Source: an uncultured bacterium (GTDB taxonomy: Bacteria > Patescibacteriota > Minisyncoccia > Phycocordibacterales > GWA1-40-21). Taken from it: a stretch of 64,000 nt of DNA. The position numbers and the translations under genes are program-made. The DNA is taken from the NCBI GenBank assembly GCA_963798465.1, contig CAWCTC010000001.1, forward strand, positions 464,465 through 528,464, read 5' to 3'. The notes beneath the pieces were generated by a model. That model ran no database searches, had not been told where the DNA came from, and saw only the letters and a list, made by a program, of their open reading frames with translations. Shown here piece after piece: positions 1 to 64,000 of this stretch (position 1 is the first letter of the stretch; the number at the start of each line of letters is the position of its first letter).

Positions 1-43
1 ATATCAAACGCAAAGTAAGACATATTATTACCAAAAAAATCAA

Positions 44-343
44 ATGACCGAACGAACCAATCTTTTTTATATGGCAAATCTTGGAAGTGAATTTATGCGT
101 GTGTTTTCTGCATATGAAAAAAAAGATATGACAGCAGTTCACACTGCATCCGTACGTGCACTTGCAATTACTGAGACACTACTCAAAAACAAGAAGTCAG
201 ATGCTGAAGAAAAAGAGATTAAGATATTGAAAGAAATACTCTCTAATTTCCAAAATAATGAACCGCTTGTCTCAATACGAAAAAGTGATATTGAAACTTA
301 TTTTCAACCTTTTGCACTAAGAATGATGTCGTTTCCTGGCTAG
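44..343 (+). CDS. hypothetical protein (99 aa)
   Basis: Intact ORF in the supplied track. I recognise no motif. Confidence 0.4.
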   Translation: MTERTNLFYMANLGSEFMRVFSAYEKKDMTAVHTASVRALAITETLLKNKKSDAEEKEIKILKEILSNFQNNEPLVSIRKSDIETYFQPFALRMMSFPG

Positions 344-369
344 AGGAAGTTAGAATTTGTTTGAAATAA

Positions 370-946
370 AAAAAACCCCACCAAAAGAAAATAGGCAGGA
401 GGAAAATTGGTCCGATTAATTTACACATACAATATGGAGACAGATTTCATATTATCGGCAAAAATGGAACAGGGAAGACAACTTTGTTGAAAATGTTAAT
501 TGGTGAATTGAAAAACGATTCCGGAGTTATTGAAAGTGGAGAAAATATAAAAATCGGATATATTTCTCAGGAAAGATGGTTTAATAGGCCGAATAAAAAA
601 GTAATTGATGAATTTTTGAAAAACAACAAAGATATCTGAATCGAACGCGAGAAGATTATTAAATAGATTTAGAATTACAACTGAAGATGTCAAAAAGCAT
701 CTTTCATTAATTAGTCCTGGGGAATATTCTAGATTTGTAATTGCCGAGCTTGCTGCAATAAAGTCGAATTGCATTATTCTTGATGAGCCGACGAATCATC
801 TTGATTTGGAAGTTATTGAGGAATTGGAAAATGGGCTAAAAGATTATAATGGAACGCTTATCGTGGTCAGTCATGATAGATATTTTGTGGAAAAATTGAA
901 ATTAAAACAAGTCTTTGATCTTAATGTTAATTCATTCAAATTATAA
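370..946 (+). pseudogene. ABC-F type ATPase remnant (single nucleotide-binding domain, frameshifted, no start codon)
   Basis: Manual translation. Frame 1 reads LHIQYGDRFHIIGKNGTGKTTLLKMLIGEL (Walker A) and stops at TGA 637-639. Frame 2 continues SESNARRLLNRF...LSLISPGEYSRF...CIILDEPTNHLD...LIVVSHDRYF to TAA 944-946. The N-terminal half of a normal ABC-F protein is absent. Confidence 0.75.
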
Positions 947-970
947 TAAATATACTTGCTTTATTTAAAA

Positions 971-1003
971 AAGACAGTATCCATAAGGACACTGTCTTTT
1001 TTA
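971..1003 (+). terminator. intrinsic terminator after the ABC-F remnant
   Basis: Stem AAGACAGT / ACTGTCTT (8 bp) followed by a T-run. Confidence 0.65.
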
Positions 1004-1025
1004 TTTACTTCCACCTCGTCTCCGT

Positions 1026-1142
1026 AACGGCACCTGAGATGCTCTCAATTACCATCGCGGTTCTTATTCCAGGTGCCATCAAATTTTCGTCCCAGAAAAA
1101 ACCTTATTTATACGCGTCTCGTGCTCGGCACGACTTGGCTCC
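1026..1142. repeat. 117-bp direct repeat, copy A (partner at 5859-5975)
   Basis: Hand alignment shows the last 87 nt identical to copy C and 4 mismatches in the first 30 nt. It contains the hairpin GGCACC...GGTGCC and the hairpin TCGTGC-CGA-GCACGA. It ends in TGGCTCC, the reverse complement of the tRNA-Asn 3' end GGAGCCA. Confidence 0.9.
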
Positions 1143-1431
1143 CGCAGTCGAGACGGAACCAAAGTCTGCCATACCCCGCAAGGTGATTTTTGACTATTTT
1201 ATGGTCTTATATCGACGCAACCTGAGAGCTTAGAAGTTGGACAAACTTGGACACAGAATGACTATAATTTGACGTTCTTCTTATCTTTTCTGTGTAAAAC
1301 CCAAGGATGCTCATATTTAAGATAATATATTTTTTCTAACTCAGATGTCGAGCAGGCAAAATGGACTTTCATAATGTTTGCAGCATACCATAGTAGTTAT
1401 CCACAGTAAGCAATATTGTGTGAATATGTAT

Positions 1432-1450
1432 GTGTGTATACAATACACAC
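1432..1450. promoter_or_regulatory. inverted repeat GTGTGTAT-aca-ATACACAC upstream of the radical SAM gene (possible operator)
   Basis: Perfect 8-bp arms about 80 nt upstream of ATG 1532. Function not established. Confidence 0.3.
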
Positions 1451-1531
1451 TAGATAAAAGATTAGTAAAAAATTCTTTTAAAAAAGTTCGTTCAAAATTA
1501 TGGAGAAAACCATTAAAAACGGAGGTGTAAT

Positions 1532-2557
1532 ATGAGTATTCCCAAAATAGCATGGCTTACTGTTAATCGCGCATGTCAAATGCGTTGCGGTTGGTGTTAT
1601 GCCGGCTCAACCGGTTACAAAACCGACTGCGACATGAGCTTGGAATTGGCAAAAAAGCTGGCCACTCTCGTTAAAAACGCTGGCGTTAAAACTATCGTAA
1701 TTATTGGAGGTGAACCAACACTTTGGAAACACCTTTTTGAATTTAACGATTTTTGTCGCAAATTGAAAATCAAGACTGGATTAGTTTCAAATTGTCAAAG
1801 ATTTTCTTCGTTAAAATTCTTCGAGGAGTACCAACAACATCCGAGTGACTACATTTCGGCTTCATTGAAAGCTTTTGATCAAAATAGCAGTATTTTGGTC
1901 AGTGATTTCAGGGATTTTGAGAGTGTTAAACTCGGCGTTCGAAGAATCTGTAGTTACCAAAAAACTCAAATTAGTTTGGTTTACAATTCTTCGATTAAAG
2001 GCCAATTAACCGATATGGTTAAAGTTGCTGTTGATCTAGGGTCATCATTTACGCGTATCGGAACTTGTAAACCCATTTCCGTTAACGGAAAATTTGTTTC
2101 GACACACTGTATTGATCATGTCTCAGTGATCGACGAAGTACTAAAACAGCATGCTGAACTCGACAGGATAACAAATGGAAAAATCCGTTTTATTACGAAT
2201 ATTCCATTCTGCGTCTGGCCGAGAGATTTTGTTAAAATGTTGTTGAGCAAAAAGCAAATTGGTGTTGGTGGTTGTCAATTTCAGGGACGGGCGGGTGTGG
2301 TATTTGATGTTGATGGGACAGTGATTCTATGTAATTCAATGTTTGATTGTTCAGTCGGAAAGTTTGAAAAAGACTTTTCCGATACTGAAGGTCTAACAAA
2401 ACTATTAAATTCCGAAAAAGTGAATTACATCTATCAAAAAATCAACCAATATCCGTCTGAGAAATGTATTGATTGTACAATGTGGAATTTCTGCCGTGGT
2501 TGCTGTCCAATTATGTGGACGGTCTATAAACCGACAGAAATAATTCGTGGTTGGTAA
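1532..2557 (+). CDS. radical SAM enzyme with C-terminal SPASM-type domain (putative peptide maturase)
   Basis: N-terminal CQMRCGWC (CxxxCxxC). C-terminal CQFQGRAGVVFDVDGTVILC (Cx13Gx4C) and CIDCTMWNFCRGCC (Cx2Cx5Cx3C-like). SD ggaggtg lies 5 nt upstream of the ATG. Confidence 0.85.
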   Translation: MSIPKIAWLTVNRACQMRCGWCYAGSTGYKTDCDMSLELAKKLATLVKNAGVKTIVIIGGEPTLWKHLFEFNDFCRKLKIKTGLVSNCQRFSSLKFFEEYQQHPSDYISASLKAFDQNSSILVSDFRDFESVKLGVRRICSYQKTQISLVYNSSIKGQLTDMVKVAVDLGSSFTRIGTCKPISVNGKFVSTHCIDHVSVIDEVLKQHAELDRITNGKIRFITNIPFCVWPRDFVKMLLSKKQIGVGGCQFQGRAGVVFDVDGTVILCNSMFDCSVGKFEKDFSDTEGLTKLLNSEKVNYIYQKINQYPSEKCIDCTMWNFCRGCCPIMWTVYKPTEIIRGW

Positions 2558-2577
2558 AACCACAAAGGAGGTGTGCC

Positions 2578-2715
2578 ATGGATAAGTTCATAGAGCAGTT
2601 CCAGCTAAGCGGAATTCCGTCACGTGAATTGCCTGATCAAATCTGCGATAATTGTGCTGACAATTGTACAGCAGATTGCGGTGGTCCGGTAGACGGCTGC
2701 AGCTGGGGTTATTAG
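2578..2715 (+). CDS. 45-aa Cys-rich peptide, candidate RiPP precursor (not in ORF track)
   Basis: Manual translation gives MDKFIEQFQLSGIPSRELPDQICDNCADNCTADCGGPVDGCSWGY*. A strong SD aaaggaggtg (2563-2572) precedes the ATG. The ORF starts 21 nt after the radical SAM stop and is followed by a 17-bp-stem terminator. Confidence 0.7.
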   Translation: MDKFIEQFQLSGIPSRELPDQICDNCADNCTADCGGPVDGCSWGY

Positions 2716-2733
2716 CGGTAGCTAATCGTACTA

Positions 2734-2775
2734 AAAGTGCTACTGTATACCTAGTATACAGTAGCACTTTTTATT
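2734..2775 (+). terminator. intrinsic terminator closing the radical SAM plus peptide unit
   Basis: AAAGTGCTACTGTATAC / GTATACAGTAGCACTTT perfect 17-bp stem followed by TTTT. Confidence 0.85.
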
Positions 2776-2794
2776 AATATTTATTTTAAAAACG

Positions 2795-3460
2795 ATGCAA
2801 TTAAAAATTATTTATTCTTTTGAAAATGATTTGAAAAGAATTCTCGATACAATTAGAGAGATTGATTGGTTTAAAGAAAAAGGTTATAGAGTAGAATTTC
2901 CACCGGAGATAGACATGGCTAAAATAAAGGAATATTCCGAGCAGGACGTGTCATTTATATTAAAAAATAAATGGAGCGATGAAGAGTATAAAAAACATGA
3001 AATTCTAATTCTTGAAGAATGGAAGAAATACTCAAAGAGATTAGAAAAAGATTTAAATACTGCCGGCTTAAAACCGGCCAAAGAATACATTGTTTTTTTG
3101 ACTAGATATGGCGTCGGTGGCAGTTATGACTCACAAAGTAATAGTGTAATTTTGAATGTTTCTTATTATGAACGCAATACAAATCGTTCATTAATCGCGG
3201 CGCTTTTACATGAAATTGTACATATTAATATTTCAAGTTATATAGAACAGAATCAAATCTCTCATGGACAAAAAGAAAAAATCGTGGATATGATAATGAA
3301 GAAATCTTTTGCTGATGATTTTCCACAAGAAGTTTTTTTGCAAAAATGGCTATATACCAAAAGCCTTTCTGAAAAATCAGAATCAATTTTTAATGAGTTT
3401 TATCCTAACATAAGGTTAATAATTCAAAAACTGGGAGTATCAGGGTCGACCGCCATTTAA
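2795..3460 (+). CDS. hypothetical protein with HExxH motif (putative zinc metallopeptidase)
   Basis: Contains ALLHEIVHINIS (HEIVH). No signal peptide or TM segment is evident. No family assignment possible by eye. Confidence 0.45.
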   Translation: MQLKIIYSFENDLKRILDTIREIDWFKEKGYRVEFPPEIDMAKIKEYSEQDVSFILKNKWSDEEYKKHEILILEEWKKYSKRLEKDLNTAGLKPAKEYIVFLTRYGVGGSYDSQSNSVILNVSYYERNTNRSLIAALLHEIVHINISSYIEQNQISHGQKEKIVDMIMKKSFADDFPQEVFLQKWLYTKSLSEKSESIFNEFYPNIRLIIQKLGVSGSTAI

Positions 3461-3694
3461 TCTAATATGTTAGGCCTTTTCTCCACGAAATAAAATCATC
3501 CTTGTCATATTTTAAATACTACTATAAATTGAGCCAAATATAATTAATATAAACTCATGATTACACTTTCGATTTCTTACTAAATGGGTACCTATACTAA
3601 ATAGCACTTTCGAACCACTAAAGTACGGCTCTATTAAAGAATAAGAGAGCACTTTCATGCTCTCTAATCCTATCTTGCTCCGTCTCTAGGAACC

Positions 3695-3740
3695 GAACGG
3701 CACCTGAGAGGCTCTCAAATACCGTTAGGTTCGATTCCAG
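3695..3740. repeat. partial third copy (B) of the 5' module of the 117-bp repeat
   Basis: GAACGGCACCTGAGAGGCTCTCAAATACCGT differs from copy C at one position. It then continues tAGGTTCGATTCCAG against cgcGGTTCTTATTCCAG in copies A and C. Confidence 0.8.
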
Positions 3741-3790
3741 TTATAAGTATTTGTTTCTGGTTAAATTATTTTAAAAAAGCAGAGGATAAA

Positions 3791-5824
3791 TTAAATCCTT
3801 AAACCCAATTCATTAGCAAAAAATGACAACATAAGCGCTTGTCCTTCAACTATTTTTGCAATAGGCTTTCCAGCACCGTGTCCGGCATCCATTTCAGTAA
3901 AGATAAGTACTTTATTTTCTTTATTTACAGATTGCAGCAGTGCTGTCATTTTCCTGGAATGAAGTGGATTAACTCTAGTATCTTTTTCAGCTGTTGTAAA
4001 AAGAAAATTCGGATATTCAATTCCTTGCACAACATTATGATACGGGCTCCACTTTAAAATATTTTCTAAATCTTTTTTTACTTCTGGATTTCCGTATTCA
4101 TGAACCCAACGAATAGCCATGCCGAATTTTGGAAATCTCACCATATCAGTAAGGGGAACGCGGGAACAAACAGCTTTAAATAAATCTGGACGTTGTACAG
4201 CGACTGCAGAAACAAGAAGTCCTCCGTTACTTCCTCCTAATATACCTAAATGATTTTTATTTGTATATTTTTTAGAAATTAAATATTCTGCTGCTGCGAT
4301 AAAATCATCAAAACAGTTTTGTTTATGTTCCATAATTCCATCCTTATGCCATTTGTCCCCAAATTCACCACCTCCGCGAATATTTGCTATTGCAAAAATA
4401 CAGTTTCTTTCCATCCAAGGTATCCAACCTCTTGAAAAAGAGGGGATTTCATTATTTCCGAAACCCCCATACCCATATAGGATAGTTGGATTATTTCCGT
4501 TTAGTTGCACATCTTTCTTATGATAGATAAACATCGGTACTTTTGTTCCATCTTTTGATATGCACCATTCCTGCTTTACAATATAATCATCCGGGTTTAT
4601 AGGATTATCAGTTTTTCTGTATAGTGAATATTCTTTTGTGTTTGGATCAAAGTGATAAAGAACTTTTGGAAAAGTAAAAGAAGTAACTCCATAAAAAAAT
4701 TCGTCTTCTTCTCTTCGTGAACTTAAACCGGCAAGGCTTGAATATTTTGGAAGAGGTATTGTTCCAATTTCTTTGCCAAAGCAATCAAAGATAATAACTT
4801 CGGAACAGGCATTTGTTAAATATTCAACAATAATTTTATCTTTTGTCAGGTGAGTTGATTGAATTGCTGAATTTCTTTCCGGAATAAGTTCTTCCCATTC
4901 ATCAATCGGTTTGTACAGGTCATCAAATGTTGTATAGAGAAACCTTCCATTATTTGCTTTGTAATTCGTATTAATAATAACTTTATCGCTAATAAACATA
5001 GGTGAAAATTCTGCCTTCATACCAACAATAAAAGGCTTTGTTTCTTTTGTTGTTGTGTTATACATGTATATATTGTTTTCAGTCCATGTTTGTCTTACGC
5101 TGATTGCCAGATATCTGCCATCAATGGAAGAGACAAGGCCGAACATGTCATCTTTTGGTCTTCCTTTACCAAAAATAAGTTCATCATTATCTGAATTATC
5201 TCCAAGTTTATGGAAATATACTTTCGAATGCAAATGTTCCTCGTTTTTTGGAACCGTTCCTGGTCGAGGATTCCTCGTATAGAAAAAACCTGTATCGTTT
5301 GGTAGCCAGCGAATAGATGCATATCTGCAATGAATTATTTTGTCATCCAAATTCTTATTTGTGTCAGTATCTATTACATATAAAGTTGCCATTTCATTAC
5401 CGCCTTCTGAAAGACCATATGCAATATACTTGCCCGAATGAGAATTATTCCAATAATCTAAAGTAATAGTATTGTTTTCTTTTAAACCGTTTGGATTCAC
5501 CAATTCAACTGGGACTCCGTTTAATCCTTTTTTCATATATAGAACGGCTTGATCTTGATTCGGTTGTCTTTCAGTATAAAAATAGCGACCATGTACTGGA
5601 ACTGGGTTTGAGAAAACGACCGCTTTAAAATTTTTAATAAGTTCAGCTGAAAATGTTTTAAAGATATCATTTTTCAAAACAGAGTCAGTATATTCATTTT
5701 GATTTTTTATCCAGTTCTTAACTTCAGGATCGTCTGCATTTTCTAACCAGCGATATGGATCAGATATTTTTATCCCTTGTATTTCATCTACGATATCTTC
5801 TTTTTTTGTTTTAGGAATATTCAT
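3791..5824 (-). CDS. prolyl oligopeptidase family serine peptidase (S9A)
   Basis: 677 aa. N-terminal DPYRWLEN, nucleophile elbow GGSNGGLL, C-terminal DTRV...GHGAGK. Typical POP beta-propeller plus hydrolase length. Confidence 0.9.
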   Translation of the reverse strand: MNIPKTKKEDIVDEIQGIKISDPYRWLENADDPEVKNWIKNQNEYTDSVLKNDIFKTFSAELIKNFKAVVFSNPVPVHGRYFYTERQPNQDQAVLYMKKGLNGVPVELVNPNGLKENNTITLDYWNNSHSGKYIAYGLSEGGNEMATLYVIDTDTNKNLDDKIIHCRYASIRWLPNDTGFFYTRNPRPGTVPKNEEHLHSKVYFHKLGDNSDNDELIFGKGRPKDDMFGLVSSIDGRYLAISVRQTWTENNIYMYNTTTKETKPFIVGMKAEFSPMFISDKVIINTNYKANNGRFLYTTFDDLYKPIDEWEELIPERNSAIQSTHLTKDKIIVEYLTNACSEVIIFDCFGKEIGTIPLPKYSSLAGLSSRREEDEFFYGVTSFTFPKVLYHFDPNTKEYSLYRKTDNPINPDDYIVKQEWCISKDGTKVPMFIYHKKDVQLNGNNPTILYGYGGFGNNEIPSFSRGWIPWMERNCIFAIANIRGGGEFGDKWHKDGIMEHKQNCFDDFIAAAEYLISKKYTNKNHLGILGGSNGGLLVSAVAVQRPDLFKAVCSRVPLTDMVRFPKFGMAIRWVHEYGNPEVKKDLENILKWSPYHNVVQGIEYPNFLFTTAEKDTRVNPLHSRKMTALLQSVNKENKVLIFTEMDAGHGAGKPIAKIVEGQALMLSFFANELGLRI

Positions 5825-5858
5825 ATTTTATTTAGTTTCTTAATAGAGACAAAAATCG

Positions 5859-5975
5859 AACGGCGCCTGAGAGGCTCTCAAATACCGTCGCGGTTCTTAT
5901 TCCAGGTGCCATCAAATTTTCGTCCCAGAAAAAACCTTATTTATACGCGTCTCGTGCTCGGCACGACTTGGCTCC
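5859..5975. repeat. 117-bp direct repeat, copy C (overlaps the last 7 nt of tRNA-Asn)
   Basis: See copy A. On the minus strand it lies directly downstream of tRNA-Asn and 35 nt upstream of the POP start codon. Confidence 0.9.
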
Positions 5976-6043
5976 GGAGACAGGGATCGAACCTGTGACC
6001 AATCGCTTAACAGGCGATTGCTCTACCGCTGAGCTACTCCGGA
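5969..6043 (-). tRNA. tRNA-Asn (GTT), CCA encoded
   Basis: Reverse complement is TCCGGAGTAGCTCAGCGGTAGAGCAATCGCCTGTTAAGCGATTGGTCACAGGTTCGATCCCTGTCTCCGGAGCCA. Cloverleaf with anticodon loop CTGTTAA and T-loop GGTTCGATCC. Confidence 0.95.
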
Positions 6044-6058
6044 ATATTTGAAACAAAT

Positions 6059-6188
6059 TCCGGAGTGTTGGCTCAGCGGAACCGCTGGTCACGAGTATTT
6101 TTCTGCTGAAAAATCTCGCGACCCCGATTCGCGCCGTCGCGCTCCGTCTTTGAAATGCTGCACGTATTCGCATTTCAACTACTCCGGA
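6059..6188. ncRNA. unassigned structured element (about 130 nt, four hairpins closed by TCCGGAGT/ACTCCGGA)
   Basis: Hairpins seen: CAGCG-GAAC-CGCTG; ATTTTTC-TGCT-GAAAAAT extended by CACGAG/CTCGCG; CGCGAC...GTCGCG; TTGAAATGC-11 nt-GCATTTCAA. The strand cannot be decided from the sequence. Confidence 0.4.
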
Positions 6189-6214
6189 ATACATGGCATA
6201 ATAGCAAATAAAAA

Positions 6215-6478
6215 TTGAAAAGTGAAGCTTTTTTAAAATATTGCTATAATCATTGCGTGTATATAAAGGTCAAAGTCAAAACAAATGCAAAAAAAGAAAA
6301 GATTGTTAAAAAATCTGAGGATCATTTTGATATCTCTGTAAAAGAGCCGGCAGAAAGAAATTTGGCAAATAAAAAAGTTTTGGAGCTAGTGCGAACTTAT
6401 TTTAAAGTGTATAATGGGAAGGTCAGAATAGTGAGTGGACATCATTCACCAAGTAAAATTATAAGCTTAGATAAATAG
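6215..6478 (+). CDS. DUF167 (YggU-like) family protein
   Basis: VYIKVKVKTNAKKEKIV...ISVKEPAERNLANKKVLELV...VRIVSGHHSPSKII matches the DUF167 pattern. The true start may be the in-frame GTG at 6257. Confidence 0.6.
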   Translation: MKSEAFLKYCYNHCVYIKVKVKTNAKKEKIVKKSEDHFDISVKEPAERNLANKKVLELVRTYFKVYNGKVRIVSGHHSPSKIISLDK

Positions 6479-6486
6479 ATAAAAAA

Positions 6487-6849
6487 ATGCGTCACAATGT
6501 CAAAACCACGGATTTCTCAATGACTCCGGCAATCAGCGATTATGTTGAAAAAAGAATTGCTCATCTGGATAAATTTGTCAGCCCGGAACACAAAGATCTT
6601 CCGATTTGTTATGTTGAAATAGGTAAAACTACCAACCATCATAAAAATGGGGAATTATTTAGAGCAGAGTTTACAGTTTTTATAGGTGACAAATCTATGA
6701 GAGCCGAATCCGAACAAGAAGATTTATATGCAGCTCTCGATTTAGTAACTGATGAAATGTCTGAAGAATTAAGATCTTTCAAAGATAAAAAGACCAGCGT
6801 AAATAAAAAAGAAGGAGCAAAAGTAAAGTCCATAATAAAAGAATTATAA
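6487..6849 (+). CDS. hpf: ribosome hibernation promoting factor (HPF/RaiA family)
   Basis: 120 aa. MTPAISDYVEKRIAHLDKF...AEFTVFIGDKSMRAESEQEDLYAALDLVTDEM is the typical S30AE pattern. Confidence 0.85.
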   Translation: MRHNVKTTDFSMTPAISDYVEKRIAHLDKFVSPEHKDLPICYVEIGKTTNHHKNGELFRAEFTVFIGDKSMRAESEQEDLYAALDLVTDEMSEELRSFKDKKTSVNKKEGAKVKSIIKEL

Positions 6850-6859
6850 AATAATAAAA

Positions 6860-6896
6860 TTAATGGGCGGCCACGAAGTGGCCGCCCATTAATTTT
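6860..6896. terminator. bidirectional terminator between convergent hpf and fmt
   Basis: TTAATGGGCGGCCAC-gaa-GTGGCCGCCCATTAA, a 15-bp perfect stem flanked by A/T runs. Confidence 0.85.
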
Positions 6897-6897
6897 A

Positions 6898-7755
6898 TTA
6901 TTTTAATCCTCTCAAAAAATCCGCATAGCTCATTTCTTTTTTGCCTTCAGGAATTACATTTTGAATTTCTAGCATATTGTCTTTCCAAACCGCTTTTTTG
7001 ATAATTACTCTCATTTTTTGTCCATTTTTATTAACCTCAAAATAAGTTTTTGGCCATTCTTCAAAAGCCAAAATTTTTAAATAATTTTTAAAGGCATCTT
7101 TTGATAAATCAAGAAATCCATCTGTTTTTTCAGTTTTTTTCGTAAATGTCGCTTCGCTGTCATCTTGTACTTTTACTTTTATTTTGCCCTTAATCCAATC
7201 CGGCAATATTTCCGCCAAAAGATCTGCACCTTCTTTAGCCAAAATTTCTTGAAGATTTAAAAAACCAACTGGCCAAGCTGAGTTTTCAAGTTTCTTCTGT
7301 GCGACAATTGCGCCATGATCGACTTGCTCGTCTACAAGCATGATTGAAACTCCAATTTCTTTTTCATTATTTAATATTTGTTCTTGAAGTGGGGAAGGTC
7401 CTCGATATTTTGGCAGGAGCGAAGGATGAATATTCAAAACGTTGTATTTTGGAATATCAATCACAATTTTTGGAATTATTTTTCCATAAGATGCGACGAT
7501 AAAAAGATTGTAGTCTTTAATTTTATTCAAAAAGGTTTCATCTTTGAGTTTTTCAGGTTCCACGCATCCAATTCCATTTTCTTCAGCCCAAATTTTTGTT
7601 GGTGTTGGTGTCAGAACCATTTTTCTTCCTTGCGGTTTGTCTGGAGTAGTAACAATAAGCTCAGGAACAATTCCATTTTTCTTGAGCTCTTTTAAAACGA
7701 TCAGTGAAAATTCTGACGTTCCGAAAAAAGCAATTTTTATATCTTTATTGAACAT
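6898..7755 (-). CDS. fmt: methionyl-tRNA formyltransferase
   Basis: IAFFGTSEFS..., NIHPSLLPKYRGPSPLQ, 285 aa. Confidence 0.9.
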   Translation of the reverse strand: MFNKDIKIAFFGTSEFSLIVLKELKKNGIVPELIVTTPDKPQGRKMVLTPTPTKIWAEENGIGCVEPEKLKDETFLNKIKDYNLFIVASYGKIIPKIVIDIPKYNVLNIHPSLLPKYRGPSPLQEQILNNEKEIGVSIMLVDEQVDHGAIVAQKKLENSAWPVGFLNLQEILAKEGADLLAEILPDWIKGKIKVKVQDDSEATFTKKTEKTDGFLDLSKDAFKNYLKILAFEEWPKTYFEVNKNGQKMRVIIKKAVWKDNMLEIQNVIPEGKKEMSYADFLRGLK

Positions 7756-7868
7756 ATTGTTAGTATATATTATTTTTTAAAAATTCCCACAAGGGGATAC
7801 AGGAAAATATAGTCGGTATCACTTCTTATTTTAAAATAAAAAAACGCCCAGCATACAGCAAGGCGTTT

Positions 7869-8141
7869 TTATTTTTTCTTCATTTTGGCTACATAATAAA
7901 CTTCAGCCAGATCTTCAGTTTTACCAATTTCTTCAAATTGGACCCTTATTACTTTATAGCCTTTGTTGATTAAATCTACGTAATTTTTCTTATGTTCGGG
8001 ATCAGTAATTATTTCAAAACGATACCATTTTTCAATATCATTTAAATCTGTCCGCGAATCATAAAGAATTCTTATGAACATTTTCAAATGATATTTTAAT
8101 TCTGCTTTGCCGAACTCATCATTGACTATGCTCATAAGCAT
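7869..8141 (-). CDS. hypothetical protein (90 aa)
   Basis: Intact ORF with its own hairpin terminator (ACGCC...GGCGT at about 7843-7867). Confidence 0.45.
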   Translation of the reverse strand: MLMSIVNDEFGKAELKYHLKMFIRILYDSRTDLNDIEKWYRFEIITDPEHKKNYVDLINKGYKVIRVQFEEIGKTEDLAEVYYVAKMKKK

Positions 8142-8231
8142 CCTCCTTGTTTATATAGATTTTTTATCTTCCATTTATATACTAGGACATAAAATTAAAC
8201 TTGTCAATACATATAAAAATTAAATTTTTAT

Positions 8232-8266
8232 AAATAAAAAACGCCCTGCAACAAATGCAGGGCGTC
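8232..8266 (-). terminator. intrinsic terminator of ORF 8313-8684
   Basis: ACGCCCTGCA-acaaa-TGCAGGGCGT, a 10-bp stem followed by a T-run on the minus strand. Confidence 0.8.
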
Positions 8267-8312
8267 CTATAAAATTCTATACATTATCAATTTCTCCTTC
8301 TTATTTTTTTAT

Positions 8313-8684
8313 CTAGTTCCTTGACCTGTAGAAAAAATCACAGATTGTTCCATGAAGCATAACATCTTTATCGGAAACGAATTTGTTCGTATCAGGAGCC
8401 ATATTTCTCATGGATTCAGAAATATTTGCACCTGCTTTTTTACTAAAACTCTCCAAATCGCCTACGTTTTTGAAGCTCAACTTTTTGTTAGCAATCCAGT
8501 AAAACTTTCCGCCAAACGATTTTAATTGTTTTTTGGTTATTTCCGTAAAAATTAAAATCGTTTCCTCAACTATTAATATAGGGTTGGGATTTTCTGAAAA
8601 GAGATCAACGTTTTTCCACAATGCTTCTTCCCAAATCTCAGATCTGAGATTTGCTCCAGAAAGAGAAAATGTTGGTATTTTCAT
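8313..8684 (-). CDS. hypothetical protein (123 aa)
   Basis: Intact ORF. No recognisable motif. Confidence 0.45.
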   Translation of the reverse strand: MKIPTFSLSGANLRSEIWEEALWKNVDLFSENPNPILIVEETILIFTEITKKQLKSFGGKFYWIANKKLSFKNVGDLESFSKKAGANISESMRNMAPDTNKFVSDKDVMLHGTICDFFYRSRN

Positions 8685-8760
8685 TTTTAGAGACCTCCTC
8701 CCTATAATTTTTGAAAACGTACGTCTGCGATAATTATAAAACTAATCGATTAAATAGCAA

Positions 8761-9312
8761 CTACAGATTTTCCAGCAATTCTGCATATTCTTCAGGAGTA
8801 ATTTCTTGGATATTAACAGCTTTATCGATAAAAAGTATTCCATTCAAATGGTCGATTTCATGCTGGACTACTTGCGCCAATATTCCGGAAAAACCTCTTG
8901 AAAATTTCTTTCCATTTTCATCTGTTGCTTCCATCGTGACTTTTTCGGGTCTGGAAACTTTTCCATAAACATATCTGACGGAAAGACATCCTTCTTCGAG
9001 CAATTGCCTGGCTTTTGAAGATTTTAAAATTTTAGGATTTATGCAGACCAGATCTTTTATTTTGGTATTTTCATTTCTGTCGTCGCTAAATACTTTTTTT
9101 GAAATAACAAAAAGTCTTATCGGCTTTCCGATCTGAACCGCAGAAATTGCCGCAGCATCTTTTTGAGAATCTATAGCTCCTTTGAGATTTGAAATTATTT
9201 TTTTTATTCCAATGCTATTTATTTTGTCTTCGGAGACAACAGAAGAAATTTCCCTCAGAATAGGGTTGTTTTTTTGCAGAATATTGATTTTTACGGATTT
9301 TTTCGGAGTCAT
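8761..9312 (-). CDS. def: peptide deformylase
   Basis: Motifs AVQIGKPIRLFVI, EEGCLSV, QHEIDHLNG. The start was chosen at the internal Met (MTPKKSV). The track ORF extends to 9357 through junk-like AT-rich codons. Confidence 0.88.
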   Translation of the reverse strand: MTPKKSVKINILQKNNPILREISSVVSEDKINSIGIKKIISNLKGAIDSQKDAAAISAVQIGKPIRLFVISKKVFSDDRNENTKIKDLVCINPKILKSSKARQLLEEGCLSVRYVYGKVSRPEKVTMEATDENGKKFSRGFSGILAQVVQHEIDHLNGILFIDKAVNIQEITPEEYAELLENL

Positions 9313-9379
9313 TGGACATATAATAACATTATTATATAAATTGGTCAAAAAATACAAATAATGCTAGTATCAAAAACAC

Positions 9380-10363
9380 ATGAATAATTTTTGGCAGAAA
9401 ATTTCGAAGAAAGGCGTTTTCTTCTGTTTGGCACCGATGTCTGATGTTACTGACATCGCTTTCAGGCAGATAATCGCAAAATACAGCAGACATGGAAAAC
9501 TTGGCGGAGGTCCTGGCGTTTTTTTTACCGAGTTTGTTTCTGCAGACGGTCTTGCATCAAAAGAAGGCAGACCAAAACTCTTGCCGATTTTGAAATTTTC
9601 CAAAAACGAAAAACCAATAATCGCGCAGATATTCGGTGCCAAACCGGAAAATATAAAAATCGCCTGCCAAATAATTTCCAAAATGGGTTTTGATGGAATT
9701 GATATCAATATGGGATGTCCTGATAAATCTGTCGTGAAGCAATGTGCTGGATCAGCTCTCATAAGAACGCCGGCTTTGGCTCAAGAAATAATTCGCGCAG
9801 CAAAAGCTGGAGCGCCAAAACTTCCGATTTCCGTTAAAACAAGAATCGGCTTTAATGTAATTGAATATAAAAAATGGCTACCGAAAATTCTCGCAGAAAA
9901 TATTTCTGCGCTTACAGTTCATCTTCGCACAAGAAAAGAAATGTCGAACGTTCCAGCTCACTTCGAACTTGCAAAAGATATTGTAAAAATTGTCCGTAAA
10001 TATGATAAAAAAGTTGTGCTCATTGCAAACGGCGATATTGAAAATCTGGAACAGGGAAGAAAGCTCGCAAAAGACGCCGGCTTTGATGGGATAATGATCG
10101 GCAGAGGAATTTTTGGAAATCCTTGGTTTTTTGATTCTAAAATTAAGTATGAAAATATTTCAACTGAAGAAAAACTTAAAGCACTTATTGAACACATAAA
10201 ACTTTTTGAAAAATTAATGAGTCATAGAAACGAAGCAAATATGAAAAAGCATTTTAAAGCTTACGTGAATGGTTTTGAAGGTGCAAAAGAACTCAGAGTA
10301 AAGCTTATGGGTGTGGAAAGTTTGAAAGGAGCGGAGACGATAATCAAATCTTATTTGAAATAA
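9380..10363 (+). CDS. dus: tRNA-dihydrouridine synthase (Dus family)
   Basis: LAPMSDVTDIAFRQI, GFDGIDINMGCP, HLRTRKEMS, GIMIGRG. Confidence 0.88.
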   Translation: MNNFWQKISKKGVFFCLAPMSDVTDIAFRQIIAKYSRHGKLGGGPGVFFTEFVSADGLASKEGRPKLLPILKFSKNEKPIIAQIFGAKPENIKIACQIISKMGFDGIDINMGCPDKSVVKQCAGSALIRTPALAQEIIRAAKAGAPKLPISVKTRIGFNVIEYKKWLPKILAENISALTVHLRTRKEMSNVPAHFELAKDIVKIVRKYDKKVVLIANGDIENLEQGRKLAKDAGFDGIMIGRGIFGNPWFFDSKIKYENISTEEKLKALIEHIKLFEKLMSHRNEANMKKHFKAYVNGFEGAKELRVKLMGVESLKGAETIIKSYLK

Positions 10364-10405
10364 ACTACCTCGGTGCAGAGCACACGAGGTATTTGTTATT
10401 TCGTA

Positions 10406-10484
10406 TGTCTTTGCGAGCGTAGCGTGGCAATCCAGGTTTGTATTGTATGTAATTCTGGATTGCTTCACTTCGTTCGCAAAGACA
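10406..10484. repeat. ORF-less inverted pair of a ~31-nt palindromic unit (TGTCTTTGCGAGCG...GCAATCCAG family)
   Basis: The left arm is TGTCTTTGCGAGCGTAGCGTGGCAATCCAGG. The reverse complement of the right arm is TGTCTTTGCGAACGAAGTGAAGCAATCCAGA. The spacer is 17 nt. The unit is of the same general type as those flanking the GIY-YIG gene at 55949-56314. Confidence 0.75.
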
Positions 10485-10928
10485 ATACAGGATATGGTCC
10501 GATACAGAGCATTGGGGGAATAGCTAAGATTTAAAATAAATATTTATTAAAATCTATTTGATAAATTATTTTTTTATGTTAATATCTGTTATCTGAATAC
10601 AGAAACCCCATTTCTGTACTCCCGTTAGAGCGGCCGCCTGCCATAAAAAGTGGGCGGTCGCAGAAAATAATGTTCTTTATAATTATATAGCTCACTTTTT
10701 TGTTTAATATTTTGCTTTAAAATCTATCTTTACAAAGGTGGTGATTAAACAGAACGCAAATTTAGAGAGAAAAATAAATTTTCAAAGGAGGTAATTGGTT
10801 ATATCCAACCCAAACGGAATTTCAAGTAAACGGGGTAATAACGAAGTTCCAAGGGAAATTGAAATCAAAAATATAGATTCTACAATTCTCATAATCTCCT
10901 TATGAGAATTGGTTTCTCACCTTACAAG

Positions 10929-10973
10929 CCGGCGCATGCATTCCTTTTATGGAAGGTGCGCCGGTTTTTTTTT
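10929..10973 (+). terminator. strong intrinsic terminator
   Basis: CCGGCGCA...TGCGCCGG stem followed by T9. Confidence 0.8.
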
Positions 10974-10999
10974 GACAAAAAATTTAGTTATGCTATAAA
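10972..10999 (+). promoter_or_regulatory. sigma-70-like promoter (TTGACA - 16 nt - TATAAA)
   Basis: TTGACA at 10972-10977 and TATAAA at 10994-10999. It lies directly upstream of the long hairpin RNA candidate. Confidence 0.5.
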
Positions 11000-11007
11000 A
11001 GATGTCT

Positions 11008-11098
11008 GCCGGTTATTTACACCCTAGATTCTGATCCCCACAAATCGTCGACAAACATCGTGACGAATGGGTTAGGGCTAAATAACTGGCTTTTTTTT
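11008..11098 (+). ncRNA. small hairpin RNA candidate with its own promoter and U-tract, upstream of dnaX (possible small SRP RNA; unconfirmed)
   Basis: GCCGGTTATTTA..CCCTA...CCCA..TCGT...ACGA.TGGG..TAGGG.TAAATAACTGGC followed by T8. It forms one long imperfect hairpin. Confidence 0.45.
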
Positions 11099-11178
11099 GC
11101 CTAAAATTTGATATCATTTTTTATATTTGACAAAAAATTATAATATAATCTTTCACCCGTTAAAGTTTTTACTAACGT

Positions 11179-11202
11179 ATTATGCAGTAAATACTGCATA
11201 AT
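11179..11202. promoter_or_regulatory. perfect palindrome ATTATGCAGTA-aa-TACTGCATAAT (possible operator) upstream of dnaX
   Basis: 11-bp arms, 120 nt upstream of ATG 11323. Confidence 0.3.
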
Positions 11203-11322
11203 ACTGAAAAAGTTATTTTGTAAATTATCTCTATAGAAAATTATATAAAAATACAGTATAATAGGCTTTATATGAAAATAGTCGCGTATAACTTTTTTAT
11301 TAGTAAAAATTTTCTCGGGTAA

Positions 11323-12360
11323 ATGGCAGAAACCGCTTTATACAGAAAATATCGCCCGCAAAAATTCAAGGAAGTTCTTGGACAGGATCATATTGTAAAA
11401 GTTTTGGAGTCATCAATCGAAAATGGAAATATTTCCCACGCATATATTTTTGCCGGTTCTCGCGGAACAGGAAAAACATCTGTTGCAAGAATTTTTGCAA
11501 AAGAAATCGGCACAACATCGAATGATATTTCAGAAATCGATGCTGCTTCAAATACCGGCGTGGAAAATATCCGCGATTTGAACGAGTCGGTAAACACTTT
11601 GCCTTTTGAATCAAAATATAAAGTTTATATTCTCGATGAAGCTCACATGCTTTCAAAGTCAGCTTGGAATGCGCTTTTGAAAACTATCGAAGAGCCGCCA
11701 AAACATGTGATTTTTATTTTTGCAACGACCGAAGCGAACAAAATCCCAGAAACTATCATTTCAAGATGCCAGACATTTTCCTTTAAAAAGCCGACGCAGA
11801 AAGTTTTGAAAGATGTCGTTGTCGCGATTGCAAAAAAAGAAGGATTTTCGCTGGAAGCTTCATCGGCAGATCTCATAGCTTTGCTCGGCGACGGATCTTT
11901 CCGCGATGCGCAAAGTATTTTGCAAAAAGTCATGAGTGCTTCAAAGGATAAGAAAATCAGTCCGGAAGAAGTCGAGCTTGTCACAGGTGCGCCAAAATCC
12001 GAAGTTGTGAATGATTTTATCAGAGCGATAGATGAAAACAACTTAGAGCTTGGTCTCGGAGCAATTTCAAAAGCTACGGAGGCAAATATAGATATTCTTT
12101 TATACTTCAAGCTCGTGCTTCACAAAATGCGTTCGATTTTGCTTTTGAGAAATCTGAAAAGTTCGGAAGGGAAACTTGCCGATGAAATGACTGACACAGA
12201 TTTTAAATTTATCAAAAATCTCGCCGAAAAAAAACCTTCAAAAATAAATTCCGACACTTTGCTTACACTTTTATCTTATTATGATATGGTTTCAAAAGCT
12301 TATATTCCTGAGCTTCCGCTCGAGCTTGTTTTGATAAAATTGACTCAAGATGGAAAATAA
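11323..12360 (+). CDS. dnaX: DNA polymerase III subunit gamma/tau
   Basis: YRKYRPQKFKEVLGQDHIV, GSRGTGKTS (Walker A), ILDEAHML, SRCQTF. Confidence 0.92.
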   Translation: MAETALYRKYRPQKFKEVLGQDHIVKVLESSIENGNISHAYIFAGSRGTGKTSVARIFAKEIGTTSNDISEIDAASNTGVENIRDLNESVNTLPFESKYKVYILDEAHMLSKSAWNALLKTIEEPPKHVIFIFATTEANKIPETIISRCQTFSFKKPTQKVLKDVVVAIAKKEGFSLEASSADLIALLGDGSFRDAQSILQKVMSASKDKKISPEEVELVTGAPKSEVVNDFIRAIDENNLELGLGAISKATEANIDILLYFKLVLHKMRSILLLRNLKSSEGKLADEMTDTDFKFIKNLAEKKPSKINSDTLLTLLSYYDMVSKAYIPELPLELVLIKLTQDGK

Positions 12361-12733
12361 AAATAAATTCATCAGTTACAGATCCAGAAAAATATTGATT
12401 GCAGCAGTGCTGGTTGCCGGCATTTTTTCATGGCTATATGTGGCTTTAAATATGTCATCACTAAGACCGCGCACTTTTTATTTGCATAACTATTACCGTC
12501 AGCCAATCGTGGTCAAAGATATTTCATCGTGGATGACTTTCGATTACATAAACAAAGTATTCCATTTGCCACCGTCATATTTGAAAGATGTATTCAAAAT
12601 TAGTGACCAAAAATATCCGAGAATAACAATAGAACAGCTTTCAAAAGAAACAAAAGCAAGCAGCACAATACTTATTAAAAATATTCAGAACGATATTGTA
12701 ATTTATTTTTCGTCCTCGACAAACGGACAATAA
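12350..12733 (+). CDS. hypothetical membrane-anchored protein (127 aa)
   Basis: N-terminal TM segment ILIAAVLVAGIFSWLYVAL. Overlaps the dnaX stop by 11 nt. Confidence 0.5.
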   Translation: MENKNKFISYRSRKILIAAVLVAGIFSWLYVALNMSSLRPRTFYLHNYYRQPIVVKDISSWMTFDYINKVFHLPPSYLKDVFKISDQKYPRITIEQLSKETKASSTILIKNIQNDIVIYFSSSTNGQ

Positions 12734-12738
12734 ATTTT

Positions 12739-13356
12739 ATGCATACTATTTTACCTTCCATACTTTCATTTGTTTTGCTTTATGGATATACTGCAATTTT
12801 TTCAATATCTTATTTAGCCGTATTCTTGCCGCTGCCTCAAACAGTGGTTCTTTTGGCTGGAGGAGCTTTTGCCGGACAAGGATATCTCAATATATTTTCC
12901 CTGATTTTTTTCAGTTCTCTTGGAAATATTTTGGGCGACTTAACTTGTTTTTTTCTTGCTCGAAAATATGGAAAGGAACTTCTGATGAAAATTGGATTGA
13001 AAAAAATGATATTGTCGAAAAAATTCGCAGAAATGGAAACATTCATAAATGCCACTGCCGGCCCAACCGTTTTTATTTCTAGAATCATACCGCTTGGAAC
13101 AATAGTCGATATTTTGTCCGGCTTGTCAAAAATGTCATTCAAAAAATTCATAGCTTATGTCGTGGCCGGAAATGTCATTTACACTGTCGGAGTCGCGCTT
13201 GTCGGATTATTTTTAGGAAATGCTTGGCAAAATGTAACTTCAATTTTCTCCGCAGCAGGCATAATAATAGCAATCATAATAGTCATATTTGCTTTGAGCA
13301 GAATATATTTTAATAAATTAAAACATAGGATGAAAAAAACGGAATCCAAAAATTAA
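12739..13356 (+). CDS. DedA/VTT-domain membrane protein
   Basis: LLAGGAFAGQGYLN...GNILGDLTCFFLARKYGKELL. Multiple TM segments. Confidence 0.75.
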   Translation: MHTILPSILSFVLLYGYTAIFSISYLAVFLPLPQTVVLLAGGAFAGQGYLNIFSLIFFSSLGNILGDLTCFFLARKYGKELLMKIGLKKMILSKKFAEMETFINATAGPTVFISRIIPLGTIVDILSGLSKMSFKKFIAYVVAGNVIYTVGVALVGLFLGNAWQNVTSIFSAAGIIIAIIIVIFALSRIYFNKLKHRMKKTESKN

Positions 13357-13511
13357 TTTATTTTTAAAATATAATTCACGAGCTTCGGCACCCAGAGATT
13401 TTGCGTGCACAAAAGGATTATTCCGATGATAATTAGAATCAAAAGAAAAATCCTTATGAATTGAATGAACGGGCTTGAATTATATTTTTTATTTTTCCAG
13501 TCGATTGTCAT
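13353..13511 (-). CDS. possible small membrane protein (52 aa, not in ORF track)
   Basis: Manual translation gives MTIDWKNKKYNSSPFIQFIRIFLLILIIIGIILLCTQNLWVPKLVNYILKIN*, with one hydrophobic helix. No clear SD. Confidence 0.3.
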   Translation of the reverse strand: MTIDWKNKKYNSSPFIQFIRIFLLILIIIGIILLCTQNLWVPKLVNYILKIN

Positions 13512-13541
13512 AAGAATATTATACTAACTAATTGATAAATT

Positions 13542-13574
13542 AAAAGGCGGGTTCGCGAAACGAACCCGCCTTTT
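13542..13574. terminator. bidirectional terminator
   Basis: AAAAGGCGGGTTCG-cgaaa-CGAACCCGCCTTTT. Confidence 0.85.
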
Positions 13575-13598
13575 AATTTTAATGTCTTACTGCAATTG

Positions 13599-13856
13599 TT
13601 ATGATAAGTGTTTTGAAACGAGCTTTGTCATTTCAAACATATCTACGACTGCTTTGCCTCCAAAAACTTTTTTCAAATTTTCATCAGCTATTATATTTCT
13701 CTTTTTCTTAGGATCCTGAAGATTCTTTCCTTTGATGTAAACCCAAAGTTTCTTTACAACTTCAGATCTTGGCATTGGACCTGCACCGACTACTTTTGCT
13801 AAATCTGCGCTTACATTAAGCGGCTTCATAAATGCTGAACCTTTTTTCTCTGCCAT
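13599..13856 (-). CDS. SWIB/MDM2 domain protein
   Basis: PLNVSADLAKVVGAGPMPRSEVVKKLWVYIKGKNLQDPKKKRNIIADENLKKVFG is the classic SWIB pattern. Confidence 0.85.
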   Translation of the reverse strand: MAEKKGSAFMKPLNVSADLAKVVGAGPMPRSEVVKKLWVYIKGKNLQDPKKKRNIIADENLKKVFGGKAVVDMFEMTKLVSKHLS

Positions 13857-13969
13857 GTTTTTGTTTTGCCTGGCATTTCGCTTGAAACGCTTCGGCTTAA
13901 AATTATTAAATTAATAAGATGTGTATAGTATAGCAGAAAACAGATTTTTGTGTAATGGGCGATAGAGAA

Positions 13970-14497
13970 TCAAGATCTCAGCTTCTCACGAATATTCATC
14001 AATGTTTTACCGAGCATATTTCGGCCTTTGCCGGTCTTGTCCGTTCCCCAAAATAAATCATTCCACCAGTTCATTTCTTCTAGCAGCTTCTCGTCAGTGT
14101 CGAGAAGCAATTTAGTATTTTCAGGATTTAGTTTCGGGTCAAATTTTTGCGTTATCAAATCCGTCATAATTTCAAGTTTTCTTTTAGTCCATTCTTCTTT
14201 TGTGCATGCGTCGTGAGGTTTATTTTCCTCATTATATTTAATGGATTCAAGTTCGGAACAAGTTTGGAAGTATTCTCGGTGTTCAGGTTTCCATTTTGCA
14301 GCTTGATAGGCGAGTTCAACACTTTTGTATTCTACATCGTCCAAAAAGACTTTTGCTGGCCAAAAATTGCTAAGGAAACGATACGGACCAAAAAATCCTT
14401 TTACTTCTTTATCATTATGAATAGCAAATTGTTCCCATTCACCTTTTTTGTATTGGGTTCCATTTGGTCCTATGTCGGCGTAGAGAATTTTTTTCAT
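13970..14497 (-). CDS. NADAR (DUF1768, YbiA-like) domain protein
   Basis: FFGPYRFLSNFWPAKVFLDDVEYKSVELAYQAAKW...LLLDTDEKLLEE...WG are hallmarks of the NADAR family. Confidence 0.8.
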   Translation of the reverse strand: MKKILYADIGPNGTQYKKGEWEQFAIHNDKEVKGFFGPYRFLSNFWPAKVFLDDVEYKSVELAYQAAKWKPEHREYFQTCSELESIKYNEENKPHDACTKEEWTKRKLEIMTDLITQKFDPKLNPENTKLLLDTDEKLLEEMNWWNDLFWGTDKTGKGRNMLGKTLMNIREKLRS

Positions 14498-14518
14498 TTT
14501 TTTGGGTTCACTTGGTAT

Positions 14519-15151
14519 TTACAGTAATTTTATTTTTCTTAGTGTTTCTTCCATTCTTGAATGATCGGGATTTAAATATGCCTCTAAATAGTCAATTAAC
14601 ATTTTTTCTTTTGTAGATCGAAGTGAAATTTCATTACCTTCATATTTCAAAGCATCTATTCTTCCATGACTGATATTATTTCTAATTTCTTTAAATTCCC
14701 AAAGAATTTTTGAAACATTATTTTTACCAAAAAGATTTTGATAAAAGAAAATTTTATCAGTTAAAGATTCAAGATTATCAATACTAAAATTCCTTTTTAA
14801 AGAATAATTATCACTAATAGTGTCAAGAATATCTTTAGCAATCGGTCCAGGGAGTTTTTTTAAGATTTCCATTAATTTCAAATCAGATTTTTTTTCACCA
14901 AAACAATATCTCTCAATTGATTTTTTTGCCTTTATTACTTCCTCTGTTGATTCTGTTTTATAAATTTCTTTCCACGGATCAGTAATAACTGCATTTAAGT
15001 CGCTCTCAACCCAATAGCACATAAAATAAACAAAGGTAATTGTTTTAATTTGAGTATCAGATAGTTTTAAAACACCTTTCGAAATAGCACTAACAAATTT
15101 TTCATCGTCAACTTTAGGAAATATTTTTTTTAAATCTTCTACACTAATCAT
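14519..15151 (-). CDS. all-alpha protein with C-terminal Rx4H motif (HEPN-like, Abi-type candidate)
   Basis: WEFKEIRNNISHGRI carries R-x4-H. The gene is 21 nt upstream of the NADAR gene on the same strand. Confidence 0.5.
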   Translation of the reverse strand: MISVEDLKKIFPKVDDEKFVSAISKGVLKLSDTQIKTITFVYFMCYWVESDLNAVITDPWKEIYKTESTEEVIKAKKSIERYCFGEKKSDLKLMEILKKLPGPIAKDILDTISDNYSLKRNFSIDNLESLTDKIFFYQNLFGKNNVSKILWEFKEIRNNISHGRIDALKYEGNEISLRSTKEKMLIDYLEAYLNPDHSRMEETLRKIKLL

Positions 15152-15288
15152 GATATAGATTTAGAATAAGACAATTTTGCACGATTTTGCTGAGCGTCTC
15201 GAGCTAGAACCTTTATCAGCCAAGCCCTATAACGTTTAATTTAACAAATTTAGTATAACAAAACGACGCAACAAGAGCTAATATATTT

Positions 15289-15531
15289 TTATAGAAAAGC
15301 TGCAATTAATTGAAATATAAATCCCAAGGCAAGTAAAATCAAACCTATTTTATTTATACAACTTTCCTTTAAATGTTTTATTTGAGTATACTCACCAGTT
15401 TTTTGGTCTCCTGAAACTATCAAATCATCTTCCAATTTTTTAGTAGTATTAAGATTTGGAATAATCAATATTATAGCTGCTATAGTATTTAAAGCTAGAC
15501 CAATTATATTTAGTACATTGGATGTCGACAT
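15289..15531 (-). CDS. small two-TM membrane protein (80 aa)
   Basis: Hydrophobic N- and C-terminal segments. Confidence 0.5.
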   Translation of the reverse strand: MSTSNVLNIIGLALNTIAAIILIIPNLNTTKKLEDDLIVSGDQKTGEYTQIKHLKESCINKIGLILLALGFIFQLIAAFL

Positions 15532-15547
15532 TATTTTATATTTTATA

Positions 15548-16009
15548 CTACATATTTAGCAACTTCTCTTTTTGAGAGTCGAAATCAGATTGGGAAATAA
15601 TACCTTCTTTTAATAGTTCATTTAATTTTTTTAGTTCGTCAGCAACACTGTAATGATCGGTTCGTCTATCATCTTTATTGAATCTCGCGTCATTAATTGA
15701 TTTCATCCAATCAATAAAATATGAATCCTTCAATTGTGCTAATTTTCCTAATTTACCTAAAACTAGATAGTCTATAAGCTTATTATGGTTAAATTTTACC
15801 TTTTCTTCTTTGCCATTAATTAAATAATAAACACTTAAATAACTAGCATTATCCCACCTATCACATTTAATGCTTGTAATACTGCCTAAAGAAATTGATA
15901 CAATTTTTTCTCCCTTGCTAATAAAATACAGATTTTTATCAGTTAAAATCAATTGTCCACTTTTAAAACCCCAACCTATTCCACTTTCTTCTCTTATTGT
16001 TTTTTCCAT
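15548..16009 (-). CDS. PH-like domain plus SHOCT domain protein
   Basis: C-terminal ADELKKLNELLKEGIISQSDFDSQKEKLL is a SHOCT motif. The N-terminal region GQLILTDKNLYFISKGEKI is bPH/YokE-like. Confidence 0.6.
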   Translation of the reverse strand: MEKTIREESGIGWGFKSGQLILTDKNLYFISKGEKIVSISLGSITSIKCDRWDNASYLSVYYLINGKEEKVKFNHNKLIDYLVLGKLGKLAQLKDSYFIDWMKSINDARFNKDDRRTDHYSVADELKKLNELLKEGIISQSDFDSQKEKLLNM

Positions 16010-16107
16010 ATATTTTAATTATATAACTTTTTTATAAATTTCGTAGCTATGCAAAATAGCAAAACTATTTCATTAACGCAACTCGTGCGCCAGAACTTAG
16101 CTCTTGT

Positions 16108-16181
16108 TGGCTGGGGGACAGGGACTCGAACCCCGATTGCATGCGCCAAAGGCACGCGTCCTACCATTAGACGATCCCCCA
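16108..16181 (-). tRNA. tRNA-Gln (TTG), CCA encoded
   Basis: Reverse complement is TGGGGGATCGTCTAATGGTAGGACGCGTGCCTTTGGCGCATGCAATCGGGGTTCGAGTCCCTGTCCCCCAGCCA, with anticodon loop CTTTGGC. Confidence 0.92.
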
Positions 16182-16314
16182 ATGTATTTAACAATTGCAA
16201 GGATACTAGAAAAATTCAATAAATTCAAGTCGTTAAGTTATCTATCCGATAATGGGTTGATTTTTTAATTATAATAATATATAATAGTAGTGTTAATAAT
16301 AATGATAAAATAAT

Positions 16315-16686
16315 ATGCCAAAAGCAACAATTAAATCAAATACAGGAGCAATAATTAATATAGAAGGAACCCCTGAAGAAATTTCTCAGATAATATCGAG
16401 TTTTGAAAAGATTGCTTCCGTAACTCAGTCAAAAACTGAAGCCTCAAAAAATGAAATCAAAAAACGACAAGATAAAAAACGTCTCGCTGCATCTGATTTA
16501 ATTATTGAGCTAAAAGATGATGGTTTTTTTGATAGACCAAAATCATTATTAGAAATATCTCAAGCACTAGAAGAAAAAGGAAGAATGACACCAGTTACTT
16601 CTTTATCAGGAATAATGATTAAACTCGTACAAGAGAGGATTTTTGCAAGAAAAAAGATAGAGGGTAAGTGGGTATATGGTAAATAA
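16315..16686 (+). CDS. hypothetical protein with C-terminal winged-helix-like module
   Basis: FFDRPKSLLEISQALEEKGRMTPVTSLSGIMIKLVQERIFARKKIEGKWVY. A paralogous module is found in ORF 16932. Confidence 0.45.
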   Translation: MPKATIKSNTGAIINIEGTPEEISQIISSFEKIASVTQSKTEASKNEIKKRQDKKRLAASDLIIELKDDGFFDRPKSLLEISQALEEKGRMTPVTSLSGIMIKLVQERIFARKKIEGKWVYGK

Positions 16687-16697
16687 ATATAAAATTT

Positions 16698-16913
16698 ATG
16701 AAAGTCAAAAAACAAAAATCAAGTGTAGCAGAAAAAATTCTTAAAGTAGTTAACGAAAAGAATAAAACTGCAGAGGAAATACAAAAGGAGCTTAAAGATA
16801 AGTATGGATTTAGTATTAAATCTCAAGATATCCGAGTTAATTTACTATATCTATTAAGAAGAGAGAAAATACAGAGGACAAAAGAAGATGATGCATATAA
16901 GTATCATCTGTAG
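16698..16913 (+). CDS. small winged-helix-like protein (71 aa)
   Basis: AEKILKVVNEKNKTAEEIQKEL...RVNLLYLLRREKIQRTKEDDAYKY. Confidence 0.4.
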   Translation: MKVKKQKSSVAEKILKVVNEKNKTAEEIQKELKDKYGFSIKSQDIRVNLLYLLRREKIQRTKEDDAYKYHL

Positions 16914-16931
16914 ATAAAATATTAGTAAATA

Positions 16932-17594
16932 ATGAAAAATCAATCTTCATTGCCTAAAATTATAAAAAATCTATGGGAAGAAAATTTCTTTTCCGAAGCA
17001 AAAAATTTTTCCCAAATAGAAAAGGCCTTGGGAAACAAAGGTTGTCATCCTCCAACTAATAGTTTGTCTGTTGCCTTAATTCGATGCTCCATGTCCGGTG
17101 GTTTTTTAGTTTCCAAAAAAGAAAAGGATGAACGATTATTTATTCAAAGAAATGCACCAATTTATTTAGAAACAAATAGCAACATATTTGATGGGTATTC
17201 TATACATCCTCGCATTAATGAAGTTTCTTTTAAACAGTTTAAAAATGGTCATTTCAAGGAAGCAGTTCAAAATGCATTGGTCGAAGTAATCGATCAAGTT
17301 AAAATAAAAACTAATTATCCTAAAGATAAAAATGGTCATGATTTGGATGGCGATGATCTTATGAATCAGGTTTTTGCTATTGATGGAAAACAATTTCCAG
17401 TAATCAAATTTAATGATTTGAAAAATAGTTTAGATAAAGCTGAACAAAGAGGTATATATTACTTATACAAGGGCATAGTAGGTATTCGAGACAAAAAAGC
17501 ACATTTAAATTTTATACAGAATGATTCATTAAAGACCTTGGAATATTTATTCCTTGCCAGTTTATTGATAAGACTTTTGGATAATCCTCAATAG
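16932..17594 (+). CDS. TIGR02391-like (Hypoth_Ymh) protein with Rx4H motif and N-terminal winged-helix-like module
   Basis: IHPRINEVSFKQFKNGHFKEAVQNALVEV...DGDDLMNQVFA...GIVGIRDKKAHLNF (R-x4-H). Confidence 0.6.
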   Translation: MKNQSSLPKIIKNLWEENFFSEAKNFSQIEKALGNKGCHPPTNSLSVALIRCSMSGGFLVSKKEKDERLFIQRNAPIYLETNSNIFDGYSIHPRINEVSFKQFKNGHFKEAVQNALVEVIDQVKIKTNYPKDKNGHDLDGDDLMNQVFAIDGKQFPVIKFNDLKNSLDKAEQRGIYYLYKGIVGIRDKKAHLNFIQNDSLKTLEYLFLASLLIRLLDNPQ

Positions 17595-17599
17595 GTTGT

Positions 17600-17848
17600 A
17601 TGTACCACCTATACATCCTTCGTTGTTCTGACAAAAGCTTATACACCGGCATAACAACCGATTTGAAGCGACGTCTCAAAGAGCATAATGAATCAAAACT
17701 TGGGGCGAAATATACGTCGGCGAGACGACCGGTGAAGCTCGTGTATTCAAAAAAGTTTAAGAATAGAAGTTGTGCGTCCTCGGAAGAGGCGAGGGTGAAA
17801 GCATTGACGAAAATTCAAAAAGAAAAATTAATTAGTAAGAAAAAGTAA
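17600..17848 (+). CDS. GIY-YIG nuclease superfamily protein (UPF0213/YhbQ-like)
   Basis: MYHLYILRCSDKSLYTGITTDLKRRLKEHN... Confidence 0.85.
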   Translation: MYHLYILRCSDKSLYTGITTDLKRRLKEHNESKLGAKYTSARRPVKLVYSKKFKNRSCASSEEARVKALTKIQKEKLISKKK

Positions 17849-17853
17849 AGATG

Positions 17854-17980
17854 GCGCCGCGGTTGACTTAGCGAAGTCACGTCGTACCACAGGAGTACTT
17901 CTTGTTTACTAAATCGCTGAGTACAGCTCATAAGTAAACAAAGTCGCACGACCGTCCTATAAGTGCGACACAGGCGGCGC
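17854..17980. ncRNA. GC-rich multi-hairpin element (unassigned) immediately after the GIY-YIG gene
   Basis: Closing stem GCGCCGC/GCGGCGC. Inner hairpins: TGACTT-agcg-AAGTCA, GTAC-cacagga-GTAC, TTGTTTACT...AGTAAACAA (itself containing GCTG-agta-CAGC), and GTCGCAC-13 nt-GTGCGAC. Confidence 0.4.
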
Positions 17981-18063
17981 ACCTGCTATCACATTAATTA
18001 TTATTAATAGTGCGCCTTTATTGATATAATCTACGTAGTAAATATAAGTTATAAAACAAAAAT

Positions 18064-18924
18064 ATGTTGAGTTTTTTAGTGCTACATTTTAAAGATATTA
18101 TAGATGTGCTCTTGGCTACATTTTTTATTTATGTAGTTATACTTTTCTTACAGCAAACAAAATCCCGATTTATAATTGGAACTTTCATAGTCGTTATTTT
18201 TTCATATTTTATATCAAAATTTTTTAATTTAGAACTTTCTCAAGATATTCTCCAGCCACTCATAACACTTCTTGCTGTGATTTTTGTTATTGTCTTTCAA
18301 AATGACATCAGACGATTCTTCCACTGGATATCCTCTCCCAAAAATTTAATTAAAACAAATGATAATAATGAGAAAATTTCTGAACAAATTGTCAGTGCCG
18401 TATCGGAAATGGCAAAGAATAAAGTTGGAGCCCTGATTGTTTTTCCTGGAAAAAGTCCGATTGATGATATCGTGCAAGGTGGATTTTTGCTTGACGGAAA
18501 AATTTCTACTCAAGTTATTTTGAGTATTTTTGATACAAATACACCAGGTCACGATGGTGCAATGCTTATAGAAAATTTCCGCATAAATAAATTTGGATTA
18601 CATTTACCGCTTGCCGAAAATTTCAAGAATTTTTCTCGTATGGGAACAAGACATCGCGCTGGCATAGGTATTACAGAACAAACTGATGCTCTTGCCATCA
18701 TTGTTTCAGAAGAAAGAGGGGAAATCTCTATAGCAAAAAATGGGGAAATTAAAAAAGTAGAAGATTTAGAAAAACTTTTATCAGTTATAAAAAAATATAC
18801 GCACGAGAATGCAGATAATGAAAATAATAAAAGTCTCTGGAATTTTATTGTTGTAAGTAATTTTAATACCAAATTTATAGCATTCACCATTGCAATAATA
18901 CTCAAAATATTATTGATAAAATAA
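18064..18924 (+). CDS. cdaA: diadenylate cyclase (CdaA-type, membrane anchored)
   Basis: Three N-terminal TM segments. The DAC domain carries GALIVF, HDGAMLI and GTRHRAGIGITEQTDALAIIVSEERGEISI. Confidence 0.9.
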   Translation: MLSFLVLHFKDIIDVLLATFFIYVVILFLQQTKSRFIIGTFIVVIFSYFISKFFNLELSQDILQPLITLLAVIFVIVFQNDIRRFFHWISSPKNLIKTNDNNEKISEQIVSAVSEMAKNKVGALIVFPGKSPIDDIVQGGFLLDGKISTQVILSIFDTNTPGHDGAMLIENFRINKFGLHLPLAENFKNFSRMGTRHRAGIGITEQTDALAIIVSEERGEISIAKNGEIKKVEDLEKLLSVIKKYTHENADNENNKSLWNFIVVSNFNTKFIAFTIAIILKILLIK

Positions 18925-18997
18925 ACAATTAAAATATAAAAGGTGCTTGATAGCCTGTGGTGCTGTGTTTAATTTAAAATTGTGATAAAATAAACCT

Positions 18998-19138
18998 ATG
19001 ATTGTAAAACGTAAAGATGGATATCATGTTCTCTCCGAGAAAACTCGGAAAAATCTAGGCGGGCCGTACAAATTGCACGGTGAAGCCGTGAAAAGATTGC
19101 AACAAGTTGAATATTTCAAGCATAAAGGAGGCAAGTGA
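18998..19138 (+). CDS. small basic protein (46 aa, not in ORF track)
   Basis: MIVKRKDGYHVLSEKTRKNLGGPYKLHGEAVKRLQQVEYFKHKGGK*, followed immediately by a GC-rich terminator. TGTGATAAAAT (extended -10-like) lies 6 nt upstream of the ATG. Confidence 0.45.
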   Translation: MIVKRKDGYHVLSEKTRKNLGGPYKLHGEAVKRLQQVEYFKHKGGK

Positions 19139-19142
19139 AATG

Positions 19143-19168
19143 GCGCCGCGGACTACCGCGGCGCTTTT
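19143..19168 (+). terminator. intrinsic terminator (GCGCCGCGG-acta-CCGCGGCGC + TTTT)
   Basis: 9-bp GC stem, tetraloop, T-run. Confidence 0.8.
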
Positions 19169-19382
19169 CAAATGCATTAAATTTGCTATATTCAGAATAT
19201 GAAAATCACAATCGTAAAAAATAAATATCTGAACGCACTATTTATAGCGAGTGCGAAGTGAGGGAGCCGCGGTAATCCGCGGCTCTATGTCGCATATGAA
19301 TTGAAATAAAGATCAAAAAATTGATTTGACTTTTTCAATTATTTCAATATACTTTCACAATCTAACTATTATTAATAATATT

Positions 19383-19799
19383 ATGTTGACAAATAAAGAC
19401 AATATATTCGAGCTCATGCTCGGATTCAGCAGGAAAATAAAAGAAAGCACAAAGGAAAATTCATTGAAAAATGAGCTGACGTTTACTCAGTTCGAAACAT
19501 TATGGTTTATTGGCTTCAATGGGAAAAGAAGCATGGAATCAATCGCTGACTACTTAAAAATAACTCCGCCATCAGCAACATCAATGGTTCATAAAATGGA
19601 AAAAAGAGGGTTACTAAGCCGAAAGCGCGATATTAAAGACAAGAGAATAGTTTATATAAGTCTGACAGCTAAAACAAAAAAACATCTGAAAGCTCTGAGA
19701 AAAAATAAAGAAAAATTACTTAAAAAAATTATTGATAAATTATCACAGACGGACAAGAATCATTTGGAGCGAATAATCAAAATTATAATCAAAAAATAA
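19383..19799 (+). CDS. MarR family transcriptional regulator
   Basis: LTFTQFETLWFIGFNGKRSMESIADYLKITPPSATSMVHKMEKRGLLSRKRDIKDKRIVYISLT. The start was taken at the internal ATG (MLTNKD). Confidence 0.8.
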   Translation: MLTNKDNIFELMLGFSRKIKESTKENSLKNELTFTQFETLWFIGFNGKRSMESIADYLKITPPSATSMVHKMEKRGLLSRKRDIKDKRIVYISLTAKTKKHLKALRKNKEKLLKKIIDKLSQTDKNHLERIIKIIIKK

Positions 19800-19800
19800 T

Positions 19801-21120
19801 ATGAAAAATATTTTAAAAATCATACACAAGCCAAAACATATAATCGCAATATCTATTACGATTGCAATCATCATCGGAACTTTCGGCTTTATTTTTATAA
19901 ATCGTGCGCCTGAATATCAATTTGTAAAAGCACAATCGGGAACAATTCAAGATATCTGGAGTCTCAGCACGAGCACAAGCGCATTGGGACAAAATCTAAC
20001 TTTGAGTTTCTTGACTTCCGGAGAAATTGAAAGCGTGTCAGTCAAAGTTGGCGATTCAGTAAAAAGCGGAGAAGTGCTGGCGACTCTAGATCCTGAAAAT
20101 ACTCTTGGAGCATTGACGCAGGCAAAAGCCGCGTATGCATCGGCAGTCGCAAACTATAATAAATTGGTAAATGGCGCCACTTCAGCGGACGTTGCAGTAA
20201 GCAGTTCTTCACTTCAGTCTGCGCAAACATCTCTTGAACACAGCAAAGAAATATTGGTTCAGACGCTCAATGATTCTTTTGTTTCTGCAAATAATGCCGT
20301 GAGCAATACTGATATTTTTTTCAATAATCCATATTCAATCACTCCACAACTCATTGAAAATAATTTAAGCTTTACAAATCAGAATTTGCAAAATCAGATT
20401 GAAAGCGAGAGAAAACCATTAAATGATACGATTTCGTCTTTGAAGCAAGAACTTGTCGGATTAAATTCAGAAAGCGATTTGTCCACATTATCAAATGATA
20501 CAGAATCCGATCTGCTTTCAGTTGCAAATTATCTTGATGATTTAAATTCTCTCTTTACGAAATATTCTTTCGTGAATCAAAACTCTCAAACGATGCTGAA
20601 TGCAGATATAAGTAACATTGTCGGCACGCGTGCTTCGATTACGGCGCAGATAGCTTCATTGACGAATGCGACACAAGCGGTTTCTTCAGCGGAGGCTGGT
20701 GTAAATCAAAATCAAGCTAGCTTGGCTTTGAAAACTTCTTCCGCCCGACCAGAAGATATCGCTTCAGCGGAAGCGCAAGTTTCAAACGCATCTGGAGCAG
20801 TGCAAATAGCGCAATCGGCATATCAAAATAGAATTATCACATCTCCAGGCAATGGAATAGTAACGGCAGTTTATATTTCTGCAGGACAAATTGCTTCGCC
20901 GAATGTTCCGGCCATCGACTTGTCTGGAGAAACAATTTCTAAAAATGTATCGCTTATGATACCGAACAATTCAATCATCGACAGGGCTGGAAAATTTTTT
21001 GTTTTGGTAAAATCCGGCAATGGCACAGCAGAAAAAGAAATTACAATCGGTTCAAGCGATGCAACGAACACCGAAGTTCTTTCGGGAATATCAGCAGGCG
21101 ACGAAGTAGCAACTCATTAA
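19801..21120 (+). CDS. efflux adaptor (HlyD/membrane-fusion family) protein
   Basis: N-terminal TM segment, long coiled-coil-like region, lipoyl-like GDSVKSGEVLATLD, C-terminal beta-barrel region. Confidence 0.7.
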   Translation: MKNILKIIHKPKHIIAISITIAIIIGTFGFIFINRAPEYQFVKAQSGTIQDIWSLSTSTSALGQNLTLSFLTSGEIESVSVKVGDSVKSGEVLATLDPENTLGALTQAKAAYASAVANYNKLVNGATSADVAVSSSSLQSAQTSLEHSKEILVQTLNDSFVSANNAVSNTDIFFNNPYSITPQLIENNLSFTNQNLQNQIESERKPLNDTISSLKQELVGLNSESDLSTLSNDTESDLLSVANYLDDLNSLFTKYSFVNQNSQTMLNADISNIVGTRASITAQIASLTNATQAVSSAEAGVNQNQASLALKTSSARPEDIASAEAQVSNASGAVQIAQSAYQNRIITSPGNGIVTAVYISAGQIASPNVPAIDLSGETISKNVSLMIPNNSIIDRAGKFFVLVKSGNGTAEKEITIGSSDATNTEVLSGISAGDEVATH

Positions 21121-21130
21121 AATTAAAATC

Positions 21131-21781
21131 ATGGAAAACACAACAACACATATTGAAAAGAAAAATCATTTAAAAACGCCTTGGGTTCAGAGTGTCATTT
21201 CAATCGTAATTATTTTTGGAGTTCTTGCAGTATTTTTAATTTGGCTCTCGGTCAAAAATACTATTTCAGTTGAAAATTCATATCTTGATGCTCCGGTTGC
21301 AAATATTTCGCCGACAACACCAGGAATGTTAAACGAGATTTATGTAAAAGAAGGCGATATTGTCGCTCCAAACAGCCAGATTGCAGTCGTTGGTTCTGAA
21401 ATATTATATTCAAAAAATGGCGGAATAGTTTCAAGCGCGCCTGAAGTCACCGGATCATATTATTCTCCCGGACAAACAGTCATATCAATAGTTGATGACA
21501 GCCAGATGAAAGTCATCGGTTCTGTCGATGAGACTAAAGGTTTGAAAGATATTGTCGCAGGCGAGCGCGCAACTTTTACAGTCGATGCATTTCCTGGAAA
21601 AACTTATGAAGGAATTGTTGAAGAAGTCAGTCCGGTTTCTGAAGATACCGGTGTAGTATTTTCAATTTCCGATAATCGCCCAGTCAAAAAATTCGATATA
21701 AAAGTCAGTTTTGACGACAGCAAATATCCGGAATTGAAAAGCGGAATGTCTGCAAAAATAACTGTCTACACAAATAATTAG
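21131..21781 (+). CDS. HlyD family secretion protein (EmrA-like, short)
   Basis: N-terminal TM segment, VKEGDIVAPNSQIAVV, ...ATFTVDAFPGKTYEGIVEEVSP. Confidence 0.7.
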   Translation: MENTTTHIEKKNHLKTPWVQSVISIVIIFGVLAVFLIWLSVKNTISVENSYLDAPVANISPTTPGMLNEIYVKEGDIVAPNSQIAVVGSEILYSKNGGIVSSAPEVTGSYYSPGQTVISIVDDSQMKVIGSVDETKGLKDIVAGERATFTVDAFPGKTYEGIVEEVSPVSEDTGVVFSISDNRPVKKFDIKVSFDDSKYPELKSGMSAKITVYTNN

Positions 21782-21782
21782 C

Positions 21783-23267
21783 ATGAAAGAAAAAGGATCC
21801 AATCTGAGATGGTGGGTTCTCATCACCGTTATAATCGGAACATTTCTCGGTCGTCTTGATCAGACGATTGTAAATCTTGCATTGCCGAAAATAATCAGCG
21901 ACTTCAGCATCACAGTCAGCAATGCAGGATGGATTGCCACCGCATATATTCTGGCAAACGCAATATTCGTTCCGATCTGGGGAAAACTTGGAGATACTAT
22001 CGGAAGGAAAAAAGTTTATATAATCGGATTTGCAATGTTCATCATAGGTTCGGTACTTGCCGGACTTTCGTGGAATTTTCCTTCATTGATTGTTTTCAGA
22101 GTCATCCAGGCAATTGCAGGCTCGGCTGATTATCCGACAGCAATGTCAATCATTGCGGTAACTTTCAAAGAAGGAAAAGAACGCGCGCAAGCTCTCGGAA
22201 TCTGGTCTTCATCATTTGCAGCAGCGGCAGTTTTCGGACCGCTTATCGGCGGACCTCTCATTGATAATTTTGGATGGAGATCAATTTTCCTTGTAAATCT
22301 TCCCGTCGGACTTCTCGGACTTTTCATGGCGATAAAATTTGTCCACGAATCACGTGCAATGCAAAAAATGGTTTACTTCGATTGGTGGGGAGCTTTGAGC
22401 TTGGGCGGCGCACTTTCAGCACTTGTTCTCGTACTCGACAGAGGATCGGATTGGGGATGGCTTTCTGTCGGAAGTATAATCTGCTATGCACTATGCATCG
22501 CACTATTCAAAATATTTGTGATGATTGAAAAAAGAGTGAAAGAACCGATTGTCGATCTGAATTTTTTCAAAATGCCGACTTTTGTAAACGTGCTGGCAAA
22601 TAATTTTATTGTTTTTATGGGAATGATGGGATCAATGTTTTTGATTCCCGTTTTTGCCCAAACATTTATGGGATACACTGCAACGCAATCGGGATATCTT
22701 TTTATGCCGATGGCGGCAGCAATGCTTCTCGCTTCGCCGATTGGTGGCGCACTCATAGGAAAAGTAAAAGCAAAATATGTTATTTTTGCCAGCACAGTTG
22801 TCGCAGCACTCGGAATATTTCTGTTTTCTGTTTATCTTGATCCAAAATCTAGCGCAATGGATATCATAATACCGCTATGCATCATGGCGTTCGGACTTGG
22901 ATTTGGAATGGCACAGAGAACAAATATTGTTGCTTCAATCGTCAATCCTCATGAAATCGGCGTGGCATCATCCATACTTGCGCTCGTGAGAAACATCGCC
23001 GGAGCATTCGGTATCGCGATATTTGGAACTTTGCTGAGCAATAATATAAACAGCAATGTGCTGAAAATAAATAGTTTCAGTTTCATCCACAGCATAAATC
23101 CGCTTGATTTCCAAAAATATATCGCACTCATAGAATTGAAAGCACAGGTGGACGGATATGTTTACGTTTTTCTTGTTTCTGCAATCATCGTGTTCCTCGG
23201 TGCATTTACGATTCTCTTTTTAAAATTGAAAAATGAAAGAACGGATGTAAAAGTGTTGGTGGAATAA
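21783..23267 (+). CDS. MFS transporter, DHA2 (EmrB/QacA) type
   Basis: About 14 TM segments. LDQTIVNLALPKI, GKLGDTIGRKKVY. Confidence 0.85.
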   Translation: MKEKGSNLRWWVLITVIIGTFLGRLDQTIVNLALPKIISDFSITVSNAGWIATAYILANAIFVPIWGKLGDTIGRKKVYIIGFAMFIIGSVLAGLSWNFPSLIVFRVIQAIAGSADYPTAMSIIAVTFKEGKERAQALGIWSSSFAAAAVFGPLIGGPLIDNFGWRSIFLVNLPVGLLGLFMAIKFVHESRAMQKMVYFDWWGALSLGGALSALVLVLDRGSDWGWLSVGSIICYALCIALFKIFVMIEKRVKEPIVDLNFFKMPTFVNVLANNFIVFMGMMGSMFLIPVFAQTFMGYTATQSGYLFMPMAAAMLLASPIGGALIGKVKAKYVIFASTVVAALGIFLFSVYLDPKSSAMDIIIPLCIMAFGLGFGMAQRTNIVASIVNPHEIGVASSILALVRNIAGAFGIAIFGTLLSNNINSNVLKINSFSFIHSINPLDFQKYIALIELKAQVDGYVYVFLVSAIIVFLGAFTILFLKLKNERTDVKVLVE

Positions 23268-23323
23268 AAAGTATTATTTATTTAGATTGCCTAATCAATT
23301 ATTATTTTATATAATATAAAAAC

Positions 23324-24121
23324 ATGAATATAATCGAAGTAAAAAATCTTGTGAAGAAATTTGACGGCATCACAGCTGTTGATGATATTTCTTTCAATGT
23401 CGGAAAAGGAGAAATTTTCGCTTTTCTAGGTCCAAACGGCGCAGGAAAAACTACGACAATAAAAATATTGACGACTCTACTTAATCCGACTTCAGGAAGC
23501 ATCACTCTCGACGGACACGATCCTGTTACCGAACCGACTGAAGCAAGACGATCATTCGGAATCGTATTTCAAGATCCAAGTTTGGACGATGAGCTTACCG
23601 CTTGGGAAAATATGGAATTCCACGGAGTGCTTTATAAAGTTCCTAAAAAAATAAGACGAGAAAGAATAGAATACCTTATGAAATTTGTCGAAGTTTGGGA
23701 CAGAAAAGACAGCTTGGTGAAAGAATTTTCCGGTGGAATGAAAAGGAGATTGGAAATCGCCCGCGGACTTTTGCATCATCCAAAAATAATTTTCCTTGAT
23801 GAACCGACGACAGGTCTTGATCCGCAGACAAGAAACAGCATGTGGAATTATTTGATTGAATTGAACAAAAAAGAAGGCACGACAATTTTCTTCACAACAC
23901 ATTATATGGAAGAAGCTGAGAAAGTCGCACAGAAGATTTCAATCATGGATCACGGAAAAATAATCGCTTCAGGAACAGCAGAAGAGTTAAGAACACAGGC
24001 AAACAATGCCAGCTCGCTTGAAGAGGCATTTTTGAATTTCACCGGAAGAGATATCCGCCACGAAGATGCAGACGCAAGCGATGGAATGAGAATGAGGCAT
24101 ATGGCAAGAACAAGAAGATAA
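23324..24121 (+). CDS. ABC transporter ATP-binding protein (ABC-2/DrrA-like)
   Basis: GPNGAGKTTT, FSGGMKRRLEIA, IIFLDEPTTGLD. Confidence 0.9.
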   Translation: MNIIEVKNLVKKFDGITAVDDISFNVGKGEIFAFLGPNGAGKTTTIKILTTLLNPTSGSITLDGHDPVTEPTEARRSFGIVFQDPSLDDELTAWENMEFHGVLYKVPKKIRRERIEYLMKFVEVWDRKDSLVKEFSGGMKRRLEIARGLLHHPKIIFLDEPTTGLDPQTRNSMWNYLIELNKKEGTTIFFTTHYMEEAEKVAQKISIMDHGKIIASGTAEELRTQANNASSLEEAFLNFTGRDIRHEDADASDGMRMRHMARTRR

Positions 24122-24137
24122 TTTTCAAAAAATAAAA

Positions 24138-24244
24138 CTTGTTCCGTGTGAAATTCACCATAACACAAAATTTAGAGTAATAAACATAGAATCAATTAAT
24201 AAAAATTAGTCGAAATTATCAAAACATTAAAATTTCTTTACAGG
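24138..24244 (+). repeat. 107-nt leader repeat, copy 1 (ends at the ATG of the ABC-2 permease)
   Basis: CTTGTTCCGTGTGAAATTCA...ATCAATTAATAAAAATTAGTCGAAATTATCAAAACATTAAAATTTCTTTACAGG|ATG. Alignable end to end with copies at 27958 and 54441. Confidence 0.9.
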
Positions 24245-24991
24245 ATGACAACAATTTACATACTTTGGCTTAGACAAATGAAAAGATACTTCAGATCAAA
24301 ATCAAGAATGATTGGATCTCTTGCCCAACCCTTGCTATTCATGGTTGCTTTGGGTTTCGGACTCGGACCGGTTTTTGCAAAAGCAGGTGAAGGAAATTAC
24401 ATTAATTTTTTAGTTCCCGGAATCATCGGCATGAGCATAATTTTTTCCGCAGTATTTTCCGGAATAGAAATTATCTGGGACAAACAGTTCGGCTTTTTGA
24501 AAGAAACTCTTGTCGCGCCGGTTTCTCGTTTCAATATAATGCTCGGAAGGACACTCGGCGGAGCAACACAGTCCGTCATGCAAGGTTCTATTGTTTTTGT
24601 CATTTCACTTTTTATCGGTTTTCGCCCAACAAACTGGTATCTCATTCCTATATTTATTTTGCTTATGCTTCTCGTTGCTTTGCTTTTCACCGCAGTCGGA
24701 ACAATGATTGCTTCGCTTCTCGATGATATGCAAGGCTTCCAGCTCATCGTGAACTTCATGGTCATGCCATTATTTTTCCTATCTGGTGCAATTTTCCCTC
24801 TAACCGGTGTGTCAAAAGTATTGAGTTCAATCGCAGCTTTTGATCCGCTCGCATACGGAATCGACTCTTTCAGAGCCGTGCTTATAAATACAACAACATT
24901 CAGTTTGCATGTTGATGTAATAGTTTTATCAATAACAACTCTATTTTTCCTGTCGCTTGGAAGTTATTTCTTTACAAAAATACAGATTTAA
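24245..24991 (+). CDS. ABC-2 type transporter permease
   Basis: Six TM segments. Typical ABC-2 length, adjacent to its ATPase. Confidence 0.85.
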   Translation: MTTIYILWLRQMKRYFRSKSRMIGSLAQPLLFMVALGFGLGPVFAKAGEGNYINFLVPGIIGMSIIFSAVFSGIEIIWDKQFGFLKETLVAPVSRFNIMLGRTLGGATQSVMQGSIVFVISLFIGFRPTNWYLIPIFILLMLLVALLFTAVGTMIASLLDDMQGFQLIVNFMVMPLFFLSGAIFPLTGVSKVLSSIAAFDPLAYGIDSFRAVLINTTTFSLHVDVIVLSITTLFFLSLGSYFFTKIQI

Positions 24992-25014
24992 AAAACGCTA
25001 AAATTTTTTTATGG

Positions 25015-25040
25015 GTGCTGCGGTAGTCCGCGGCACTTTT
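25015..25040 (+). terminator. intrinsic terminator (GTGCTGCGG-tagt-CCGCGGCAC + TTTT)
   Basis: 9-bp stem with one G-U pair, tetraloop, T-run. Confidence 0.75.
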
Positions 25041-25140
25041 GTTTCGTTTTGATTTGTAACAGCGCACAAAAAGCCTTTTCATCCGTATTAAATTGCGTAT
25101 ACTGGCCAAAATGCGCTTTTGTGTAAAAGCTGAATGATTG

Positions 25141-25149
25141 TGATATAAT
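25141..25149 (+). promoter_or_regulatory. extended -10 element TGATATAAT
   Basis: 45 nt upstream of ATG 25194. No clear -35. Confidence 0.4.
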
Positions 25150-25193
25150 TTGACGAGCATCTTTAATTTTTATTAGATTAATTTAATTTTCAA

Positions 25194-27341
25194 ATGAAAA
25201 ACATTAAAAAAATCTCCATTGCAATCATCTCCTTAGCAATATTTTTATTCGCAAGCAATGTTTTCGCGATGACTCCGTCATTTTCAGTGTCATCCGATCC
25301 AAACGTCAATACTATTGCTAATTTGAATATCACAGGAGATGCAAACTCAAGCATAGTTCTGTACTATTATTCTGCAAATGTCTCCGGTCCACAGCTAAAA
25401 TATATCGGAAACACAAATTCATCTGGTACATATTCTTCCGGCATATCTTTAAATGATTACAATATCACGCAAAATAGTAACATTTATGTTTTGGTTGACG
25501 GAGTACAATCAAATTCAATCGCGTGGCCTTACTCTTCAACAGTCACATCTTCAAATAATCTGACTTTCAGCCAAACAAGCATCGCAACGATGGTCGGACA
25601 ATCTACAACAATTACTGCATCGAATAATGGAACAGCATCACTTTATTTGTCCAGCAATACAAATCCTCAAGTCGCAAATTTTTCAATCAGCGGAAATCAA
25701 ATATCAATAACAGGTTTGTCAGCAGGACAAACAACTGCAAATTTTTGTTATATAACCACGAACACTTCCACTACAAACTGCGCAAGCGTTTATGTTATTG
25801 TGCAAAATTCCGGAACTGCATTACTTTCTTTCAGTCAAAATAATACTTCAATAATCAACGGACAGAATGTTTCAATAAGTATAACTGGAGGAAATGGATT
25901 TTACCAAATTGAAAATAATTCAAGTTCAACTGTAATAAGTACGAGCTTAACTGGCCCGACACTCACTCTTTATGCAATTGGAGCGACAGGTTCAAGCACA
26001 ATAACAGTCTGCTCCACAGATATGAACTCTTGCGGAAATGTCGTCGCCTCAGTCGGAACATATACGACAACAGGAAGCGGACTTTCTTTGAGCCAAAATT
26101 ATCCGACTGTCATAATGGGACAAACTCAATCAATAACAATAAGCGGAGGTTCCGGAAATTATTATATTTCATCAAACTCAAATACGAATATTGTGCAAAC
26201 ATATATTTCCGGCAATACAATTTCAATTTACGGCGGAGCTCCAGGAAATTCTACAATTATAGTCTGCGCACCATCGGGAGAATGCGGAACGATAAATGCA
26301 ATGGTTGCAAGCGCATCAGGTGGAGCACTTTCACTCAGTCAGACAAGTTTGAGTTTGATGACCGGACAAATAATAAGTGTCACAATTTCTGGAGGCACAG
26401 CTCCATATTCAATAATTCAAAGTAATGATGGCAAGGCTCAATACAGCTTAAGCGGAAGTATTGTCACCGTCACAGGAGTTTCTGCGGGAAATTCTTCCGC
26501 GACAATCTGTTCTGCCGGCGGAGCATGCATAACACTCGCAGTAACCGTAACAGGAAATGTAACAAGTTCAACCGCTTCAGGAGTTCAGCCGGCATTCAGC
26601 CAGAATAATTTTTCAATGAACACAAATCAGACTGTCGCAGTTTATTTGTCAGGTAATGGCGGATATTATGTTTCAAATAATTCAAATCCAAATATTATCT
26701 CGGCAGCCGTCAGTGCAAACAGCGTCGTCATATTCGGAATAAATGTCGGCTCGGCAAATGTCACAGTTTGTCAAACGGGAGGACAATGCAATACTATTTA
26801 TCTCACCGTCAGCAACTCGACAACAGCGACAGTCAGTTCTGCTCCTTTAACTTTTGACAAATCATCTGTAAATATGAATGTCGGAGACACGACTGATATA
26901 AATGTAACAGGAGGGTCTGGAGTTGGATATTATATTTCGTACAATTCAAATTCAAATGCAATCGGAGTTTATGTAAACGGAGGTGAATTGATTATTACAG
27001 GAAAAGCTGCAGGTTCTGGAACTTTATCAGTCTGTTCGTCATCAAATGTTTGTGCTTCCATTTCGGTAGTTGTAAATCAAGTTGCACAAACAACTTCTTC
27101 CGCAACAACATCAACAGTTGGCGATGGATATGTCTTTTCAGTGCACTTGGAATACGGAATGACAAGCAAAGTCGTGACAGAATTGCAAAAAAGATTGACT
27201 GCAAAGGGAGTTTACACCGGACCAATAACAGGATATTATGGCTCGCTAACAACTGCAGCAGTAAAATTGTTTCAAAAGGAAAACAATCTTGAACAACTTG
27301 GCTCAGTCGGTCTTGGAACGAGAGCAGCTTTGAACAAATAA
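25194..27341 (+). CDS. secreted repeat protein (six ~80-aa Ig-like repeats) with C-terminal peptidoglycan-binding domain
   Basis: Signal peptide present. Repeats have the form LS(L/F)SQ...ISGG.G.YYIS.NSN...G..T..VC...G.C. The C-terminus TELQKRLTAKGVYTGPITGYYGSLTTAAVKLFQ is PG_binding_1-like. Confidence 0.75.
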   Translation: MKNIKKISIAIISLAIFLFASNVFAMTPSFSVSSDPNVNTIANLNITGDANSSIVLYYYSANVSGPQLKYIGNTNSSGTYSSGISLNDYNITQNSNIYVLVDGVQSNSIAWPYSSTVTSSNNLTFSQTSIATMVGQSTTITASNNGTASLYLSSNTNPQVANFSISGNQISITGLSAGQTTANFCYITTNTSTTNCASVYVIVQNSGTALLSFSQNNTSIINGQNVSISITGGNGFYQIENNSSSTVISTSLTGPTLTLYAIGATGSSTITVCSTDMNSCGNVVASVGTYTTTGSGLSLSQNYPTVIMGQTQSITISGGSGNYYISSNSNTNIVQTYISGNTISIYGGAPGNSTIIVCAPSGECGTINAMVASASGGALSLSQTSLSLMTGQIISVTISGGTAPYSIIQSNDGKAQYSLSGSIVTVTGVSAGNSSATICSAGGACITLAVTVTGNVTSSTASGVQPAFSQNNFSMNTNQTVAVYLSGNGGYYVSNNSNPNIISAAVSANSVVIFGINVGSANVTVCQTGGQCNTIYLTVSNSTTATVSSAPLTFDKSSVNMNVGDTTDINVTGGSGVGYYISYNSNSNAIGVYVNGGELIITGKAAGSGTLSVCSSSNVCASISVVVNQVAQTTSSATTSTVGDGYVFSVHLEYGMTSKVVTELQKRLTAKGVYTGPITGYYGSLTTAAVKLFQKENNLEQLGSVGLGTRAALNK

Positions 27342-27364
27342 TTTTATTTTTGGTTTAATAAAAA

Positions 27365-27940
27365 ATGGAAAAAACGGATGAACAGCTGGTAGAAAATTAT
27401 CTGGAAGGAGATGAAAATTCATTCAATGAAATTGTAAATCGATATTTAAAACCTATTTACAATTTTGCATACAGGCTAGTAGGAAATCAGAAAGAAGCCG
27501 AAGATATCTCGCAGGAAATTTTCTTAAAAGTCTGGAAAAATTTAAAAAGATTCAATGCAAAAAAAAGTTTCAGGACTTGGATTTTTTCCATTGCAAAAAA
27601 TACTTGCATAGATCATCTTCGAAAAAGGAAAGATGTGCCGATGTCAGCGTTTGACAATGACGACGGGGGAAATGTCATCGAAGATACATTAGTCGACGAG
27701 GAATTGAAGCCGGACGAAATATTCGCCATCAGTCAAAACAAACTGAATGTAGAAAAAATTATGGAAGCATTAACGATTGTGCAAAAAGAAGTAATTGTCC
27801 TTAAATATATGAATGAAATGTCATTATCAGAAGTTGCTGAAGTCATGAAAATACCGATAGACACCGCAAAAAGCCATCATGGAAGAGCTTTGCAAAAATT
27901 GAGAAAATCAATAATAAATGCACCCAAATTATCAAAATAA
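27365..27940 (+). CDS. ECF-type RNA polymerase sigma factor (sigma-70 family)
   Basis: AEDISQEIFLKVWKNL (region 2) and MSLSEVAEVMKIPIDTAKSHHGRALQKLR (region 4). Confidence 0.88.
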   Translation: MEKTDEQLVENYLEGDENSFNEIVNRYLKPIYNFAYRLVGNQKEAEDISQEIFLKVWKNLKRFNAKKSFRTWIFSIAKNTCIDHLRKRKDVPMSAFDNDDGGNVIEDTLVDEELKPDEIFAISQNKLNVEKIMEALTIVQKEVIVLKYMNEMSLSEVAEVMKIPIDTAKSHHGRALQKLRKSIINAPKLSK

Positions 27941-27957
27941 ACGTATAGACCATTGTA

Positions 27958-28064
27958 CTTGTCCCGTGTGAAATTCAGCGCAGTATAAAATTCAGAAAAA
28001 TAAGCATAAAATCAATTAATAAAAATTAATCGACATTATCAAAACATTAAAATTTCTTTACGGG
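27958..28064 (+). repeat. 107-nt leader repeat, copy 2 (ends at ATG 28065)
   Basis: CTTGTCCCGTGTGAAATTCAGCGCAG...ATCAAAACATTAAAATTTCTTTACGGG|ATG. Confidence 0.9.
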
Positions 28065-28466
28065 ATGAAAAACGAAAATCAATTATTCAGCATGATAGAA
28101 CCTAGTGGAAATCTAAAAAGTTCTATTATGGAGAAAATCAGAAAAGAGGAAATAAAAAAAGCCACATATGAAGTGGTTCTCAGTTCTGCTGCATCTTTGG
28201 TTTCCATATCGGCCGCAATTTTTTTTGTAATCAGCATAGTCAGAGATGCATATCAATCCGGGCTTTCTGAATATCTTTCTCTTATATTCTCAGATGGCGC
28301 ATCGTTGATATCTTATTGGCAATCATATATCATGTCTATCATAGAATCGCTGCCAATACTTCAAATTACGATTTTTTTCGCTTCAATCTGGGTTTTTGCA
28401 TGGTCTCTAAATAAAGCGATGACAATATTTAAAAATACGAGAGCAATTTTTTATAAGGTAAATTAA
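28065..28466 (+). CDS. membrane protein, putative anti-sigma factor
   Basis: Assigned from its position downstream of the ECF sigma gene and its TM segments. No diagnostic motif. Confidence 0.35.
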   Translation: MKNENQLFSMIEPSGNLKSSIMEKIRKEEIKKATYEVVLSSAASLVSISAAIFFVISIVRDAYQSGLSEYLSLIFSDGASLISYWQSYIMSIIESLPILQITIFFASIWVFAWSLNKAMTIFKNTRAIFYKVN

Positions 28467-28480
28467 TTTTTAATAATCAA

Positions 28481-28969
28481 ATGGAACAAGTAAAAGAAAT
28501 TTTGAAAAAATCTAAAATGAAATGGATCATATGCACTCTCGGCGCAATCGTAGTTGCGCTTTTGATATTTCAGGCTGGAATGTATTTCGGATTCAATAAA
28601 GCTAGCTTTTCTTTTCAAACAGGCGAACAATATTTCCGTCAGATGAACGGCATGCCGAATGATGATTTTATGGAAATGAATCGCGATTTATTAGATTCAC
28701 ACGGAGCGGCAGGAAAAATAATAAGCATAAAACTACCAACGTTCATTGTTGCTGACAAAGATGGCACGGAAAAAACAATAGTGACCGATGCAAGCACAAC
28801 TATCGTCCAGTTCAAAAATTCTATAAAACCAGAAGATTTGAAAGTTAATGAGTTCGTAACAGTGATAGGCGATCCAACAAACAATGCGGAAGTCGATGCG
28901 AAACTTATAAGAATAATGCCTGATCCTGGAAGCATACCGTTTGCTACCGGAACAGATTTACAAAATTAA
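28481..28969 (+). CDS. membrane-anchored hypothetical protein (162 aa)
   Basis: N-terminal TM segment, C-terminal beta-rich region. Confidence 0.45.
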   Translation: MEQVKEILKKSKMKWIICTLGAIVVALLIFQAGMYFGFNKASFSFQTGEQYFRQMNGMPNDDFMEMNRDLLDSHGAAGKIISIKLPTFIVADKDGTEKTIVTDASTTIVQFKNSIKPEDLKVNEFVTVIGDPTNNAEVDAKLIRIMPDPGSIPFATGTDLQN

Positions 28970-28979
28970 AATAAAAAAC

Positions 28980-30977
28980 ATGGAACCAAATAAAAATATA
29001 AAAAATAAAATATCAGAATTTTTTGCAAAGATGACATCAAGCAAGCTTTTTCAAAATACAAAATCTTTTATAAAAGTTCATAAAATCTGGTCCATAATAA
29101 TAGCCGTCGTAATAATCGCGGCTGGATATTTTACAGTTTCAAAAATTTCATCAAGCGGCTCAACCATTCAATACACATTTCAAAGAGTTACAAGAGGAAA
29201 TCTTGTCGTAAGCGTCGCTGGATCCGGACAAGTTTCAACTTTAAGTCAAATCGATATAAAACCAAATACGACAGGGCAATCACAAACACTTGGACAAATT
29301 ATCTCTGTGAATGTTAAAAACGGGGACTATGTAAAAGCTGGTCAAGTTGTTGCTGTTCTTGATGGAAAAAATGCACTGCAATCGCTTAATCAGGCAGAAT
29401 CAAGCGTCACGAGCGCACAAGCAAGCTATGACAAATTGACTGGAGGACTTACCGATGCCCAGCAGTTTTCTTTGAACAACAGTTTAACTTCAGCACAAAC
29501 TTCTTTGACTAATGCAAAACAAAATATTTTACTTCAATTGAGGAGCGCCTATGAAACGGTTTCAGGCGATGTTTATCTTAATACCGATTCCTTTTTTACA
29601 AATCCGACAACAGCAAATCCTGTCATCACACTTGCTGGTGTAAATTTTACTAGCCAACAATATCAAAATGATGTGAATCAGGGTAGATATAATATTCAAT
29701 CAATTTTGAACAATTGGAATAATACAATAACTGAACAAGAGAGTATGGACGCATCATCAACCACCGACGACTATATAGTAGGATCGATAAATCAAACTAT
29801 ATCCGACCTAAATACAGTGAGAAATTATTTTGACGATATGACAACACTATTTTCACTTTACAGTGTTTCCTCAAATTCAAGCGGACAATCTTCAATTGAT
29901 TCAGACAGAGGAACAGCATCAAGTGCCAGAGGAAATATAGATTCACTTATAAGCAGTCTTACATCAACTTTGCAATCATATAACAATGATATAACACAGC
30001 TACAGCAAGCAGAACAAAACTATTCAATTCAGCAAGAACCAGCATCAGCTGATGATGTTGCTGTTTCAAAAGCAAATTTGGAAAATGCAGAGTCAAATCT
30101 TGCAACTGCTCAACAAACATATCAAAGCAGAATTATCACTGCTCCATTTGATGGACAGATAGGAGGATTGAATGCAGAAGTCGGACAAGTTGTATCATCT
30201 TCAGATTCTTTGGGAACACTCATAACTTCAGATAAAGTTATAAATGTTACATTAAATGAAATAGACGCCGCAAAAGTTTCTGCCGGAGATGCCGTTGCAA
30301 TTACTTTCGATGCACTGCCTGGTGTTGCAGATACAGGAAAAGTCACTTACATAGATCCACTCGGAACAGTAAGCCAAGGTGTTGTGAGTTACGCCGTTCA
30401 AATATCTATGGATACACAAGATACCCAAGTTGAAACCGGAATGACAGCAGAAGTCACAATCACGACAACAGAACATGACAACACGCTTGTTATTCCGACT
30501 TCAGCAATTCAAACATCTGGAGGAAAAAAATATGTATTGATTGCAAATATACCAATGACCAACAGCACGTCATCAGCTTCATCAACTTCGAGAAGTTTTG
30601 CAACATCATCTTATAATTTTGCCTCAACGACAAGAGCGTCATCCTCAAGGCAGTTTGGAAGCTCATCAACAAATAGAACAGTGTCCTCTGCATCAATAAC
30701 AACGCAGTATCCAGTTGTAAAAGTTCAAATTACAACCGGAATTTCAAATGACACGACAACAGAAGTCTTGACAGGAATTACTGCAGGTCAGCTCGTTGTT
30801 ACAAAAACAACAACAGTAAAATCATCTACAACCGCGACAAAAAGTGCAGCAACATCCGCAACTACAAGCGTCGGTGGAGGAGCTGGCGGATTTACCGGAG
30901 GAGGCGGATTCGGTGGCGGAGCTGCAATGATAAGTGGCGGAACTGGCGGATATGGTGGCGGAGCAAGAGGTCTATAA
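28980..30977 (+). CDS. MacA-like efflux adaptor (HlyD family) with S/T-rich linker and Gly-rich C-terminal tail
   Basis: VKNGDYVKAGQVVAVLD, SRIITAPFDGQIGGLNAEVGQ. The tail is GGGAGGFTGGGGFGGGAAMISGGTGGYGGGARGL. The start was taken at the ATG (MEPNKN) after the upstream stop. Confidence 0.7.
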   Translation: MEPNKNIKNKISEFFAKMTSSKLFQNTKSFIKVHKIWSIIIAVVIIAAGYFTVSKISSSGSTIQYTFQRVTRGNLVVSVAGSGQVSTLSQIDIKPNTTGQSQTLGQIISVNVKNGDYVKAGQVVAVLDGKNALQSLNQAESSVTSAQASYDKLTGGLTDAQQFSLNNSLTSAQTSLTNAKQNILLQLRSAYETVSGDVYLNTDSFFTNPTTANPVITLAGVNFTSQQYQNDVNQGRYNIQSILNNWNNTITEQESMDASSTTDDYIVGSINQTISDLNTVRNYFDDMTTLFSLYSVSSNSSGQSSIDSDRGTASSARGNIDSLISSLTSTLQSYNNDITQLQQAEQNYSIQQEPASADDVAVSKANLENAESNLATAQQTYQSRIITAPFDGQIGGLNAEVGQVVSSSDSLGTLITSDKVINVTLNEIDAAKVSAGDAVAITFDALPGVADTGKVTYIDPLGTVSQGVVSYAVQISMDTQDTQVETGMTAEVTITTTEHDNTLVIPTSAIQTSGGKKYVLIANIPMTNSTSSASSTSRSFATSSYNFASTTRASSSRQFGSSSTNRTVSSASITTQYPVVKVQITTGISNDTTTEVLTGITAGQLVVTKTTTVKSSTTATKSAATSATTSVGGGAGGFTGGGGFGGGAAMISGGTGGYGGGARGL

Positions 30978-30991
30978 TTTTCCATCTTATA

Positions 30992-31765
30992 ATGATTGAA
31001 TGCAAAAATATTAAAAAAGATTACGTAAATGGTGATGAAGTGACTAAGGCCGTTAAAGGCGTTTCATTTACGATCCAAGATGGGGAATTCGTCGCAATCA
31101 TGGGACCATCGGGTTCGGGAAAGTCCACACTAATGCACATTCTTGGAGCACTTGATACTCCAACTTCTGGCCAATATTTTTTGGATGGAAAAGATGTTTC
31201 CAAACTTACAGATGATGAACTTTCAGATATCCGAGCAAATCAAATCGGATTCGTATTTCAATCCTTCAATCTTCTGCCAAGAACAGAAGTTATTAAAAAT
31301 GTTATTCTCCCTTTAATTTATTTGAAAGTTGATCCGGATGAAAGAATAAAAAGAGCGGAACAAGCGCTGTTATCAGCTGGACTTGAACAAACTAGATGGC
31401 ATCATCTTTCAAACCAGCTTTCCGGAGGACAGATACAGCGTGTAGCGATTGCAAGAGCTCTTGTAAACGAACCGTCGCTCATAATGGCAGACGAACCGAC
31501 TGGAAACTTGGACACAAAAACAGGTGAAATTGTTTTAAAAACTTTTCAAGATTTAAATAAAAAAGAAGGTCACACAATTATTCTCATTACACACGAGCTT
31601 GATATTGCAGAACATGCTGACAGGATTATTCACATCAGAGATGGAATAATTGTCAGCGATGAAAAAAATAAAAATAAAAGAATTAGTAACATATCGTTGT
31701 GTGAAAATGAAAATGAAGAAAAAATTACAGCTGAATGCAGCGAAATAGTTAAACAAAAAAATTAA
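30992..31765 (+). CDS. ABC transporter ATP-binding protein (MacB/LolD-like)
   Basis: [36 protein letters not shown]. Confidence 0.9.
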
Positions 31766-31766
31766 A

Positions 31767-32995
31767 ATGACAATACGAGACTTACTAGATCAAACATCAA
31801 CAGGATTATTGAGCAATAAAGTGCGCACGGGCCTTACTATGCTCGGTATTGTTATCGGTGTATCTTCCGTTATCGCTATGCTTGCAATAGGAAACGGCTC
31901 ATCAAATTCCATTCAATCAAAAATTGAATCTATCGGTTCAAATCTTGTCGAAGTCACTACCCGGAGCTCCGAGATCTGTCGGAACTCAAGTCAGAGCAAG
32001 TAGTGGTTCGGCAAATACTTTAACTATGGAGATGTTACTGCTATATCCAGTCAAATTCCAGATGCAGAAGCAGTTGCTGCTGTCTGTAACGTATCAGAGA
32101 ACAAGTTGTTGCGCCAGGAACGAATACAAACACATCCATTATAGGACGTAACTCCGGCATATATGGACAGTAAGAGATGTCAGCGTTGATACAGGAACTT
32201 TTTTTACAGATGATCAAGTTACAAGTTTGGCAAAAGTTGCAGTTCTCGGTCCGACAACAGAAGCTGATCTTTTTGCTGCAGATGTTGATCCAATCGGACA
32301 AACGATAAGAATAAACGGAAATGTATTTACAGTTATAGGTATTACCACATCAAAAGGTGGATCTGCGGGAAATACAACTGACGATGAAATATATATTCCG
32401 CTTACAGTTGCTCAGCAATATTTTATCGGAAATCAATATGTTTCAAATATAAGCATAGAAGCAAAAACTTCGGAACTTGTCACAAATGTTCAAAATGAGG
32501 TTACGGCATTATTATTGCAGAGACATAATATTTCCGATCCGACAAAAGCAGACTTCAGCACTTTAAATCAATCTGATATTTTGTCTACAGCTTCTTCAAT
32601 CACAGGAACAATGACAGCTTTGCTTGCGGCAATTGCTGGAATATCTTTGCTCGTCGGAGGAATTGGAATTATGAACATGATGCTCACAACCGTCACAGAA
32701 AGAACAAGAGAAATCGGTTTGAGAAAAGCTATCGGTGCAAAAAAAGGAGATATTCGTCTGCAATTTTTAATTGAATCAATGATGCTTACAATCATCGGCG
32801 GAATAATTGGAATTATAATAGGCATGGCAATATCGTGGATATTGACGCTTACTGGTATGCTCGAGGCCGATGTTTCTTTTATGTCTGTAATATTAGCATT
32901 CGGAGTCTCGACGCATTATCGGAGTCATATTCGGATATTATCCGGCAGCAAGAGCTTCAGATTTGAATCCTATTGAAGCGTTAAGATATGAATAA
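31767..32995 (+). pseudogene. MacB/FtsX-family ABC permease, disrupted by several frameshifts
   Basis: Fragments in three frames read [25 protein letters not shown] / [22 protein letters not shown] / ...LAKVAVLGPTT...TERTREIGLRKAIGAKKGDI.... The last 25 codons ([26 protein letters not shown]) are in another frame after about 32905. Confidence 0.85.
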
Positions 32996-33002
32996 TATAA
33001 AT

Positions 33003-33027
33003 AAAATCGCCCGAAAGGGCGTTTTTT
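33003..33027 (+). terminator. intrinsic terminator (CGCCC-gaaa-GGGCG + T6)
   Basis: Short GC stem, GAAA loop, T-run. Confidence 0.7.
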
Positions 33028-33088
33028 AATGTCGACAAATTAAATAATCAGCCTGGCTTGCATCATATAAAAGTTGTATAATATCGCT

Positions 33089-33688
33089 ATGAAAAAATTA
33101 AATACAATTGACTGGATTAAAATTATTTTAGTAGCAGTAGTCGTAATTTTTGCCGCATTTTATATTATAAAAAATAATTCAACAAATACTACAAAAAATT
33201 CCGAAACGAAAATTTCAACCAGCACCGTTTCAACTTCACCTTCAAAATCAAATACTGTAACGGCAAAAACTTCCATTACAAATACATCCGGCGCAGGAAC
33301 CGTAAATACCACATCTAAATGCAATTTCAAAGTTACATATCCGACCATTTATTCGGCTGTCAGCGTACCATTTACTGTAAGTGGAATCTTAAATTTGTCA
33401 GATACAAGTAAAGGTTGTATGTGGAGCCAAAATCTATCGCGCGCTGGAGATGCCCAGATTTTCTATGACAAAAATGGAACAGGATGGATGCCTGCCGGAA
33501 CATCCGTTCCAATAATTACAAGTGCCGGAAATTCTACAACAACTTTGGATTTTTCATCTGAATTTAATCTTAATGCTACAGCTTTGGGTTTGACATCCGG
33601 TACTCCTATAAAAATCGTTTTCACGGAATTGAACGTCATGAGTAAGCCGAATCCAGAGACTTTTGAGTATGAAGTTTATCTAAAATAA
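33089..33688 (+). CDS. membrane-anchored S/T-rich protein with Ig-like (Gmad2-like) C-terminal domain
   Basis: N-terminal TM segment and S/T-rich linker. The C-terminal beta domain assignment is tentative. Confidence 0.45.
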   Translation: MKKLNTIDWIKIILVAVVVIFAAFYIIKNNSTNTTKNSETKISTSTVSTSPSKSNTVTAKTSITNTSGAGTVNTTSKCNFKVTYPTIYSAVSVPFTVSGILNLSDTSKGCMWSQNLSRAGDAQIFYDKNGTGWMPAGTSVPIITSAGNSTTTLDFSSEFNLNATALGLTSGTPIKIVFTELNVMSKPNPETFEYEVYLK

Positions 33689-33705
33689 CCATTTAAAATA
33701 ATTTT

Positions 33706-34776
33706 ATGTCTGAATCAGAATCAAAAAATATAGGAAATAATAATGAAGAAATAAACGAATCAATCATTGAAGCTCGTTTTCTTTCTTTAAAAGAAGCAAA
33801 AGACAAGGAAGAAAATGATGGCGAACAAAATTTTCCAAAAATAATAGAACAACTTCCAAAAGATTTACGAGATAATGTCCAAGGAAAATATGAAAGATTG
33901 AAATCATACGGACTTTCTGAAAAACAGCTGAAATCTGAAATTAAGAATGAAGTTGATAATATAAAAGAAGCTTATGAAGATAAGAGATTTGAAATACCAA
34001 ATGGAAGTTACTTGCGATATGAGATGCTGCATCTTGTAGACACTCTTGTCGGTGAAAAGTTAAATCTTACAAAAATAAGAGGTCTAGGAATTATAAATTT
34101 TGATGTAAACGGCCTCAAGTCCGTCAATGACCTCGCTGGACATGAAAAGGGAACTGATTATTTGAAAAGGATCGTTGAAACATTAAAAAATGGTCATACG
34201 ACGAAAGACTTGGAAGATGGAGGAATAAAAGTTTTTATTTCCTCAAATGGCGGAGACGAATTCGCAATAATACTTTCTGACGACGTAAATCTTTCCGAAA
34301 TAAAAGACGGTAAAAATTTTATAGATCAAGTCTTGAAATATTATCAGGAAGAAATCAGTTCCATAGACATGAGCGATAGCATTAACTTTTCTGATTCTGA
34401 AATTATTAAAAAATTCGATGGTATAGAAATACCAAAAGATTTTAAATTCACAGCCAGTGTTTCCGGAGGAACAGCGTTGCTTGGAGAGATTCTTATCGAC
34501 GACAAGATATTGCCTGAAATAGAAAGCGAGGATTTGGATTATTCTGATAAATTGGGCAAAATAATAAGTGGTCTTTTTGAAAAAAGCGATAAACGCGGAA
34601 AAGAAAATAAAGATGCTTTTAAACAAGGTCTTGATGAAAGTAATGATAAAAATAAAAAATTCCTATCTGCCGTATTGAAAAGAAATATGGAAACAGCATT
34701 GCTAGAAATTGAGAATAGAAAACTTAAAGAAGAATTGGCTGAACTTAGTAAAAGGCTTTCTGAGCTTGATAAATAA
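33706..34776 (+). CDS. GGDEF domain protein (putative diguanylate cyclase) with coiled-coil tail
   Basis: NFDVNGLKSVNDLAGHEKGTDYL and SSNGGDEFAIIL (intact GGDEF). Confidence 0.8.
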   Translation: MSESESKNIGNNNEEINESIIEARFLSLKEAKDKEENDGEQNFPKIIEQLPKDLRDNVQGKYERLKSYGLSEKQLKSEIKNEVDNIKEAYEDKRFEIPNGSYLRYEMLHLVDTLVGEKLNLTKIRGLGIINFDVNGLKSVNDLAGHEKGTDYLKRIVETLKNGHTTKDLEDGGIKVFISSNGGDEFAIILSDDVNLSEIKDGKNFIDQVLKYYQEEISSIDMSDSINFSDSEIIKKFDGIEIPKDFKFTASVSGGTALLGEILIDDKILPEIESEDLDYSDKLGKIISGLFEKSDKRGKENKDAFKQGLDESNDKNKKFLSAVLKRNMETALLEIENRKLKEELAELSKRLSELDK

Positions 34777-34802
34777 CGGTTTTTTAGCGTTTTTTTCGTC
34801 TA

Positions 34803-34831
34803 TTGACAATATTAGCCATATAACATACAAT
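34803..34831 (+). promoter_or_regulatory. sigma-70-like promoter TTGACA - 17 nt - TACAAT
   Basis: Near-consensus hexamers with exact 17-nt spacing, about 97 nt upstream of the RRM protein ATG. Confidence 0.55.
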
Positions 34832-34928
34832 TAGAGCAATTAAGAAGTAATTTGTTTTTTGAGGATTAGTCGTCTTTCGTTTCAAGTGAGGTCTTAAGAT
34901 TTATTAAGTGTGAGTAAATATATAAAGA

Positions 34929-35195
34929 ATGAAGAAATTATATGTAGGTGGTGTTTCTTATAGCACTACAGAGCAAGCATTATCAGACGCTTTTTCAAAA
35001 GCAGGAGAGGTCGCATCAGTCGCTATCATAACAGATAAGATGACTGGAAGATCAAAAGGATTCGGATTTGTCGAAATGACAACAGACGAAGGCGCAAAAG
35101 CTGCTATAGAAATGTGGAATGGTAAAGAACTTGATGGAAGAAAATTGACCGTCAACGAAGCAAGACCAAGAGAGGAAAGACCAGCAAGATACTAA
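34929..35195 (+). CDS. RNA-binding protein (RRM/RNP-1 type)
   Basis: KLYVGGVSY (RNP-2) and KGFGFVEM (RNP-1). Confidence 0.9.
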   Translation: MKKLYVGGVSYSTTEQALSDAFSKAGEVASVAIITDKMTGRSKGFGFVEMTTDEGAKAAIEMWNGKELDGRKLTVNEARPREERPARY

Positions 35196-35211
35196 TCTCA
35201 AAAATAGCTTT

Positions 35212-35244
35212 AAAAAGACCCGCTTACTGCGGGTCTTTTTGTTT
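35212..35244 (+). terminator. intrinsic terminator (GACCCGC-ttact-GCGGGTC + T5)
   Basis: 7-bp GC stem and T-run. Confidence 0.8.
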
Positions 35245-35294
35245 TATAAAAATACAAGTTTCTAATTTGCATATTTATTGATACAATGAGATGA

Positions 35295-35774
35295 ATGAAC
35301 AAAAAAATATTTTTTATTATTATAACAATAATTTTAATTTTGTCAGGAATATTATTTTTGACTAATTTTATAAACAGCAAAATGCATCCTGCTCCGCTCT
35401 TGGGCGGTGACAGAGATATCCATGGATGTGTTGGAAGTGCGGGATATTCTTGGTGTGCCAATAAAAATAAATGTTTGAGAGTCTGGGAAGAAAAATGTGA
35501 AATTGCAACGAGCACTCCAACTGTCACAAGTACGAGCACTGCAAATTATGCAACATCAACCAGCAGCACATCGACAGCAAAAAGCATCGAATCATGCGCA
35601 CAAAAAAATGGCATCTGGTATCCCGCAGAAAATATTTGCGAGGCAAATCAGTTGACTGAAAGCCAATGTAAGGTTAAAGGCGGAATATTCAATGAATGTG
35701 CTTCAGCTTGCAGACATGATCCAACAGCTCAAATTTGTACTTTGCAATGCGTTCAGACGTGTACTTTTAAATAA
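35295..35774 (+). CDS. secreted cysteine-rich protein
   Basis: N-terminal TM/signal segment, GGDRDIHGCVGSAGYSWCANKNKCLRVWEEKC, S/T linker, C-terminal 8-Cys module. Confidence 0.55.
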   Translation: MNKKIFFIIITIILILSGILFLTNFINSKMHPAPLLGGDRDIHGCVGSAGYSWCANKNKCLRVWEEKCEIATSTPTVTSTSTANYATSTSSTSTAKSIESCAQKNGIWYPAENICEANQLTESQCKVKGGIFNECASACRHDPTAQICTLQCVQTCTFK

Positions 35775-35778
35775 AAAC

Positions 35779-37005
35779 ATGAAAAAGACAGAATACAAGC
35801 CATCAAAAAAATTTTTAGAAAATTATGCGGATATATTGGTAAATTTTGCGTTGGGAGAAGGAAAGGGAATTAAAAAAGGAGACGTTGTCCAGCTGGTTGC
35901 GGAAGAAGTAGCAAAACCTCTTTATATTGAAATCAGAAAAGCAATATGGAAAGCTGGTGGACATGTTATTTCAGACTACAGGCCGTCAAACGATGAGGAA
36001 TATAATATTGATCAAGATTTTTATTTTCACACAGAAGGACACCAGTTAGAATTTTTCCCAGCATATTATTTTAAAGGCATTATAGATCAAATAGATCATT
36101 CAATAAACATACTCAGCTGTACCGATTTGAAATCATTACAAAATGTCGATCCTAAAAAAATTATAACGAGAAGCAAAATATTCAAACCTTATAAAGACTG
36201 GAAACAAGAAAAAGAAAATAAAGGAAATTTTTCCTGGACGCTTGCTTTATATGGCACTGAAGCTTTGGCAAAAGAATCAGGCATGACACTGAAAGAATAT
36301 TGGAATCAGATTATCAAAGCTTGCTTTCTGAACGAAAAAAATCCGATTGCAAAGTGGAAAAAAGTTTCAAAAAGCATGAAAAGCTATGTGGACAAATTAA
36401 ACAAAATGGAAATTGAAAAAGTTCATATCAAAGGTGTTGATGCTGATCTATTCATAGGAATCGGAGCAAATCGCAAGTGGCTGAGCGGAGGTGGCGCAAA
36501 TATTCCGAGTTTCGAAATTTTTACTTCTCCAAACTGCAAAGATGTAAACGGCCATATAAAATTCAACCAGCCACTTTATACAAATGGAAATCTTATTGAA
36601 GGAATTGAGCTAGAATTCAAAGATGGAAAAATAATTAAAAGTAGCGCAAAAAAGAATGAAAAACTTTTAAAAGAAATGATATCAGCGCCTGGAGCAAATA
36701 TGCTGGGAGAATTTTCAATGACAGACAAAAGATTTTCAAAAATAACCAAATTCATGGCAGAAACTCTTTATGATGAAAATGTTGGCGGAAAGTATGGAAA
36801 TTCCCATATTGCGATAGGCAGTTCATTTTACTATGCATATAAGGGAGACTCATCCGGTTTTTCAAGGGAAAAGCTGAAAAAGCTAGGTTTTAACGACTCA
36901 ATAATACATTCAGATATCATTACTACTGCGGATAGGACAATTACCGCATACTTAAAAAACGGTAAAAGTGTCATAATCTTCAAAAATGGGCAATTTTGCA
37001 TATAA
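35779..37005 (+). CDS. aminopeptidase (M29/AmpS family)
   Basis: FLENYADILVNFALGEGKGIKKGD...GANIPSFEIFTSP...DENVGGKYGNSHIAIG. The start was set at the ATG after the upstream stop. Confidence 0.8.
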   Translation: MKKTEYKPSKKFLENYADILVNFALGEGKGIKKGDVVQLVAEEVAKPLYIEIRKAIWKAGGHVISDYRPSNDEEYNIDQDFYFHTEGHQLEFFPAYYFKGIIDQIDHSINILSCTDLKSLQNVDPKKIITRSKIFKPYKDWKQEKENKGNFSWTLALYGTEALAKESGMTLKEYWNQIIKACFLNEKNPIAKWKKVSKSMKSYVDKLNKMEIEKVHIKGVDADLFIGIGANRKWLSGGGANIPSFEIFTSPNCKDVNGHIKFNQPLYTNGNLIEGIELEFKDGKIIKSSAKKNEKLLKEMISAPGANMLGEFSMTDKRFSKITKFMAETLYDENVGGKYGNSHIAIGSSFYYAYKGDSSGFSREKLKKLGFNDSIIHSDIITTADRTITAYLKNGKSVIIFKNGQFCI

Positions 37006-37372
37006 AATACATTGACATTTAAAATGATTTAGTTTACACTCTTAGTAACTTTAAAACGAATGTGTTGCGGGCGAAAGTGCCAAATATATCAGGCTGGATT
37101 AAGTTGCTAAACGTCTTGCTTAGAAAAATAAGTTAAAAATTAAAGAGGAAAAGATAAACCTTAGGTGAAAGGTGTGTCTTTTTTGTTTTTGATTTTTCCT
37201 ACAAAGGAAAATCATGATGAAAGAATTTTTAAATATGAAGTATTTTAAAATTCTTTGGCTTAATTTTTAAAAATCGTATTTATTTTTTTGTGCGGGAAGT
37301 TTGAATTTATATCTGACAAATTTTATTAATTTATTAATCGATAGCGTCGCGCTAAAAAAACGATTGTGCGAC

Positions 37373-40631
<3,259 letters not shown>

Positions 40632-40676
40632 GATGAAATACAAATATTGAAAGTCAAAAATATAATTTCAACAAAT

Positions 40677-44318
<3,642 letters not shown>

Positions 44319-44459
44319 AAAATGATTGCCGATGTACAAAAGCAGTTCGAAGGCGAGAATGCAGATTTTTAATAATCCGCGCATTTTGGGAGTGATTAAT
44401 AATTAAATCACATTGTGCAATAAGTTATAATTGTTGCAATATGATTTCGCAAACATCAT

Positions 44460-44482
44460 CGCGCTTATAGGACGGTTGCGCA
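44460..44482 (+). promoter_or_regulatory. hairpin with 13-nt loop TTATAGGACGGTT upstream of dnaG (loop shared with 17943-17969 on the opposite strand)
   Basis: CGCGC-TTATAGGACGGTT-GCGCA here, against GTCGCAC-TTATAGGACGGTC-GTGCGAC at the other site. One stem position changes A-T to G-C. Confidence 0.35.
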
Positions 44483-44500
44483 CGTAATTTCGCTAAATTA

Positions 44501-46245
44501 ATGTCATCTTCCGTAGAACAAATAAAAGAAAGATTGAATATCGAGGAAGTTGTCGGCTCTTATATCAAGCTTGAAAGAGCTGGCAACAGTCTCAAAGCAA
44601 AGTGTCCTTTTCACAACGAAAAGACGCCGTCTTTCTTCGTGTCTCCGGAGAGAGGAAGTTATTATTGTTTCGGATGCGGAGCAAAAGGGGATATATTCAC
44701 TTTTGTGGAGGAGTTTGAAGGAATTGATTTTCTCGGAGCATTAAAAATTCTTGCTGACAAAGCTGGAGTTCAATTTGAAAAATTCAGTCGAAAACAACCG
44801 ATAAAAAAGAAAGATTGTATCAGCTTCTCGAAGCAACAACGTTTTTTCTTGAAAAGAAATCTTGAGTGCGGAAGAAATTCCTCTTGAATATTTGAAAAAA
44901 AGAGGGCTTCACTGAAAAAACAATTAAAGATTGGCGAATCGGATATGTGCGCGATGAATGGCGATCAATTTCAGATTATTTGAAATCAAAAGGTTTTACT
45001 GAAAGCGAAATGGAGCGCGCCGGAATTACAAAGACAGAAGGCAAAAGCACTTACGACAGATTCCGCGGACAGAATTATGTTTCCGATTTTTGACAGAGCA
45101 GGAAGAGTCATCGCATTTTCCGGAAGAATACTTCATGATGACGGAAAATCCGCAAAATATCTGAATTCTCCGCAAACGGAAATTTTTGATAAGTCAAAAG
45201 TTCTCTATGGATATGATCGTGCAAAACAATCAATTAGAAAATTTGATTTTTCTATTCTTGTAGAAGGTCAGATGGATTTGCTGATGTGCGCATCAAGCAG
45301 GATTTACAAATACTGTCGCATCAACAGGAACAGCGCTTACCGAACAGCATTTGGCATTATTAAAAAGAATTTCAAACAAAATAATAATGTCATTTGACTC
45401 CGACAATGCAGGCGCAAAAGCTGCCGAAAGAGGCTGGGCAATCGCGCTTTCAAACGGTATGGATGTAAAAATCGCCGAAATTCCAAAAGGATATGATCCG
45501 GCAGATTTAATATTGAAAGATAAGGAAAAATTTAAAGAAGTTTTGAAAAATTCAATTTTTCTAATCGATTTTTTGCTAAACAGAGTGGAATCTGAAATTA
45601 CGGATAAAAAGAAATTATGGGAAGCGATAAAAACAAAGGTCCTGCCTTATGTTTATCTGCTTGATGGAAATACGGAAAGAAGCAGATATGTTAAAAAAAT
45701 ATCTGAAACAATCGGAATCAAAGAAGATTTCATATGGGATGATTTGAAAAAAGTAAAACTTGATGAAGAATTCCAAATCAAAAGCGGTCAGGAAGAAAAC
45801 AAAACAATAGAAAAAGAAATAAGCTCGGATATTTTGAAAAAAGGTTCCGTGGAAAGAAGTCTGGCAAGCATCATGGCAAAAGAAGAAAGTGAAAAAAATG
45901 ATATTGAATATCTGAAAGACAAAATTAAAAATATAATAGGCACGGAAAAATTCAAGGAATTTGAAAAAGAATACAAAAATAAGGCAAATGAGCTGGCATT
46001 CGAGGCCGAAGGATACTACGGACCGGCGGATGAAAAGAGATTGCGGGAAGAAACCGAATATCTCCTGCTAAATCTTCGCGAAGAAGATTTTAAAAAAGAA
46101 TTGGAAAAACTTTTAACAGATCTGAAAGAAAGCCGAGAAAGAAAAAACGGCTGAAATGATAAGTTCAATATCAATAAGGTTGAAAGAAATAATGGAAAAG
46201 CTAAGTGAGATAAGAGCTGAAAAAAATAATTTTTATAAGAAATAA
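44501..46245 (+). pseudogene. dnaG: DNA primase, frameshifted
   Basis: Zinc finger CPFHNEKTPSFFVSPERGSYYCFGCGAKGD. Toprim region ILVEGQMDL...SFDSDNAGAKAAERG lies in other frames. The C-terminal 30 codons are in yet another frame, ending at TAA 46243-46245. Confidence 0.88.
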
Positions 46246-46261
46246 TTTAAAATAAAATAAA

Positions 46262-47462
46262 ATGCCAAAAATAACAAAGAAAAAAATCAAAAAAGTTTCT
46301 AAAAGCAAAGCAAAGCCGGTAAAAAAATCAAAGGAAACTGTCAAAAAAATAAAAACTGTCAAATCAAAGCCGGTAAAAGTAACTTTAAAACAGAAGGAAC
46401 TTGATACAAAAGCCAATAGACTCATAGCGAAGGGAAAAGAGAGAGGATTTATCACTTATGATGAAATTTTGAAAGAATTTCCAAAAGTTGAGGATGATGT
46501 TATTTTTCTTGATGACCTTTATAATAAGCTTGTTGTCGCAGGAATCGACGTACTTGAAGGAGGCGGAATGCTTGAAGTTGACGATGAACAGCTTAAAAAA
46601 TATTCACTTATGGAAGTCGCTCACCAGATGCCGGTTATGATTCTATCCAGATTTATTTGAAAGAAATCGGACAATATCCGCTTATCAGTGCTTCAATGGA
46701 AAAAGATCTTGCAAGAAAAATTCAGCAGGAGATCATAGAAGCAAAAGGTCTTCTGGCAAAAGCAAACTTTCGACTCGTGGTTTCTATCGCAAAAAAATAT
46801 GTCGGGAGAAGCGCCGACCTTACACTTTTGGATTTGATTCAAGAAGGAAACTTGGTCTTTTCAAAGCTGTAGATAAATTTGATTGGACAAAAGGTTTTAA
46901 ATTTTCAACTTACGCAACTTGGTGGATTCGCCAAGCTATCACAAGAGCACTTGCAGACCAATCAAGAACAATTCGCGTTCCTGTTCACATGGTTGAAACA
47001 ATTGCAAAATACAAACAGGTTTACAGAAGACTTTCCCAAGATTTGGGCAGAGAACCTTTGTCCGAAGAAATCGCAACTGAAATGGGACTTGATGTAGATA
47101 AAGTTTATATGATTGAAAAAATCGACCAAGACACAATTTCTCTTGAAGCTCCAGTCGGAGATGATGATGACGGAAAATCAACTCTTGGAGATTTCGTTGC
47201 AGACGATAAAATACTTTCTCCGGATCAGGAATCTTCAAGAAGAATTCTTTCGGATCAAGTCAAAGAAATTTTGAACGACCTTTCACTCAAAGAAAGAAAA
47301 ATTCTTGAAATGAGACATGGATTGAATGATGGCATAACTCATACACTTGAAGAAGTCGGACTTGAATTCGGCGTTACAAGAGAAAGAATCAGACAGATTG
47401 AAGCAAAAGCTCATGAAAAAATAAGACAGCATGAAAAAATAAATAGACTCCAAAGCTATTAG
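46262..47462 (+). pseudogene. rpoD: RNA polymerase sigma factor RpoD, frameshifted
   Basis: Lys-rich N-terminus. Then [70 protein letters not shown]. At least four frame changes. Confidence 0.9.
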
Positions 47463-47630
47463 TTCATTTTATTTTAAATTTAATAGGGGTAGGGCTTCTC
47501 TCATATACAGTGTCGCAAAAGATATATTGTGCGACACTACAACAATTAAGTAATCCACCATTCCCTTCATAAGGATTAATCGCTAATCCTAAAATCAAAG
47601 ATTATTATTTCCTTTTCAAAAAGCTAGCAT

Positions 47631-47667
47631 AAAAAAACTTCAAGATTTAATCTTGAAGTTTTTTTAT
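47631..47667. terminator. bidirectional terminator (CTTCAAGAT...ATCTTGAAG flanked by A7/T7)
   Basis: Lies between rpoD (+) and the transglycosylase gene (-). Confidence 0.8.
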
Positions 47668-47681
47668 TATAAATCGTCTAT

Positions 47682-48194
47682 TTATTTCATAGCAACCGCT
47701 TGGCCTTCCTCATTATTGCCACCCTGACTCCAGCATTTAGATGATGAAATCCATGGTTTGGTTCCTTCTTGTTCGTAGAGATACTTTGCATATGCCATAT
47801 TGCCATCAATAGTCGTAAGATCAAATCCAAGTGTCTTGGCCTTATCTGCATGATAGTATTCATTTATCTGCATGATTCCAATGTCACCTTTATTGACCAA
47901 ACCTCTCAAAAGATTTCCATCGGCATCATATTGTCTGAAGCTAGATTCGCATCCGGCAATGGCAACCAATATTGGTTCATCCTTAAAATAAGTTTCTGCT
48001 TTATTTTCTAGTTCTTTTTGACTTGCTGATAATACTCCCGCTATTATGGTCGTTGTAGCTTGTTCATCAGCTTTAACTGAAACTCCAGAGGCTGTAGTAG
48101 TTGATACTACAGGCACTGGCGCCGTCATTGTTGACGTAGGCATTCCGTAAAGCGATGAAAAAACAAAAACTGAAGCTGTTATTAATTCTATCAT
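47682..48194 (-). CDS. lytic transglycosylase-like (SLT domain) secreted protein
   Basis: LVAIAGCESSFRQYD...GDIGIMQINEYYH. N-terminal hydrophobic segment. Confidence 0.7.
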   Translation of the reverse strand: MIELITASVFVFSSLYGMPTSTMTAPVPVVSTTTASGVSVKADEQATTTIIAGVLSASQKELENKAETYFKDEPILVAIAGCESSFRQYDADGNLLRGLVNKGDIGIMQINEYYHADKAKTLGFDLTTIDGNMAYAKYLYEQEGTKPWISSSKCWSQGGNNEEGQAVAMK

Positions 48195-48626
48195 TATACA
48201 AGGGATAAGAATTACTTATCTAAAAAAAACAGTAATTACCTATTCCCGATTTAAATTATTATCAAAACGACTTATTTTATTAGTAAATTATAGTTTTTCC
48301 ATTATTTTCTAACGGATAACTAAATGTAATTGATAATTCCATGTGATCTGTTATCTGTAATAAACTTATAATCTTTAACAGACCACTGAATCGGATTTCT
48401 CCAATTCAGCTATATACTATCACGTGAAAGAACAAAAGTCAATGGTTTTAACACTATTTATCACCTTCGTCAAACGATAAAAAATGGCTCTATTAAGCCA
48501 TTTTTTACTTGATTTTGACCTTATTTTGTGGTCTAGTTTTTATTGGAAAATAAGGAGTTTAACGACTATATTTTCCTGTATCCAGCGAAGCTGGGCTGAC
48601 TTCCACGTACACGTGTTCTTATATTA

Positions 48627-49217
48627 CTATTTTAGCCAAGGAATCGGATATTTATCAAACTCCGGCAGAAGTTTCCTATCATAAAGCAGTCGAGAGATAG
48701 CTTCTCCGGCTACTTTTGCCCCATTGAGAGCATTATGAGGATGAGGCTCAACCGGTATCCCAACGTATTCCATAATCTTGTCCGAGTTCAAGTCGGTCCT
48801 ATCGTTAGAAATCGGGGGAGTCACTCCCCTTTTTATCATATGCATAAAGCAAAGAGAATGCTGGTCGATGGTTCTAAAAGCGAATGGCCAGTCCAAATGT
48901 CCGCGAAGAGCTGAGCTGTGAATGAAGTCACGATCAAAAGAAGGATTCTGCCCGGCAAAAGTATGTTCCTTGCAAGTCTTAGCCCATTCGATGAATTTCT
49001 TGGCGAGTTCTATGTCAGTTTGCTTAGCTTGGTCAATACACTGATCTTTTGTAAAACCGTTTACGGCGAGAGCATCGTCATTTATATGAGCTCCGTCCCA
49101 AATTTTACATTCTCCGTAAAATTGATTTTTGGGATTATCGAAATCAAAAGCTCCGATTGAAAGCATCGAATCTTTATTCATATCAACTCCGCTTGCTTCG
49201 ACATCTACAACAATCAT
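48627..49217 (-). CDS. 3'-5' exonuclease (DEDDh, DnaQ/RNase T superfamily)
   Basis: VVDVEASG (Exo I), AGQNPSFDRDFI (Exo II), HNALNGAKVAGE (Exo III-like H). Confidence 0.75.
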   Translation of the reverse strand: MIVVDVEASGVDMNKDSMLSIGAFDFDNPKNQFYGECKIWDGAHINDDALAVNGFTKDQCIDQAKQTDIELAKKFIEWAKTCKEHTFAGQNPSFDRDFIHSSALRGHLDWPFAFRTIDQHSLCFMHMIKRGVTPPISNDRTDLNSDKIMEYVGIPVEPHPHNALNGAKVAGEAISRLLYDRKLLPEFDKYPIPWLK

Positions 49218-49247
49218 AGTCTATATATTATCATAAAAGTTAATAAA

Positions 49248-49673
49248 TCAATTCAGTCCCGTGCAATTTGATGCTGGAGTCAATCCTGCGGCTTTTGCCT
49301 CTTCAATACTATTGAACCAAACTTTATTTGCTTCAGTTATTCTTGAAACTCCAGAACACCACGGATAATAATATTTCGTCCCAGATTTTGATGCTACAAG
49401 CAATCCTTTAGAACTTGTGCTGACGGAGCCAGACTGAGAAACTGAAGCGTACATAACATTTTCTGTTTTTATAACAGAAATAGGCGTTTTATTTTTTTCA
49501 TAGGATGAAATTTTGCCCAAACCATACGAAGACGTGCCAACAAGGATTAAAATCAAAACTATATATAAATCATCTTTGATTTTTAAACCCTTTTCTTGGC
49601 TCCATATTTTATCTTTTAAAATACGAAAGAAAGACTTGATTTTTTGGAAGAAATCTTTTATACTCATAGTCAC
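49248..49673 (-). CDS. membrane-anchored protein with C-terminal Cys-containing metal-binding-like domain
   Basis: TM segment, then KYYYPWCSGVSRITEANKVWFNSIEEAKAAGLTPASNC. Confidence 0.45.
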   Translation of the reverse strand: MTMSIKDFFQKIKSFFRILKDKIWSQEKGLKIKDDLYIVLILILVGTSSYGLGKISSYEKNKTPISVIKTENVMYASVSQSGSVSTSSKGLLVASKSGTKYYYPWCSGVSRITEANKVWFNSIEEAKAAGLTPASNCTGLN

Positions 49674-49729
49674 GTTATTGTATCAGAAATCCCTACGAAA
49701 AGGGATACTTAATCAATTAAAATAATCAA

Positions 49730-50002
49730 ATGGCACATAAAAAGGCGGCAGGTTCATCCAAAAATGGAAGAGACTCAAATCCAAGATATCTTGGAATAAA
49801 AATTAACAATGGAGAAGGAGCCAAAATCGGTCAAATAATCTTGAGACAAAAAGGAAGAGATACTTTGGCTGGCAAAAATGTCGGCGTCGGCAAGGATCAT
49901 ACACTTTTTGCTCTAGCTGATGGAACAGTAGAATTCAAAACAAAAAGAAAAACAAACTTCGATTCTACAATTACAAGAAGAAATATTGTAAACATAATAT
50001 AA
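49730..50002 (+). CDS. rpmA: 50S ribosomal protein L27
   Basis: [24 protein letters not shown]...GQIILRQKG... Confidence 0.95.
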
Positions 50003-50004
50003 AT

Positions 50005-50034
50005 TAAAAAAGCCGCACTTAAGCGGCTTTTTTA
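50005..50034. terminator. bidirectional terminator (AGCCGC...GCGGCT flanked by A/T runs)
   Basis: Lies between convergent rpmA and rplI. Confidence 0.8.
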
Positions 50035-50041
50035 ATTTATA

Positions 50042-50488
50042 TTATTTTATAGGATTTATCTGTATATTCAATTTATATTCTTGTCCTTCGACTTTCAACA
50101 AAACTACATGCTCCCCTATTTCTTTTAGAGGTTTTTCCAAATTGAAATGCTCCGGCGAAAGTATGATTCCAGTTTCCTTTTTGAAATCTTCAATTATCTG
50201 ATCCTCATGTATTCCTGCGAATAAATGGCCTTTGTCGTTGACTTTACCTGTCATAATAAGCTTGCCTTCAGGAAGTTTGCTGACTGCATATTCAAACTCT
50301 TTTTTGAAATCTTCTTTCAAAAGTATGTCATGTTTTTTCTTGGCTTCAACAAATTTTATATAGCTGCTAGTAGCCGGCACGGCGACTTCCGCAGGAATCA
50401 AAGAGTTCAAAGCGTATCCATCGGCAACTTCTTTGATATCATATTTTCTGCCTATTTTTTTTACATCTTTCAAAAGTATTATTTTCAT
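50042..50488 (-). CDS. rplI: 50S ribosomal protein L9
   Basis: MKIILLKDVKKIGRKYDIKEVADGYALNSLIP... Confidence 0.9.
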   Translation of the reverse strand: MKIILLKDVKKIGRKYDIKEVADGYALNSLIPAEVAVPATSSYIKFVEAKKKHDILLKEDFKKEFEYAVSKLPEGKLIMTGKVNDKGHLFAGIHEDQIIEDFKKETGIILSPEHFNLEKPLKEIGEHVVLLKVEGQEYKLNIQINPIK

Positions 50489-50543
50489 TGTTTTTTCGAA
50501 ATCACGTCTCCGCGGTTGCCATTCTCGCGCGACGCTATTCTTA

Positions 50544-51767
50544 TTAATTATTATCTAATAATTCTATCGCTTTATCCATCTGAGGATCTTTACCCGCTGC
50601 TACGTCTGCGTCCGTGATTTTAACCTGATAATCCGGAGTAAGTCCGCCATCAGATATTGAAATCCCATTTGGAGTCAGCCATTTAGCCACGGTAACTTTA
50701 AGCGAAGTATCAGGAGTGATTTGCACAAGCTCTTGAACGCATCCTTTTCCAAAAGTGTTTGTTCCGACTAATTTTGCAACGCCGTGTTCTTGAAGCGCTC
50801 CAGATAATATTTCCGATGCAGAAGCTGTTCCGCTATCTACCAAGATAATCATTTTTAATTGGTCAGTAAAAATGTTGTATCCTTTGCTTCTATAAACTTG
50901 TTCAGGTGTGCTTGATCCGAAATTTTCTCTGACAACTACATCTCCGATCGGCAAAAACCAGCTTGCCATATCTACAGCTGAATCCAGATATCCTCCAGGA
51001 TTTCCTCTGAGATCAAAAACTAATTTAGTTTTACCGGACGAAACAAAATCTCGAAGAGCTTGTCTGAATTCATCCGCCGACAAAGCATTGAAGCTGTACA
51101 AACTTATGATAAATACATCGCCTTTTGTCGAAGTGTCTATCGTTGGAATATTTATGACTTGCCTTACCATTTTTATTTCAATCGGTTTGGTTACACCAGC
51201 TCTCGCAACTTGAATTGTAACTTCTGTACCGGCTTTTCCTCTTATGTAATCTACCGCATCATCAATAGACATTCCTACAGTCGATGTGCCATTTATTGAA
51301 ATAATTGTATCGCCCTTTTCTACTCCGGCAATGTAAGCAGGCGTACCTTTGATTGGTGCAACCACAACAATGTTATTATCTTTTATATCAAGTTCCATTC
51401 CGACTCCTTCAAAATCTCCGCTGATGTCTGTTTGGAAAGATGAATTTTCTTCCGGAGGGAAAAAGACTGTGTATGGATCTCCATATGCCGCTGCCATTCC
51501 TTGTATTGCGCCCCACATTTTATCCTGTTCTGTAATAGGTTTCGCACCCTTTTGCGTATAAACAAATTTCTGATCTAAAAGATTCCAAACTGTCCAAAAA
51601 GGAGTCATGTCTATAGTTGAAGATGCCAAAGAAGAATTTTCTATTGCTGGTTCCTTGTAGCTTAAATTCTGATTGTTTTTACCAAAATAAATGCCCGCAC
51701 CAAAAGATACGGCGACAAGAACAAATGTGATAAGGACAACTTTATATCTTTTTAAATCGATATTCAT
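50544..51767 (-). CDS. ctp: carboxyl-terminal processing protease (S41, PDZ domain)
   Basis: PDZ region GVEKGDTIISINGTS. Catalytic region LVDSGTASASEILSGALQ...FGKG. Confidence 0.9.
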   Translation of the reverse strand: MNIDLKRYKVVLITFVLVAVSFGAGIYFGKNNQNLSYKEPAIENSSLASSTIDMTPFWTVWNLLDQKFVYTQKGAKPITEQDKMWGAIQGMAAAYGDPYTVFFPPEENSSFQTDISGDFEGVGMELDIKDNNIVVVAPIKGTPAYIAGVEKGDTIISINGTSTVGMSIDDAVDYIRGKAGTEVTIQVARAGVTKPIEIKMVRQVINIPTIDTSTKGDVFIISLYSFNALSADEFRQALRDFVSSGKTKLVFDLRGNPGGYLDSAVDMASWFLPIGDVVVRENFGSSTPEQVYRSKGYNIFTDQLKMIILVDSGTASASEILSGALQEHGVAKLVGTNTFGKGCVQELVQITPDTSLKVTVAKWLTPNGISISDGGLTPDYQVKITDADVAAGKDPQMDKAIELLDNN

Positions 51768-51875
51768 TGCATGCTATTATCTCAAAAATCATTGGTTATG
51801 TCGAGCCTTCCGCCTATTGTTATAGTTAAAAATAAACTATATAATATTGGCATAAGATTAATAAATTAAATTATT

Positions 51876-52793
51876 ATGATTAAAAAATATAAAAACGGTT
51901 CAATAACTTGGGTTGATGTTGAAGATCCAACAACGGAAGAAATGCGCAAATTAATGGATGAATATGATATTAACCCGGACGTAGCCCGCGAACTTCAGCT
52001 TCCTACTTATAAAGAAAAAATTGTTATGTATAAAGATTATCTTTATCTTGTTTTACATTTTCCAGCACTTAGACACACTCACAAAGACAATGCGACTGAT
52101 CAGGAAATCGACTTTGTTGTTGGAAAAGATTTTATTATTACAACAAGATATGAAACTATCGATGCACTTGAGAGATTTTCAAAAACCTTTGAATTAAATA
52201 ATATTTTACAAAGAGGTCTTATGGATGGCAATGCTGGCTATGTTTTATATTACATGGTTAAAGAGCTTTACAGAGCTATGTCTGATGAAATAGACAGTAT
52301 AAATGATACATTAAATCAAATAGAAAAAAATATTTTTAAAGGCAAAGAAAAAGAAATGGTTGTAGAAATTTCTAGAGCAAACAGAGATTTGATAAGTTTT
52401 AATCATACAATACTTACACACAGAGAAGTTCTTGAATCCTTGAAAGATTCTGGGAAAAAATTATTCGATAAAAATTTTGATGAAAATTTCTCTGACATAA
52501 TAAACGAGTATCACAGAATAGAAAAAGTTTTGATAAACAACATTGATTTTCTTAGAGAACTTCGAAGCACGAACGATTCCCTTCTTTCATCAAAACAAAA
52601 TGAGACAATGAAAGTACTTACCGTTTTCGCTTTCGTCGCAATTCCATTTTCCATAATCACTGGTTTTTTTCAAATGAGTTTAAGTTATATCCCATTTTCA
52701 AATTTGCCACACACATGGTTTTTCATCATAGGTGTTGAGGTTGTTGTGGCGCTTTCCCTTTTCATTTTTGCCAAGATAAAAAAGTGGATATAA
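51876..52793 (+). CDS. CorA-family divalent cation transporter-like protein with non-canonical pore motif
   Basis: Architecture and length are typical of CorA, with two C-terminal TM segments. Where CorA has (Y/F)GMN, this protein reads GFFQMSLSYIP. Confidence 0.7.
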   Translation: MIKKYKNGSITWVDVEDPTTEEMRKLMDEYDINPDVARELQLPTYKEKIVMYKDYLYLVLHFPALRHTHKDNATDQEIDFVVGKDFIITTRYETIDALERFSKTFELNNILQRGLMDGNAGYVLYYMVKELYRAMSDEIDSINDTLNQIEKNIFKGKEKEMVVEISRANRDLISFNHTILTHREVLESLKDSGKKLFDKNFDENFSDIINEYHRIEKVLINNIDFLRELRSTNDSLLSSKQNETMKVLTVFAFVAIPFSIITGFFQMSLSYIPFSNLPHTWFFIIGVEVVVALSLFIFAKIKKWI

Positions 52794-52809
52794 AAATCTG
52801 AAAGAAAAA

Positions 52810-54279
52810 ATGTTTAATCTTTTCAAAACAAAAAACAAGGAGACTGATATTCCTATTCATCTTTACAATACTTTAGGAAGAAAAAAAGAATTATTCAAGC
52901 CTATAAAGCAGGGGAAAATTTCTTTCTATCAATGCGGTCCGACAGTTTACTGGACTCAACATTTAGGAAATATGAGAGCTATGGTTATGGCTGATTTGAT
53001 AGACAGAACTTTCAAATATTTCGGCTACGATGTTGATTTTGTCAGAAATTACACCGACGTCGGGCATCTTACTTCGGACCGCGATTCCGGCGAAGATAAA
53101 ATGGAAAAAGCTTCCGCACGCGAACATTCTTCGCCAAAAGAAATTTCCGATAAATACATAAAAATATTTGAAAATGATTTGAAAGAATTGAATACACTTC
53201 CGCCGAGCGAGACGCCAAGAGCAACCGAATATATAAATGAAATAATTTCAATGGTTCAGATTCTGCTTGATAAAGGTTTCGCCTACTCGACCGACCTTGC
53301 GATTTATTTCGATGTTTCAAAAGCAAAAGATTATACGAAACTTTCTGGACAAAATCTTGAGGAAAATATTTCTGGCGCAGGCAGTGGCGATGTTGAAGAT
53401 CCGCAAAAAAAACATCCGGCAGATTTTTCCGTTTGGTTTTTCAAAGCGGGCAAGCATAAAGATGCTCTGCAATATTGGCCATCGCCGTTCACATCGCCTC
53501 TCGTAAAAGATGGCGAAGGTTTTCCCGGCTGGCATATTGAATGTTCCGCGATGATAAGGAAAATTCTCGGCAAAACGATTGATATTCATATGGGAGGAAT
53601 CGAGCACATTCCTGTTCACCACACAAATGAAATTGCGCAAAGCGAAGCTGTAAACGGCGTTCCGCTCGCAGATTATTGGGTGCACAATGAGTGGCTAGTT
53701 TTCAACAATGAAAAAATGTCAAAGTCGGAAGGAATAAGTTTGACTTTGGATGATGTTGTAAAAAAAGGATACAATCCGCTAGCTTTAAGATTTTTTTTCA
53801 TGCAAGCGCACTATCGTTCAAAACAAAATTTTACTTGGGAAGCGCTTGAAGCTGCACAGATTGGATATGTGAATTTAATTCATAAAATTTCAGAACTCGG
53901 AAATAAAATTGGAACTGTTGATGAAGATTTTAAAAAACAATTTTCTGAAAAAATTGCGGAAGATTTCAATTCCCCACAAGCTCTTGCCATTTTGTTTGAA
54001 ATGTTGAAAGCTGATCTGACAAATGAAAATAAACTCGCAACCGCATTTGATTTTGATAAAGTTTTGGGATTAAAATTTCAAGAAGAGTGGAAAAAACTAG
54101 AACTTGTTTTGAACAATATGAAAATGGACAGTGAAGTAATCAAACTTAGAGATGAAAGAGAAGAAGCGCGTAAAAATAAAGATTGGGAAAAATCCGATGA
54201 ACTAAGAAATAAAATTAATAATTTGGGCTATGAAATAAAGGATACACAAAATGGCCCAGAAATAAGAAGAAAACAATAA
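52810..54279 (+). CDS. cysS: cysteine--tRNA ligase
   Basis: CGPTVYWTQHLGNMR (HIGH-type) and KMSKSEG. Confidence 0.93.
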   Translation: MFNLFKTKNKETDIPIHLYNTLGRKKELFKPIKQGKISFYQCGPTVYWTQHLGNMRAMVMADLIDRTFKYFGYDVDFVRNYTDVGHLTSDRDSGEDKMEKASAREHSSPKEISDKYIKIFENDLKELNTLPPSETPRATEYINEIISMVQILLDKGFAYSTDLAIYFDVSKAKDYTKLSGQNLEENISGAGSGDVEDPQKKHPADFSVWFFKAGKHKDALQYWPSPFTSPLVKDGEGFPGWHIECSAMIRKILGKTIDIHMGGIEHIPVHHTNEIAQSEAVNGVPLADYWVHNEWLVFNNEKMSKSEGISLTLDDVVKKGYNPLALRFFFMQAHYRSKQNFTWEALEAAQIGYVNLIHKISELGNKIGTVDEDFKKQFSEKIAEDFNSPQALAILFEMLKADLTNENKLATAFDFDKVLGLKFQEEWKKLELVLNNMKMDSEVIKLRDEREEARKNKDWEKSDELRNKINNLGYEIKDTQNGPEIRRKQ

Positions 54280-54440
54280 AACTAGCCAATTTTGTAAGGA
54301 AAAACCCCACTTTTTCTGCACTTTTATATAAAAGTATCGATTTTTGTAGTGGCAAAAATCATCCACAACTTAAACACAGATTGTTCTATCTTCCTAGATT
54401 GCGGATATTCAAAATGCCGTGATAAAATTGTCTTTGTTAA

Positions 54441-54546
54441 CTTGTCCCGTGTGAAATTCAACACTGTACAAAATTTAGAGTAATAAATATAGAATCAATT
54501 AATCAAAACAGTCGAGTTTATCAAAACATTAAAATTTCTTTACGGG
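54441..54546 (+). repeat. 107-nt leader repeat, copy 3 (106 nt, ends at the ATG of dnaB)
   Basis: CTTGTCCCGTGTGAAATTCAACACTG...TATCAAAACATTAAAATTTCTTTACGGG|ATG. Confidence 0.9.
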
Positions 54547-55926
54547 ATGGCAACAGAAATCAGAAAAATAAATATAAGAATTCCTCCGCAAAATATTGAA
54601 TCGGAAAGAGCACTTTTGGGTTCCATAATGCTCCGTCCAGAAACTCTAGCTGAAATCATGGACATACTTCGCCCTGAAGCTTTTTATGCCGACAAGCATA
54701 AAACTATTTTTGAGGCGATGACTCATTTGTATGAAAGAAGAGAGCCAATAGACTTGCTGACTCTTTCTTCCAAACTGAAAGAATCCGTCGATCTGGATAG
54801 AATCGGCGGAATGAGTTATCTCACTGAAATGGTAAACTCGGTTCCCTCTTCCTCAAATGCAGAACATTATGCCGAAATAATTTCCAAAAAATATACCATG
54901 CGCAGACTTATAGAAGCTGCTGAAGGTATTGTAAAAATAGGTTATGATGAAGAAAGTCAAATTGAAGAACTTTTAGATAAAGCTGAGAAAAAACTTTATG
55001 AGGTGACAAGCAAAAATCTTTCTGGAAAATATGTAGAAATGAAAGATGTTTTGGGCGAGGCAATGGAAAGACTCGACAGACTTCACAAAACTAAAGGCGA
55101 ACTTCGCGGAGTGCCGACGGGTTTCAAAGATTTGGACAACAAGCTTTCCGGTTTCCAAAATTCAGATTTAATTATTTTGGCCGCTCGACCTTCCATGGGA
55201 AAAACTTCTCTAGCTTTGGATATCGCGAGAAATGCTTCAATCCGCCACAATATTCCGACTGCAATTTTTTCTCTTGAAATGAGCACTCAACAGCTCGTCG
55301 ACAGAATGCTTTCTGCCGAATCAAAAGTTGATGCATGGAGATTGAGAACAGGAAAACTTTCTTTGGAATCAGAATTCGAACAGATCAGAGCATCGCTTGA
55401 TCCACTTTCAAAAGCGCCTCTTTATATCGACGATCAGGCTGCAAATAATATTTTAAAAATCCGTTCAGTCGTCCGAAGATTGAAACACGAAAAAAATCTC
55501 GGATTGGTAATCATCGATTATTTGCAGCTTATGACACCAGTCAATACAAAAGGTGGAGACAATGTCGTCCAGCAAATTACGGAAATTTCCCACTCTTTAA
55601 AACAGCTTGCAAAAGAATTCGACATTCCAGTCCTCGCGCTTTCACAACTTTCAAGAGCTGTTGAACAGCGAGGCGGCAAGCCAAGACTTTCCGATTTGAG
55701 AGATTCAGGTTCCATCGAACAGGATGCAGATGTAGTGATTTTTATACACAGAGATGCAAACGACGAAGGCGGTGGTAAAAAACAAACGGCAGAAATAATG
55801 ATTGAAAAGCACAGAAACGGTCCGACGGGCAAAGTCGAATTATTCTTTGATGCCGACAAATCATCTTTCCTTTCCGTAGACAACTCGGCTCAATTCGGCG
55901 ATTTTAACCAGACAGGAACATTTTAG
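54547..55926 (+). CDS. dnaB: replicative DNA helicase
   Basis: PPQNIESERALLGS, ILAARPSMGKTSLAL, IDYLQLM, SQLSRAVEQR. Confidence 0.93.
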   Translation: MATEIRKINIRIPPQNIESERALLGSIMLRPETLAEIMDILRPEAFYADKHKTIFEAMTHLYERREPIDLLTLSSKLKESVDLDRIGGMSYLTEMVNSVPSSSNAEHYAEIISKKYTMRRLIEAAEGIVKIGYDEESQIEELLDKAEKKLYEVTSKNLSGKYVEMKDVLGEAMERLDRLHKTKGELRGVPTGFKDLDNKLSGFQNSDLIILAARPSMGKTSLALDIARNASIRHNIPTAIFSLEMSTQQLVDRMLSAESKVDAWRLRTGKLSLESEFEQIRASLDPLSKAPLYIDDQAANNILKIRSVVRRLKHEKNLGLVIIDYLQLMTPVNTKGGDNVVQQITEISHSLKQLAKEFDIPVLALSQLSRAVEQRGGKPRLSDLRDSGSIEQDADVVIFIHRDANDEGGGKKQTAEIMIEKHRNGPTGKVELFFDADKSSFLSVDNSAQFGDFNQTGTF

Positions 55927-55948
55927 CTTTAACAAATATACGAATTGC

Positions 55949-56314
55949 ATTGTCATTCCCGCGGAGGCGGGAATCCATTCTTCTGAATTAATTTATGAGT
56001 AAAAATTATTACGTTTATATTTTAGCAAGCGGAAGGAACGGAACATTATATATAGGAGTTACAAATAATTTATTACGGAGAATATATGAACATAAGAATG
56101 GTTTGATTGACGGTTTTACAAAAAAGTATAATGTTAAGATGTTGGTATATTTTGAATCAACCGAAGATATAGCAAGTGCGATAGCGAGAGAAAAAGCTTT
56201 GAAAAAATGGAATAGAAGTTGGAAGATAAGTCTGATACAAAGTGTGAATCCAGAGTGGAACGATTTGAGTTTAGAATTATAAGAATGGATTCCCGCCTCC
56301 GCGGGAATGACAAT
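55949..56314. mobile_element. GIY-YIG gene bracketed by perfect 34-bp inverted repeats (putative selfish cassette)
   Basis: ATTGTCATTCCCGCGGAGGCGGGAATCCATTCTT at 55949-55982 is the exact reverse complement of 56281-56314. Each arm also contains the hairpin TTCCCGC-ggag-GCGGGAA. Confidence 0.7.
55995..56282 (+). CDS. GIY-YIG nuclease superfamily protein (UPF0213-like)
   Basis: YYVYILASGRNGTLYIGVTNNLLRRIYEHKNG...AREKALKKWNRSWK. Confidence 0.88.
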   Translation: MSKNYYVYILASGRNGTLYIGVTNNLLRRIYEHKNGLIDGFTKKYNVKMLVYFESTEDIASAIAREKALKKWNRSWKISLIQSVNPEWNDLSLEL

Positions 56315-56324
56315 ACCACCGCTG

Positions 56325-56381
56325 TGTCATCCTCGCGAATGCGGGGATCCAGAAATTAAAAGAATTAACATAGGGATGACA
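56325..56381. repeat. second, ORF-less palindromic unit (TGTCATCC...GGATGACA)
   Basis: TGTCATCCTCGCGAATGCGGGGATCCAG...TAGGGATGACA. The terminal octamers are reverse complements. Inner hairpin CCTCGC-gaat-GCGGGG. Confidence 0.6.
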
Positions 56382-56391
56382 ATACAAAAAG

Positions 56392-57009
56392 ATGAACAGC
56401 ATAGATAAACTTATAAAAATATTTTCTGAATTTCCAGGCATCGGACCGAAGCAAGCCAGAAGGTTTGTTTATTTTTTAATAAATCGAAACGAAAATTATA
56501 TCGATGAATTAAAAAAAGAGATTACAGAACTAAGAAAAAATGTCGTTTCTTGCGCAGATTGCAAAAGATTTTTTTTGGCAAAACGCGACGACCAAGTTCT
56601 TTGTTCAATTTGTTCTGACAAAAATCGCGATAATAGCATTCTTATGATTGCCAGCAGAGACATCGATTTAGAAAATATTGAAAAGGGACATTCTTACAAT
56701 GGAAAATATTTTGTACTTGGCGGGCTTGTTCCAATTCTTGATAAGAATCCTGAACAAAGAATTCGTTTGAAAGAACTTTTGGCACTTGTCAGTAGGATGT
56801 CAGATAAAGGCTTGAAAGAAATTATTCTTGGACTTGATGCGAATTCTGAGGCTGAATACACTGGAAATATTTTAAAATCTTCTCTATCTCCAATCACAAC
56901 AAAATACTCTATAAAAATATCTGAACTTGGTCGAGGACTTTCAACAGGAACCGAGCTTGAATATTCTGATCCAGAAACAATTAAAAATGCGCTGAAAAAT
57001 AGAAGCTAA
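56392..57009 (+). CDS. recR: recombination protein RecR
   Basis: FPGIGPKQARRFVYFL, a C4 zinc finger (CADCKRF...CSICSD), and a Toprim region. Confidence 0.92.
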   Translation: MNSIDKLIKIFSEFPGIGPKQARRFVYFLINRNENYIDELKKEITELRKNVVSCADCKRFFLAKRDDQVLCSICSDKNRDNSILMIASRDIDLENIEKGHSYNGKYFVLGGLVPILDKNPEQRIRLKELLALVSRMSDKGLKEIILGLDANSEAEYTGNILKSSLSPITTKYSIKISELGRGLSTGTELEYSDPETIKNALKNRS

Positions 57010-57536
57010 ATATTCTTTACAGATTTAATTAGCTCATCAATATCTTTAAAAGTATTCAGTGTAATAACTTTATTCTTGTACGATTCGATGCGTTCATATG
57101 TCGTCATCTGTCCATTTTTGATACGGCTGTTTTTCGTTTGAAATTTCTTATAGAAAACATGCCACAAAAGCCATAATGTTCGCAACAAATCTTTATCTTC
57201 CCTTTTAATATATCGTTTAATTATGCTGTGCCATTGTGAAAAAATATTATCATGCTTTAGATAAATAATTATGTCAGCTGGTTCAAGACCGTTTTTTAAT
57301 AAAAAATGCGTTGTGCCCTCGACAATCCATTTATCTTTTTTGTATATTTCAGAAATTTCTGAAATCGATTTTGATTTTTCTTTATATGCAGAAAATTTTT
57401 TCTCATAAAGAAAGTCATCGGTTGAAAAGAAAGGGATGTTTAATTTCTTAGAAATATTTTTGGCAAGTGTAGTTTTGCCACGGCCCAGATCACCGATAAT
57501 AAGAATTTTTTTAGAATTTCTAATTCTGTTCTCCAT
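57006..57536 (-). CDS. P-loop NTPase (adenylate kinase / topology-modulation-protein-like)
   Basis: ILIIGDLGRGKTTLAKNISKKLNIPFFSTDDF. Confidence 0.6.
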   Translation of the reverse strand: MENRIRNSKKILIIGDLGRGKTTLAKNISKKLNIPFFSTDDFLYEKKFSAYKEKSKSISEISEIYKKDKWIVEGTTHFLLKNGLEPADIIIYLKHDNIFSQWHSIIKRYIKREDKDLLRTLWLLWHVFYKKFQTKNSRIKNGQMTTYERIESYKNKVITLNTFKDIDELIKSVKNI

Positions 57537-57537
57537 C

Positions 57538-59247
57538 AGACTATTTGTTCCTTTCTCTTAATTGCTGCTTTTATAAACTCCGTAAAAAGCGGATGCGGAG
57601 CAAGTGGTCTTGCTAAAAATTCTGGGTGGAATTGCGTACCCAAGAAAGAAATGGATGAGCTTTTCTCGGAAGCTCAGCGATTTCCATTAAAATTCCGCTG
57701 GGAGATTTGCCAGAGAAAATTAATCCTGCGTCGGTAATTCGTTCAACATATTCAGGGTTCACTTCATATCGATGCCTATGTCTTTCTTGTATGACATCTT
57801 TTCCATAAGCTTCATGAGCGATAGTTCCCTTTTCTAGATTTGCATCATAAGCTCCGAGACGCATACTTCCGCCATAATTACATTCTTCAAGAAGCTTTTT
57901 CTGATCTGGCATAATATCTATAATTGGATTTTTTGTCTTAGGATTTATTTCAGTTGTATTTGCATCTTCCAGACCTAAAACATTTCTCGCATATTCGATA
58001 ACCATAAGCTGCATTCCGTAGCAAAGTCCAAAATAAGGAATCTTGTGTTCACGTGCATATTGGATGACAGCAAGCTTTCCTTCAATTCCAGATTCTCCGA
58101 AACCCCCGGGAACAATTATTCCGTCATATTTTTCCAATGCTTTAAAATCAGCATTTTTTGCTTTTTCACCTTCATAATCTCTGGCATTTACAGTGTGAAT
58201 TTTAGCTTTTTTGCCGAGTTTGTAAGAAGAATATTTAATTGCTTCAAGCACGGAAACATAAGCGTCGGTAAGAACAAAATCTCCGGTATTAAAATATTTT
58301 CCGACAATAGCAATGTCTACAGTATCTTTAGTATTTTTAACGACATTCGCAAATTTTTCCCATTCCTTCATACCTGTCTCATTTTGTTTTTTTCTTAAAT
58401 GAAGAAGTTTTAAAAGAATATGACTAATGTCACCTTTTTCAAAATTTAATGGAACATCGAAAACACTTTCAATGTCCGGCGCAGAGATAACTTGTTCGGT
58501 TGGCAAACTGCATGAGATGGCAATTTTTTCTCTTCTTTTTTCGTCCATTGGAACCTCGCTTCTTGCAATAATAATATCTGTATTTACTCCATATGAAAAA
58601 AGCTGGCGGATTGCATTTTGAGTTGGTTTTGATTTCATTTCTCCAAGCATTGGAGGAACTGGCATATAGCTTACCATGACAAAAGCGACATCATTTGGAT
58701 GCATAACTTTCATAACGCGAGCTGCTTCAATAAACATTACATTTTGATAATCTCCAACCGTTCCGCCAATTTCAACCACAGTGATATCGGACTTATTTAC
58801 TTTTGCAGATTTTTCAAAACGGCGAATTATTTCATCTCTGATTTGTGGAATGGCTTCGACACATTTTCCTCCGTATTTGAGAGCACGTTCAGCTTCAATA
58901 ACATGTTTGTAAACCATTCCTGAAGTAATATAATCGTCGCCAGTCAAACTTCGATTTAAAAATCTTTCATAATTTCCTAGATCTTGATCTGTTTCAAGTC
59001 CGCAGTCAAGCACAAAAACTTCACCGTGTTCAACCGGATTCATTGTCCCTGCATCCACATTTAAATATGGATCTACTTTCATGAGATTTACTGCAAAACC
59101 TTTTGATTGAAGTATCGCACCAATAGAAGAAGTTGTAATTCCCTTTCCGACTCCGGACATCACGCCTCCGATAACGAAAATATATTTATGAGACTTTTTA
59201 GTCTTCCCTGCCCCGTGTGAATTTTCACTTGGTTTTAAGTTTGACAT
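57538..59247 (-). pseudogene. pyrG: CTP synthase with a single frameshift about 35 codons before the stop
   Basis: The 544-aa track ORF ends ...[14 protein letters not shown]. After about 57644-57648 the conserved tail [27 protein letters not shown] continues in another frame to a TGA that overlaps the ATG of the next gene. Confidence 0.9.
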
Positions 59248-59362
59248 AAGATTTGGTGTATATTAGATATATTAATGTTAAAAGATAAAGGTAATTCTGC
59301 CAAAATTATTTACGGGGTTTTCCATGAGTCTAATTTTAACAAATTAAAATAAAAAAGGAAAT

Positions 59363-59392
59363 AAAAAATCACGCTTACAAGCGTGATTTTTT
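59363..59392 (-). terminator. intrinsic terminator of rplU (ATCACGC...GCGTGAT, A/T flanks)
   Basis: 7-bp stem with T-runs on both strands. Confidence 0.75.
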
Positions 59393-59398
59393 GTGTTC

Positions 59399-59716
59399 TT
59401 ATTTTATTGAATCAATCTTAACTTTAAAATATTGCTGTCTGTGTCCGTTTTTCTTGAAGTATCTGCTCTTTTGCTTGTAATGAATGACTGTGACGGTAGG
59501 CAGCTTTCCTATTTCTTCAATTGTAGCTTCAACTTTGGCACCTTTAATAAAAGGTGTTCCGATGGTTGTATCTTTGCCATTATCAACAAGCAAGACTTCT
59601 TCAAAAGCGACTTTATCGCCTTCTTTTGCGCCAGTTGAAAGTCTTTCTATCTTTATAGAATCACCTTTCGAAACTTTATATTGCTTTCCGCCTGTTTTTA
59701 TTACTGCAAATTCCAT
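59399..59716 (-). CDS. rplU: 50S ribosomal protein L21
   Basis: MEFAVIKTGGKQYKVSKGDSIKIERL... Confidence 0.93.
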   Translation of the reverse strand: MEFAVIKTGGKQYKVSKGDSIKIERLSTGAKEGDKVAFEEVLLVDNGKDTTIGTPFIKGAKVEATIEEIGKLPTVTVIHYKQKSRYFKKNGHRQQYFKVKIDSIK

Positions 59717-59771
59717 AGGTCAATATACTACACGAAAATTGAAATTTTTGCAACCCGTTTATTTTCAAAGC

Positions 59772-60583
59772 TTATCTTGAATAAAATTGAAAGACTAATA
59801 CGCCGACTGCGACAATCAACCTATAATATATAAAAACATTCAAAGTGTGATTTTTTAGGAATTTCAGAAGGAAATCGATGGCAAATATGCCTATCACAAA
59901 TGCGGTGAGATGAGCCGAAAAATAAATTCAGATTATTCGTGTGCTAAATATTCCAGTGCATTGCAAGACTTAAAAATTGCTTTCATTCCAGAACCAAAAA
60001 TTATCGGAATGGACATCAAGAAACTAAATCTTGTCGCATCTTCTCGAGTAAGTCCCATAAAAAGTCCGCCGGAAATTGTCGCACCGGAACGCGAAAATCC
60101 TGGAACGAGGGCGAGACATTGGAAAAGTCCGACCCAAAGTCCGTCTATTATCGTGAGCTCCTTGTTTTTCTTGGAAAATTTTTCCGCGGCGAACATCACT
60201 CCACTTCCGATTATCAATACTATGCAGACAAGGACTGCGCTTCGGAAAGTCGTCTCCATATATTTTTCCAAAAGCAATCCGGCAATGACTGCTGGGATCG
60301 TTCCGATTATTATTGCCCAGATCATCACCTTATCCTTTTTGTCTATGGCTATTCCTCTTATCATCTGAAAAAATGCCGTAAGAAGGCGCCAGATATCTTT
60401 CCAAAAATAAACAATCAAAGCTAAAATTGTCGCCAATTGCAAAACAGCATCGAAAGCCAAATCCGTTGTGGTATGCCAGTTGAATAATTGTCGCGCAATG
60501 ATAAGATGCCCTGAAGAAGAAATCGGCAAAAACTCCGACACGCCCTGAACGACTCCCAAAATTATTGAATCAAAAATGCTCAT
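59772..60583 (-). pseudogene. uppP: undecaprenyl-diphosphate phosphatase with one frameshift near the C-terminal quarter
   Basis: The track ORF ends ...ALEYLAHE*. After about 59931-59941 the frame NNLNLFSAHLTAFVIGIFAIDFLLKFLKNHTLNVFIYYRLIVAVGVLVF continues to TAA 59772-59774. Confidence 0.85.
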
Positions 60584-60663
60584 GTTTGTTATATTTAATA
60601 ATTAAAATTAATATGTTACAATTATTGCACATTTAATAATTAAAAACAAAATCTTTTAAAAAA

Positions 60664-61449
60664 ATGCAAGCACAAAAAAATAATTTAATAATTCCAGCTT
60701 CGATACTTTTGGCTGGATTCCTAATTGCCGCCGGGATTTATTTTGCCGATAAAGGAAATAATCCTCCGGTCCAAAACAATCCGACTGCAAGCACTACTTC
60801 CGAAGACATCAATATAAATCCAGTTTCAAGTTCAGATCATATTTTAGGAGATCCAAATGCGCCTATCGTGATCGTCGAATTCTCCGACACAGAATGCCCA
60901 TATTGCAAAATGTTTCAGACGACTATGCAGACAATAATGGATACATACGGGAAAAATGGACAAGTCGCATGGGTCTACAGATATTTCCCTCTAGATCAGC
61001 TCCACTCAAAATCAAGAAATGAAGCCGAAGCTGTCGAATGTTCAAATACGCTTGGAGGCAGCACAGCCTTCTGGAAATATGAAGAAGAAATATATGCAAC
61101 GACAACATCAAACAACACGCTTGATTCATCAGCACTTCCTGTCATTGCAAAAGATATCGGACTTAATGTTTCAGATTTCAATACTTGTTTAGCCAGCAAT
61201 AAATATGCTGATCTCATACAAGCTGATGAACAAGATGGAATTAACGCCGGAGCTCAAGGAACACCATACAGCGTTCTTATCTTGAAAACTCCATTGTCGA
61301 GCGACGCAGAAAATACCATCGATACCTATGTTGCACAAAATGGACTGAGCCAGAATGTAACAATTTCCGGAAGCAAAAAACAAATCGTAATGAACGGCGC
61401 TTTGCCAGCAAATATGGTAGAAACTATCTTGGATGCTATTTTGAAATAA
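60664..61449 (+). CDS. DsbA-family thiol:disulfide oxidoreductase (membrane anchored)
   Basis: N-terminal TM segment and FSDTECPYCKMF (CxxC). Confidence 0.8.
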   Translation: MQAQKNNLIIPASILLAGFLIAAGIYFADKGNNPPVQNNPTASTTSEDININPVSSSDHILGDPNAPIVIVEFSDTECPYCKMFQTTMQTIMDTYGKNGQVAWVYRYFPLDQLHSKSRNEAEAVECSNTLGGSTAFWKYEEEIYATTTSNNTLDSSALPVIAKDIGLNVSDFNTCLASNKYADLIQADEQDGINAGAQGTPYSVLILKTPLSSDAENTIDTYVAQNGLSQNVTISGSKKQIVMNGALPANMVETILDAILK

Positions 61450-61461
61450 ATTAAAATTAAA

Positions 61462-61496
61462 AAACAGGAGCGACTTCAGGCCACTCCTGTTTTTTA
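61462..61496 (+). terminator. intrinsic terminator (ACAGGAG...CTCCTGT + T5)
   Basis: 7-bp stem and T-run after the DsbA-like gene. Confidence 0.7.
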
Positions 61497-61567
61497 ATTG
61501 ACATGGACAAATAGCATTTTACGTGATAAAATTTATTCGGATAAAAATTCAAATCAGGAGGGTTTTA

Positions 61568-61777
61568 ATGAAAAACTTATCGGATTTTTTGAAAGAAATC
61601 TGGAAAAAAACCGAAAATGAAGAACTTCGTTTTGGACATTTAAGATTGATGGTGAAAGCTTCAGGCGAAAAGCATTTTTATAAAACTCCCTATCGCCACC
61701 AGAAAATATTTTTTGCAAGAGTCGTAGACTTTTGCAAAAGATTGCCCAAAGAAACTAAGCGCGCAAACCGTTATTAA
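61568..61777 (+). CDS. hypothetical protein (69 aa)
   Basis: SD aggagg lies 7 nt upstream of ATG 61568. The track ORF starts earlier at a GTG. Confidence 0.45.
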   Translation: MKNLSDFLKEIWKKTENEELRFGHLRLMVKASGEKHFYKTPYRHQKIFFARVVDFCKRLPKETKRANRY

Positions 61778-61795
61778 CGGTTTGCGCGTTTTTTC
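61759..61795. terminator. terminator hairpin GCGCGCAAACCG-ttattaa-CGGTTTGCGCG + T6
   Basis: Overlaps the stop codon of ORF 61568. Lies between convergent genes. Confidence 0.8.
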
Positions 61796-61800
61796 ATATC

Positions 61801-64000
61801 TTATCTTTCCAATAAATTTTCCTCAAACTCTTTAATTCCCTTCAAGTCTTTAGAATATTTGCTTATATCCGGAAAATCTAAATTAACAATTTTTTTATAA
61901 ACAATATTTATGAGTTTTTTCAATTTTTCGGTTTTTTCAGCAGGAATGAGCATATCTAAAGTTATTATTTGTCCATTTTCCCTTTTTGGTTCTACAAAAT
62001 CCAAAACACCTTTGGAAACTTTTTTCTTTCCACCGAATTCGCGGGAATTTTCTACAAGTATTTTATAAAAGATAAGTTGTCTTTCATATTCATAAGCTTT
62101 TATTTTTTTATATGGATCGGTATTTTCCCAATCGGAAAGCGGACTGCCGGTTTTATAATCGTGGACTTCAAGATCATTGTTTCCAACATCAACTATTCTA
62201 TCGATCTTTCCGTTTAATTCCGCTCCGTCAACATTTACGCCTTGATCTTTGAAATTAAACTCAACGATATCTTTTTGTCCGAATGTATTTGCTTTTTTAT
62301 CCAAGAATTTTCCCAGTGCTTCATTTCCTCTTTCTGAATATTTTTTGTAGTCGAGCGGTGCCATTCTTTCTTTCTTCAAAAAATATTCAAACCATTCCAA
62401 AGCTTCTTTTTTATCGGCAAGTTTTCCATCCTTTTTGAAAGTTAAAATAAATTTTTCTAAAGTCCTGTGTATCGCCGTTCCATACGAGCCGGAAACGGTT
62501 TTTGATTGCGGAAATCTCAGCAAATTTTGTTCCAAGAAATATTGCGGTCCGCCACGTTCGATGTTCAAAAAATTATTCAAATGCGTGACCGGCATTTTAT
62601 ATTCTTCAACCAAAGTTTCAAGAATTTTCTTTTCAGAGCCGATAAATGGCGTGGTTCTATAATCCAGCCACGAGGCCGTGAGAACTTCGTGCGGTTCAGG
62701 CGCATCTTCGTCTTTATCAGCTTGTTCAGGCAAATATAAAGTTTTCAAAACTTCCTTATCCAAGCTTTCTTTATCGAGCTCAGACACGAGAAAACGCAGT
62801 TTTTTGGCCTCTTTTCCGTTTTCTTTCGTTTGATATGAAGTCAGATATAAATATCGCTTGGCGCGCGTTATAGCCACGTAGAAAAGGCGCAATTTGTCGT
62901 CTTCGTTGTCGCTTGCTGGCCCGATTGGGAGATTTGTCGGAGATACAAGTTTTGAACTTATTCCTCTTCCGGCCCAAATGTCATCCTGGCAAGAAAGCAC
63001 AAAAACCGTTTCAAATTCCAAACCTTTTGCGCCGTGAGCTGTCATCAGATTTACCGCGCCTTTGAGTCTTGAGAAGGGACTCTGATCATTCAAAGGTATT
63101 TCATTTTTTTCGTGAAGTTCAACAAATTCCACTAAATCTTTTATCGACAAAATTTCTCCGCTTTTATATTCGCGAAGTGCATTTACGAAAACTCGAAGCG
63201 ATGAAAGAAAAGAAAGATACTCAGCTTTTGCATGTTCAAATTTTTCTTTGCTGAAATAAAATTCTTTGAAAGGACTGACAAAAAATCCAGATTCTTTTTC
63301 GATATCTTCAATCAAGTCATCATCTTCATTTTCAGCAGAATAAGAAACATGAGTGCCGATTATTTCGTCCAATATTTTTTCCAAAGGTTCGCTTTTTGAT
63401 CTTATTCCCAAATCCATCAAAAAAACTGCGATTTCTTTGATGTCGCTATTATCAGATAGAAGCATGGTTTCAAGCCAATTTTTTTCCGGCTCGCTTCTTC
63501 GCGCCGACAAAGAAATATTCCAAACATCTTCGCGATTTATTTCCCAAAATGGAAAACTCAAAATTTCCGGAAGAAATTCATCCGCTTCGTCTTTATATTT
63601 ATTTGAGATTGACGTGAGAAATTTTGAAATCGTAATAAGCTGGGCTATGTGTGGCTCTTTGAAAACATTTTGTTCCCTCTCATATCGAATATCAACTTCT
63701 ACTTCTTTAAGATAAGGAACGATTTCTTCCAGCTGATAATGTTTTCTTCCAATGACAGCGATTTCTTCCGGGTTTTCTCCGGCGTCGATTTTTTTTCTGA
63801 TTTCTTTTGCGATGAAATGATATTCATGCGCGCTTGTGATAAATTCTTTGTGCTTTATTCCGCCCTTTTTTATATTCGGATTCGATGAAGTGAGAGTTTT
63901 TTCAATTTCAGGATAAAGATTTTCAAGTCTTTCTTCGCCTTTAATTATCATTTCTCTCGCAATGTCCAAAATATCTTGCGTCGAACGATAATTTTGCGTC
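61801..64000 (-). CDS. UvrD/PcrA-type helicase with C-terminal PD-(D/E)xK nuclease domain (5' part outside window)
   Basis: The reading frame stays open to the window edge (…QNYRSTQDILDIAREMI is helicase motif IV). MTAHGAKGLEF, LFYVAITRAK. The C-terminus GKIDRIVD...EVHDYKTG...YERQLIFY is a nuclease motif. Confidence 0.8.
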   Translation of the reverse strand, partial: TQNYRSTQDILDIAREMIIKGEERLENLYPEIEKTLTSSNPNIKKGGIKHKEFITSAHEYHFIAKEIRKKIDAGENPEEIAVIGRKHYQLEEIVPYLKEVEVDIRYEREQNVFKEPHIAQLITISKFLTSISNKYKDEADEFLPEILSFPFWEINREDVWNISLSARRSEPEKNWLETMLLSDNSDIKEIAVFLMDLGIRSKSEPLEKILDEIIGTHVSYSAENEDDDLIEDIEKESGFFVSPFKEFYFSKEKFEHAKAEYLSFLSSLRVFVNALREYKSGEILSIKDLVEFVELHEKNEIPLNDQSPFSRLKGAVNLMTAHGAKGLEFETVFVLSCQDDIWAGRGISSKLVSPTNLPIGPASDNEDDKLRLFYVAITRAKRYLYLTSYQTKENGKEAKKLRFLVSELDKESLDKEVLKTLYLPEQADKDEDAPEPHEVLTASWLDYRTTPFIGSEKKILETLVEEYKMPVTHLNNFLNIERGGPQYFLEQNLLRFPQSKTVSGSYGTAIHRTLEKFILTFKKDGKLADKKEALEWFEYFLKKERMAPLDYKKYSERGNEALGKFLDKKANTFGQKDIVEFNFKDQGVNVDGAELNGKIDRIVDVGNNDLEVHDYKTGSPLSDWENTDPYKKIKAYEYERQLIFYKILVENSREFGGKKKVSKGVLDFVEPKRENGQIITLDMLIPAEKTEKLKKLINIVYKKIVNLDFPDISKYSKDLKGIKEFEENLLER

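Follow-up and report, generated by a model that had tools for sequence, protein, structure and literature searches.

A putative integrative mini-element at the 3′ end of tRNA-Asn in a CPR genome

At the 3′ end of a tRNA-Asn gene, related strains have an empty site, a solo copy of a ~125-nt sequence or an array of copies. We analysed a 64,000-nt stretch (the window) of a 733-kb genome in which four copies, all in the same orientation, lie within 7 kb beside tRNA-Asn. The sequence has defined boundaries, its insertion is accompanied by a 6-bp duplication, and an attL-type junction lies inside the array. The copies probably represent a discrete, gene-less integrative mini-element consisting of a left arm (LE) and a right arm (RE), and the array was probably built stepwise, by repeated site-specific insertion at a tRNA-Asn hotspot that left integrase-less elements behind.

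The element at empty and solo sites

A repeat search of the window returned a single direct-repeat family of 117 nt, with members at 1026-1142 and 5859-5975 (spacing 4833, 97% identity). Their four mismatches (offsets 7, 15, 24 and 29; left/right bases A/G at 1032/5865, T/G at 1040/5873, T/A at 1049/5882 and A/G at 1054/5887) all fall in the first 30 nt, and the 3′-most 87 nt show no differences, so that search and alignment agree with the geometry given by an earlier, sequence-only reading of this DNA. Weaker similarity begins 5 nt before the repeats, at 1021/5854. Searches with a 30-nt core pattern (up to 3 mismatches) and a 25-nt right-end pattern, neither of which had a match in 100 shuffles, revealed no further copies elsewhere in the 64-kb window. 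Two copies had been missed before: copy M, whose positions 3691-3725 match the core (0 mismatches to the 30-nt pattern), and the diverged copy Z upstream of the window. LE is ~85 nt long and contains a long imperfect hairpin; RE (31-50 nt) has a short hairpin and ends in TGGCTCC.

The sequence-only reading had proposed insertion next to tRNA-Asn and a search for empty sites in relatives. Such sites were indeed found in genomes of the same species (L001, L003-5 and L027), reading, in L001 and L027, ...AACTGCTCC followed directly by GGAGAC.... The solo sites of L002, L015, L025 and L026 read ...AACTGCTCCG, then TCTCTAGG...125 nt...CTTGGCTCCG, then GAGAC.... Alignment of empty and solo sites, made within one species at 94-97% nucleotide identity, places the solo copy exactly at the tRNA-Asn 3′ end, with a duplication of 6 bp, GCTCCG. 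The repeat is therefore not a duplicated tRNA 3′ end plus flank, as had been thought: the whole ~125 nt was inserted, and the duplication is limited to GCTCCG.

The tRNA-Asn gene is 97-100% identical across all relatives, and the DNA to its left varies between the species groups sampled. The RE-tRNA-Asn junction is also present in L012, L023 and L024, with different DNA left of the 31-nt RE in each (in L024, a hybrid PKS-NRPS gene whose product exceeds 2093 aa). In some relatives, the sequence immediately left of RE might represent cargo carried between the two arms. At the same tRNA-Asn site, L017 has an island that carries a large serine recombinase; in L028 and L031, a 16-nt repeat of the tRNA end flanks an unrelated mini-insert of ~165 nt. 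The supposed tRNA-adjacent insertion locus is thus borne out, the 3′ end of tRNA-Asn being an insertion hotspot with empty counterparts.

The element is better conserved between species than its flanks. The window copies are 93-95% identical to the copies of L008, although the flanks of L008, a different species, are only ~82% identical, and 88% identical to the same-species solo copy; element and host relationships therefore disagree. Conservation also speaks for a functional RNA from the tRNA-Asn transcript (a trailer-derived small RNA or terminator) duplicated with neighbouring DNA, as do the better pairing of the LE hairpin on the tRNA-sense strand, through G-U pairs, the minus-strand hairpin of copy M (z = -4.2) and a U run after copy R in the tRNA sense. 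We consider such an RNA very improbable, because the element has no Rfam match, whole-element folds are no better than those of shuffles (z -0.6 to -1.3), mismatches occur mid-hairpin in different copies with no compensatory pairs, copies L, M and Z are distant from any tRNA promoter, and presence or absence of the element varies among strains of one species.

Two unitigs assembled from Logan sample ERR11594402 match the window at 100% identity, and the junction sequences are therefore present in reads of the same strain. One unitig (L007) ends at window position 1084 and the other (L006) corresponds to window 1113-5917. Each of them stops within the 87 nt that the copies share without difference, and many metagenomes also have contig breaks here, as might happen if the two-copy arrangement were an assembly artefact, a wrongly resolved repeat. 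This explanation is hardly credible, as the copies differ at four positions, four distinct specific flanks are all found in unitigs of an independent assembly of the sample, and ordinary 150-nt reads span an 87-nt repeat. The unitigs fit a linear arrangement and a solo site plus a circle equally well.

The displaced tRNA end and the modules of the array

Table 1. Features of the array and its tRNA-Asn target (window coordinates unless stated otherwise)
Feature	Position	Strand	Evidence or remarks
Copy Z, diverged fourth copy	L007 7499-7610		~400-500 bp upstream of window start
ABC-F pseudogene, 99-aa gene, DUF5674	beyond copy L, before Z
Copy L	1018-1142	+	LE from ~1018, 7-nt deletion at start; RE core 1112-1142, ends TGGCTCC
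CGCAG, then GGAACC-containing stretch	1143-1165	+	directly after RE of copy L; BLAST similarity reaches 1160 at 84-88%
Module A, conserved trio	1400-3472	+	Pfam
Radical-SAM/SPASM enzyme	1532-2557	+	module A; Pfam
Cys-rich peptide, 45 aa	2578-2715	+	module A
SprT-like protein, 221 aa	2795-3460	+	module A
Displaced native tRNA-Asn 3′ trailer	3609-3683	minus	similar to DNA directly downstream of tRNA-Asn in L011
Duplicated core GCTCCG, left copy	3678-3683		next to copy M
Copy M, LE arm alone	3684-3740	+	canonical start TCTCTAGGAACCGAACGG; diverges after ~57 nt
Module B, S9 prolyl oligopeptidase, 677 aa	3791-5824	minus	Pfam Peptidase_S9_N 5e-85, Peptidase_S9 1e-54
Copy R	5854-5975	+	LE from 5854, first ~12 nt non-canonical; RE core 5945-5975; provides CCA of tRNA-Asn
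Duplicated core GCTCCG, right copy	5971-5976		comparison of empty (L001, L027), solo (L002) and window sites
tRNA-Asn(GTT), target gene	5969-6043	minus	ARAGORN, encoded CCA included; Rfam tRNA 71.7 bits over 5972-6043

ARAGORN and Rfam agree on the tRNA-Asn gene. Read as part of it, the TGGCTCC at 5969-5975 consists of GGA, then the discriminator G, then CCA, the tRNA 3′ end recognised in the sequence-only reading. In the tRNA sense, the core at 5971-5976 begins with CGGA, continues with the discriminator G and ends on the first C of CCA. The other TGGCTCC, at 1136-1142, had been taken for an orphan tRNA-end fragment; it is the element terminus, and the tRNA end that was actually displaced is probably TGCTCC (3677-3682), inside the block between the outer repeats (1143-5858), where it lacks CCA and adjoins the trailer and its terminator. 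The putative displaced fragment of this gene comprises just 6-7 nt (TGCTCC(G), 3677-3683) and is accompanied by the native trailer. The trailer is identical to that of L011 at 16 of 16 positions at AATCCTATCTTGCTCC, and a terminator scan placed a terminator-like hairpin within it (3665-3644, minus strand). Where the trailer meets copy M, the junction matches, without differences, the left junction of the L002 solo copy. The trailer is of the L011 type and differs from the same-species L001 type, and homologous replacement, rather than in-place insertion, may therefore have brought the region into the lineage.

To the right of position 1142 no tRNA-like remnant was matched at E<=10. The stretch 1143-1165 resembles both the RE-CGCAC-LE junction of L008 and a tRNA T-arm, and appears to be a degenerate junction remnant with no recognisable tRNA.

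Outward from the tRNA, the array consists of R, the S9 peptidase, M with the old trailer, the radical-SAM/peptide/SprT-like trio, L, further genes and Z. The strain-specific region runs from window position -997 to 5970, in place of 683 nt of L001, and exceeds the repeat bracket. Module A is 83% identical at the nucleotide level, over 1400-3472, to L033-L039 (related species), in which the trio belongs to a larger RiPP-like cluster that is not near tRNA-Asn and has neither LE nor RE; it is ~70% identical to L040-43. An S9 homologue adjoining the trio was found in none of the relative loci compared. The presence of the internal LE copy M and the displaced trailer inside the block places the S9 peptidase in an insertion of its own, 3684-5975. 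From this arrangement, the peptidase appears to be cargo of an insertion bounded by the cores at 3678-3683 and 5971-5976, and the trio a separate module of different history.

Possible history of the array

According to the explanation we favour, the mini-element would insert at the exact 3′ end of tRNA-Asn and duplicate GCTCCG; RE would then adjoin the tRNA and supply its encoded CCA, and LE would join the displaced trailer, left without CCA. The 7-kb array would have arisen as insertion recurred at this one tRNA end and as the copies then decayed and recombined with one another. Insertion was presumably carried out in trans by a site-specific recombinase whose gene lies elsewhere, most likely a tyrosine integrase, and the array presumably grew by tandem accretion of CIME-type elements. 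CIMEs are cis-mobilizable elements that have kept their att sites and lost the integrase. Textbook accretion would not give this arm order: modules A and 1 come after an RE and before the next LE, instead of being enclosed by LE and RE, and after two modules comes a complete LE-RE unit in place of a lone RE. The degenerate left cores of copies L and Z (CCTCG, GATCCG) also count against this explanation.

Copies L and R are each other's nearest relatives: they share 97% identity, compared with 88% to the same-species solo copy (value for copy L against the L002 copy). Copy R is a chimera: its first 30 nt are nearest to copies M and L008 (29/30), and the remainder is identical to copy L. The near-identity is consistent with recent copying or with gene conversion among the copies, much like the recent event or ongoing conversion suspected earlier, and the same process may have made R chimeric. 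The 87 identical nt would permit loop-out via homologous recombination, which stays a prediction because no relative compared has the left flank (ABC-F pseudogene), a single copy and the tRNA.

The sequence-only reading had pictured a single 4.8-kb circle with a 117-bp copy that integrated, Campbell-style, into a resident copy beside tRNA-Asn by site-specific or RecA-mediated crossover, making block 1143-5858 one islet able to loop out. The copies are direct, nearly identical and without difference over 87 nt, copy R has the chimeric form expected from a crossover near offset 30, the solo copies are possible resident targets, and the unitig graph of ERR11594402 also fits a circle plus a solo site; such an event could even be the last step after earlier stepwise insertions. 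We nevertheless find the model, with the single islet that follows from it, doubtful. The internal LE is fused to the displaced tRNA trailer, so the block is itself a product of earlier insertions; the trio is found elsewhere without repeats and without the S9 gene; the arrangement that would correspond to the unoccupied resident copy is the one absent from the relatives above; and GC content and 4-mer usage of the block, a comparison the sequence-only reading had called for, do not differ from those of the rest of the window. What stands of the proposed capture is the hotspot at the tRNA-Asn 3′ end; the cassette as one unit does not, given the internal LE and its attL-type junction.

Alternatively, LE-RE could be a non-autonomous transposable element (a MITE or an IS200/IS605-type palindrome-associated element) moved in trans into GCTCC-like targets, with L, Z and R as independent insertions bracketing genes by chance. 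This is unlikely. There is a subterminal hairpin at each element end, the insertions are exact and associated with a short sequence that is duplicated or target-like, the similarity of L and R is as high as after a recent burst, and the left flanks of L and Z have GCTCC-like, inexact cores (CCTCG and GATCCG, respectively). However, the solo copy and copy R have no terminal inverted repeats, only an internal 9-nt pair inside LE; the copies all have one orientation and lie at most 7 kb from one tRNA gene; RE bounds variable DNA in other genomes; and no transposase was found among window ORFs of at least 180 aa, a cut-off above the length of a Y1 TnpA. The missing terminal repeats and the confinement to one locus in 64 kb also set the element apart from MITEs by definition. 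The hairpins, the lack of terminal inverted repeats and the GCTCC(G) target, as would suit an IS200/IS605 element, are also compatible with att arms.

The absence of an integrase noted in the sequence-only reading was confirmed by Pfam scans, which found no recombinase gene among all genes of the 7-kb region or among ORFs of at least 180 aa in the 64-kb window. In exact-pattern searches, LE had 0 matches in 185,579 species-representative genomes, which we assume to include the L001 assembly, and one match in JGI metagenomes, among the matches listed; this rarity likewise argues against a transposable element, and it also counts against the favoured history. Among the matches listed, neither LE nor RE occurred in viral contigs, phages or plasmids, and neither stood beside an integrase (in the order LE, integrase, RE) in genomes, metagenomes, viral contigs, phages or plasmids. 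The lack of such an autonomous relative speaks against the favoured history, as do two further results: the excised, attP-form junction was not found in viral contigs, and by eye there were no clear inverted core-type binding sites around GCTCCG.

Relation to known tRNA-associated and modular elements

The array is most readily compared with the CIMEs of the accretion model, exemplified by the ICESt1/ICESt3-related elements of Streptococcus thermophilus (PMC5704250). As in CIMEs, attL-/attR-like ends (LE, RE) surround a core, GCTCCG, integrase and transfer genes are absent, and next to a tRNA 3′ end several units stand in tandem, all oriented alike; under the model, DNA between such sites is expected to be captured and co-mobilised (PMC5704250). 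Unlike CIMEs, the element has no parent ICE, IME or prophage with the same ends among the exact-pattern matches listed, its unit goes down to ~125 bp with zero cargo, the duplicated core is 6 bp at the CCA junction, the arm order does not fit simple accretion, and the host is an ultra-small CPR (Paceibacteria-like) bacterium.

The locus also shares features with tDNA-integrated islands and prophages, for which the tDNA-fragment (Islander) principle has been described (PMC4383910): tRNA-Asn is a recurrent target, an intact tRNA lies at one end and a candidate displaced tRNA-end fragment marks the other, and empty sites exist in relatives. It differs in having no integrase gene, in an identity block of 6 bp versus the usual tens of bp in the T-arm or anticodon arm, and in a long repeat that is element DNA outside the tRNA. 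Asparagine tDNA hotspots of Klebsiella carry microcin E492 islands (PMC4891358), and the cargo here is similarly biosynthetic or bacteriocin-like.

Integron arrays resemble the present one in their modules of 1-3 genes separated by imperfect hairpin sites of 60-130 nt (attC), and copy M ends in GTTAGGT, fitting the GTTRRRY core. Unlike integrons, however, the array has no IntI, attI or Pc, and no tyrosine recombinase in the window scan; paired R''/R' boxes (RYYYAAC/GTTRRRY) are absent, L, R, L002 and L008 having GTCGCGG or ATCGCGG; and the modules have their own orientation and signals in an array anchored at a tRNA gene.

The ssrA-specific genomic islands of Dehalococcoides carry their own integrases, and the repeat there is the ssrA 3′ end itself. 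These islands occur in tandem (PMC3146451) and resemble the array in two respects: small cargo modules, with direct repeats between them, adjoin the 3′ end of one small-RNA gene, and the modules vary between strains of a streamlined genome.

Copies of the repeat and the arms of the element

We searched the window for repeats and found the two 117-nt direct repeats that the sequence-only reading had described, 4833 bp apart and 97% identical. By alignment they differ at four positions (1032/5865, 1040/5873, 1049/5882 and 1054/5887), the final 87 nt being identical; neither the 30-nt core nor the 25-nt right end had a match in shuffled sequence. Two further copies were absent from that reading: a partial one inside the block and a diverged one that precedes the window start by 400-500 bp. 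The latter lies on L007 which, like L006, is a Logan unitig of sample ERR11594402. Both unitigs derive from the window's own strain and thus provide no independent confirmation of the two-copy arrangement.

Aligning all copies defined the left (LE) and right (RE) arms of a gene-less element. LE begins with TCTCTAGGAACCGAACGG and contains a long imperfect hairpin, which pairs better on the tRNA-sense strand; RE has a conserved 31-nt core (ACGCGTCTCGTGCTCGGCACGACTTGGCTCC) with a short hairpin, and ends in TGGCTCC. The folds of the whole element were not better than those of shuffles, and the repeat had no match in Rfam on either strand. Copy Z seemed to have a compensatory hairpin change, but this was rejected, since the altered positions lie within a 3-nt loop.

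The repeat overlaps tRNA-Asn by only 7 nt (GGA, the discriminator G and CCA). TGGCTCC at 1136-1142, earlier taken for an orphan piece of a tRNA, is instead the terminus of the element: a search for a tRNA pseudogene to the right of 1142 gave no tRNA match at E≤10, only weak similarity over ~18 nt. The CGCAG and GGAACC stretch that follow resemble about equally the tRNA T-arm and the RE-CGCAC-LE junction found in L008, a contig of another species.

Features of the tRNA-Asn locus and of the sequences compared with it
Feature	Sequence	Position	Strand	Remarks
tRNA-Asn(GTT)	window	5969-6043	minus	CCA encoded
117-nt repeats	window	1026-1142; 5859-5975
Copy L	window	1018-1142
Copy M	window	3684-3740		LE only
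Copy R	window	5854-5975
Copy Z	L007	7499-7610
Insertion	window	3684-5975		LE(M), S9 peptidase, LE(R), RE(R); bounded by GCTCCG at 3678-3683 and 5971-5976
rSAM trio	window	1400-3472
S9 peptidase	window	3791-5824	minus
Degraded ABC-F-type ATPase gene	window	~400-946		Walker A ~470
HPF protein	window	6487-6849
145-nt element	window	6046-6190		12-nt direct repeats CTACTCCGGAAT at 6034-6045 and 6179-6190
Empty state	L001, L003-5, L027			junction ...AACTGCTCC/GGAGACAGG...; tRNA without encoded CCA
Solo state	L002 (= L014), L015, L025, L026			flank as in empty site, GCTCCG, ~125 nt insert, GCTCCG, tRNA
Array state	window			four copies
Island	L017 (GCA_036171775.1)	1-9660
~165-nt insert	L028; L031	6319-6484; 160-354		16-nt direct repeat GCTCCGGAGACAGGGA
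PKS-NRPS gene	L024 (JBDRJU010000052.1)	1658-7939	minus	KS-AT-MT-KR-ACP-C
RE and tRNA-Asn	L024	1336-1434
Larger cluster around trio	L033	9487-15327		also L034, L035
115-nt repeat family	window	24137-24251; 27957-28071; 54440-54554		86% and 66% identity
Short motif GGAAGTTAGAAnTTG	window; L007; L001	340-362; 7080-7100, 7617-7640; 9081-9105

States of the insertion site

We compared the site on contigs of the same species, 94-97% identical in nucleotide sequence to the window. The neighbouring HPF protein is identically encoded on many of them. By the names that NCBI gives to proteins of the relatives, the group belongs with Paceibacteria-like CPR bacteria. An empty site beside tRNA-Asn, which the sequence-only reading had proposed to look for, is indeed present, and comparison of the empty, solo and array states shows that the entire ~125 nt is inserted DNA and that GCTCCG alone is duplicated. 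A further contig (L016), grouped with the solo state, begins within the element. The tRNA-Asn locus is thus a precise and recurrent insertion site in three clean states.

The locus is also a general insertion hotspot. The left neighbour of tRNA-Asn differs among the sampled species groups, and the right side is conserved. On the side of tRNA-Asn that holds the element here, L017 has an island without LE or RE; it encodes a reverse transcriptase, a large serine recombinase, a ResIII helicase and an Eco57I-like enzyme. In another species (L028 and L031) a different gene-less insert lies at the tRNA-Asn 3′ end, flanked by a direct repeat of the tRNA end. Contigs L009, L012, L013, L016, L018-L023 and L046, from many metagenome samples, end at tRNA-Asn or within ~250 nt of it; these ends point to strain-level heterogeneity at the locus.

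Between the 5′ end of tRNA-Asn and the DUF167 gene we noted another element, of 145 nt. Its fold is cloverleaf-like (z = -5.4 on the plus and -6.8 on the minus strand), with compensatory changes in 7 of ~45 pairs across four diverged variants and no match in Rfam. Its beginning resembles the 5′ half of tRNA-Asn, and it contains GCTCCGTCT, a 9-mer also found at the left junction of LE. Most relatives carry this element; L002, L025 and L027 lack it precisely, and L011, L023 and L028 hold a reduced form. It may be a structured RNA of unknown kind, or a further insertion remnant.

Composition of the block

Compared with L001, 6968 nt are specific to this strain, starting ~1 kb before the window and ending at 5970; they stand in place of 683 nt of L001. 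In this region, the LE of copy M has the canonical start, and TGCTCCG joins it to ~75 nt whose homologue in L011 immediately follows tRNA-Asn; on the tRNA strand, this trailer contains a terminator-like hairpin. Judged by its sequence, the copy M junction is of the attL type, a tRNA end that lacks CCA and was displaced together with its trailer, and 3684-5975 would therefore be one insertion at the tRNA end.

The trio (rSAM/SPASM protein, Cys-rich peptide and SprT-like protein) lies outside this insertion. In the species of L008 and L010 it is 83% identical and located elsewhere, within a larger RiPP-like cluster, and no LE, RE or S9 gene was found at that locus; nor was an S9 peptidase found beside the trio in the other loci examined. 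The bracketed "cassette" is therefore composite. The peptidase and the trio came separately, which corrects the picture of a single RiPP-like cassette, so that a shared pathway for the two should not be taken for granted. The cluster around the trio in a related species also includes two additional radical-SAM genes, an M16 peptidase and more small peptides.

Copy R seems to be a chimera: its initial 30 nt agree with M and L008 at 29 of 30 positions, and the other 87 nt are those of copy L. Such a pattern could come from gene conversion, or from a crossover close to the base of the LE hairpin. A foreign composition of the block was rejected, as its GC content (0.345 versus 0.358) and 4-mer usage are ordinary for the genome; the 4-mer distance lies within the spread of windows of the same size, 31 of 105 being at least as deviant. 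Directly left of copy L, the remains of an ABC-F-type ATPase gene persist as short ORFs in different frames.

Spread, mechanism and known systems

Three further genomes (L012, L023 and L024) have RE directly next to tRNA-Asn; the left-hand DNA is unrelated in each, and the contigs end within it. In L024, from an uncultured bacterium, this DNA is a hybrid PKS-NRPS gene (>2093 aa), whose protein is 39% identical to its best database relative. Biosynthetic cargo lies at the same junction, as the rSAM RiPP-like trio and S9 peptidase here and as the PKS-NRPS gene in another genome. The RE-CGCAC-LE order in L008 is expected at the boundary of two tandem elements. Identity between the L008 copies and the window copies is 93-95%, versus ~82% for the flanks of that species and 88% for the same-species solo copy. 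The history of the element therefore differs from that of its hosts, and this ~125-bp, integrase-less element is closer between species than the surrounding genome.

Exact-pattern scans found the LE core at least once in JGI metagenomes and not in species-representative genomes, where RE had at least two matches (L023 and L024). Neither occurred in viral contigs. RE joined directly to LE (...CACGACTTGGCTCCGTCTCTAGGAACCGAAC...), the form expected of an excised mini-element or of an excised 3684-5975 unit, had no match in viral contigs, the sole collection scanned for this attP-type junction. By BLAST, the solo copy had no match among phages and plasmids. The exact junction sequences can be used to find excised circles, the missing recombinase and more cargo in metagenomes.

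As the sequence-only reading had stated, there is no integrase; neither the 7-kb region nor the ORFs of at least 180 aa in the 64-kb window encode a recombinase or a transposase. Insertion recurs at one exact point, with a 6-bp core and in different flank backgrounds, and all copies share one orientation and cluster at a single tRNA gene. Together with the attL-type junction, these features agree with a tRNA-gene att site used for site-specific recombination, with the recombination genes lost afterwards; the recombinase would act in trans. The array departs in some details from simple accretion, as a complete LE-RE unit follows two modules and the M-side trailer is of a type found in another species. 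It was probably reshaped by homologous exchange, both among copies and among lineages. Campbell-type capture of the cassette, proposed earlier, may have been the last step in the history of the array, but not the origin of the whole block.

The genomes of CPR/Patescibacteria are tiny, and the route by which they gain and exchange accessory genes is poorly understood. We consider it unlikely, though worth stating, that LE-RE is a new type of tRNA-Asn-specific miniature landing pad in CPR bacteria, collecting and exchanging small gene modules in an integron-like array anchored at the tRNA gene. A 125-bp hairpin-bearing site would be copied to the tRNA-Asn 3′ end and would then, through a trans-acting recombinase or by itself acting as a conserved cross-species homology anchor, gather and exchange modules, among them RiPP and PKS-NRPS genes, in host genomes otherwise poor in mobile elements.

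The nearest known systems are CIMEs and decayed tDNA islands; the mechanism suggested here matches the picture of CIMEs and tandem accretion described for streptococcal elements (PMC5704250) and also the general tDNA principle (PMC4383910). Like these, the element targets a tRNA 3′ end, has att-like ends and an empty site, and lacks an integrase; unlike them, it has no known autonomous parent in exact-pattern searches, and its tRNA fragment is not of the usual length. The unit is very small, carries no cargo and targets a single tRNA gene; its 6-bp core lies at the CCA junction, and it is shared among CPR species, sometimes beside biosynthetic genes. No terminal inverted repeats were found in the element. 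Readings as a MITE or an integron each fail at least one tested feature; for an integron attC site, the R′ box fits copy M only and there is no IntI. The hairpins at both ends, the lack of terminal inverted repeats and the short GCTCC(G) target would suit an IS200/605 derivative as well as att arms.

Elsewhere in the window, a direct-repeat family of three 115-nt copies is unrelated to the tRNA-Asn element, and in this species a short motif occurs just after several unrelated genes, in the window as well as in L007 and L001.

Follow-up and report, generated by a model that had tools for sequence, protein, structure and literature searches.

A small MITE-like repeat whose copies lie flush with start codons in a few related Paceibacteria

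Why should unrelated genes of one bacterium share a stretch of about 107 nt that ends exactly at their start codons? The question is raised by 64,000 nt of a Patescibacteria contig (CAWCTC010000001.1, positions 464,465 to 528,464), hereafter the window, in which a preliminary description had placed three such copies. These copies are real, and each ends flush with a downstream ATG, that of an ABC-2 permease (24245), a 133-aa protein (28065), and DnaB (54547). Copy 1 does lie between an ABC ATPase (23324-24121) and its permease, and copy 2 follows an ECF sigma factor (27365-27940); the 133-aa protein has no Pfam match and is, by its position only, a putative anti-sigma factor. Each terminal block occurs exactly 3 times in the window, versus 0 occurrences expected from 100 shuffles. 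When an invariant A is counted in, the copies start 1 base earlier than first described (Table 1). Overlooked at that stage was a fourth, diverged copy, assigned here to a second subfamily. With it there are 4 copies in the 64 kb, 106 to 111 nt long and without an ORF.

Table 1. Positions of the repeat elements and associated features in the window
Feature	Position	Strand	Basis or remark
Element copy 1 (subfamily 1)	24137..24244	+	nhmmer E = 1.9e-26; empty sites in L023, L025
5' arms, copies 1 and 2	24140-24155 and 27960-27975	+	equivalents of copy-3 arm
3' arms, copies 1 and 2	24231-24247 and 28051-28067	+	equivalents of copy-3 arm
Element copy 2 (subfamily 1)	27957..28064	+	empty sites in L023, L025
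MacB-type empty site, ATPase stop/permease ATG (TAAAATG)	31763..31769	+	element absent in window, present in L021
Retained native dnaB promoter, TTGCGG, 15-nt gap, TGATAAAAT	54399..54428	+	near-identical promoter in L040, L041
Element copy 3 (subfamily 1)	54440..54546	+	dnaB ATG directly 3'; empty sites in L040, L041
5' arm, copy 3, TGTCCCGTG-T-GAAATT	54443..54458	+	15 pairs, 4 with compensatory double changes
Internal TAGAAT box (-10-like), ~52 nt before ATG	54490..54495	+	alignment; putative function
TAAAAT box (-10-like), 11 nt before ATG, in conserved 3' block	54530..54535	+	putative function
3' arm, copy 3, AATTTC-TT-TACGGGATG, ATG included	54533..54549	+	pairing and covariation
Subfamily-2 element, arms CCCCGTGTGAATTT / AAATTATTTACGGGG	59207..59317	+	within 5' end of - strand pyrG
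Replacement pyrG start codon inside subfamily-2 element	59245..59247	-	CTP_synth_N match from residue 21
Original pyrG ATG	59323..59325	-	comparison with L040-L042
Native pyrG extended -10, TGTTAAAAT	59333-59341	-	comparison with L040-L042

The termini had been described as imperfect inverted repeats, and the alignment agrees. RNAalifold drew 14 pairs; once two extra pairs and subfamily 2 are taken in, the number becomes 15 (97.6% paired). Covariation, which the preliminary description had proposed to look for, was found in the terminal stem, where double changes affect four pairs, a value reached by 0/500 shuffles. The stem has 9 bp below and 6 bp above a 1x2 internal loop and stands flush with the AUG; its outermost two pairs fall within the start codon itself and are, on the + strand, invariant U.G and G.U wobbles. 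The asymmetry of the arms is conserved along with the pairing; C.A mismatches occur in 3 sequences. In old copies the 5' arm is 100% conserved, with interiors down to 56% identity. RNAalifold found no conserved pairing in the interior, leaving the terminal stem as the only conserved structure. Fold energies of the three copies were unremarkable (z = +0.4, -2.3, and -0.7), and the elements had no Rfam match even at E = 10, in keeping with the earlier failure to match them to a known riboswitch or ribozyme. With its 15-bp imperfect terminal inverted repeat, conserved ends, and variable middle, the element is, as judged from its sequence, of the MITE type.

Related genomes provided filled and empty alleles at five loci, that is, the presence/absence polymorphism with clean empty sites by which MITEs are recognized. 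At four of these (ABC ATPase/permease, sigma/anti-sigma, MacB ATPase/permease, and dnaB), all subfamily 1, the element separates the native spacer from the native ATG and leaves the protein unaltered. All permease homologues measure 248 aa, which makes the permease ATG the native start, and the insertion falls exactly 5' of it. At the empty copy-2 sites a 15- to 16-nt spacer is kept, and L017 carries a copy at the orthologous position. Core housekeeping genes flank the element, their synteny is conserved, and relatives at 78-92% protein identity lack the element. Similarity follows the genome rather than the locus: the interiors of the two L017 copies (L017a and L017b) are 94% identical, versus 75% for window copy 2 and its ortholog L017a, and a CCTG/CAGG variant occurs at two loci within one genome. 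No target duplication of 2 nt or more was seen in these comparisons, whose empty sites come from other species with spacers differing by 0-1 nt in length; because an A flanks both sides, a duplication of 1 nt may be present. An autonomous partner or transposase was not found in the window, nor was a long element with the same ends among the loci compared. At the level of sequence comparison, clean insertion and exact junctions are demonstrated. The filled and empty alleles, the clustering by genome, and the covarying inverted termini fit the earlier labels "MITE-like" and "mobile leader cassette," and suggest that the element has moved.

Public scans added 18 occurrences in related Patescibacteria, for a total of 21 (18 non-identical) preceding 13 different genes. 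The preliminary description had called for more copies and their distances to start codons; all 21 of 21 were ATG-flush and none lay at an arbitrary position, although the collection scans demanded an exact 3' block, so that decayed copies elsewhere in the scanned genomes would escape. At least 5 copies were found in the MAG bog_1341. One copy (L020) is 5'-truncated, with only the 3' 70 nt left and no 5' arm, and still abuts the ATG, so the stem is not always required. Orientation is identical for all 4 window elements, both L002 copies, and both L017 copies, even with genes on opposite strands. The 13 downstream genes are functionally unrelated, which is the pattern of homologous upstream sequence before non-homologous genes that defines mobile promoters. 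The family is restricted to one clade, a few related Paceibacteria (Patescibacteria/CPR).

Subfamily 2 stands in a different relation to its genes. In pyrG the insertion point is ~8 nt inside the ORF, and the element is used in the opposite orientation to subfamily 1; the pyrG genes of L040, L041, and L042 are without it. The original ATG now heads a 15-codon upstream ORF with its stop inside the element, and the new start heads a 20-aa N-terminal extension, ~15 codons of which lie within the element. A second copy (L002, 4684-4796) is found at a trxB-like gene, with an empty site in L009. Subfamily-2 copies carry -10-like boxes, TATAAT or TAATAT, 12 nt before the internal ATG, their invariant flank is TTTTC, and their wobble-compatible strand is antisense to the gene.

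It had also been pointed out that the copies have no Shine-Dalgarno (SD) sequence before the ATG. This is correct but not peculiar to the element: an SD-like core is present in only 7/127 genes of this lineage, and because SD sequences are rare throughout, the argument from their absence is invalid. Hexamers resembling a -10 box peak 6-9 nt before the ATG (39% of genes, versus ~1% per position in controls); in native genes such hexamers stand at distances of 6-11 nt from the ATG, and a clear -35 is missing. Since SD sequences are rare and -10 boxes lie this close to the ATG, transcripts in this lineage are probably leaderless or nearly so.

We therefore turn to what the element might do, and our preferred reading, held with moderate confidence, is that a MITE-like element lands at the junction of transcription start and start codon and is transcribed as a new leader. 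Surviving subfamily-1 copies, which have the native spacer on one side and the A of the native ATG on the other, would occupy this putative junction. With the native promoter or upstream cistron intact, transcription would run through the whole element and make it a new 5' leader or intercistronic spacer, possibly with an effect on expression. The inverted ends could pair in the RNA, which would bring the 5' end of the mRNA, or else the upstream stop codon, up to the AUG at the stem base, and the TAGAAT and TAAAAT boxes may add promoter activity. Against this reading, a stem that contains the AUG would as a rule inhibit initiation. Subfamily 2 would be the opposite use, in which an element ~8 nt inside the ORF donates an in-frame ATG and ~15 codons. 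As for native promoters, that of dnaB, with an 18-nt spacer from TTGCGG to TAAAAT, ends 11 nt before the element's first base, and L040 and L041, where the site is empty, have nearly the same promoter 10 nt before the dnaB ATG. In the orthologous copies of L002 and L009, whose interiors are only 56% identical, TGNTANACT is kept 7-8 nt before the element.

This retention bears on the first alternative, a pure portable promoter whose own -10 drives a short-leader transcript and whose inverted repeats serve transposition only. A native promoter kept upstream, even in the old L002/L009 pair, would be unnecessary if the element supplied one, and the 5' arm has stayed fully conserved in old copies with such diverged interiors. 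A consensus scan of copies 2 and 3 found no sigma-70-type -35/-10 pair on the + strand, and a spacing of 11 nt is at the edge of the native distribution. On the other hand, the -10-like boxes are near-invariant: TAGAAT has a sole variant, TAAAAT in copy 2, and the invariance of the TAAAAT box nearer the ATG is ascertained by the search, because both collection patterns contained it. Native genes, too, have a -10 close to the ATG and no clear -35, the truncated L020 copy retains the portion adjoining the ATG, subfamily 2 has boxes at a similar distance from its internal ATG, and the concept fits the "putative mobile promoters" of PMC3488235. Some promoter role for the element is plausible given its boxes, even with native promoters retained; that this is its entire role seems to us rather unlikely.

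We are more doubtful of a host cis-regulatory RNA, in which a long-range stem would hide the AUG until opened by heat, a factor, or a ribosome terminating upstream, mobility being incidental. The covarying stem, its three invariant G.U pairs compatible with the sense strand only, the AUG within it, and the conservation of the ends in old orthologous copies are all in line with such a role, as are operon-internal copies, in which 0-16 nt separate the upstream stop codon from the 5' arm. However, the interior has no conserved structure, fold energies are ordinary, downstream functions are unrelated, and the same genes run without the element in close relatives; the C.A mismatches, the missing 5' arm in L020, and the antisense placement of the wobble-compatible strand in subfamily 2 also speak against it. 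The shared riboswitch-like RNA considered in the preliminary description is unlikely on the same grounds of unstructured interior, ordinary energies, unrelated genes, and no Rfam match. Membership in a riboswitch or structured cis-regulatory RNA class was rejected, with a terminal stem only and no curated-family match, as was a self-cleaving ribozyme, interior pairing not being conserved and Rfam giving no match on the elements.

Hairpins formed by Correia elements in Neisseria mRNAs are RNase III substrates. By analogy, RNase III or another nuclease could cut the terminal duplex here and restore a leaderless or near-leaderless mRNA. The two-part stem abutting the AUG and the apparent translation of leaderless mRNAs in this lineage would suit such processing, and CPR bacteria retain RNase III and RNase J (PMC12641178). 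We nevertheless consider it very unlikely, as the duplex is shorter than usual RNase III substrates, no self-cleaving ribozyme family matches, and the L020 copy has no stem at all.

Least probable, and by a wide measure improbable, is a folded single-stranded DNA recombination site of the attC or IS200/IS605-end type, at which a site-specific or HUH enzyme would read the hairpin and the CAT on the bottom strand: conserved pairing rather than sequence alone, conserved arm asymmetry, absent target duplication, invariant flanks (ATG in subfamily 1, TTTTC in subfamily 2), and uniform orientation despite opposite-strand genes are set against missing attC core sites (RYYYAAC / GTTRRRY) and cassette array, missing local subterminal hairpins, no integrase or TnpA gene nearby, and a 3-nt target that alone cannot account for start-codon exclusivity. 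For IS200/IS605 elements in particular, the fixed flank (ATG/CAT), lack of duplication, and uniform orientation were seen, and local terminal hairpins and tnpA/tnpB were not. An integron attC site was rejected; the element resembles one in its imperfect inverted repeats, conserved asymmetric bulge, variable centre, size, and position just upstream of the next ORF, but its termini (ACTTGTCCCG...TACGGG) have no R''/R' core sites, there is neither integrase nor cassette array, and the flanking genes are syntenic housekeeping genes.

The exclusivity itself needs explaining. The window holds 183 intergenic non-start ATGs versus ~76 start codons, with no copy of the element in neutral intergenic DNA, and the 3' flank of subfamily 1 is invariably ATG. 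Random insertion and survival cannot give 13/13 start-codon sites, so targeting or strong selection is needed. A separate ~50-nt two-hairpin repeat, "motif Z," is also flush with start codons, and its variants occupy the same dnaB site in L042 and the same ABC ATPase/permease site in L024. At least two unrelated repeat families are thus flush with start codons, each with a helix abutting the AUG. Tentatively, and with the odds against it, the base between transcription start and ATG may be a specific, or the only viable, landing site for small elements. If so, either a mobility mechanism is aimed at transcription-start sites or start codons, or leaderless-adapted ribosomes require or tolerate an AUG at a helix base, mimicking a 5'-terminal AUG or acting after processing.

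The leader-insertion reading places the element near several known systems. Like the Correia elements (CREE) of Neisseria and ERIC of Yersinia, it belongs to the non-coding, multi-copy elements of ~100-150 bp that carry terminal inverted repeats; CREE and ERIC become part of mRNAs by co-transcription, and their repeats can then fold into a hairpin. Unlike them, it is unrelated in sequence, shows no TA duplication, has no known autonomous partner, lies flush with a start codon in every copy found, in an apparently leaderless lineage, and in subfamily 2 donates a start codon and N-terminal codons. Rickettsia palindromic elements (RPE) are small palindromic repeats that insert in frame into protein-coding genes and add residues, which parallels subfamily 2 in pyrG and the trxB-like gene; RPE, however, lie inside ORFs and are not known to supply start codons, and their sequence and host group are unrelated. 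Putative mobile promoters (Matus-Garcia et al. 2012, PMC3488235) are stretches of ~100 nt that closely resemble one another and stand immediately before genes of one genome that are not homologous; in the case of Treponema brennaborense, the conserved part starts at about -5 relative to the start codon (PMC3488235). Those rest on similarity alone, whereas here there is insertion evidenced by empty sites, a base-exact junction, and a kept native promoter. The element is a variant of the already known MITE or mobile-promoter type.

It is also important to point out a practical consequence, in that gene callers mis-start element-led genes; identical permeases were called as 248, 237, 227, and 216 aa. 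CPR/Patescibacteria are uncultivated bacteria with minimal genomes, and to our knowledge almost nothing is known of how they start transcription and translation or of their mobile DNA. The data provide direct sequence evidence for a lineage that is largely SD-free and probably leaderless, together with a dated series of natural leader insertions in which the same genes occur leaderless, with a 107-nt leader, or with a different hairpin leader. They also reveal a mobile element that, in its surviving copies, meets start codons to the exact base, beyond what random insertion and survival explain. Should targeting be the cause of this exactness, the insertion specificity would be of a new kind; should selection be the cause, the exactness would point to a structural rule for the translation of leadered mRNAs on leaderless-adapted ribosomes.

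The three 107-nt repeat copies reported in the window are real: they align end to end, and the next base after each opens the ATG of a substantial open reading frame (ORF). Counted across the window, the 20-nt 5' block has exactly three occurrences, as does the 29-nt 3' block, with 0 expected for either from 100 dinucleotide-preserving shuffles. The 133-aa protein encoded behind copy 2 is called a putative anti-sigma factor from its position only, because a Pfam search gave no match.

Features of the repeat families and their adjoining genes (window positions unless a related locus, L002 or L020, is named)
Feature	Position	Strand	Remarks
Element copy 1	24137-24244	+	End-to-end alignment; then ABC-2 permease ATG at 24245, preceded by its ATPase
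Element copy 2	27957-28064	+	End-to-end alignment; then 133-aa protein ATG at 28065, preceded by ECF sigma factor
Element copy 3	54440-54546	+	End-to-end alignment; then DnaB ATG at 54547
5'-truncated element copy	L020 819-888	-	3' 70 nt kept, 5' arm missing
Subfamily-2 copy	59207-59317		Gene affected on opposite strand, pyrG; arms CCCCGTGTGAATTT and AAATTATTTACGGGG
New in-frame pyrG ATG inside element	59245-59247	-	Reading out through arm
Second subfamily-2 copy	L002 4684-4796		Gene affected on opposite strand, trxB-like
Motif Z	37340-37391	+	6 nt before rpoB ATG 37398
Motif Z	44456-44500	+	Adjoins dnaG ATG 44501
Motif Z	50489-50533	-	Adjoins rplI ATG 50488

Further copies came from two exact-pattern scans, which covered species-representative genomes and metagenome contigs, respectively. 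Both patterns were taken from within the 3' block, with no constraint placed on its last 3 to 15 nt or on the ATG. The scans returned copies from Patescibacteria only: MAG bog_1341 (PLOL01; ~96% identical to the window over 6.7 kb), Paceibacterota MAG SO_2017_LW1_54 (JBBACS01), and several contigs from peat, freshwater, and digesters. Two scans of viral contigs gave zero or chance matches only, and the exact DnaB protein had no entry in a contig index. A profile search of the window and the collected loci counted 21 occurrences (18 non-identical) before 13 different downstream genes, and all 21 have the 3' end ...TTTAC[GA][GT][GT] with the ATG of a real ORF immediately next. The downstream ORFs include ABC-2 and MacB-type permeases, the post-sigma gene, DnaB, a HAD-like hydrolase, an exonuclease, a helicase, and small membrane proteins, with no functional coherence among them.

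When an nhmmer profile of 15 copies was run on the window and all loci, the truncated copy was the only degenerate or displaced one to appear, and a weak match led to subfamily 2, a diverged and oppositely used relative. The truncated copy still adjoins the ATG of a membrane-protein gene, a homologue of the gene behind the full copy in L012. Two contigs of one bog population (L007, about 2855-2970 in reverse-strand view, and L019, 3821-3935) are 99.7% identical over 2.7 kb, a stretch that runs to the end of the element, and split immediately 3' of ATGAAA: one continues into an exonuclease gene, the other into the expected MacB-type permease. Either element copies recombined here or the assembly is chimeric at the repeat.

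Syntenic contigs of relatives lacking the element, with proteins 78-92% identical to those of the window, provide the empty sites. Between the ABC ATPase and permease genes, relatives have 5-12 nt and then the ATG, and the window has a 15-nt spacer, the element, and the same ATG. In the gap behind the sigma factor gene, a 15-16-nt spacer leads to the ATG in relatives; the window has a 16-nt spacer, the element, and the ATG. For dnaB, two related loci (L040 and L041) read TTGCGG...TGATAAAAT, 10 nt, ATGGCAACA, and the window has the same promoter at 54399-54428, 11 nt, the element, and ATGGCAACA. The situation is reversed at a MacB-type ATPase/permease pair, where the window has no insertion (TAAAATG, 31763-31769) and the element of L021 directly adjoins the orthologous ATG. 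Judged from these sequence comparisons, the subfamily-1 element is an insertion exact to the base. Permease homologues are almost uniformly 248 aa long; the ATG is therefore the native start codon, and insertion has left the protein as it was. The possibility that the ATG belongs to the element was rejected for subfamily 1, as the same ATG and N terminus are found in empty sites, but it holds for subfamily 2. Public gene calls for the identical permease (P0001, P0002, P0003, and P0006) use four Met starts, giving proteins of 248, 237, 227, and 216 aa, likely because the true ATG behind the element has no ribosome-binding site ahead of it.

The native pyrG layout, seen in L040-L042, is TGNTAAAAT, 7 nt, ATGGAAA..., and L009 offers a clean empty site for the subfamily-2 copy of L002. 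Subfamily 2 enters ~8 nt past the A of the original ATG, which then heads a short ORF with its stop inside the element. With the new in-frame ATG, PyrG acquires an N-terminal extension of 20 aa, and its Pfam match runs from residue 21. The extensions in the window (MSNLKPSENSHGAG...) and in L002 (MNLKSKQSKNSHGAR...) are homologous. This sister subfamily thus donates a start codon.

Interior sequences of the element group by genome and not by locus: the two copies in L017 (L017a and L017b) are 94% identical, versus 75% for L017a and its orthologue, window copy 2. A CCTG/CAGG double variant is shared by two loci of one genome, and close relatives lack the element altogether. This clustering, the shared variant, and the absence in close relatives jointly point to recent spread or gene conversion. 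No transposase was found among the window ORFs, no long element bounded by the same ends was seen in the window and the loci examined, and no target duplication reached 2 nt. One orientation is common to the four window elements, and likewise to the pair in L002 and the pair in L017, even with genes on opposite strands, which hints at strand-specific insertion.

The element consists of near-invariant blocks, ACTTGTCCCGTGTGAAATTCA at the 5' end, TAGAATCAAT in the middle, GTCGA, and TTATCAAAACATTAAAATTTCTTTACGGG at the 3' end, with variable stretches between them. RNAalifold gave a long-range terminal stem as the single conserved structure, leaving the 70-nt interior unpaired, and when both strands were folded the terminal stem alone recurred. 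The inverted-repeat termini of the preliminary description were borne out when arms were compared in 17 copies spanning both subfamilies: the arms form 15 pairs (97.6% paired), four of them with double-sided changes (CG to UA, CG to AU, UA to CG, and AU to UA). Slid registers fell to 46-58% paired, and the observed values were reached by 0 of 500 shuffles. On the element's + strand, the stem has three invariant G.U pairs and a conserved 1x2 internal loop, and its two outermost pairs, U.G and G.U, fall within the start codon. Three C.A mismatches occur in the alignment. Fold energies of the three window copies were unremarkable (z = +0.4, -2.3, and -0.7).

Rfam gave no match to the elements, either across the whole window at gathering thresholds or in three element-bearing loci at E up to 10. 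With this result and the unpaired interior, neither a riboswitch-like RNA nor a ribozyme is supported. Consensus sigma-70 and terminator scans of copies 2 and 3 detected neither a + strand promoter nor a terminator. Interpreting GGGAUG as a CsrA or SD-like site was ruled out by GUGAUG in the L006 copy and GGUAUG in the L020 copy, and a CRP-like site in TGTGAAATTCA by the location of its second half-site within the variable region; a DnaA box in TTATCAAAA was likewise discarded, as it matched only 7 of 9 positions and lacked supporting context.

We surveyed the start codons of 127 genes in the window and related loci (L002-L025), seeking an SD-like core at -18 to -5, and found one in only 7. 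The absence of an SD sequence from the element copies, noted in the preliminary description, is thus true but uninformative. Hexamers resembling a -10 box (TAnnWT) peak 6-9 nt before the ATG, where 39% of genes have one, compared with ~1% per position at internal ATGs; there is a shoulder at 11 nt, and the boxes are often extended (TGnTAnnnT). No -35 consensus emerges among the genes surveyed. Because SD sequences are rare and -10 boxes lie close to the ATG, mRNAs of this Paceibacteria lineage appear to be mostly leaderless or near-leaderless. In this context, we infer that the element inserts at the junction of transcription start and start codon.

Native promoters still lie directly upstream of the element, dnaB being one case. 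Extended -10 boxes are found 8 nt before its first base in L016 (TGATATAAT) and L009 (TGATAAACT), and TGNTANACT is retained 7-8 nt before the element in the orthologous copies of L002 and L009, whose interiors are only 56% identical and whose ends are identical. Since these promoters are retained, the element would be transcribed from them as a 5' leader, with its 5' arm positioned at the extreme 5' end of the RNA.

The same sites have other occupants. Motif Z is a ~50-nt two-hairpin repeat (RTCGCGC-loop-GCGCGAY, then GUGAUUUCGCAAAAUCA) with compensatory changes in 6 of 13 pairs and no Rfam match. It also occurs in L005-L008, L012, L013, and L023, adjoins the ATGs of several genes in related loci, and is flush with a start codon or else has an intrinsic terminator next. 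In L005 and L012, the 107-nt element sits exactly between motif Z and the ATG. At the dnaB site of L042 (about 9920-10000), a motif-Z-like segment of ~70 nt is flush with the ATG, and at the ABC ATPase/permease site of L024 (1877-1983) an unrelated 105-nt segment with a terminal hairpin (TTAATAT-TTTCGC-ATATTAA) is likewise flush. All of these occupants have a helix that ends at the AUG. Elsewhere in the window, a ~100-nt conserved noncoding stretch (17868-17969, -) is 91% identical to L007, has its core also in L022 and L023, contains a motif-Z-like hairpin (GUGACUUCGCUAAGUCA), and has no Rfam match; an unannotated small RNA is one possibility.

The exact junction is not explained by random insertion and subsequent survival. 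The window holds 7.8 kb of intergenic DNA and 183 non-start ATGs on both strands, versus ~76 start codons, and no copy lies away from start codons in this unbiased 64 kb or in the other loci. Of the 7-10 nt that separate the -10 box from the ATG, the flush position alone is ever used. Hence, either insertion is targeted or only flush copies keep the gene expressed.

Several other features of the window deserve mention. The reading frame of rpoB changes at least three times within 1.5 kb, rpoC, dnaG, and the rpoD-like region are split into many short ORFs (all in 37395-47500), and the MacB-type permease after 31767 is fragmented (31767-33000); the rest of the window is intact. The cause is an error of assembly or sequencing, or else something odd. 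A 117-nt repeat, 97% identical between its copies, lies beside tRNA-3'-end-like sequence at 1026-1142 and adjoins the 3' end of tRNA-Asn (5969-6043, -) at 5859-5975. A palindromic 35-nt repeat occurs three times (1021-1055, 3691-3725, and 5854-5888), flanking a prolyl-oligopeptidase gene on both sides. A stand-alone GIY-YIG gene of 95 aa (55995-56282, +) lies between dnaB and a 205-aa ORF (56392-57009) taken to be a putative recR by length and synteny. In L040, L041, and L042, recR directly neighbors dnaB, and a GIY-YIG gene lies elsewhere in L041; the window gene looks like a small mobile nuclease gene.

Taken together, the findings best fit a MITE-like mobile leader. The mobile leader or promoter cassette proposed in the preliminary description is supported in part, by the insertion at empty sites and the clustering by genome. 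Close in kind are the Correia and ERIC elements and the "putative mobile promoters" of Matus-Garcia et al. (PMC3488235), and we found nothing specific in the literature on MITEs or leaderless translation in CPR. The unusual property of the element is its base-exact residence at start codons, tied to a seemingly leaderless lineage.

Follow-up and report, generated by a model that had tools for sequence, protein, structure and literature searches.

Results

An Ssn-type nuclease gene framed by its probable recognition hairpins

We propose, with a probability of about 85%, that the interval between dnaB and recR in this Paceibacterota genome holds a gene for a site-specific single-stranded-DNA endonuclease of the Ssn family, flanked by the enzyme's own recognition hairpins. 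Among site-specific nucleases, exclusive cutting of single-stranded DNA is, to our knowledge, confined to Ssn enzymes, which are also potential tools, and the locus adds a member from the candidate phyla radiation to the family. Both the layout and its likely mechanism have been in print since 2025, and we therefore regard the locus as an uncharacterized example of a known system. The proposal draws on the anatomy of the locus, the family membership of the protein by sequence, the conservation of its catalytic residues, its fold, and the recurrence of the layout among homologues. That the protein itself binds and cuts single-stranded DNA would follow by analogy with published work on four Ssn homologues, each of which was shown to cut its own motif (PMC11893778).

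The family, as described by Chenal et al. (Nat Commun 2025), comprises single-domain GIY-YIG proteins of ~94 aa (CDD cd10448; PMC11893778). SsnA of N. meningitidis (94 aa) binds a 28-nt NTS hairpin, CGTCATTCCCGCGMAVGCGGGAATCYRG, as single-stranded DNA only; the NTS contains the previously known dRS3 repeat ATTCCC-N8-GGGAAT (PMC11893778). Only one orientation of the NTS is bound, the cut falls a few nucleotides upstream of it, and double-stranded DNA is not cut at all (PMC11893778). Cleavage is lost in the Y6A, Y17A and E64A mutants, and the flanks GTC (upstream) and C (downstream) of the NTS were found to be critical (PMC11893778). The equivalents of the NTS in the wider family are called Ssn-related motifs (SRMs).

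Four genes are needed to describe the locus in the window, by which we mean the whole 64-kb stretch of DNA that was analyzed:

54547..55926, plus strand: dnaB (Pfam DnaB_C, E 8e-100), left border of the variable junction
55995..56282, plus strand: ssn gene, encoding a 95-aa single-domain GIY-YIG nuclease assigned to the Ssn family (Pfam PF01541, E 2.5e-17)
56392..57009, plus strand: recR (Pfam RecR_HhH and RecR_C), right border of the variable junction
17600..17848: UPF0213 gene, the window's other GIY-YIG gene (1ywl, E 2.5e-16), with no hairpins

The ssn gene is present in one copy in the 64 kb. The Pfam GIY-YIG domain spans residues 4-78 of the 95-aa product, which has no extra domain. A tblastn search of a 7.3-Gb plasmid collection that includes whole N. 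gonorrhoeae chromosomes, in which a single ORF was matched, aligned the protein with a 94-aa N. gonorrhoeae ORF at 57% identity and 99% coverage (E 9e-29). This ORF (MQPAVYILASQRNGTLYIGVT...) retains Y6, Y17 and E64 and is surrounded by nine exact NTS copies in 3.3 kb, and on these two grounds we consider it the SsnA orthologue. The published definition of the family is homology to Neisseria SsnA at E < 1e-10; with the gonococcal orthologue as a proxy for the N. meningitidis protein, the window protein lies well within that threshold.

The predicted catalytic residues of the window protein are Y8, Y19 and E66, the counterparts of Y6, Y17 and E64 in the aligned 94-aa homologues. They are invariant in two alignments, one of 56 NTS-framed and one of 45 database homologues. 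Together with R29, H33 and a C-terminal K-K-W-x-R-x-W-K signature (K70-K71-W72/R74/W76-K77), they make up a set of positions that is invariant or near-invariant in the family alignments. An AlphaFold2 model of the protein (pLDDT 93.4) consists of one compact GIY-YIG domain, and the solved folds nearest to it are those of UPF0213 proteins and Slx1; searches of the PDB by sequence and by fold returned no Ssn structure.

The first-pass annotation had called the protein UPF0213-type. Its match to the UPF0213 structure 1ywl is marginal (E 2.7e-4) when set against that of the gene at 17600..17848 (E 2.5e-16), and we rejected UPF0213 membership on this comparison. Judged by this poor match and by its 51-75% identity to NTS-framed homologues from more than 10 phyla, the 95-aa protein probably belongs to the Ssn (cd10448) clade rather than to UPF0213. 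NCBIfam has no model for the Ssn family, and the only match there was a sub-threshold one to group I intron endonucleases (E 0.0029, far below the cut-off), an identity that was also rejected.

That weak match, the GIY-YIG domain, the position between conserved genes and the presence or absence of the gene among relatives would also suit a free-standing homing endonuclease like the phage Seg enzymes, which would cut the double-stranded empty dnaB-recR allele and be copied in by repair. Several properties make this origin highly improbable. The protein has only 95 aa and carries no DNA-binding domain, characterized members of its family do not cut double-stranded DNA (PMC11893778), and those members recognize gene-flanking hairpins rather than an empty target. 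Matches in an annotated phage collection are weak, the GIY-YIG genes there being only 36-37% identical.

The arms are near-identical to the Neisseria NTS

Besides the ssn gene, the junction contains two perfect arms, two further motifs and two predicted cut sites:

55949..55982, plus strand: left arm, SRM-A(+), exact match, with its GTCAT head directed away from the gene
55951-55978, plus strand: NTS-equivalent 28-mer of the left arm, TGTCATTCCCGCGGAGGCGGGAATCCAT, with the palindrome at 55955-55974
56281..56314, minus strand: right arm, SRM-A(-), exact reverse complement of the left arm, head directed away from the gene
56285-56312, minus strand: NTS-equivalent of the right arm
56317..56372, unstranded: extra 56-bp segment carrying SRM-B, absent from the related loci L008 and L009 (blastn)
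56325..56352, plus strand: third hairpin, SRM-B(+), TGTCATCCTCGCGAATGCGGGGATCCAG, diverged
56373..56385, minus strand: tip of an older, truncated SRM, the fourth motif, immediately 5' of recR
between 55947 and 55948, plus strand: predicted top-strand cut by Ssn, 3 nt 5' of the NTS-equivalent, placed from the geometry of N. meningitidis SsnA
between 56315 and 56316, minus strand: predicted Ssn cut of the bottom strand, placed in the same way, adjoining the start of the 56-bp extra segment

A perfect 34-bp inverted-repeat frame with self-folding arms had been noted in the first-pass annotation, and our analysis confirms it. The window contains the 34-mer ATTGTCATTCCCGCGGAGGCGGGAATCCATTCTT exactly twice, with 0 mismatches: on the plus strand at 55949-55982 and on the minus strand at 56281-56314. 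A match arose in 0 of 100 dinucleotide-preserving shuffles. Twelve nucleotides separate the left arm from the ATG at 55995, and the right arm begins at base 2 of the TAA stop codon (56280-56282), sharing the last two bases with it. Both arms contain the palindrome ATTCCCGC-GGAG-GCGGGAAT; when 50-nt contexts are folded as single-stranded DNA, it forms a stem of 8 bp closed by a loop of 4 nt, with energies of -9.9 kcal/mol for the left arm and -9.1 kcal/mol for the right (z about -2.7).

Comparison of the left-arm 28-mer with the Neisseria NTS consensus revealed 3 substitutions (25/28 identical), and the critical flanks, GTC upstream and C downstream, are kept in the arms. Under the published SRM search pattern the arms fail solely at loop base 2, which is G instead of H. 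As SsnA binds the NTS and cuts just upstream of it (PMC11893778), this near-identity suggests that the window protein recognizes the two hairpins, one of the possibilities that the first-pass annotation had raised. A search of Rfam with the arms gave only sub-threshold FtrB matches, and the arms are therefore unexplained by any curated RNA family.

The third and fourth motifs had been missed in the first-pass annotation. SRM-B(+) has the stem ATCCTCGC/GCGGGGAT, with a T.G pair on the plus strand only. It alone in the window fits the published SRM pattern exactly, against a mean of 0.05 matches after shuffling. Alignment by blastn to L008 and L009 runs from dnaB through the cassette to 56316 and picks up again at 56373. 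The intervening 56-bp segment is flanked by 13-nt direct repeats, GGAATGACAATAC (56304-56316) and GGGATGACAATAC (56373-56385). A full minus-strand SRM ending in ...GGGAATGACAATACAAA.. lies just 5' of the recR ATG in L008, L009, L016, L017, L020, L043 and L220. Type-B hairpins also adjoin type-A hairpins in L003 and L012, and L220 has a diverged B-like copy. The order downstream of the ssn gene, minus-strand SRM, B(+), minus-strand SRM, recurs in L003 in another genomic context, and the B(+)/A(-) pair occurs alone in L012, which suggests that the hairpins travel as composite modules.

The proposed mechanism would begin when DNA of the locus, or incoming DNA bearing the motif, becomes single-stranded in the course of replication, DNA uptake or repair, and ATTCCCGC-N4-GCGGGAAT folds into a hairpin. 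The 95-aa protein would bind this hairpin through recognition of its sequence and of the asymmetric flanks (GTC 5' and C 3' of the palindrome), and Y8, Y19 and E66 with Mg2+ would then direct a cut ~3 nt upstream of the motif. Because the GTCAT ends of both arms point outward, one cut per strand is predicted, immediately beyond the cassette. The geometry is that of N. meningitidis SsnA on 37-nt and 28-nt substrates, among whose homologues it varies by ~1 nt; it would put the cuts 1-2 nt beyond the edges of the inverted repeat.

Such cleavage may serve to restrict hairpin-bearing incoming single-stranded DNA, as it does in N. meningitidis (PMC11893778), or may serve self-propagation of the cassette. 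The window holds three and a half copies of the motif in 64 kb, all at the gene, with no further hairpin copies elsewhere in it, and a genome-wide role like that in Neisseria is not evident.

The hairpin-framed layout is conserved across phyla

Homologues found by protein identity have the same layout as the ssn gene of the window. A plus-strand motif ends ~12-16 nt 5' of the ATG, in many cases with TATAAT after it, and the stop codon is closely followed by a minus-strand motif. The genomic contexts are unrelated: dus/clpB-like genes (L001), comEC-like pieces on either side (L003), a type IV secretion-like operon (L210), the interval between moaC and MOSC in Melioribacteraceae (L215), that between sufB and sufC in Azospirillum (L222), and a Planktothrix plasmid, beside restriction and DISARM genes (L221). 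The published survey of the family reported an SRM on both sides in 42% of homologues and discussed an NTS-ssnA-NTS architecture (PMC11893778).

We also searched, in one genome per species, for pairs of NTS cores that face outward and are 296-326 bp apart, which yielded at least 120 loci in more than 10 phyla. Among the matches listed, 66 of 120 pairs enclose an ORF homologous to the window protein (E < 1e-10); 55 of these 66 ORFs are full-length homologues, 51-75% identical to it and drawn from more than 10 phyla. With remnants detected by tblastn included, an ssn gene or its remnant lies inside 87 of the 120 listed pairs. The other 33 of the listed pairs are at loci denser in NTS (5.2 vs 2.9 copies per 8 kb); L145, from Neisseria viridiae, is an NTS pair without an ssn gene. 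Of five cassette matches in IMG/VR, only one has the ssn gene. The 24-nt hairpin core around the ssn genes is identical across more than 10 phyla among the matches listed. Where the stem does vary, the changes are compensatory and pairing is kept (ATCCCCGCG/CGCGGGGAT and TTCCCAC/GTGGGAA), a pattern that fits the hairpin as the form that is probably recognized.

This conservation bears on another account, in which the arms are ordinary transcription terminators for dnaB and the small gene, and their identity is incidental or the product of a local duplication. A consensus scan does flag both arms (8-bp stem, with 5 T in the next 8 nt), and each arm immediately follows a gene, the left one dnaB and the right one ssn. 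The T-rich tail, however, is specific to the window; homologues carry CCAGTATAAT after the stem. The minus-strand arm has no minus-strand gene upstream to terminate, no similar hairpin follows any other gene in the 64 kb, and the core with its asymmetric flanks, identical in all these phyla among the matches listed, tracks a single protein family. The lack of conservation of the tail and the identity of the core from phylum to phylum led us to reject a terminator-only reading, and we consider terminators with incidentally identical arms very improbable. Neither of the two patterns that the first-pass annotation had set against its own view was found: the repeats do not frame unrelated genes at random, nor are they plain terminators free of presence/absence differences among relatives.

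The cassette is an old resident of a variable junction

A metagenome scan with RecR gave 80 related loci. dnaB-recR synteny is seen in most of the 80, nearly all of those that reach far enough; the exceptions mainly start near recR. The content of the junction varies widely. Spacers are empty, at 1-15 bp, in L005, L006, L007, L010, L013 and L022. Full cassettes in the same orientation as in the window occur in L008, L009 and L220, and an inverted one in L016. Lone minus-strand motifs stand at a fixed distance from the recR ATG in L011, L017, L020 and L043, and a gene-less B(+)/A(-) hairpin pair occupies the junction in L012. Unrelated small genes are found at the same place: a MazG-like ORF (L004), a Nudix gene (L220), a Nudix-like ORF recognized by eye (L021) and others (L018, L019). 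The first-pass annotation had described an insertion between dnaB and recR and had advised looking for relatives without the cassette; these empty spacers, lone hairpins and other cargo bear it out. On a neighbor-joining tree of RecR, which is rough and not bootstrapped, the junction states are intermixed, and in four pairs of sisters the two members have different states.

In L004, the closest relative, the match to the window breaks off precisely at the stop codon of dnaB (129 nt at 99.2% identity) and picks up 4 nt before the recR ATG (968 nt at 88.4%). The contrast between 99% on the dnaB side and 88% on the recR side hints that cassettes may arrive with recombinant flanks.

Perfect repeats had been read in the first-pass annotation as a sign of recent mobility. 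The cassette is collinear with those of L008, L009 and L016, and its nucleotide identity to them is 77%, 81% and 75%, respectively. The corresponding values are 77%, 78% and 78% for the 3' end of dnaB, and 80%, 79% and 74% for recR. Because the divergence of the cassette (75-81% identity) equals that of its flanks (74-80%) and it is collinear with its relatives, the insertion is old. We rejected a recent insertion on this basis: judged by its divergence, the cassette has long been in place between dnaB and recR in the host lineage and has co-diverged with it. Both arms have a derived CCAT flank in common, and both have the loop GGAG, which is also found in L220, the other relatives having GTAG or GCAG. 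These shared features point to concerted evolution or joint selection of the arms. The identity of the arms has been kept by selection or by gene conversion/concerted evolution, not by recent insertion. Perfect terminal repeats can thus persist on an old insertion and are, alone, no evidence of recent movement.

A second site shows similar variation. Azospirillum lipoferum 4B carries an ssn gene and four motifs (~560 bp) between sufB and sufC, and the unit is absent from three Azospirillum species with flanks that are ~96% identical. From such comparisons of sequence, the unit clearly appears to come and go over evolutionary time. Filled and empty junctions were compared at both sites, and no target-site duplication, for which the first-pass annotation had suggested a search, was found at dnaB-recR in Paceibacterota or at sufB-sufC in Azospirillum. 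At both sites the spacer sequence is replaced rather than interrupted, and there is no clean empty/filled junction.

Is the cassette mobile?

We know of no strand-transfer activity in GIY-YIG enzymes. The locus could be an autonomous element, a single-strand-dependent counterpart of IS200/IS605 or REP/RAYT units. In such a minimal transposon the GIY-YIG nuclease would process the hairpins at the ends of its own cassette, and the perfect arms would reflect recent transposition; we consider this rather doubtful. The layout does resemble an insertion sequence, as the authors of the Ssn study pointed out, leaving present or past mobility of NTS-ssn-NTS open (PMC11893778). Several of our observations are in line with movement: the interleaving on the host tree of presence, absence, inversion, lone motifs and gene-less pairs at dnaB-recR among close relatives; the presence of the Azospirillum gene with four hairpins in one species and its absence from three; the location of homologues inside unrelated operons (sufB-sufC, moaC-MOSC, type IV secretion-like) and between comEC-like pieces; the common 24-nt core that, among the matches listed, frames ssn genes in more than 10 phyla; and the predicted position of the cuts immediately beyond the repeat edges.

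Other observations stand against it. Equal divergence of cassette and flanks, with continuous collinearity to L008 and L009, marks an old copy. Neither target-site duplications nor clean empty/filled junctions were seen at dnaB-recR or sufB-sufC, and the 64 kb hold a single copy of the gene. The outward-facing arms would leave one cleavable type-A site per strand, and the activity reported for Ssn enzymes is cleavage only, with no joining (PMC11893778). MazG-like, Nudix-like and other unrelated small genes share the junction, which may thus be a general recombination hotspot. In view of the single copy in 64 kb and of junctions free of target-site duplications, we keep the minimal selfish cassette of the first-pass annotation, read as a transposon, as a hypothesis.

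A related version, which we think unlikely, would make the Ssn cassette a mobile element dependent on single-stranded DNA, a GIY-YIG analogue of REP/RAYT and IS200/IS605. Movement would be started by Ssn cutting just outside the arms, and gene-less pairs would be non-autonomous derivatives. If the cassette were mobile in this way, the dnaB-recR series and the Azospirillum sufB-sufC site would record insertion, inversion, decay to lone hairpins, and loss. The two sites, dnaB-recR in Paceibacterota and sufB-sufC in Azospirillum, are of value because natural alleles of one and the same site exist in filled, empty, inverted and decayed form, which makes the question of NTS-ssn-NTS mobility raised by the 2025 paper testable.

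Comparison with known systems

The closest counterpart is the Ssn/NTS system of N. meningitidis. It shares with our locus a GIY-YIG-only protein of ~94 aa with the same catalytic Tyr/Tyr/Glu, the ATTCCC...GGGAAT palindrome with its GTC 5' flank and C 3' flank, and inverted copies of the motif framing the gene. The hosts differ, a proteobacterium in one case and a small-genome Paceibacterota in the other, as do the loops (GMAV in Neisseria, GGAG in the window). The NTS copies nearest the gonococcal gene face inward, whereas the arms in the window are directed outward and adjoin the start and stop codons. Neisseria has hundreds of copies of the motif, whereas the 64 kb of the window have none beyond the gene.

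The UPF0213 proteins E. faecalis EF2693 (PDB 1ywl) and B. halodurans BH0048 (1zg2) are likewise stand-alone GIY-YIG proteins of ~95 aa and provide the closest solved folds. Apart from the marginal sequence similarity described above, they differ from the window protein in having neither the K-K-W-x-R-x-W-K C-terminal signature nor flanking hairpins.

IS200/IS605 elements resemble the cassette in their small size, the absence of target-site duplications, and end hairpins (imperfect in IS200/IS605) that are recognized on single-stranded DNA, as those of the cassette would be. Their hairpins lie on one strand and are not inverted repeats, whereas the type-A hairpins of the window lie on opposite strands, and their enzyme, TnpA, is an HUH transposase, in contrast to the GIY-YIG enzyme of the window.

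REP/RAYT systems (REPtrons, with REP-associated tyrosine transposases) also rely on an enzyme unrelated to Ssn, HUH/Y1 as opposed to GIY-YIG; enzymes of the HUH type proceed through covalent intermediates and are able to rejoin DNA. By analogy, the cassette would correspond to a REPtron in having one small nuclease-type gene and inverted hairpin repeats recognized as single-stranded DNA. Ssn units resemble REP/RAYT further in the gene-less hairpin pairs and lone copies that are scattered or left behind.

Distribution of ssn units at other loci

Azospirillum lipoferum 4B (L222, 1370-1986) carries, between sufB and sufC, a unit of about 560 bp in which ssn has a +/- pair of the Ssn-related motif (SRM) on either side. 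This unit is absent from the sufB-sufC site of A. ramasamyi, A. oryzae and Azospirillum sp. B510 (L223, L224 and L225), and the flanks of the site are about 96% identical between L222 and these three unit-less loci. No target-site duplication was visible when the sufB-sufC site of L222 was compared with the same three.

The dnaB-recR spacer, which houses the ssn cassette in the window (dnaB to recR, 54547-57009), is a hotspot of insertion and deletion among the Paceibacterota relatives, where it holds small genes unrelated to ssn. Its contents in these relatives are as follows.

L004, the closest relative: 100-aa MazG-like ORF
L220: Nudix gene, from its Pfam NUDIX match
L021: Nudix-like ORF, read by eye
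L018 and L019: other small ORFs

Identity between the window and L004 is 99.2% on the dnaB side versus 88.4% on the recR side, suggesting that the locus is a recombination mosaic.

ComEC comprises three domains, DUF4131, Competence and Lactamase_B. In one relative (L003, 1390-4345), the ORF on one side of the ssn cassette has DUF4131 and Competence, and the ORF on the other side has Lactamase_B; because these flanking ORFs jointly hold all three domains, the cassette may split comEC. A possible comEC site is curious given the published link of the Ssn family to natural transformation. Contigs from Taylorbacteria (L210-L214, about 700-2300) have a type IV secretion-like operon (PrgI, TraC-like, TraG P-loop) that contains one intact ssn gene, a fragment of a second GIY-YIG gene and several pairs of SRMs.

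Hairpins and a second GIY-YIG gene in the window

Both arms of the cassette gave Rfam matches to FtrB, a Francisella sRNA (RF02748). Their scores, 25.5 and 28 bits, are below the gathering threshold of 66.

55929-55996 (+): FtrB-like match, sub-threshold
56272-56330 (-): FtrB-like match, sub-threshold
56325-56352 (+): type-B SRM, a third, diverged hairpin

That both arms produce such matches suggests that the FtrB model contains an NTS-like hairpin. The type-B stem has a T.G pair on the plus strand, the minus-strand equivalent of which would be a C.A mismatch; this hairpin should therefore differ in stability between strands, and the predicted bias fits strand-specific recognition.

Outside the cassette, the window has several other perfect hairpins that are GC-rich, have stems of 8-10 bp and show no sequence kinship to the SRM. 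The pair near 19.2 kb is alike (GCGCCGCGG... and GAGCCGCGG...).

6864-6888: hairpin
8241-8265: hairpin
13546-13570: hairpin
19143-19164: hairpin
19264-19285: hairpin
35214-35238: hairpin

The second GIY-YIG gene of the window, at 17600..17848, encodes 82 aa and, judged by its match to PDB 1ywl (E 2.5e-16), is of genuine UPF0213 type. It lacks flanking hairpins. The gene is followed, upstream of the ORF at 18064..18924, by a structured-looking GC-rich spacer (about 17850-17990) that returned no Rfam match.

Comparison with the gonococcal ssnA locus

The plasmid collection holds two complete 2.17-Mb Neisseria gonorrhoeae chromosomes filed as plasmids, NZ_CP119140.1 (L209) and NZ_CP119142.1. The copies of the NTS, the Neisseria recognition hairpin, that lie closest to gonococcal ssnA face inward, whereas the corresponding hairpins of the window cassette have the opposite orientation.
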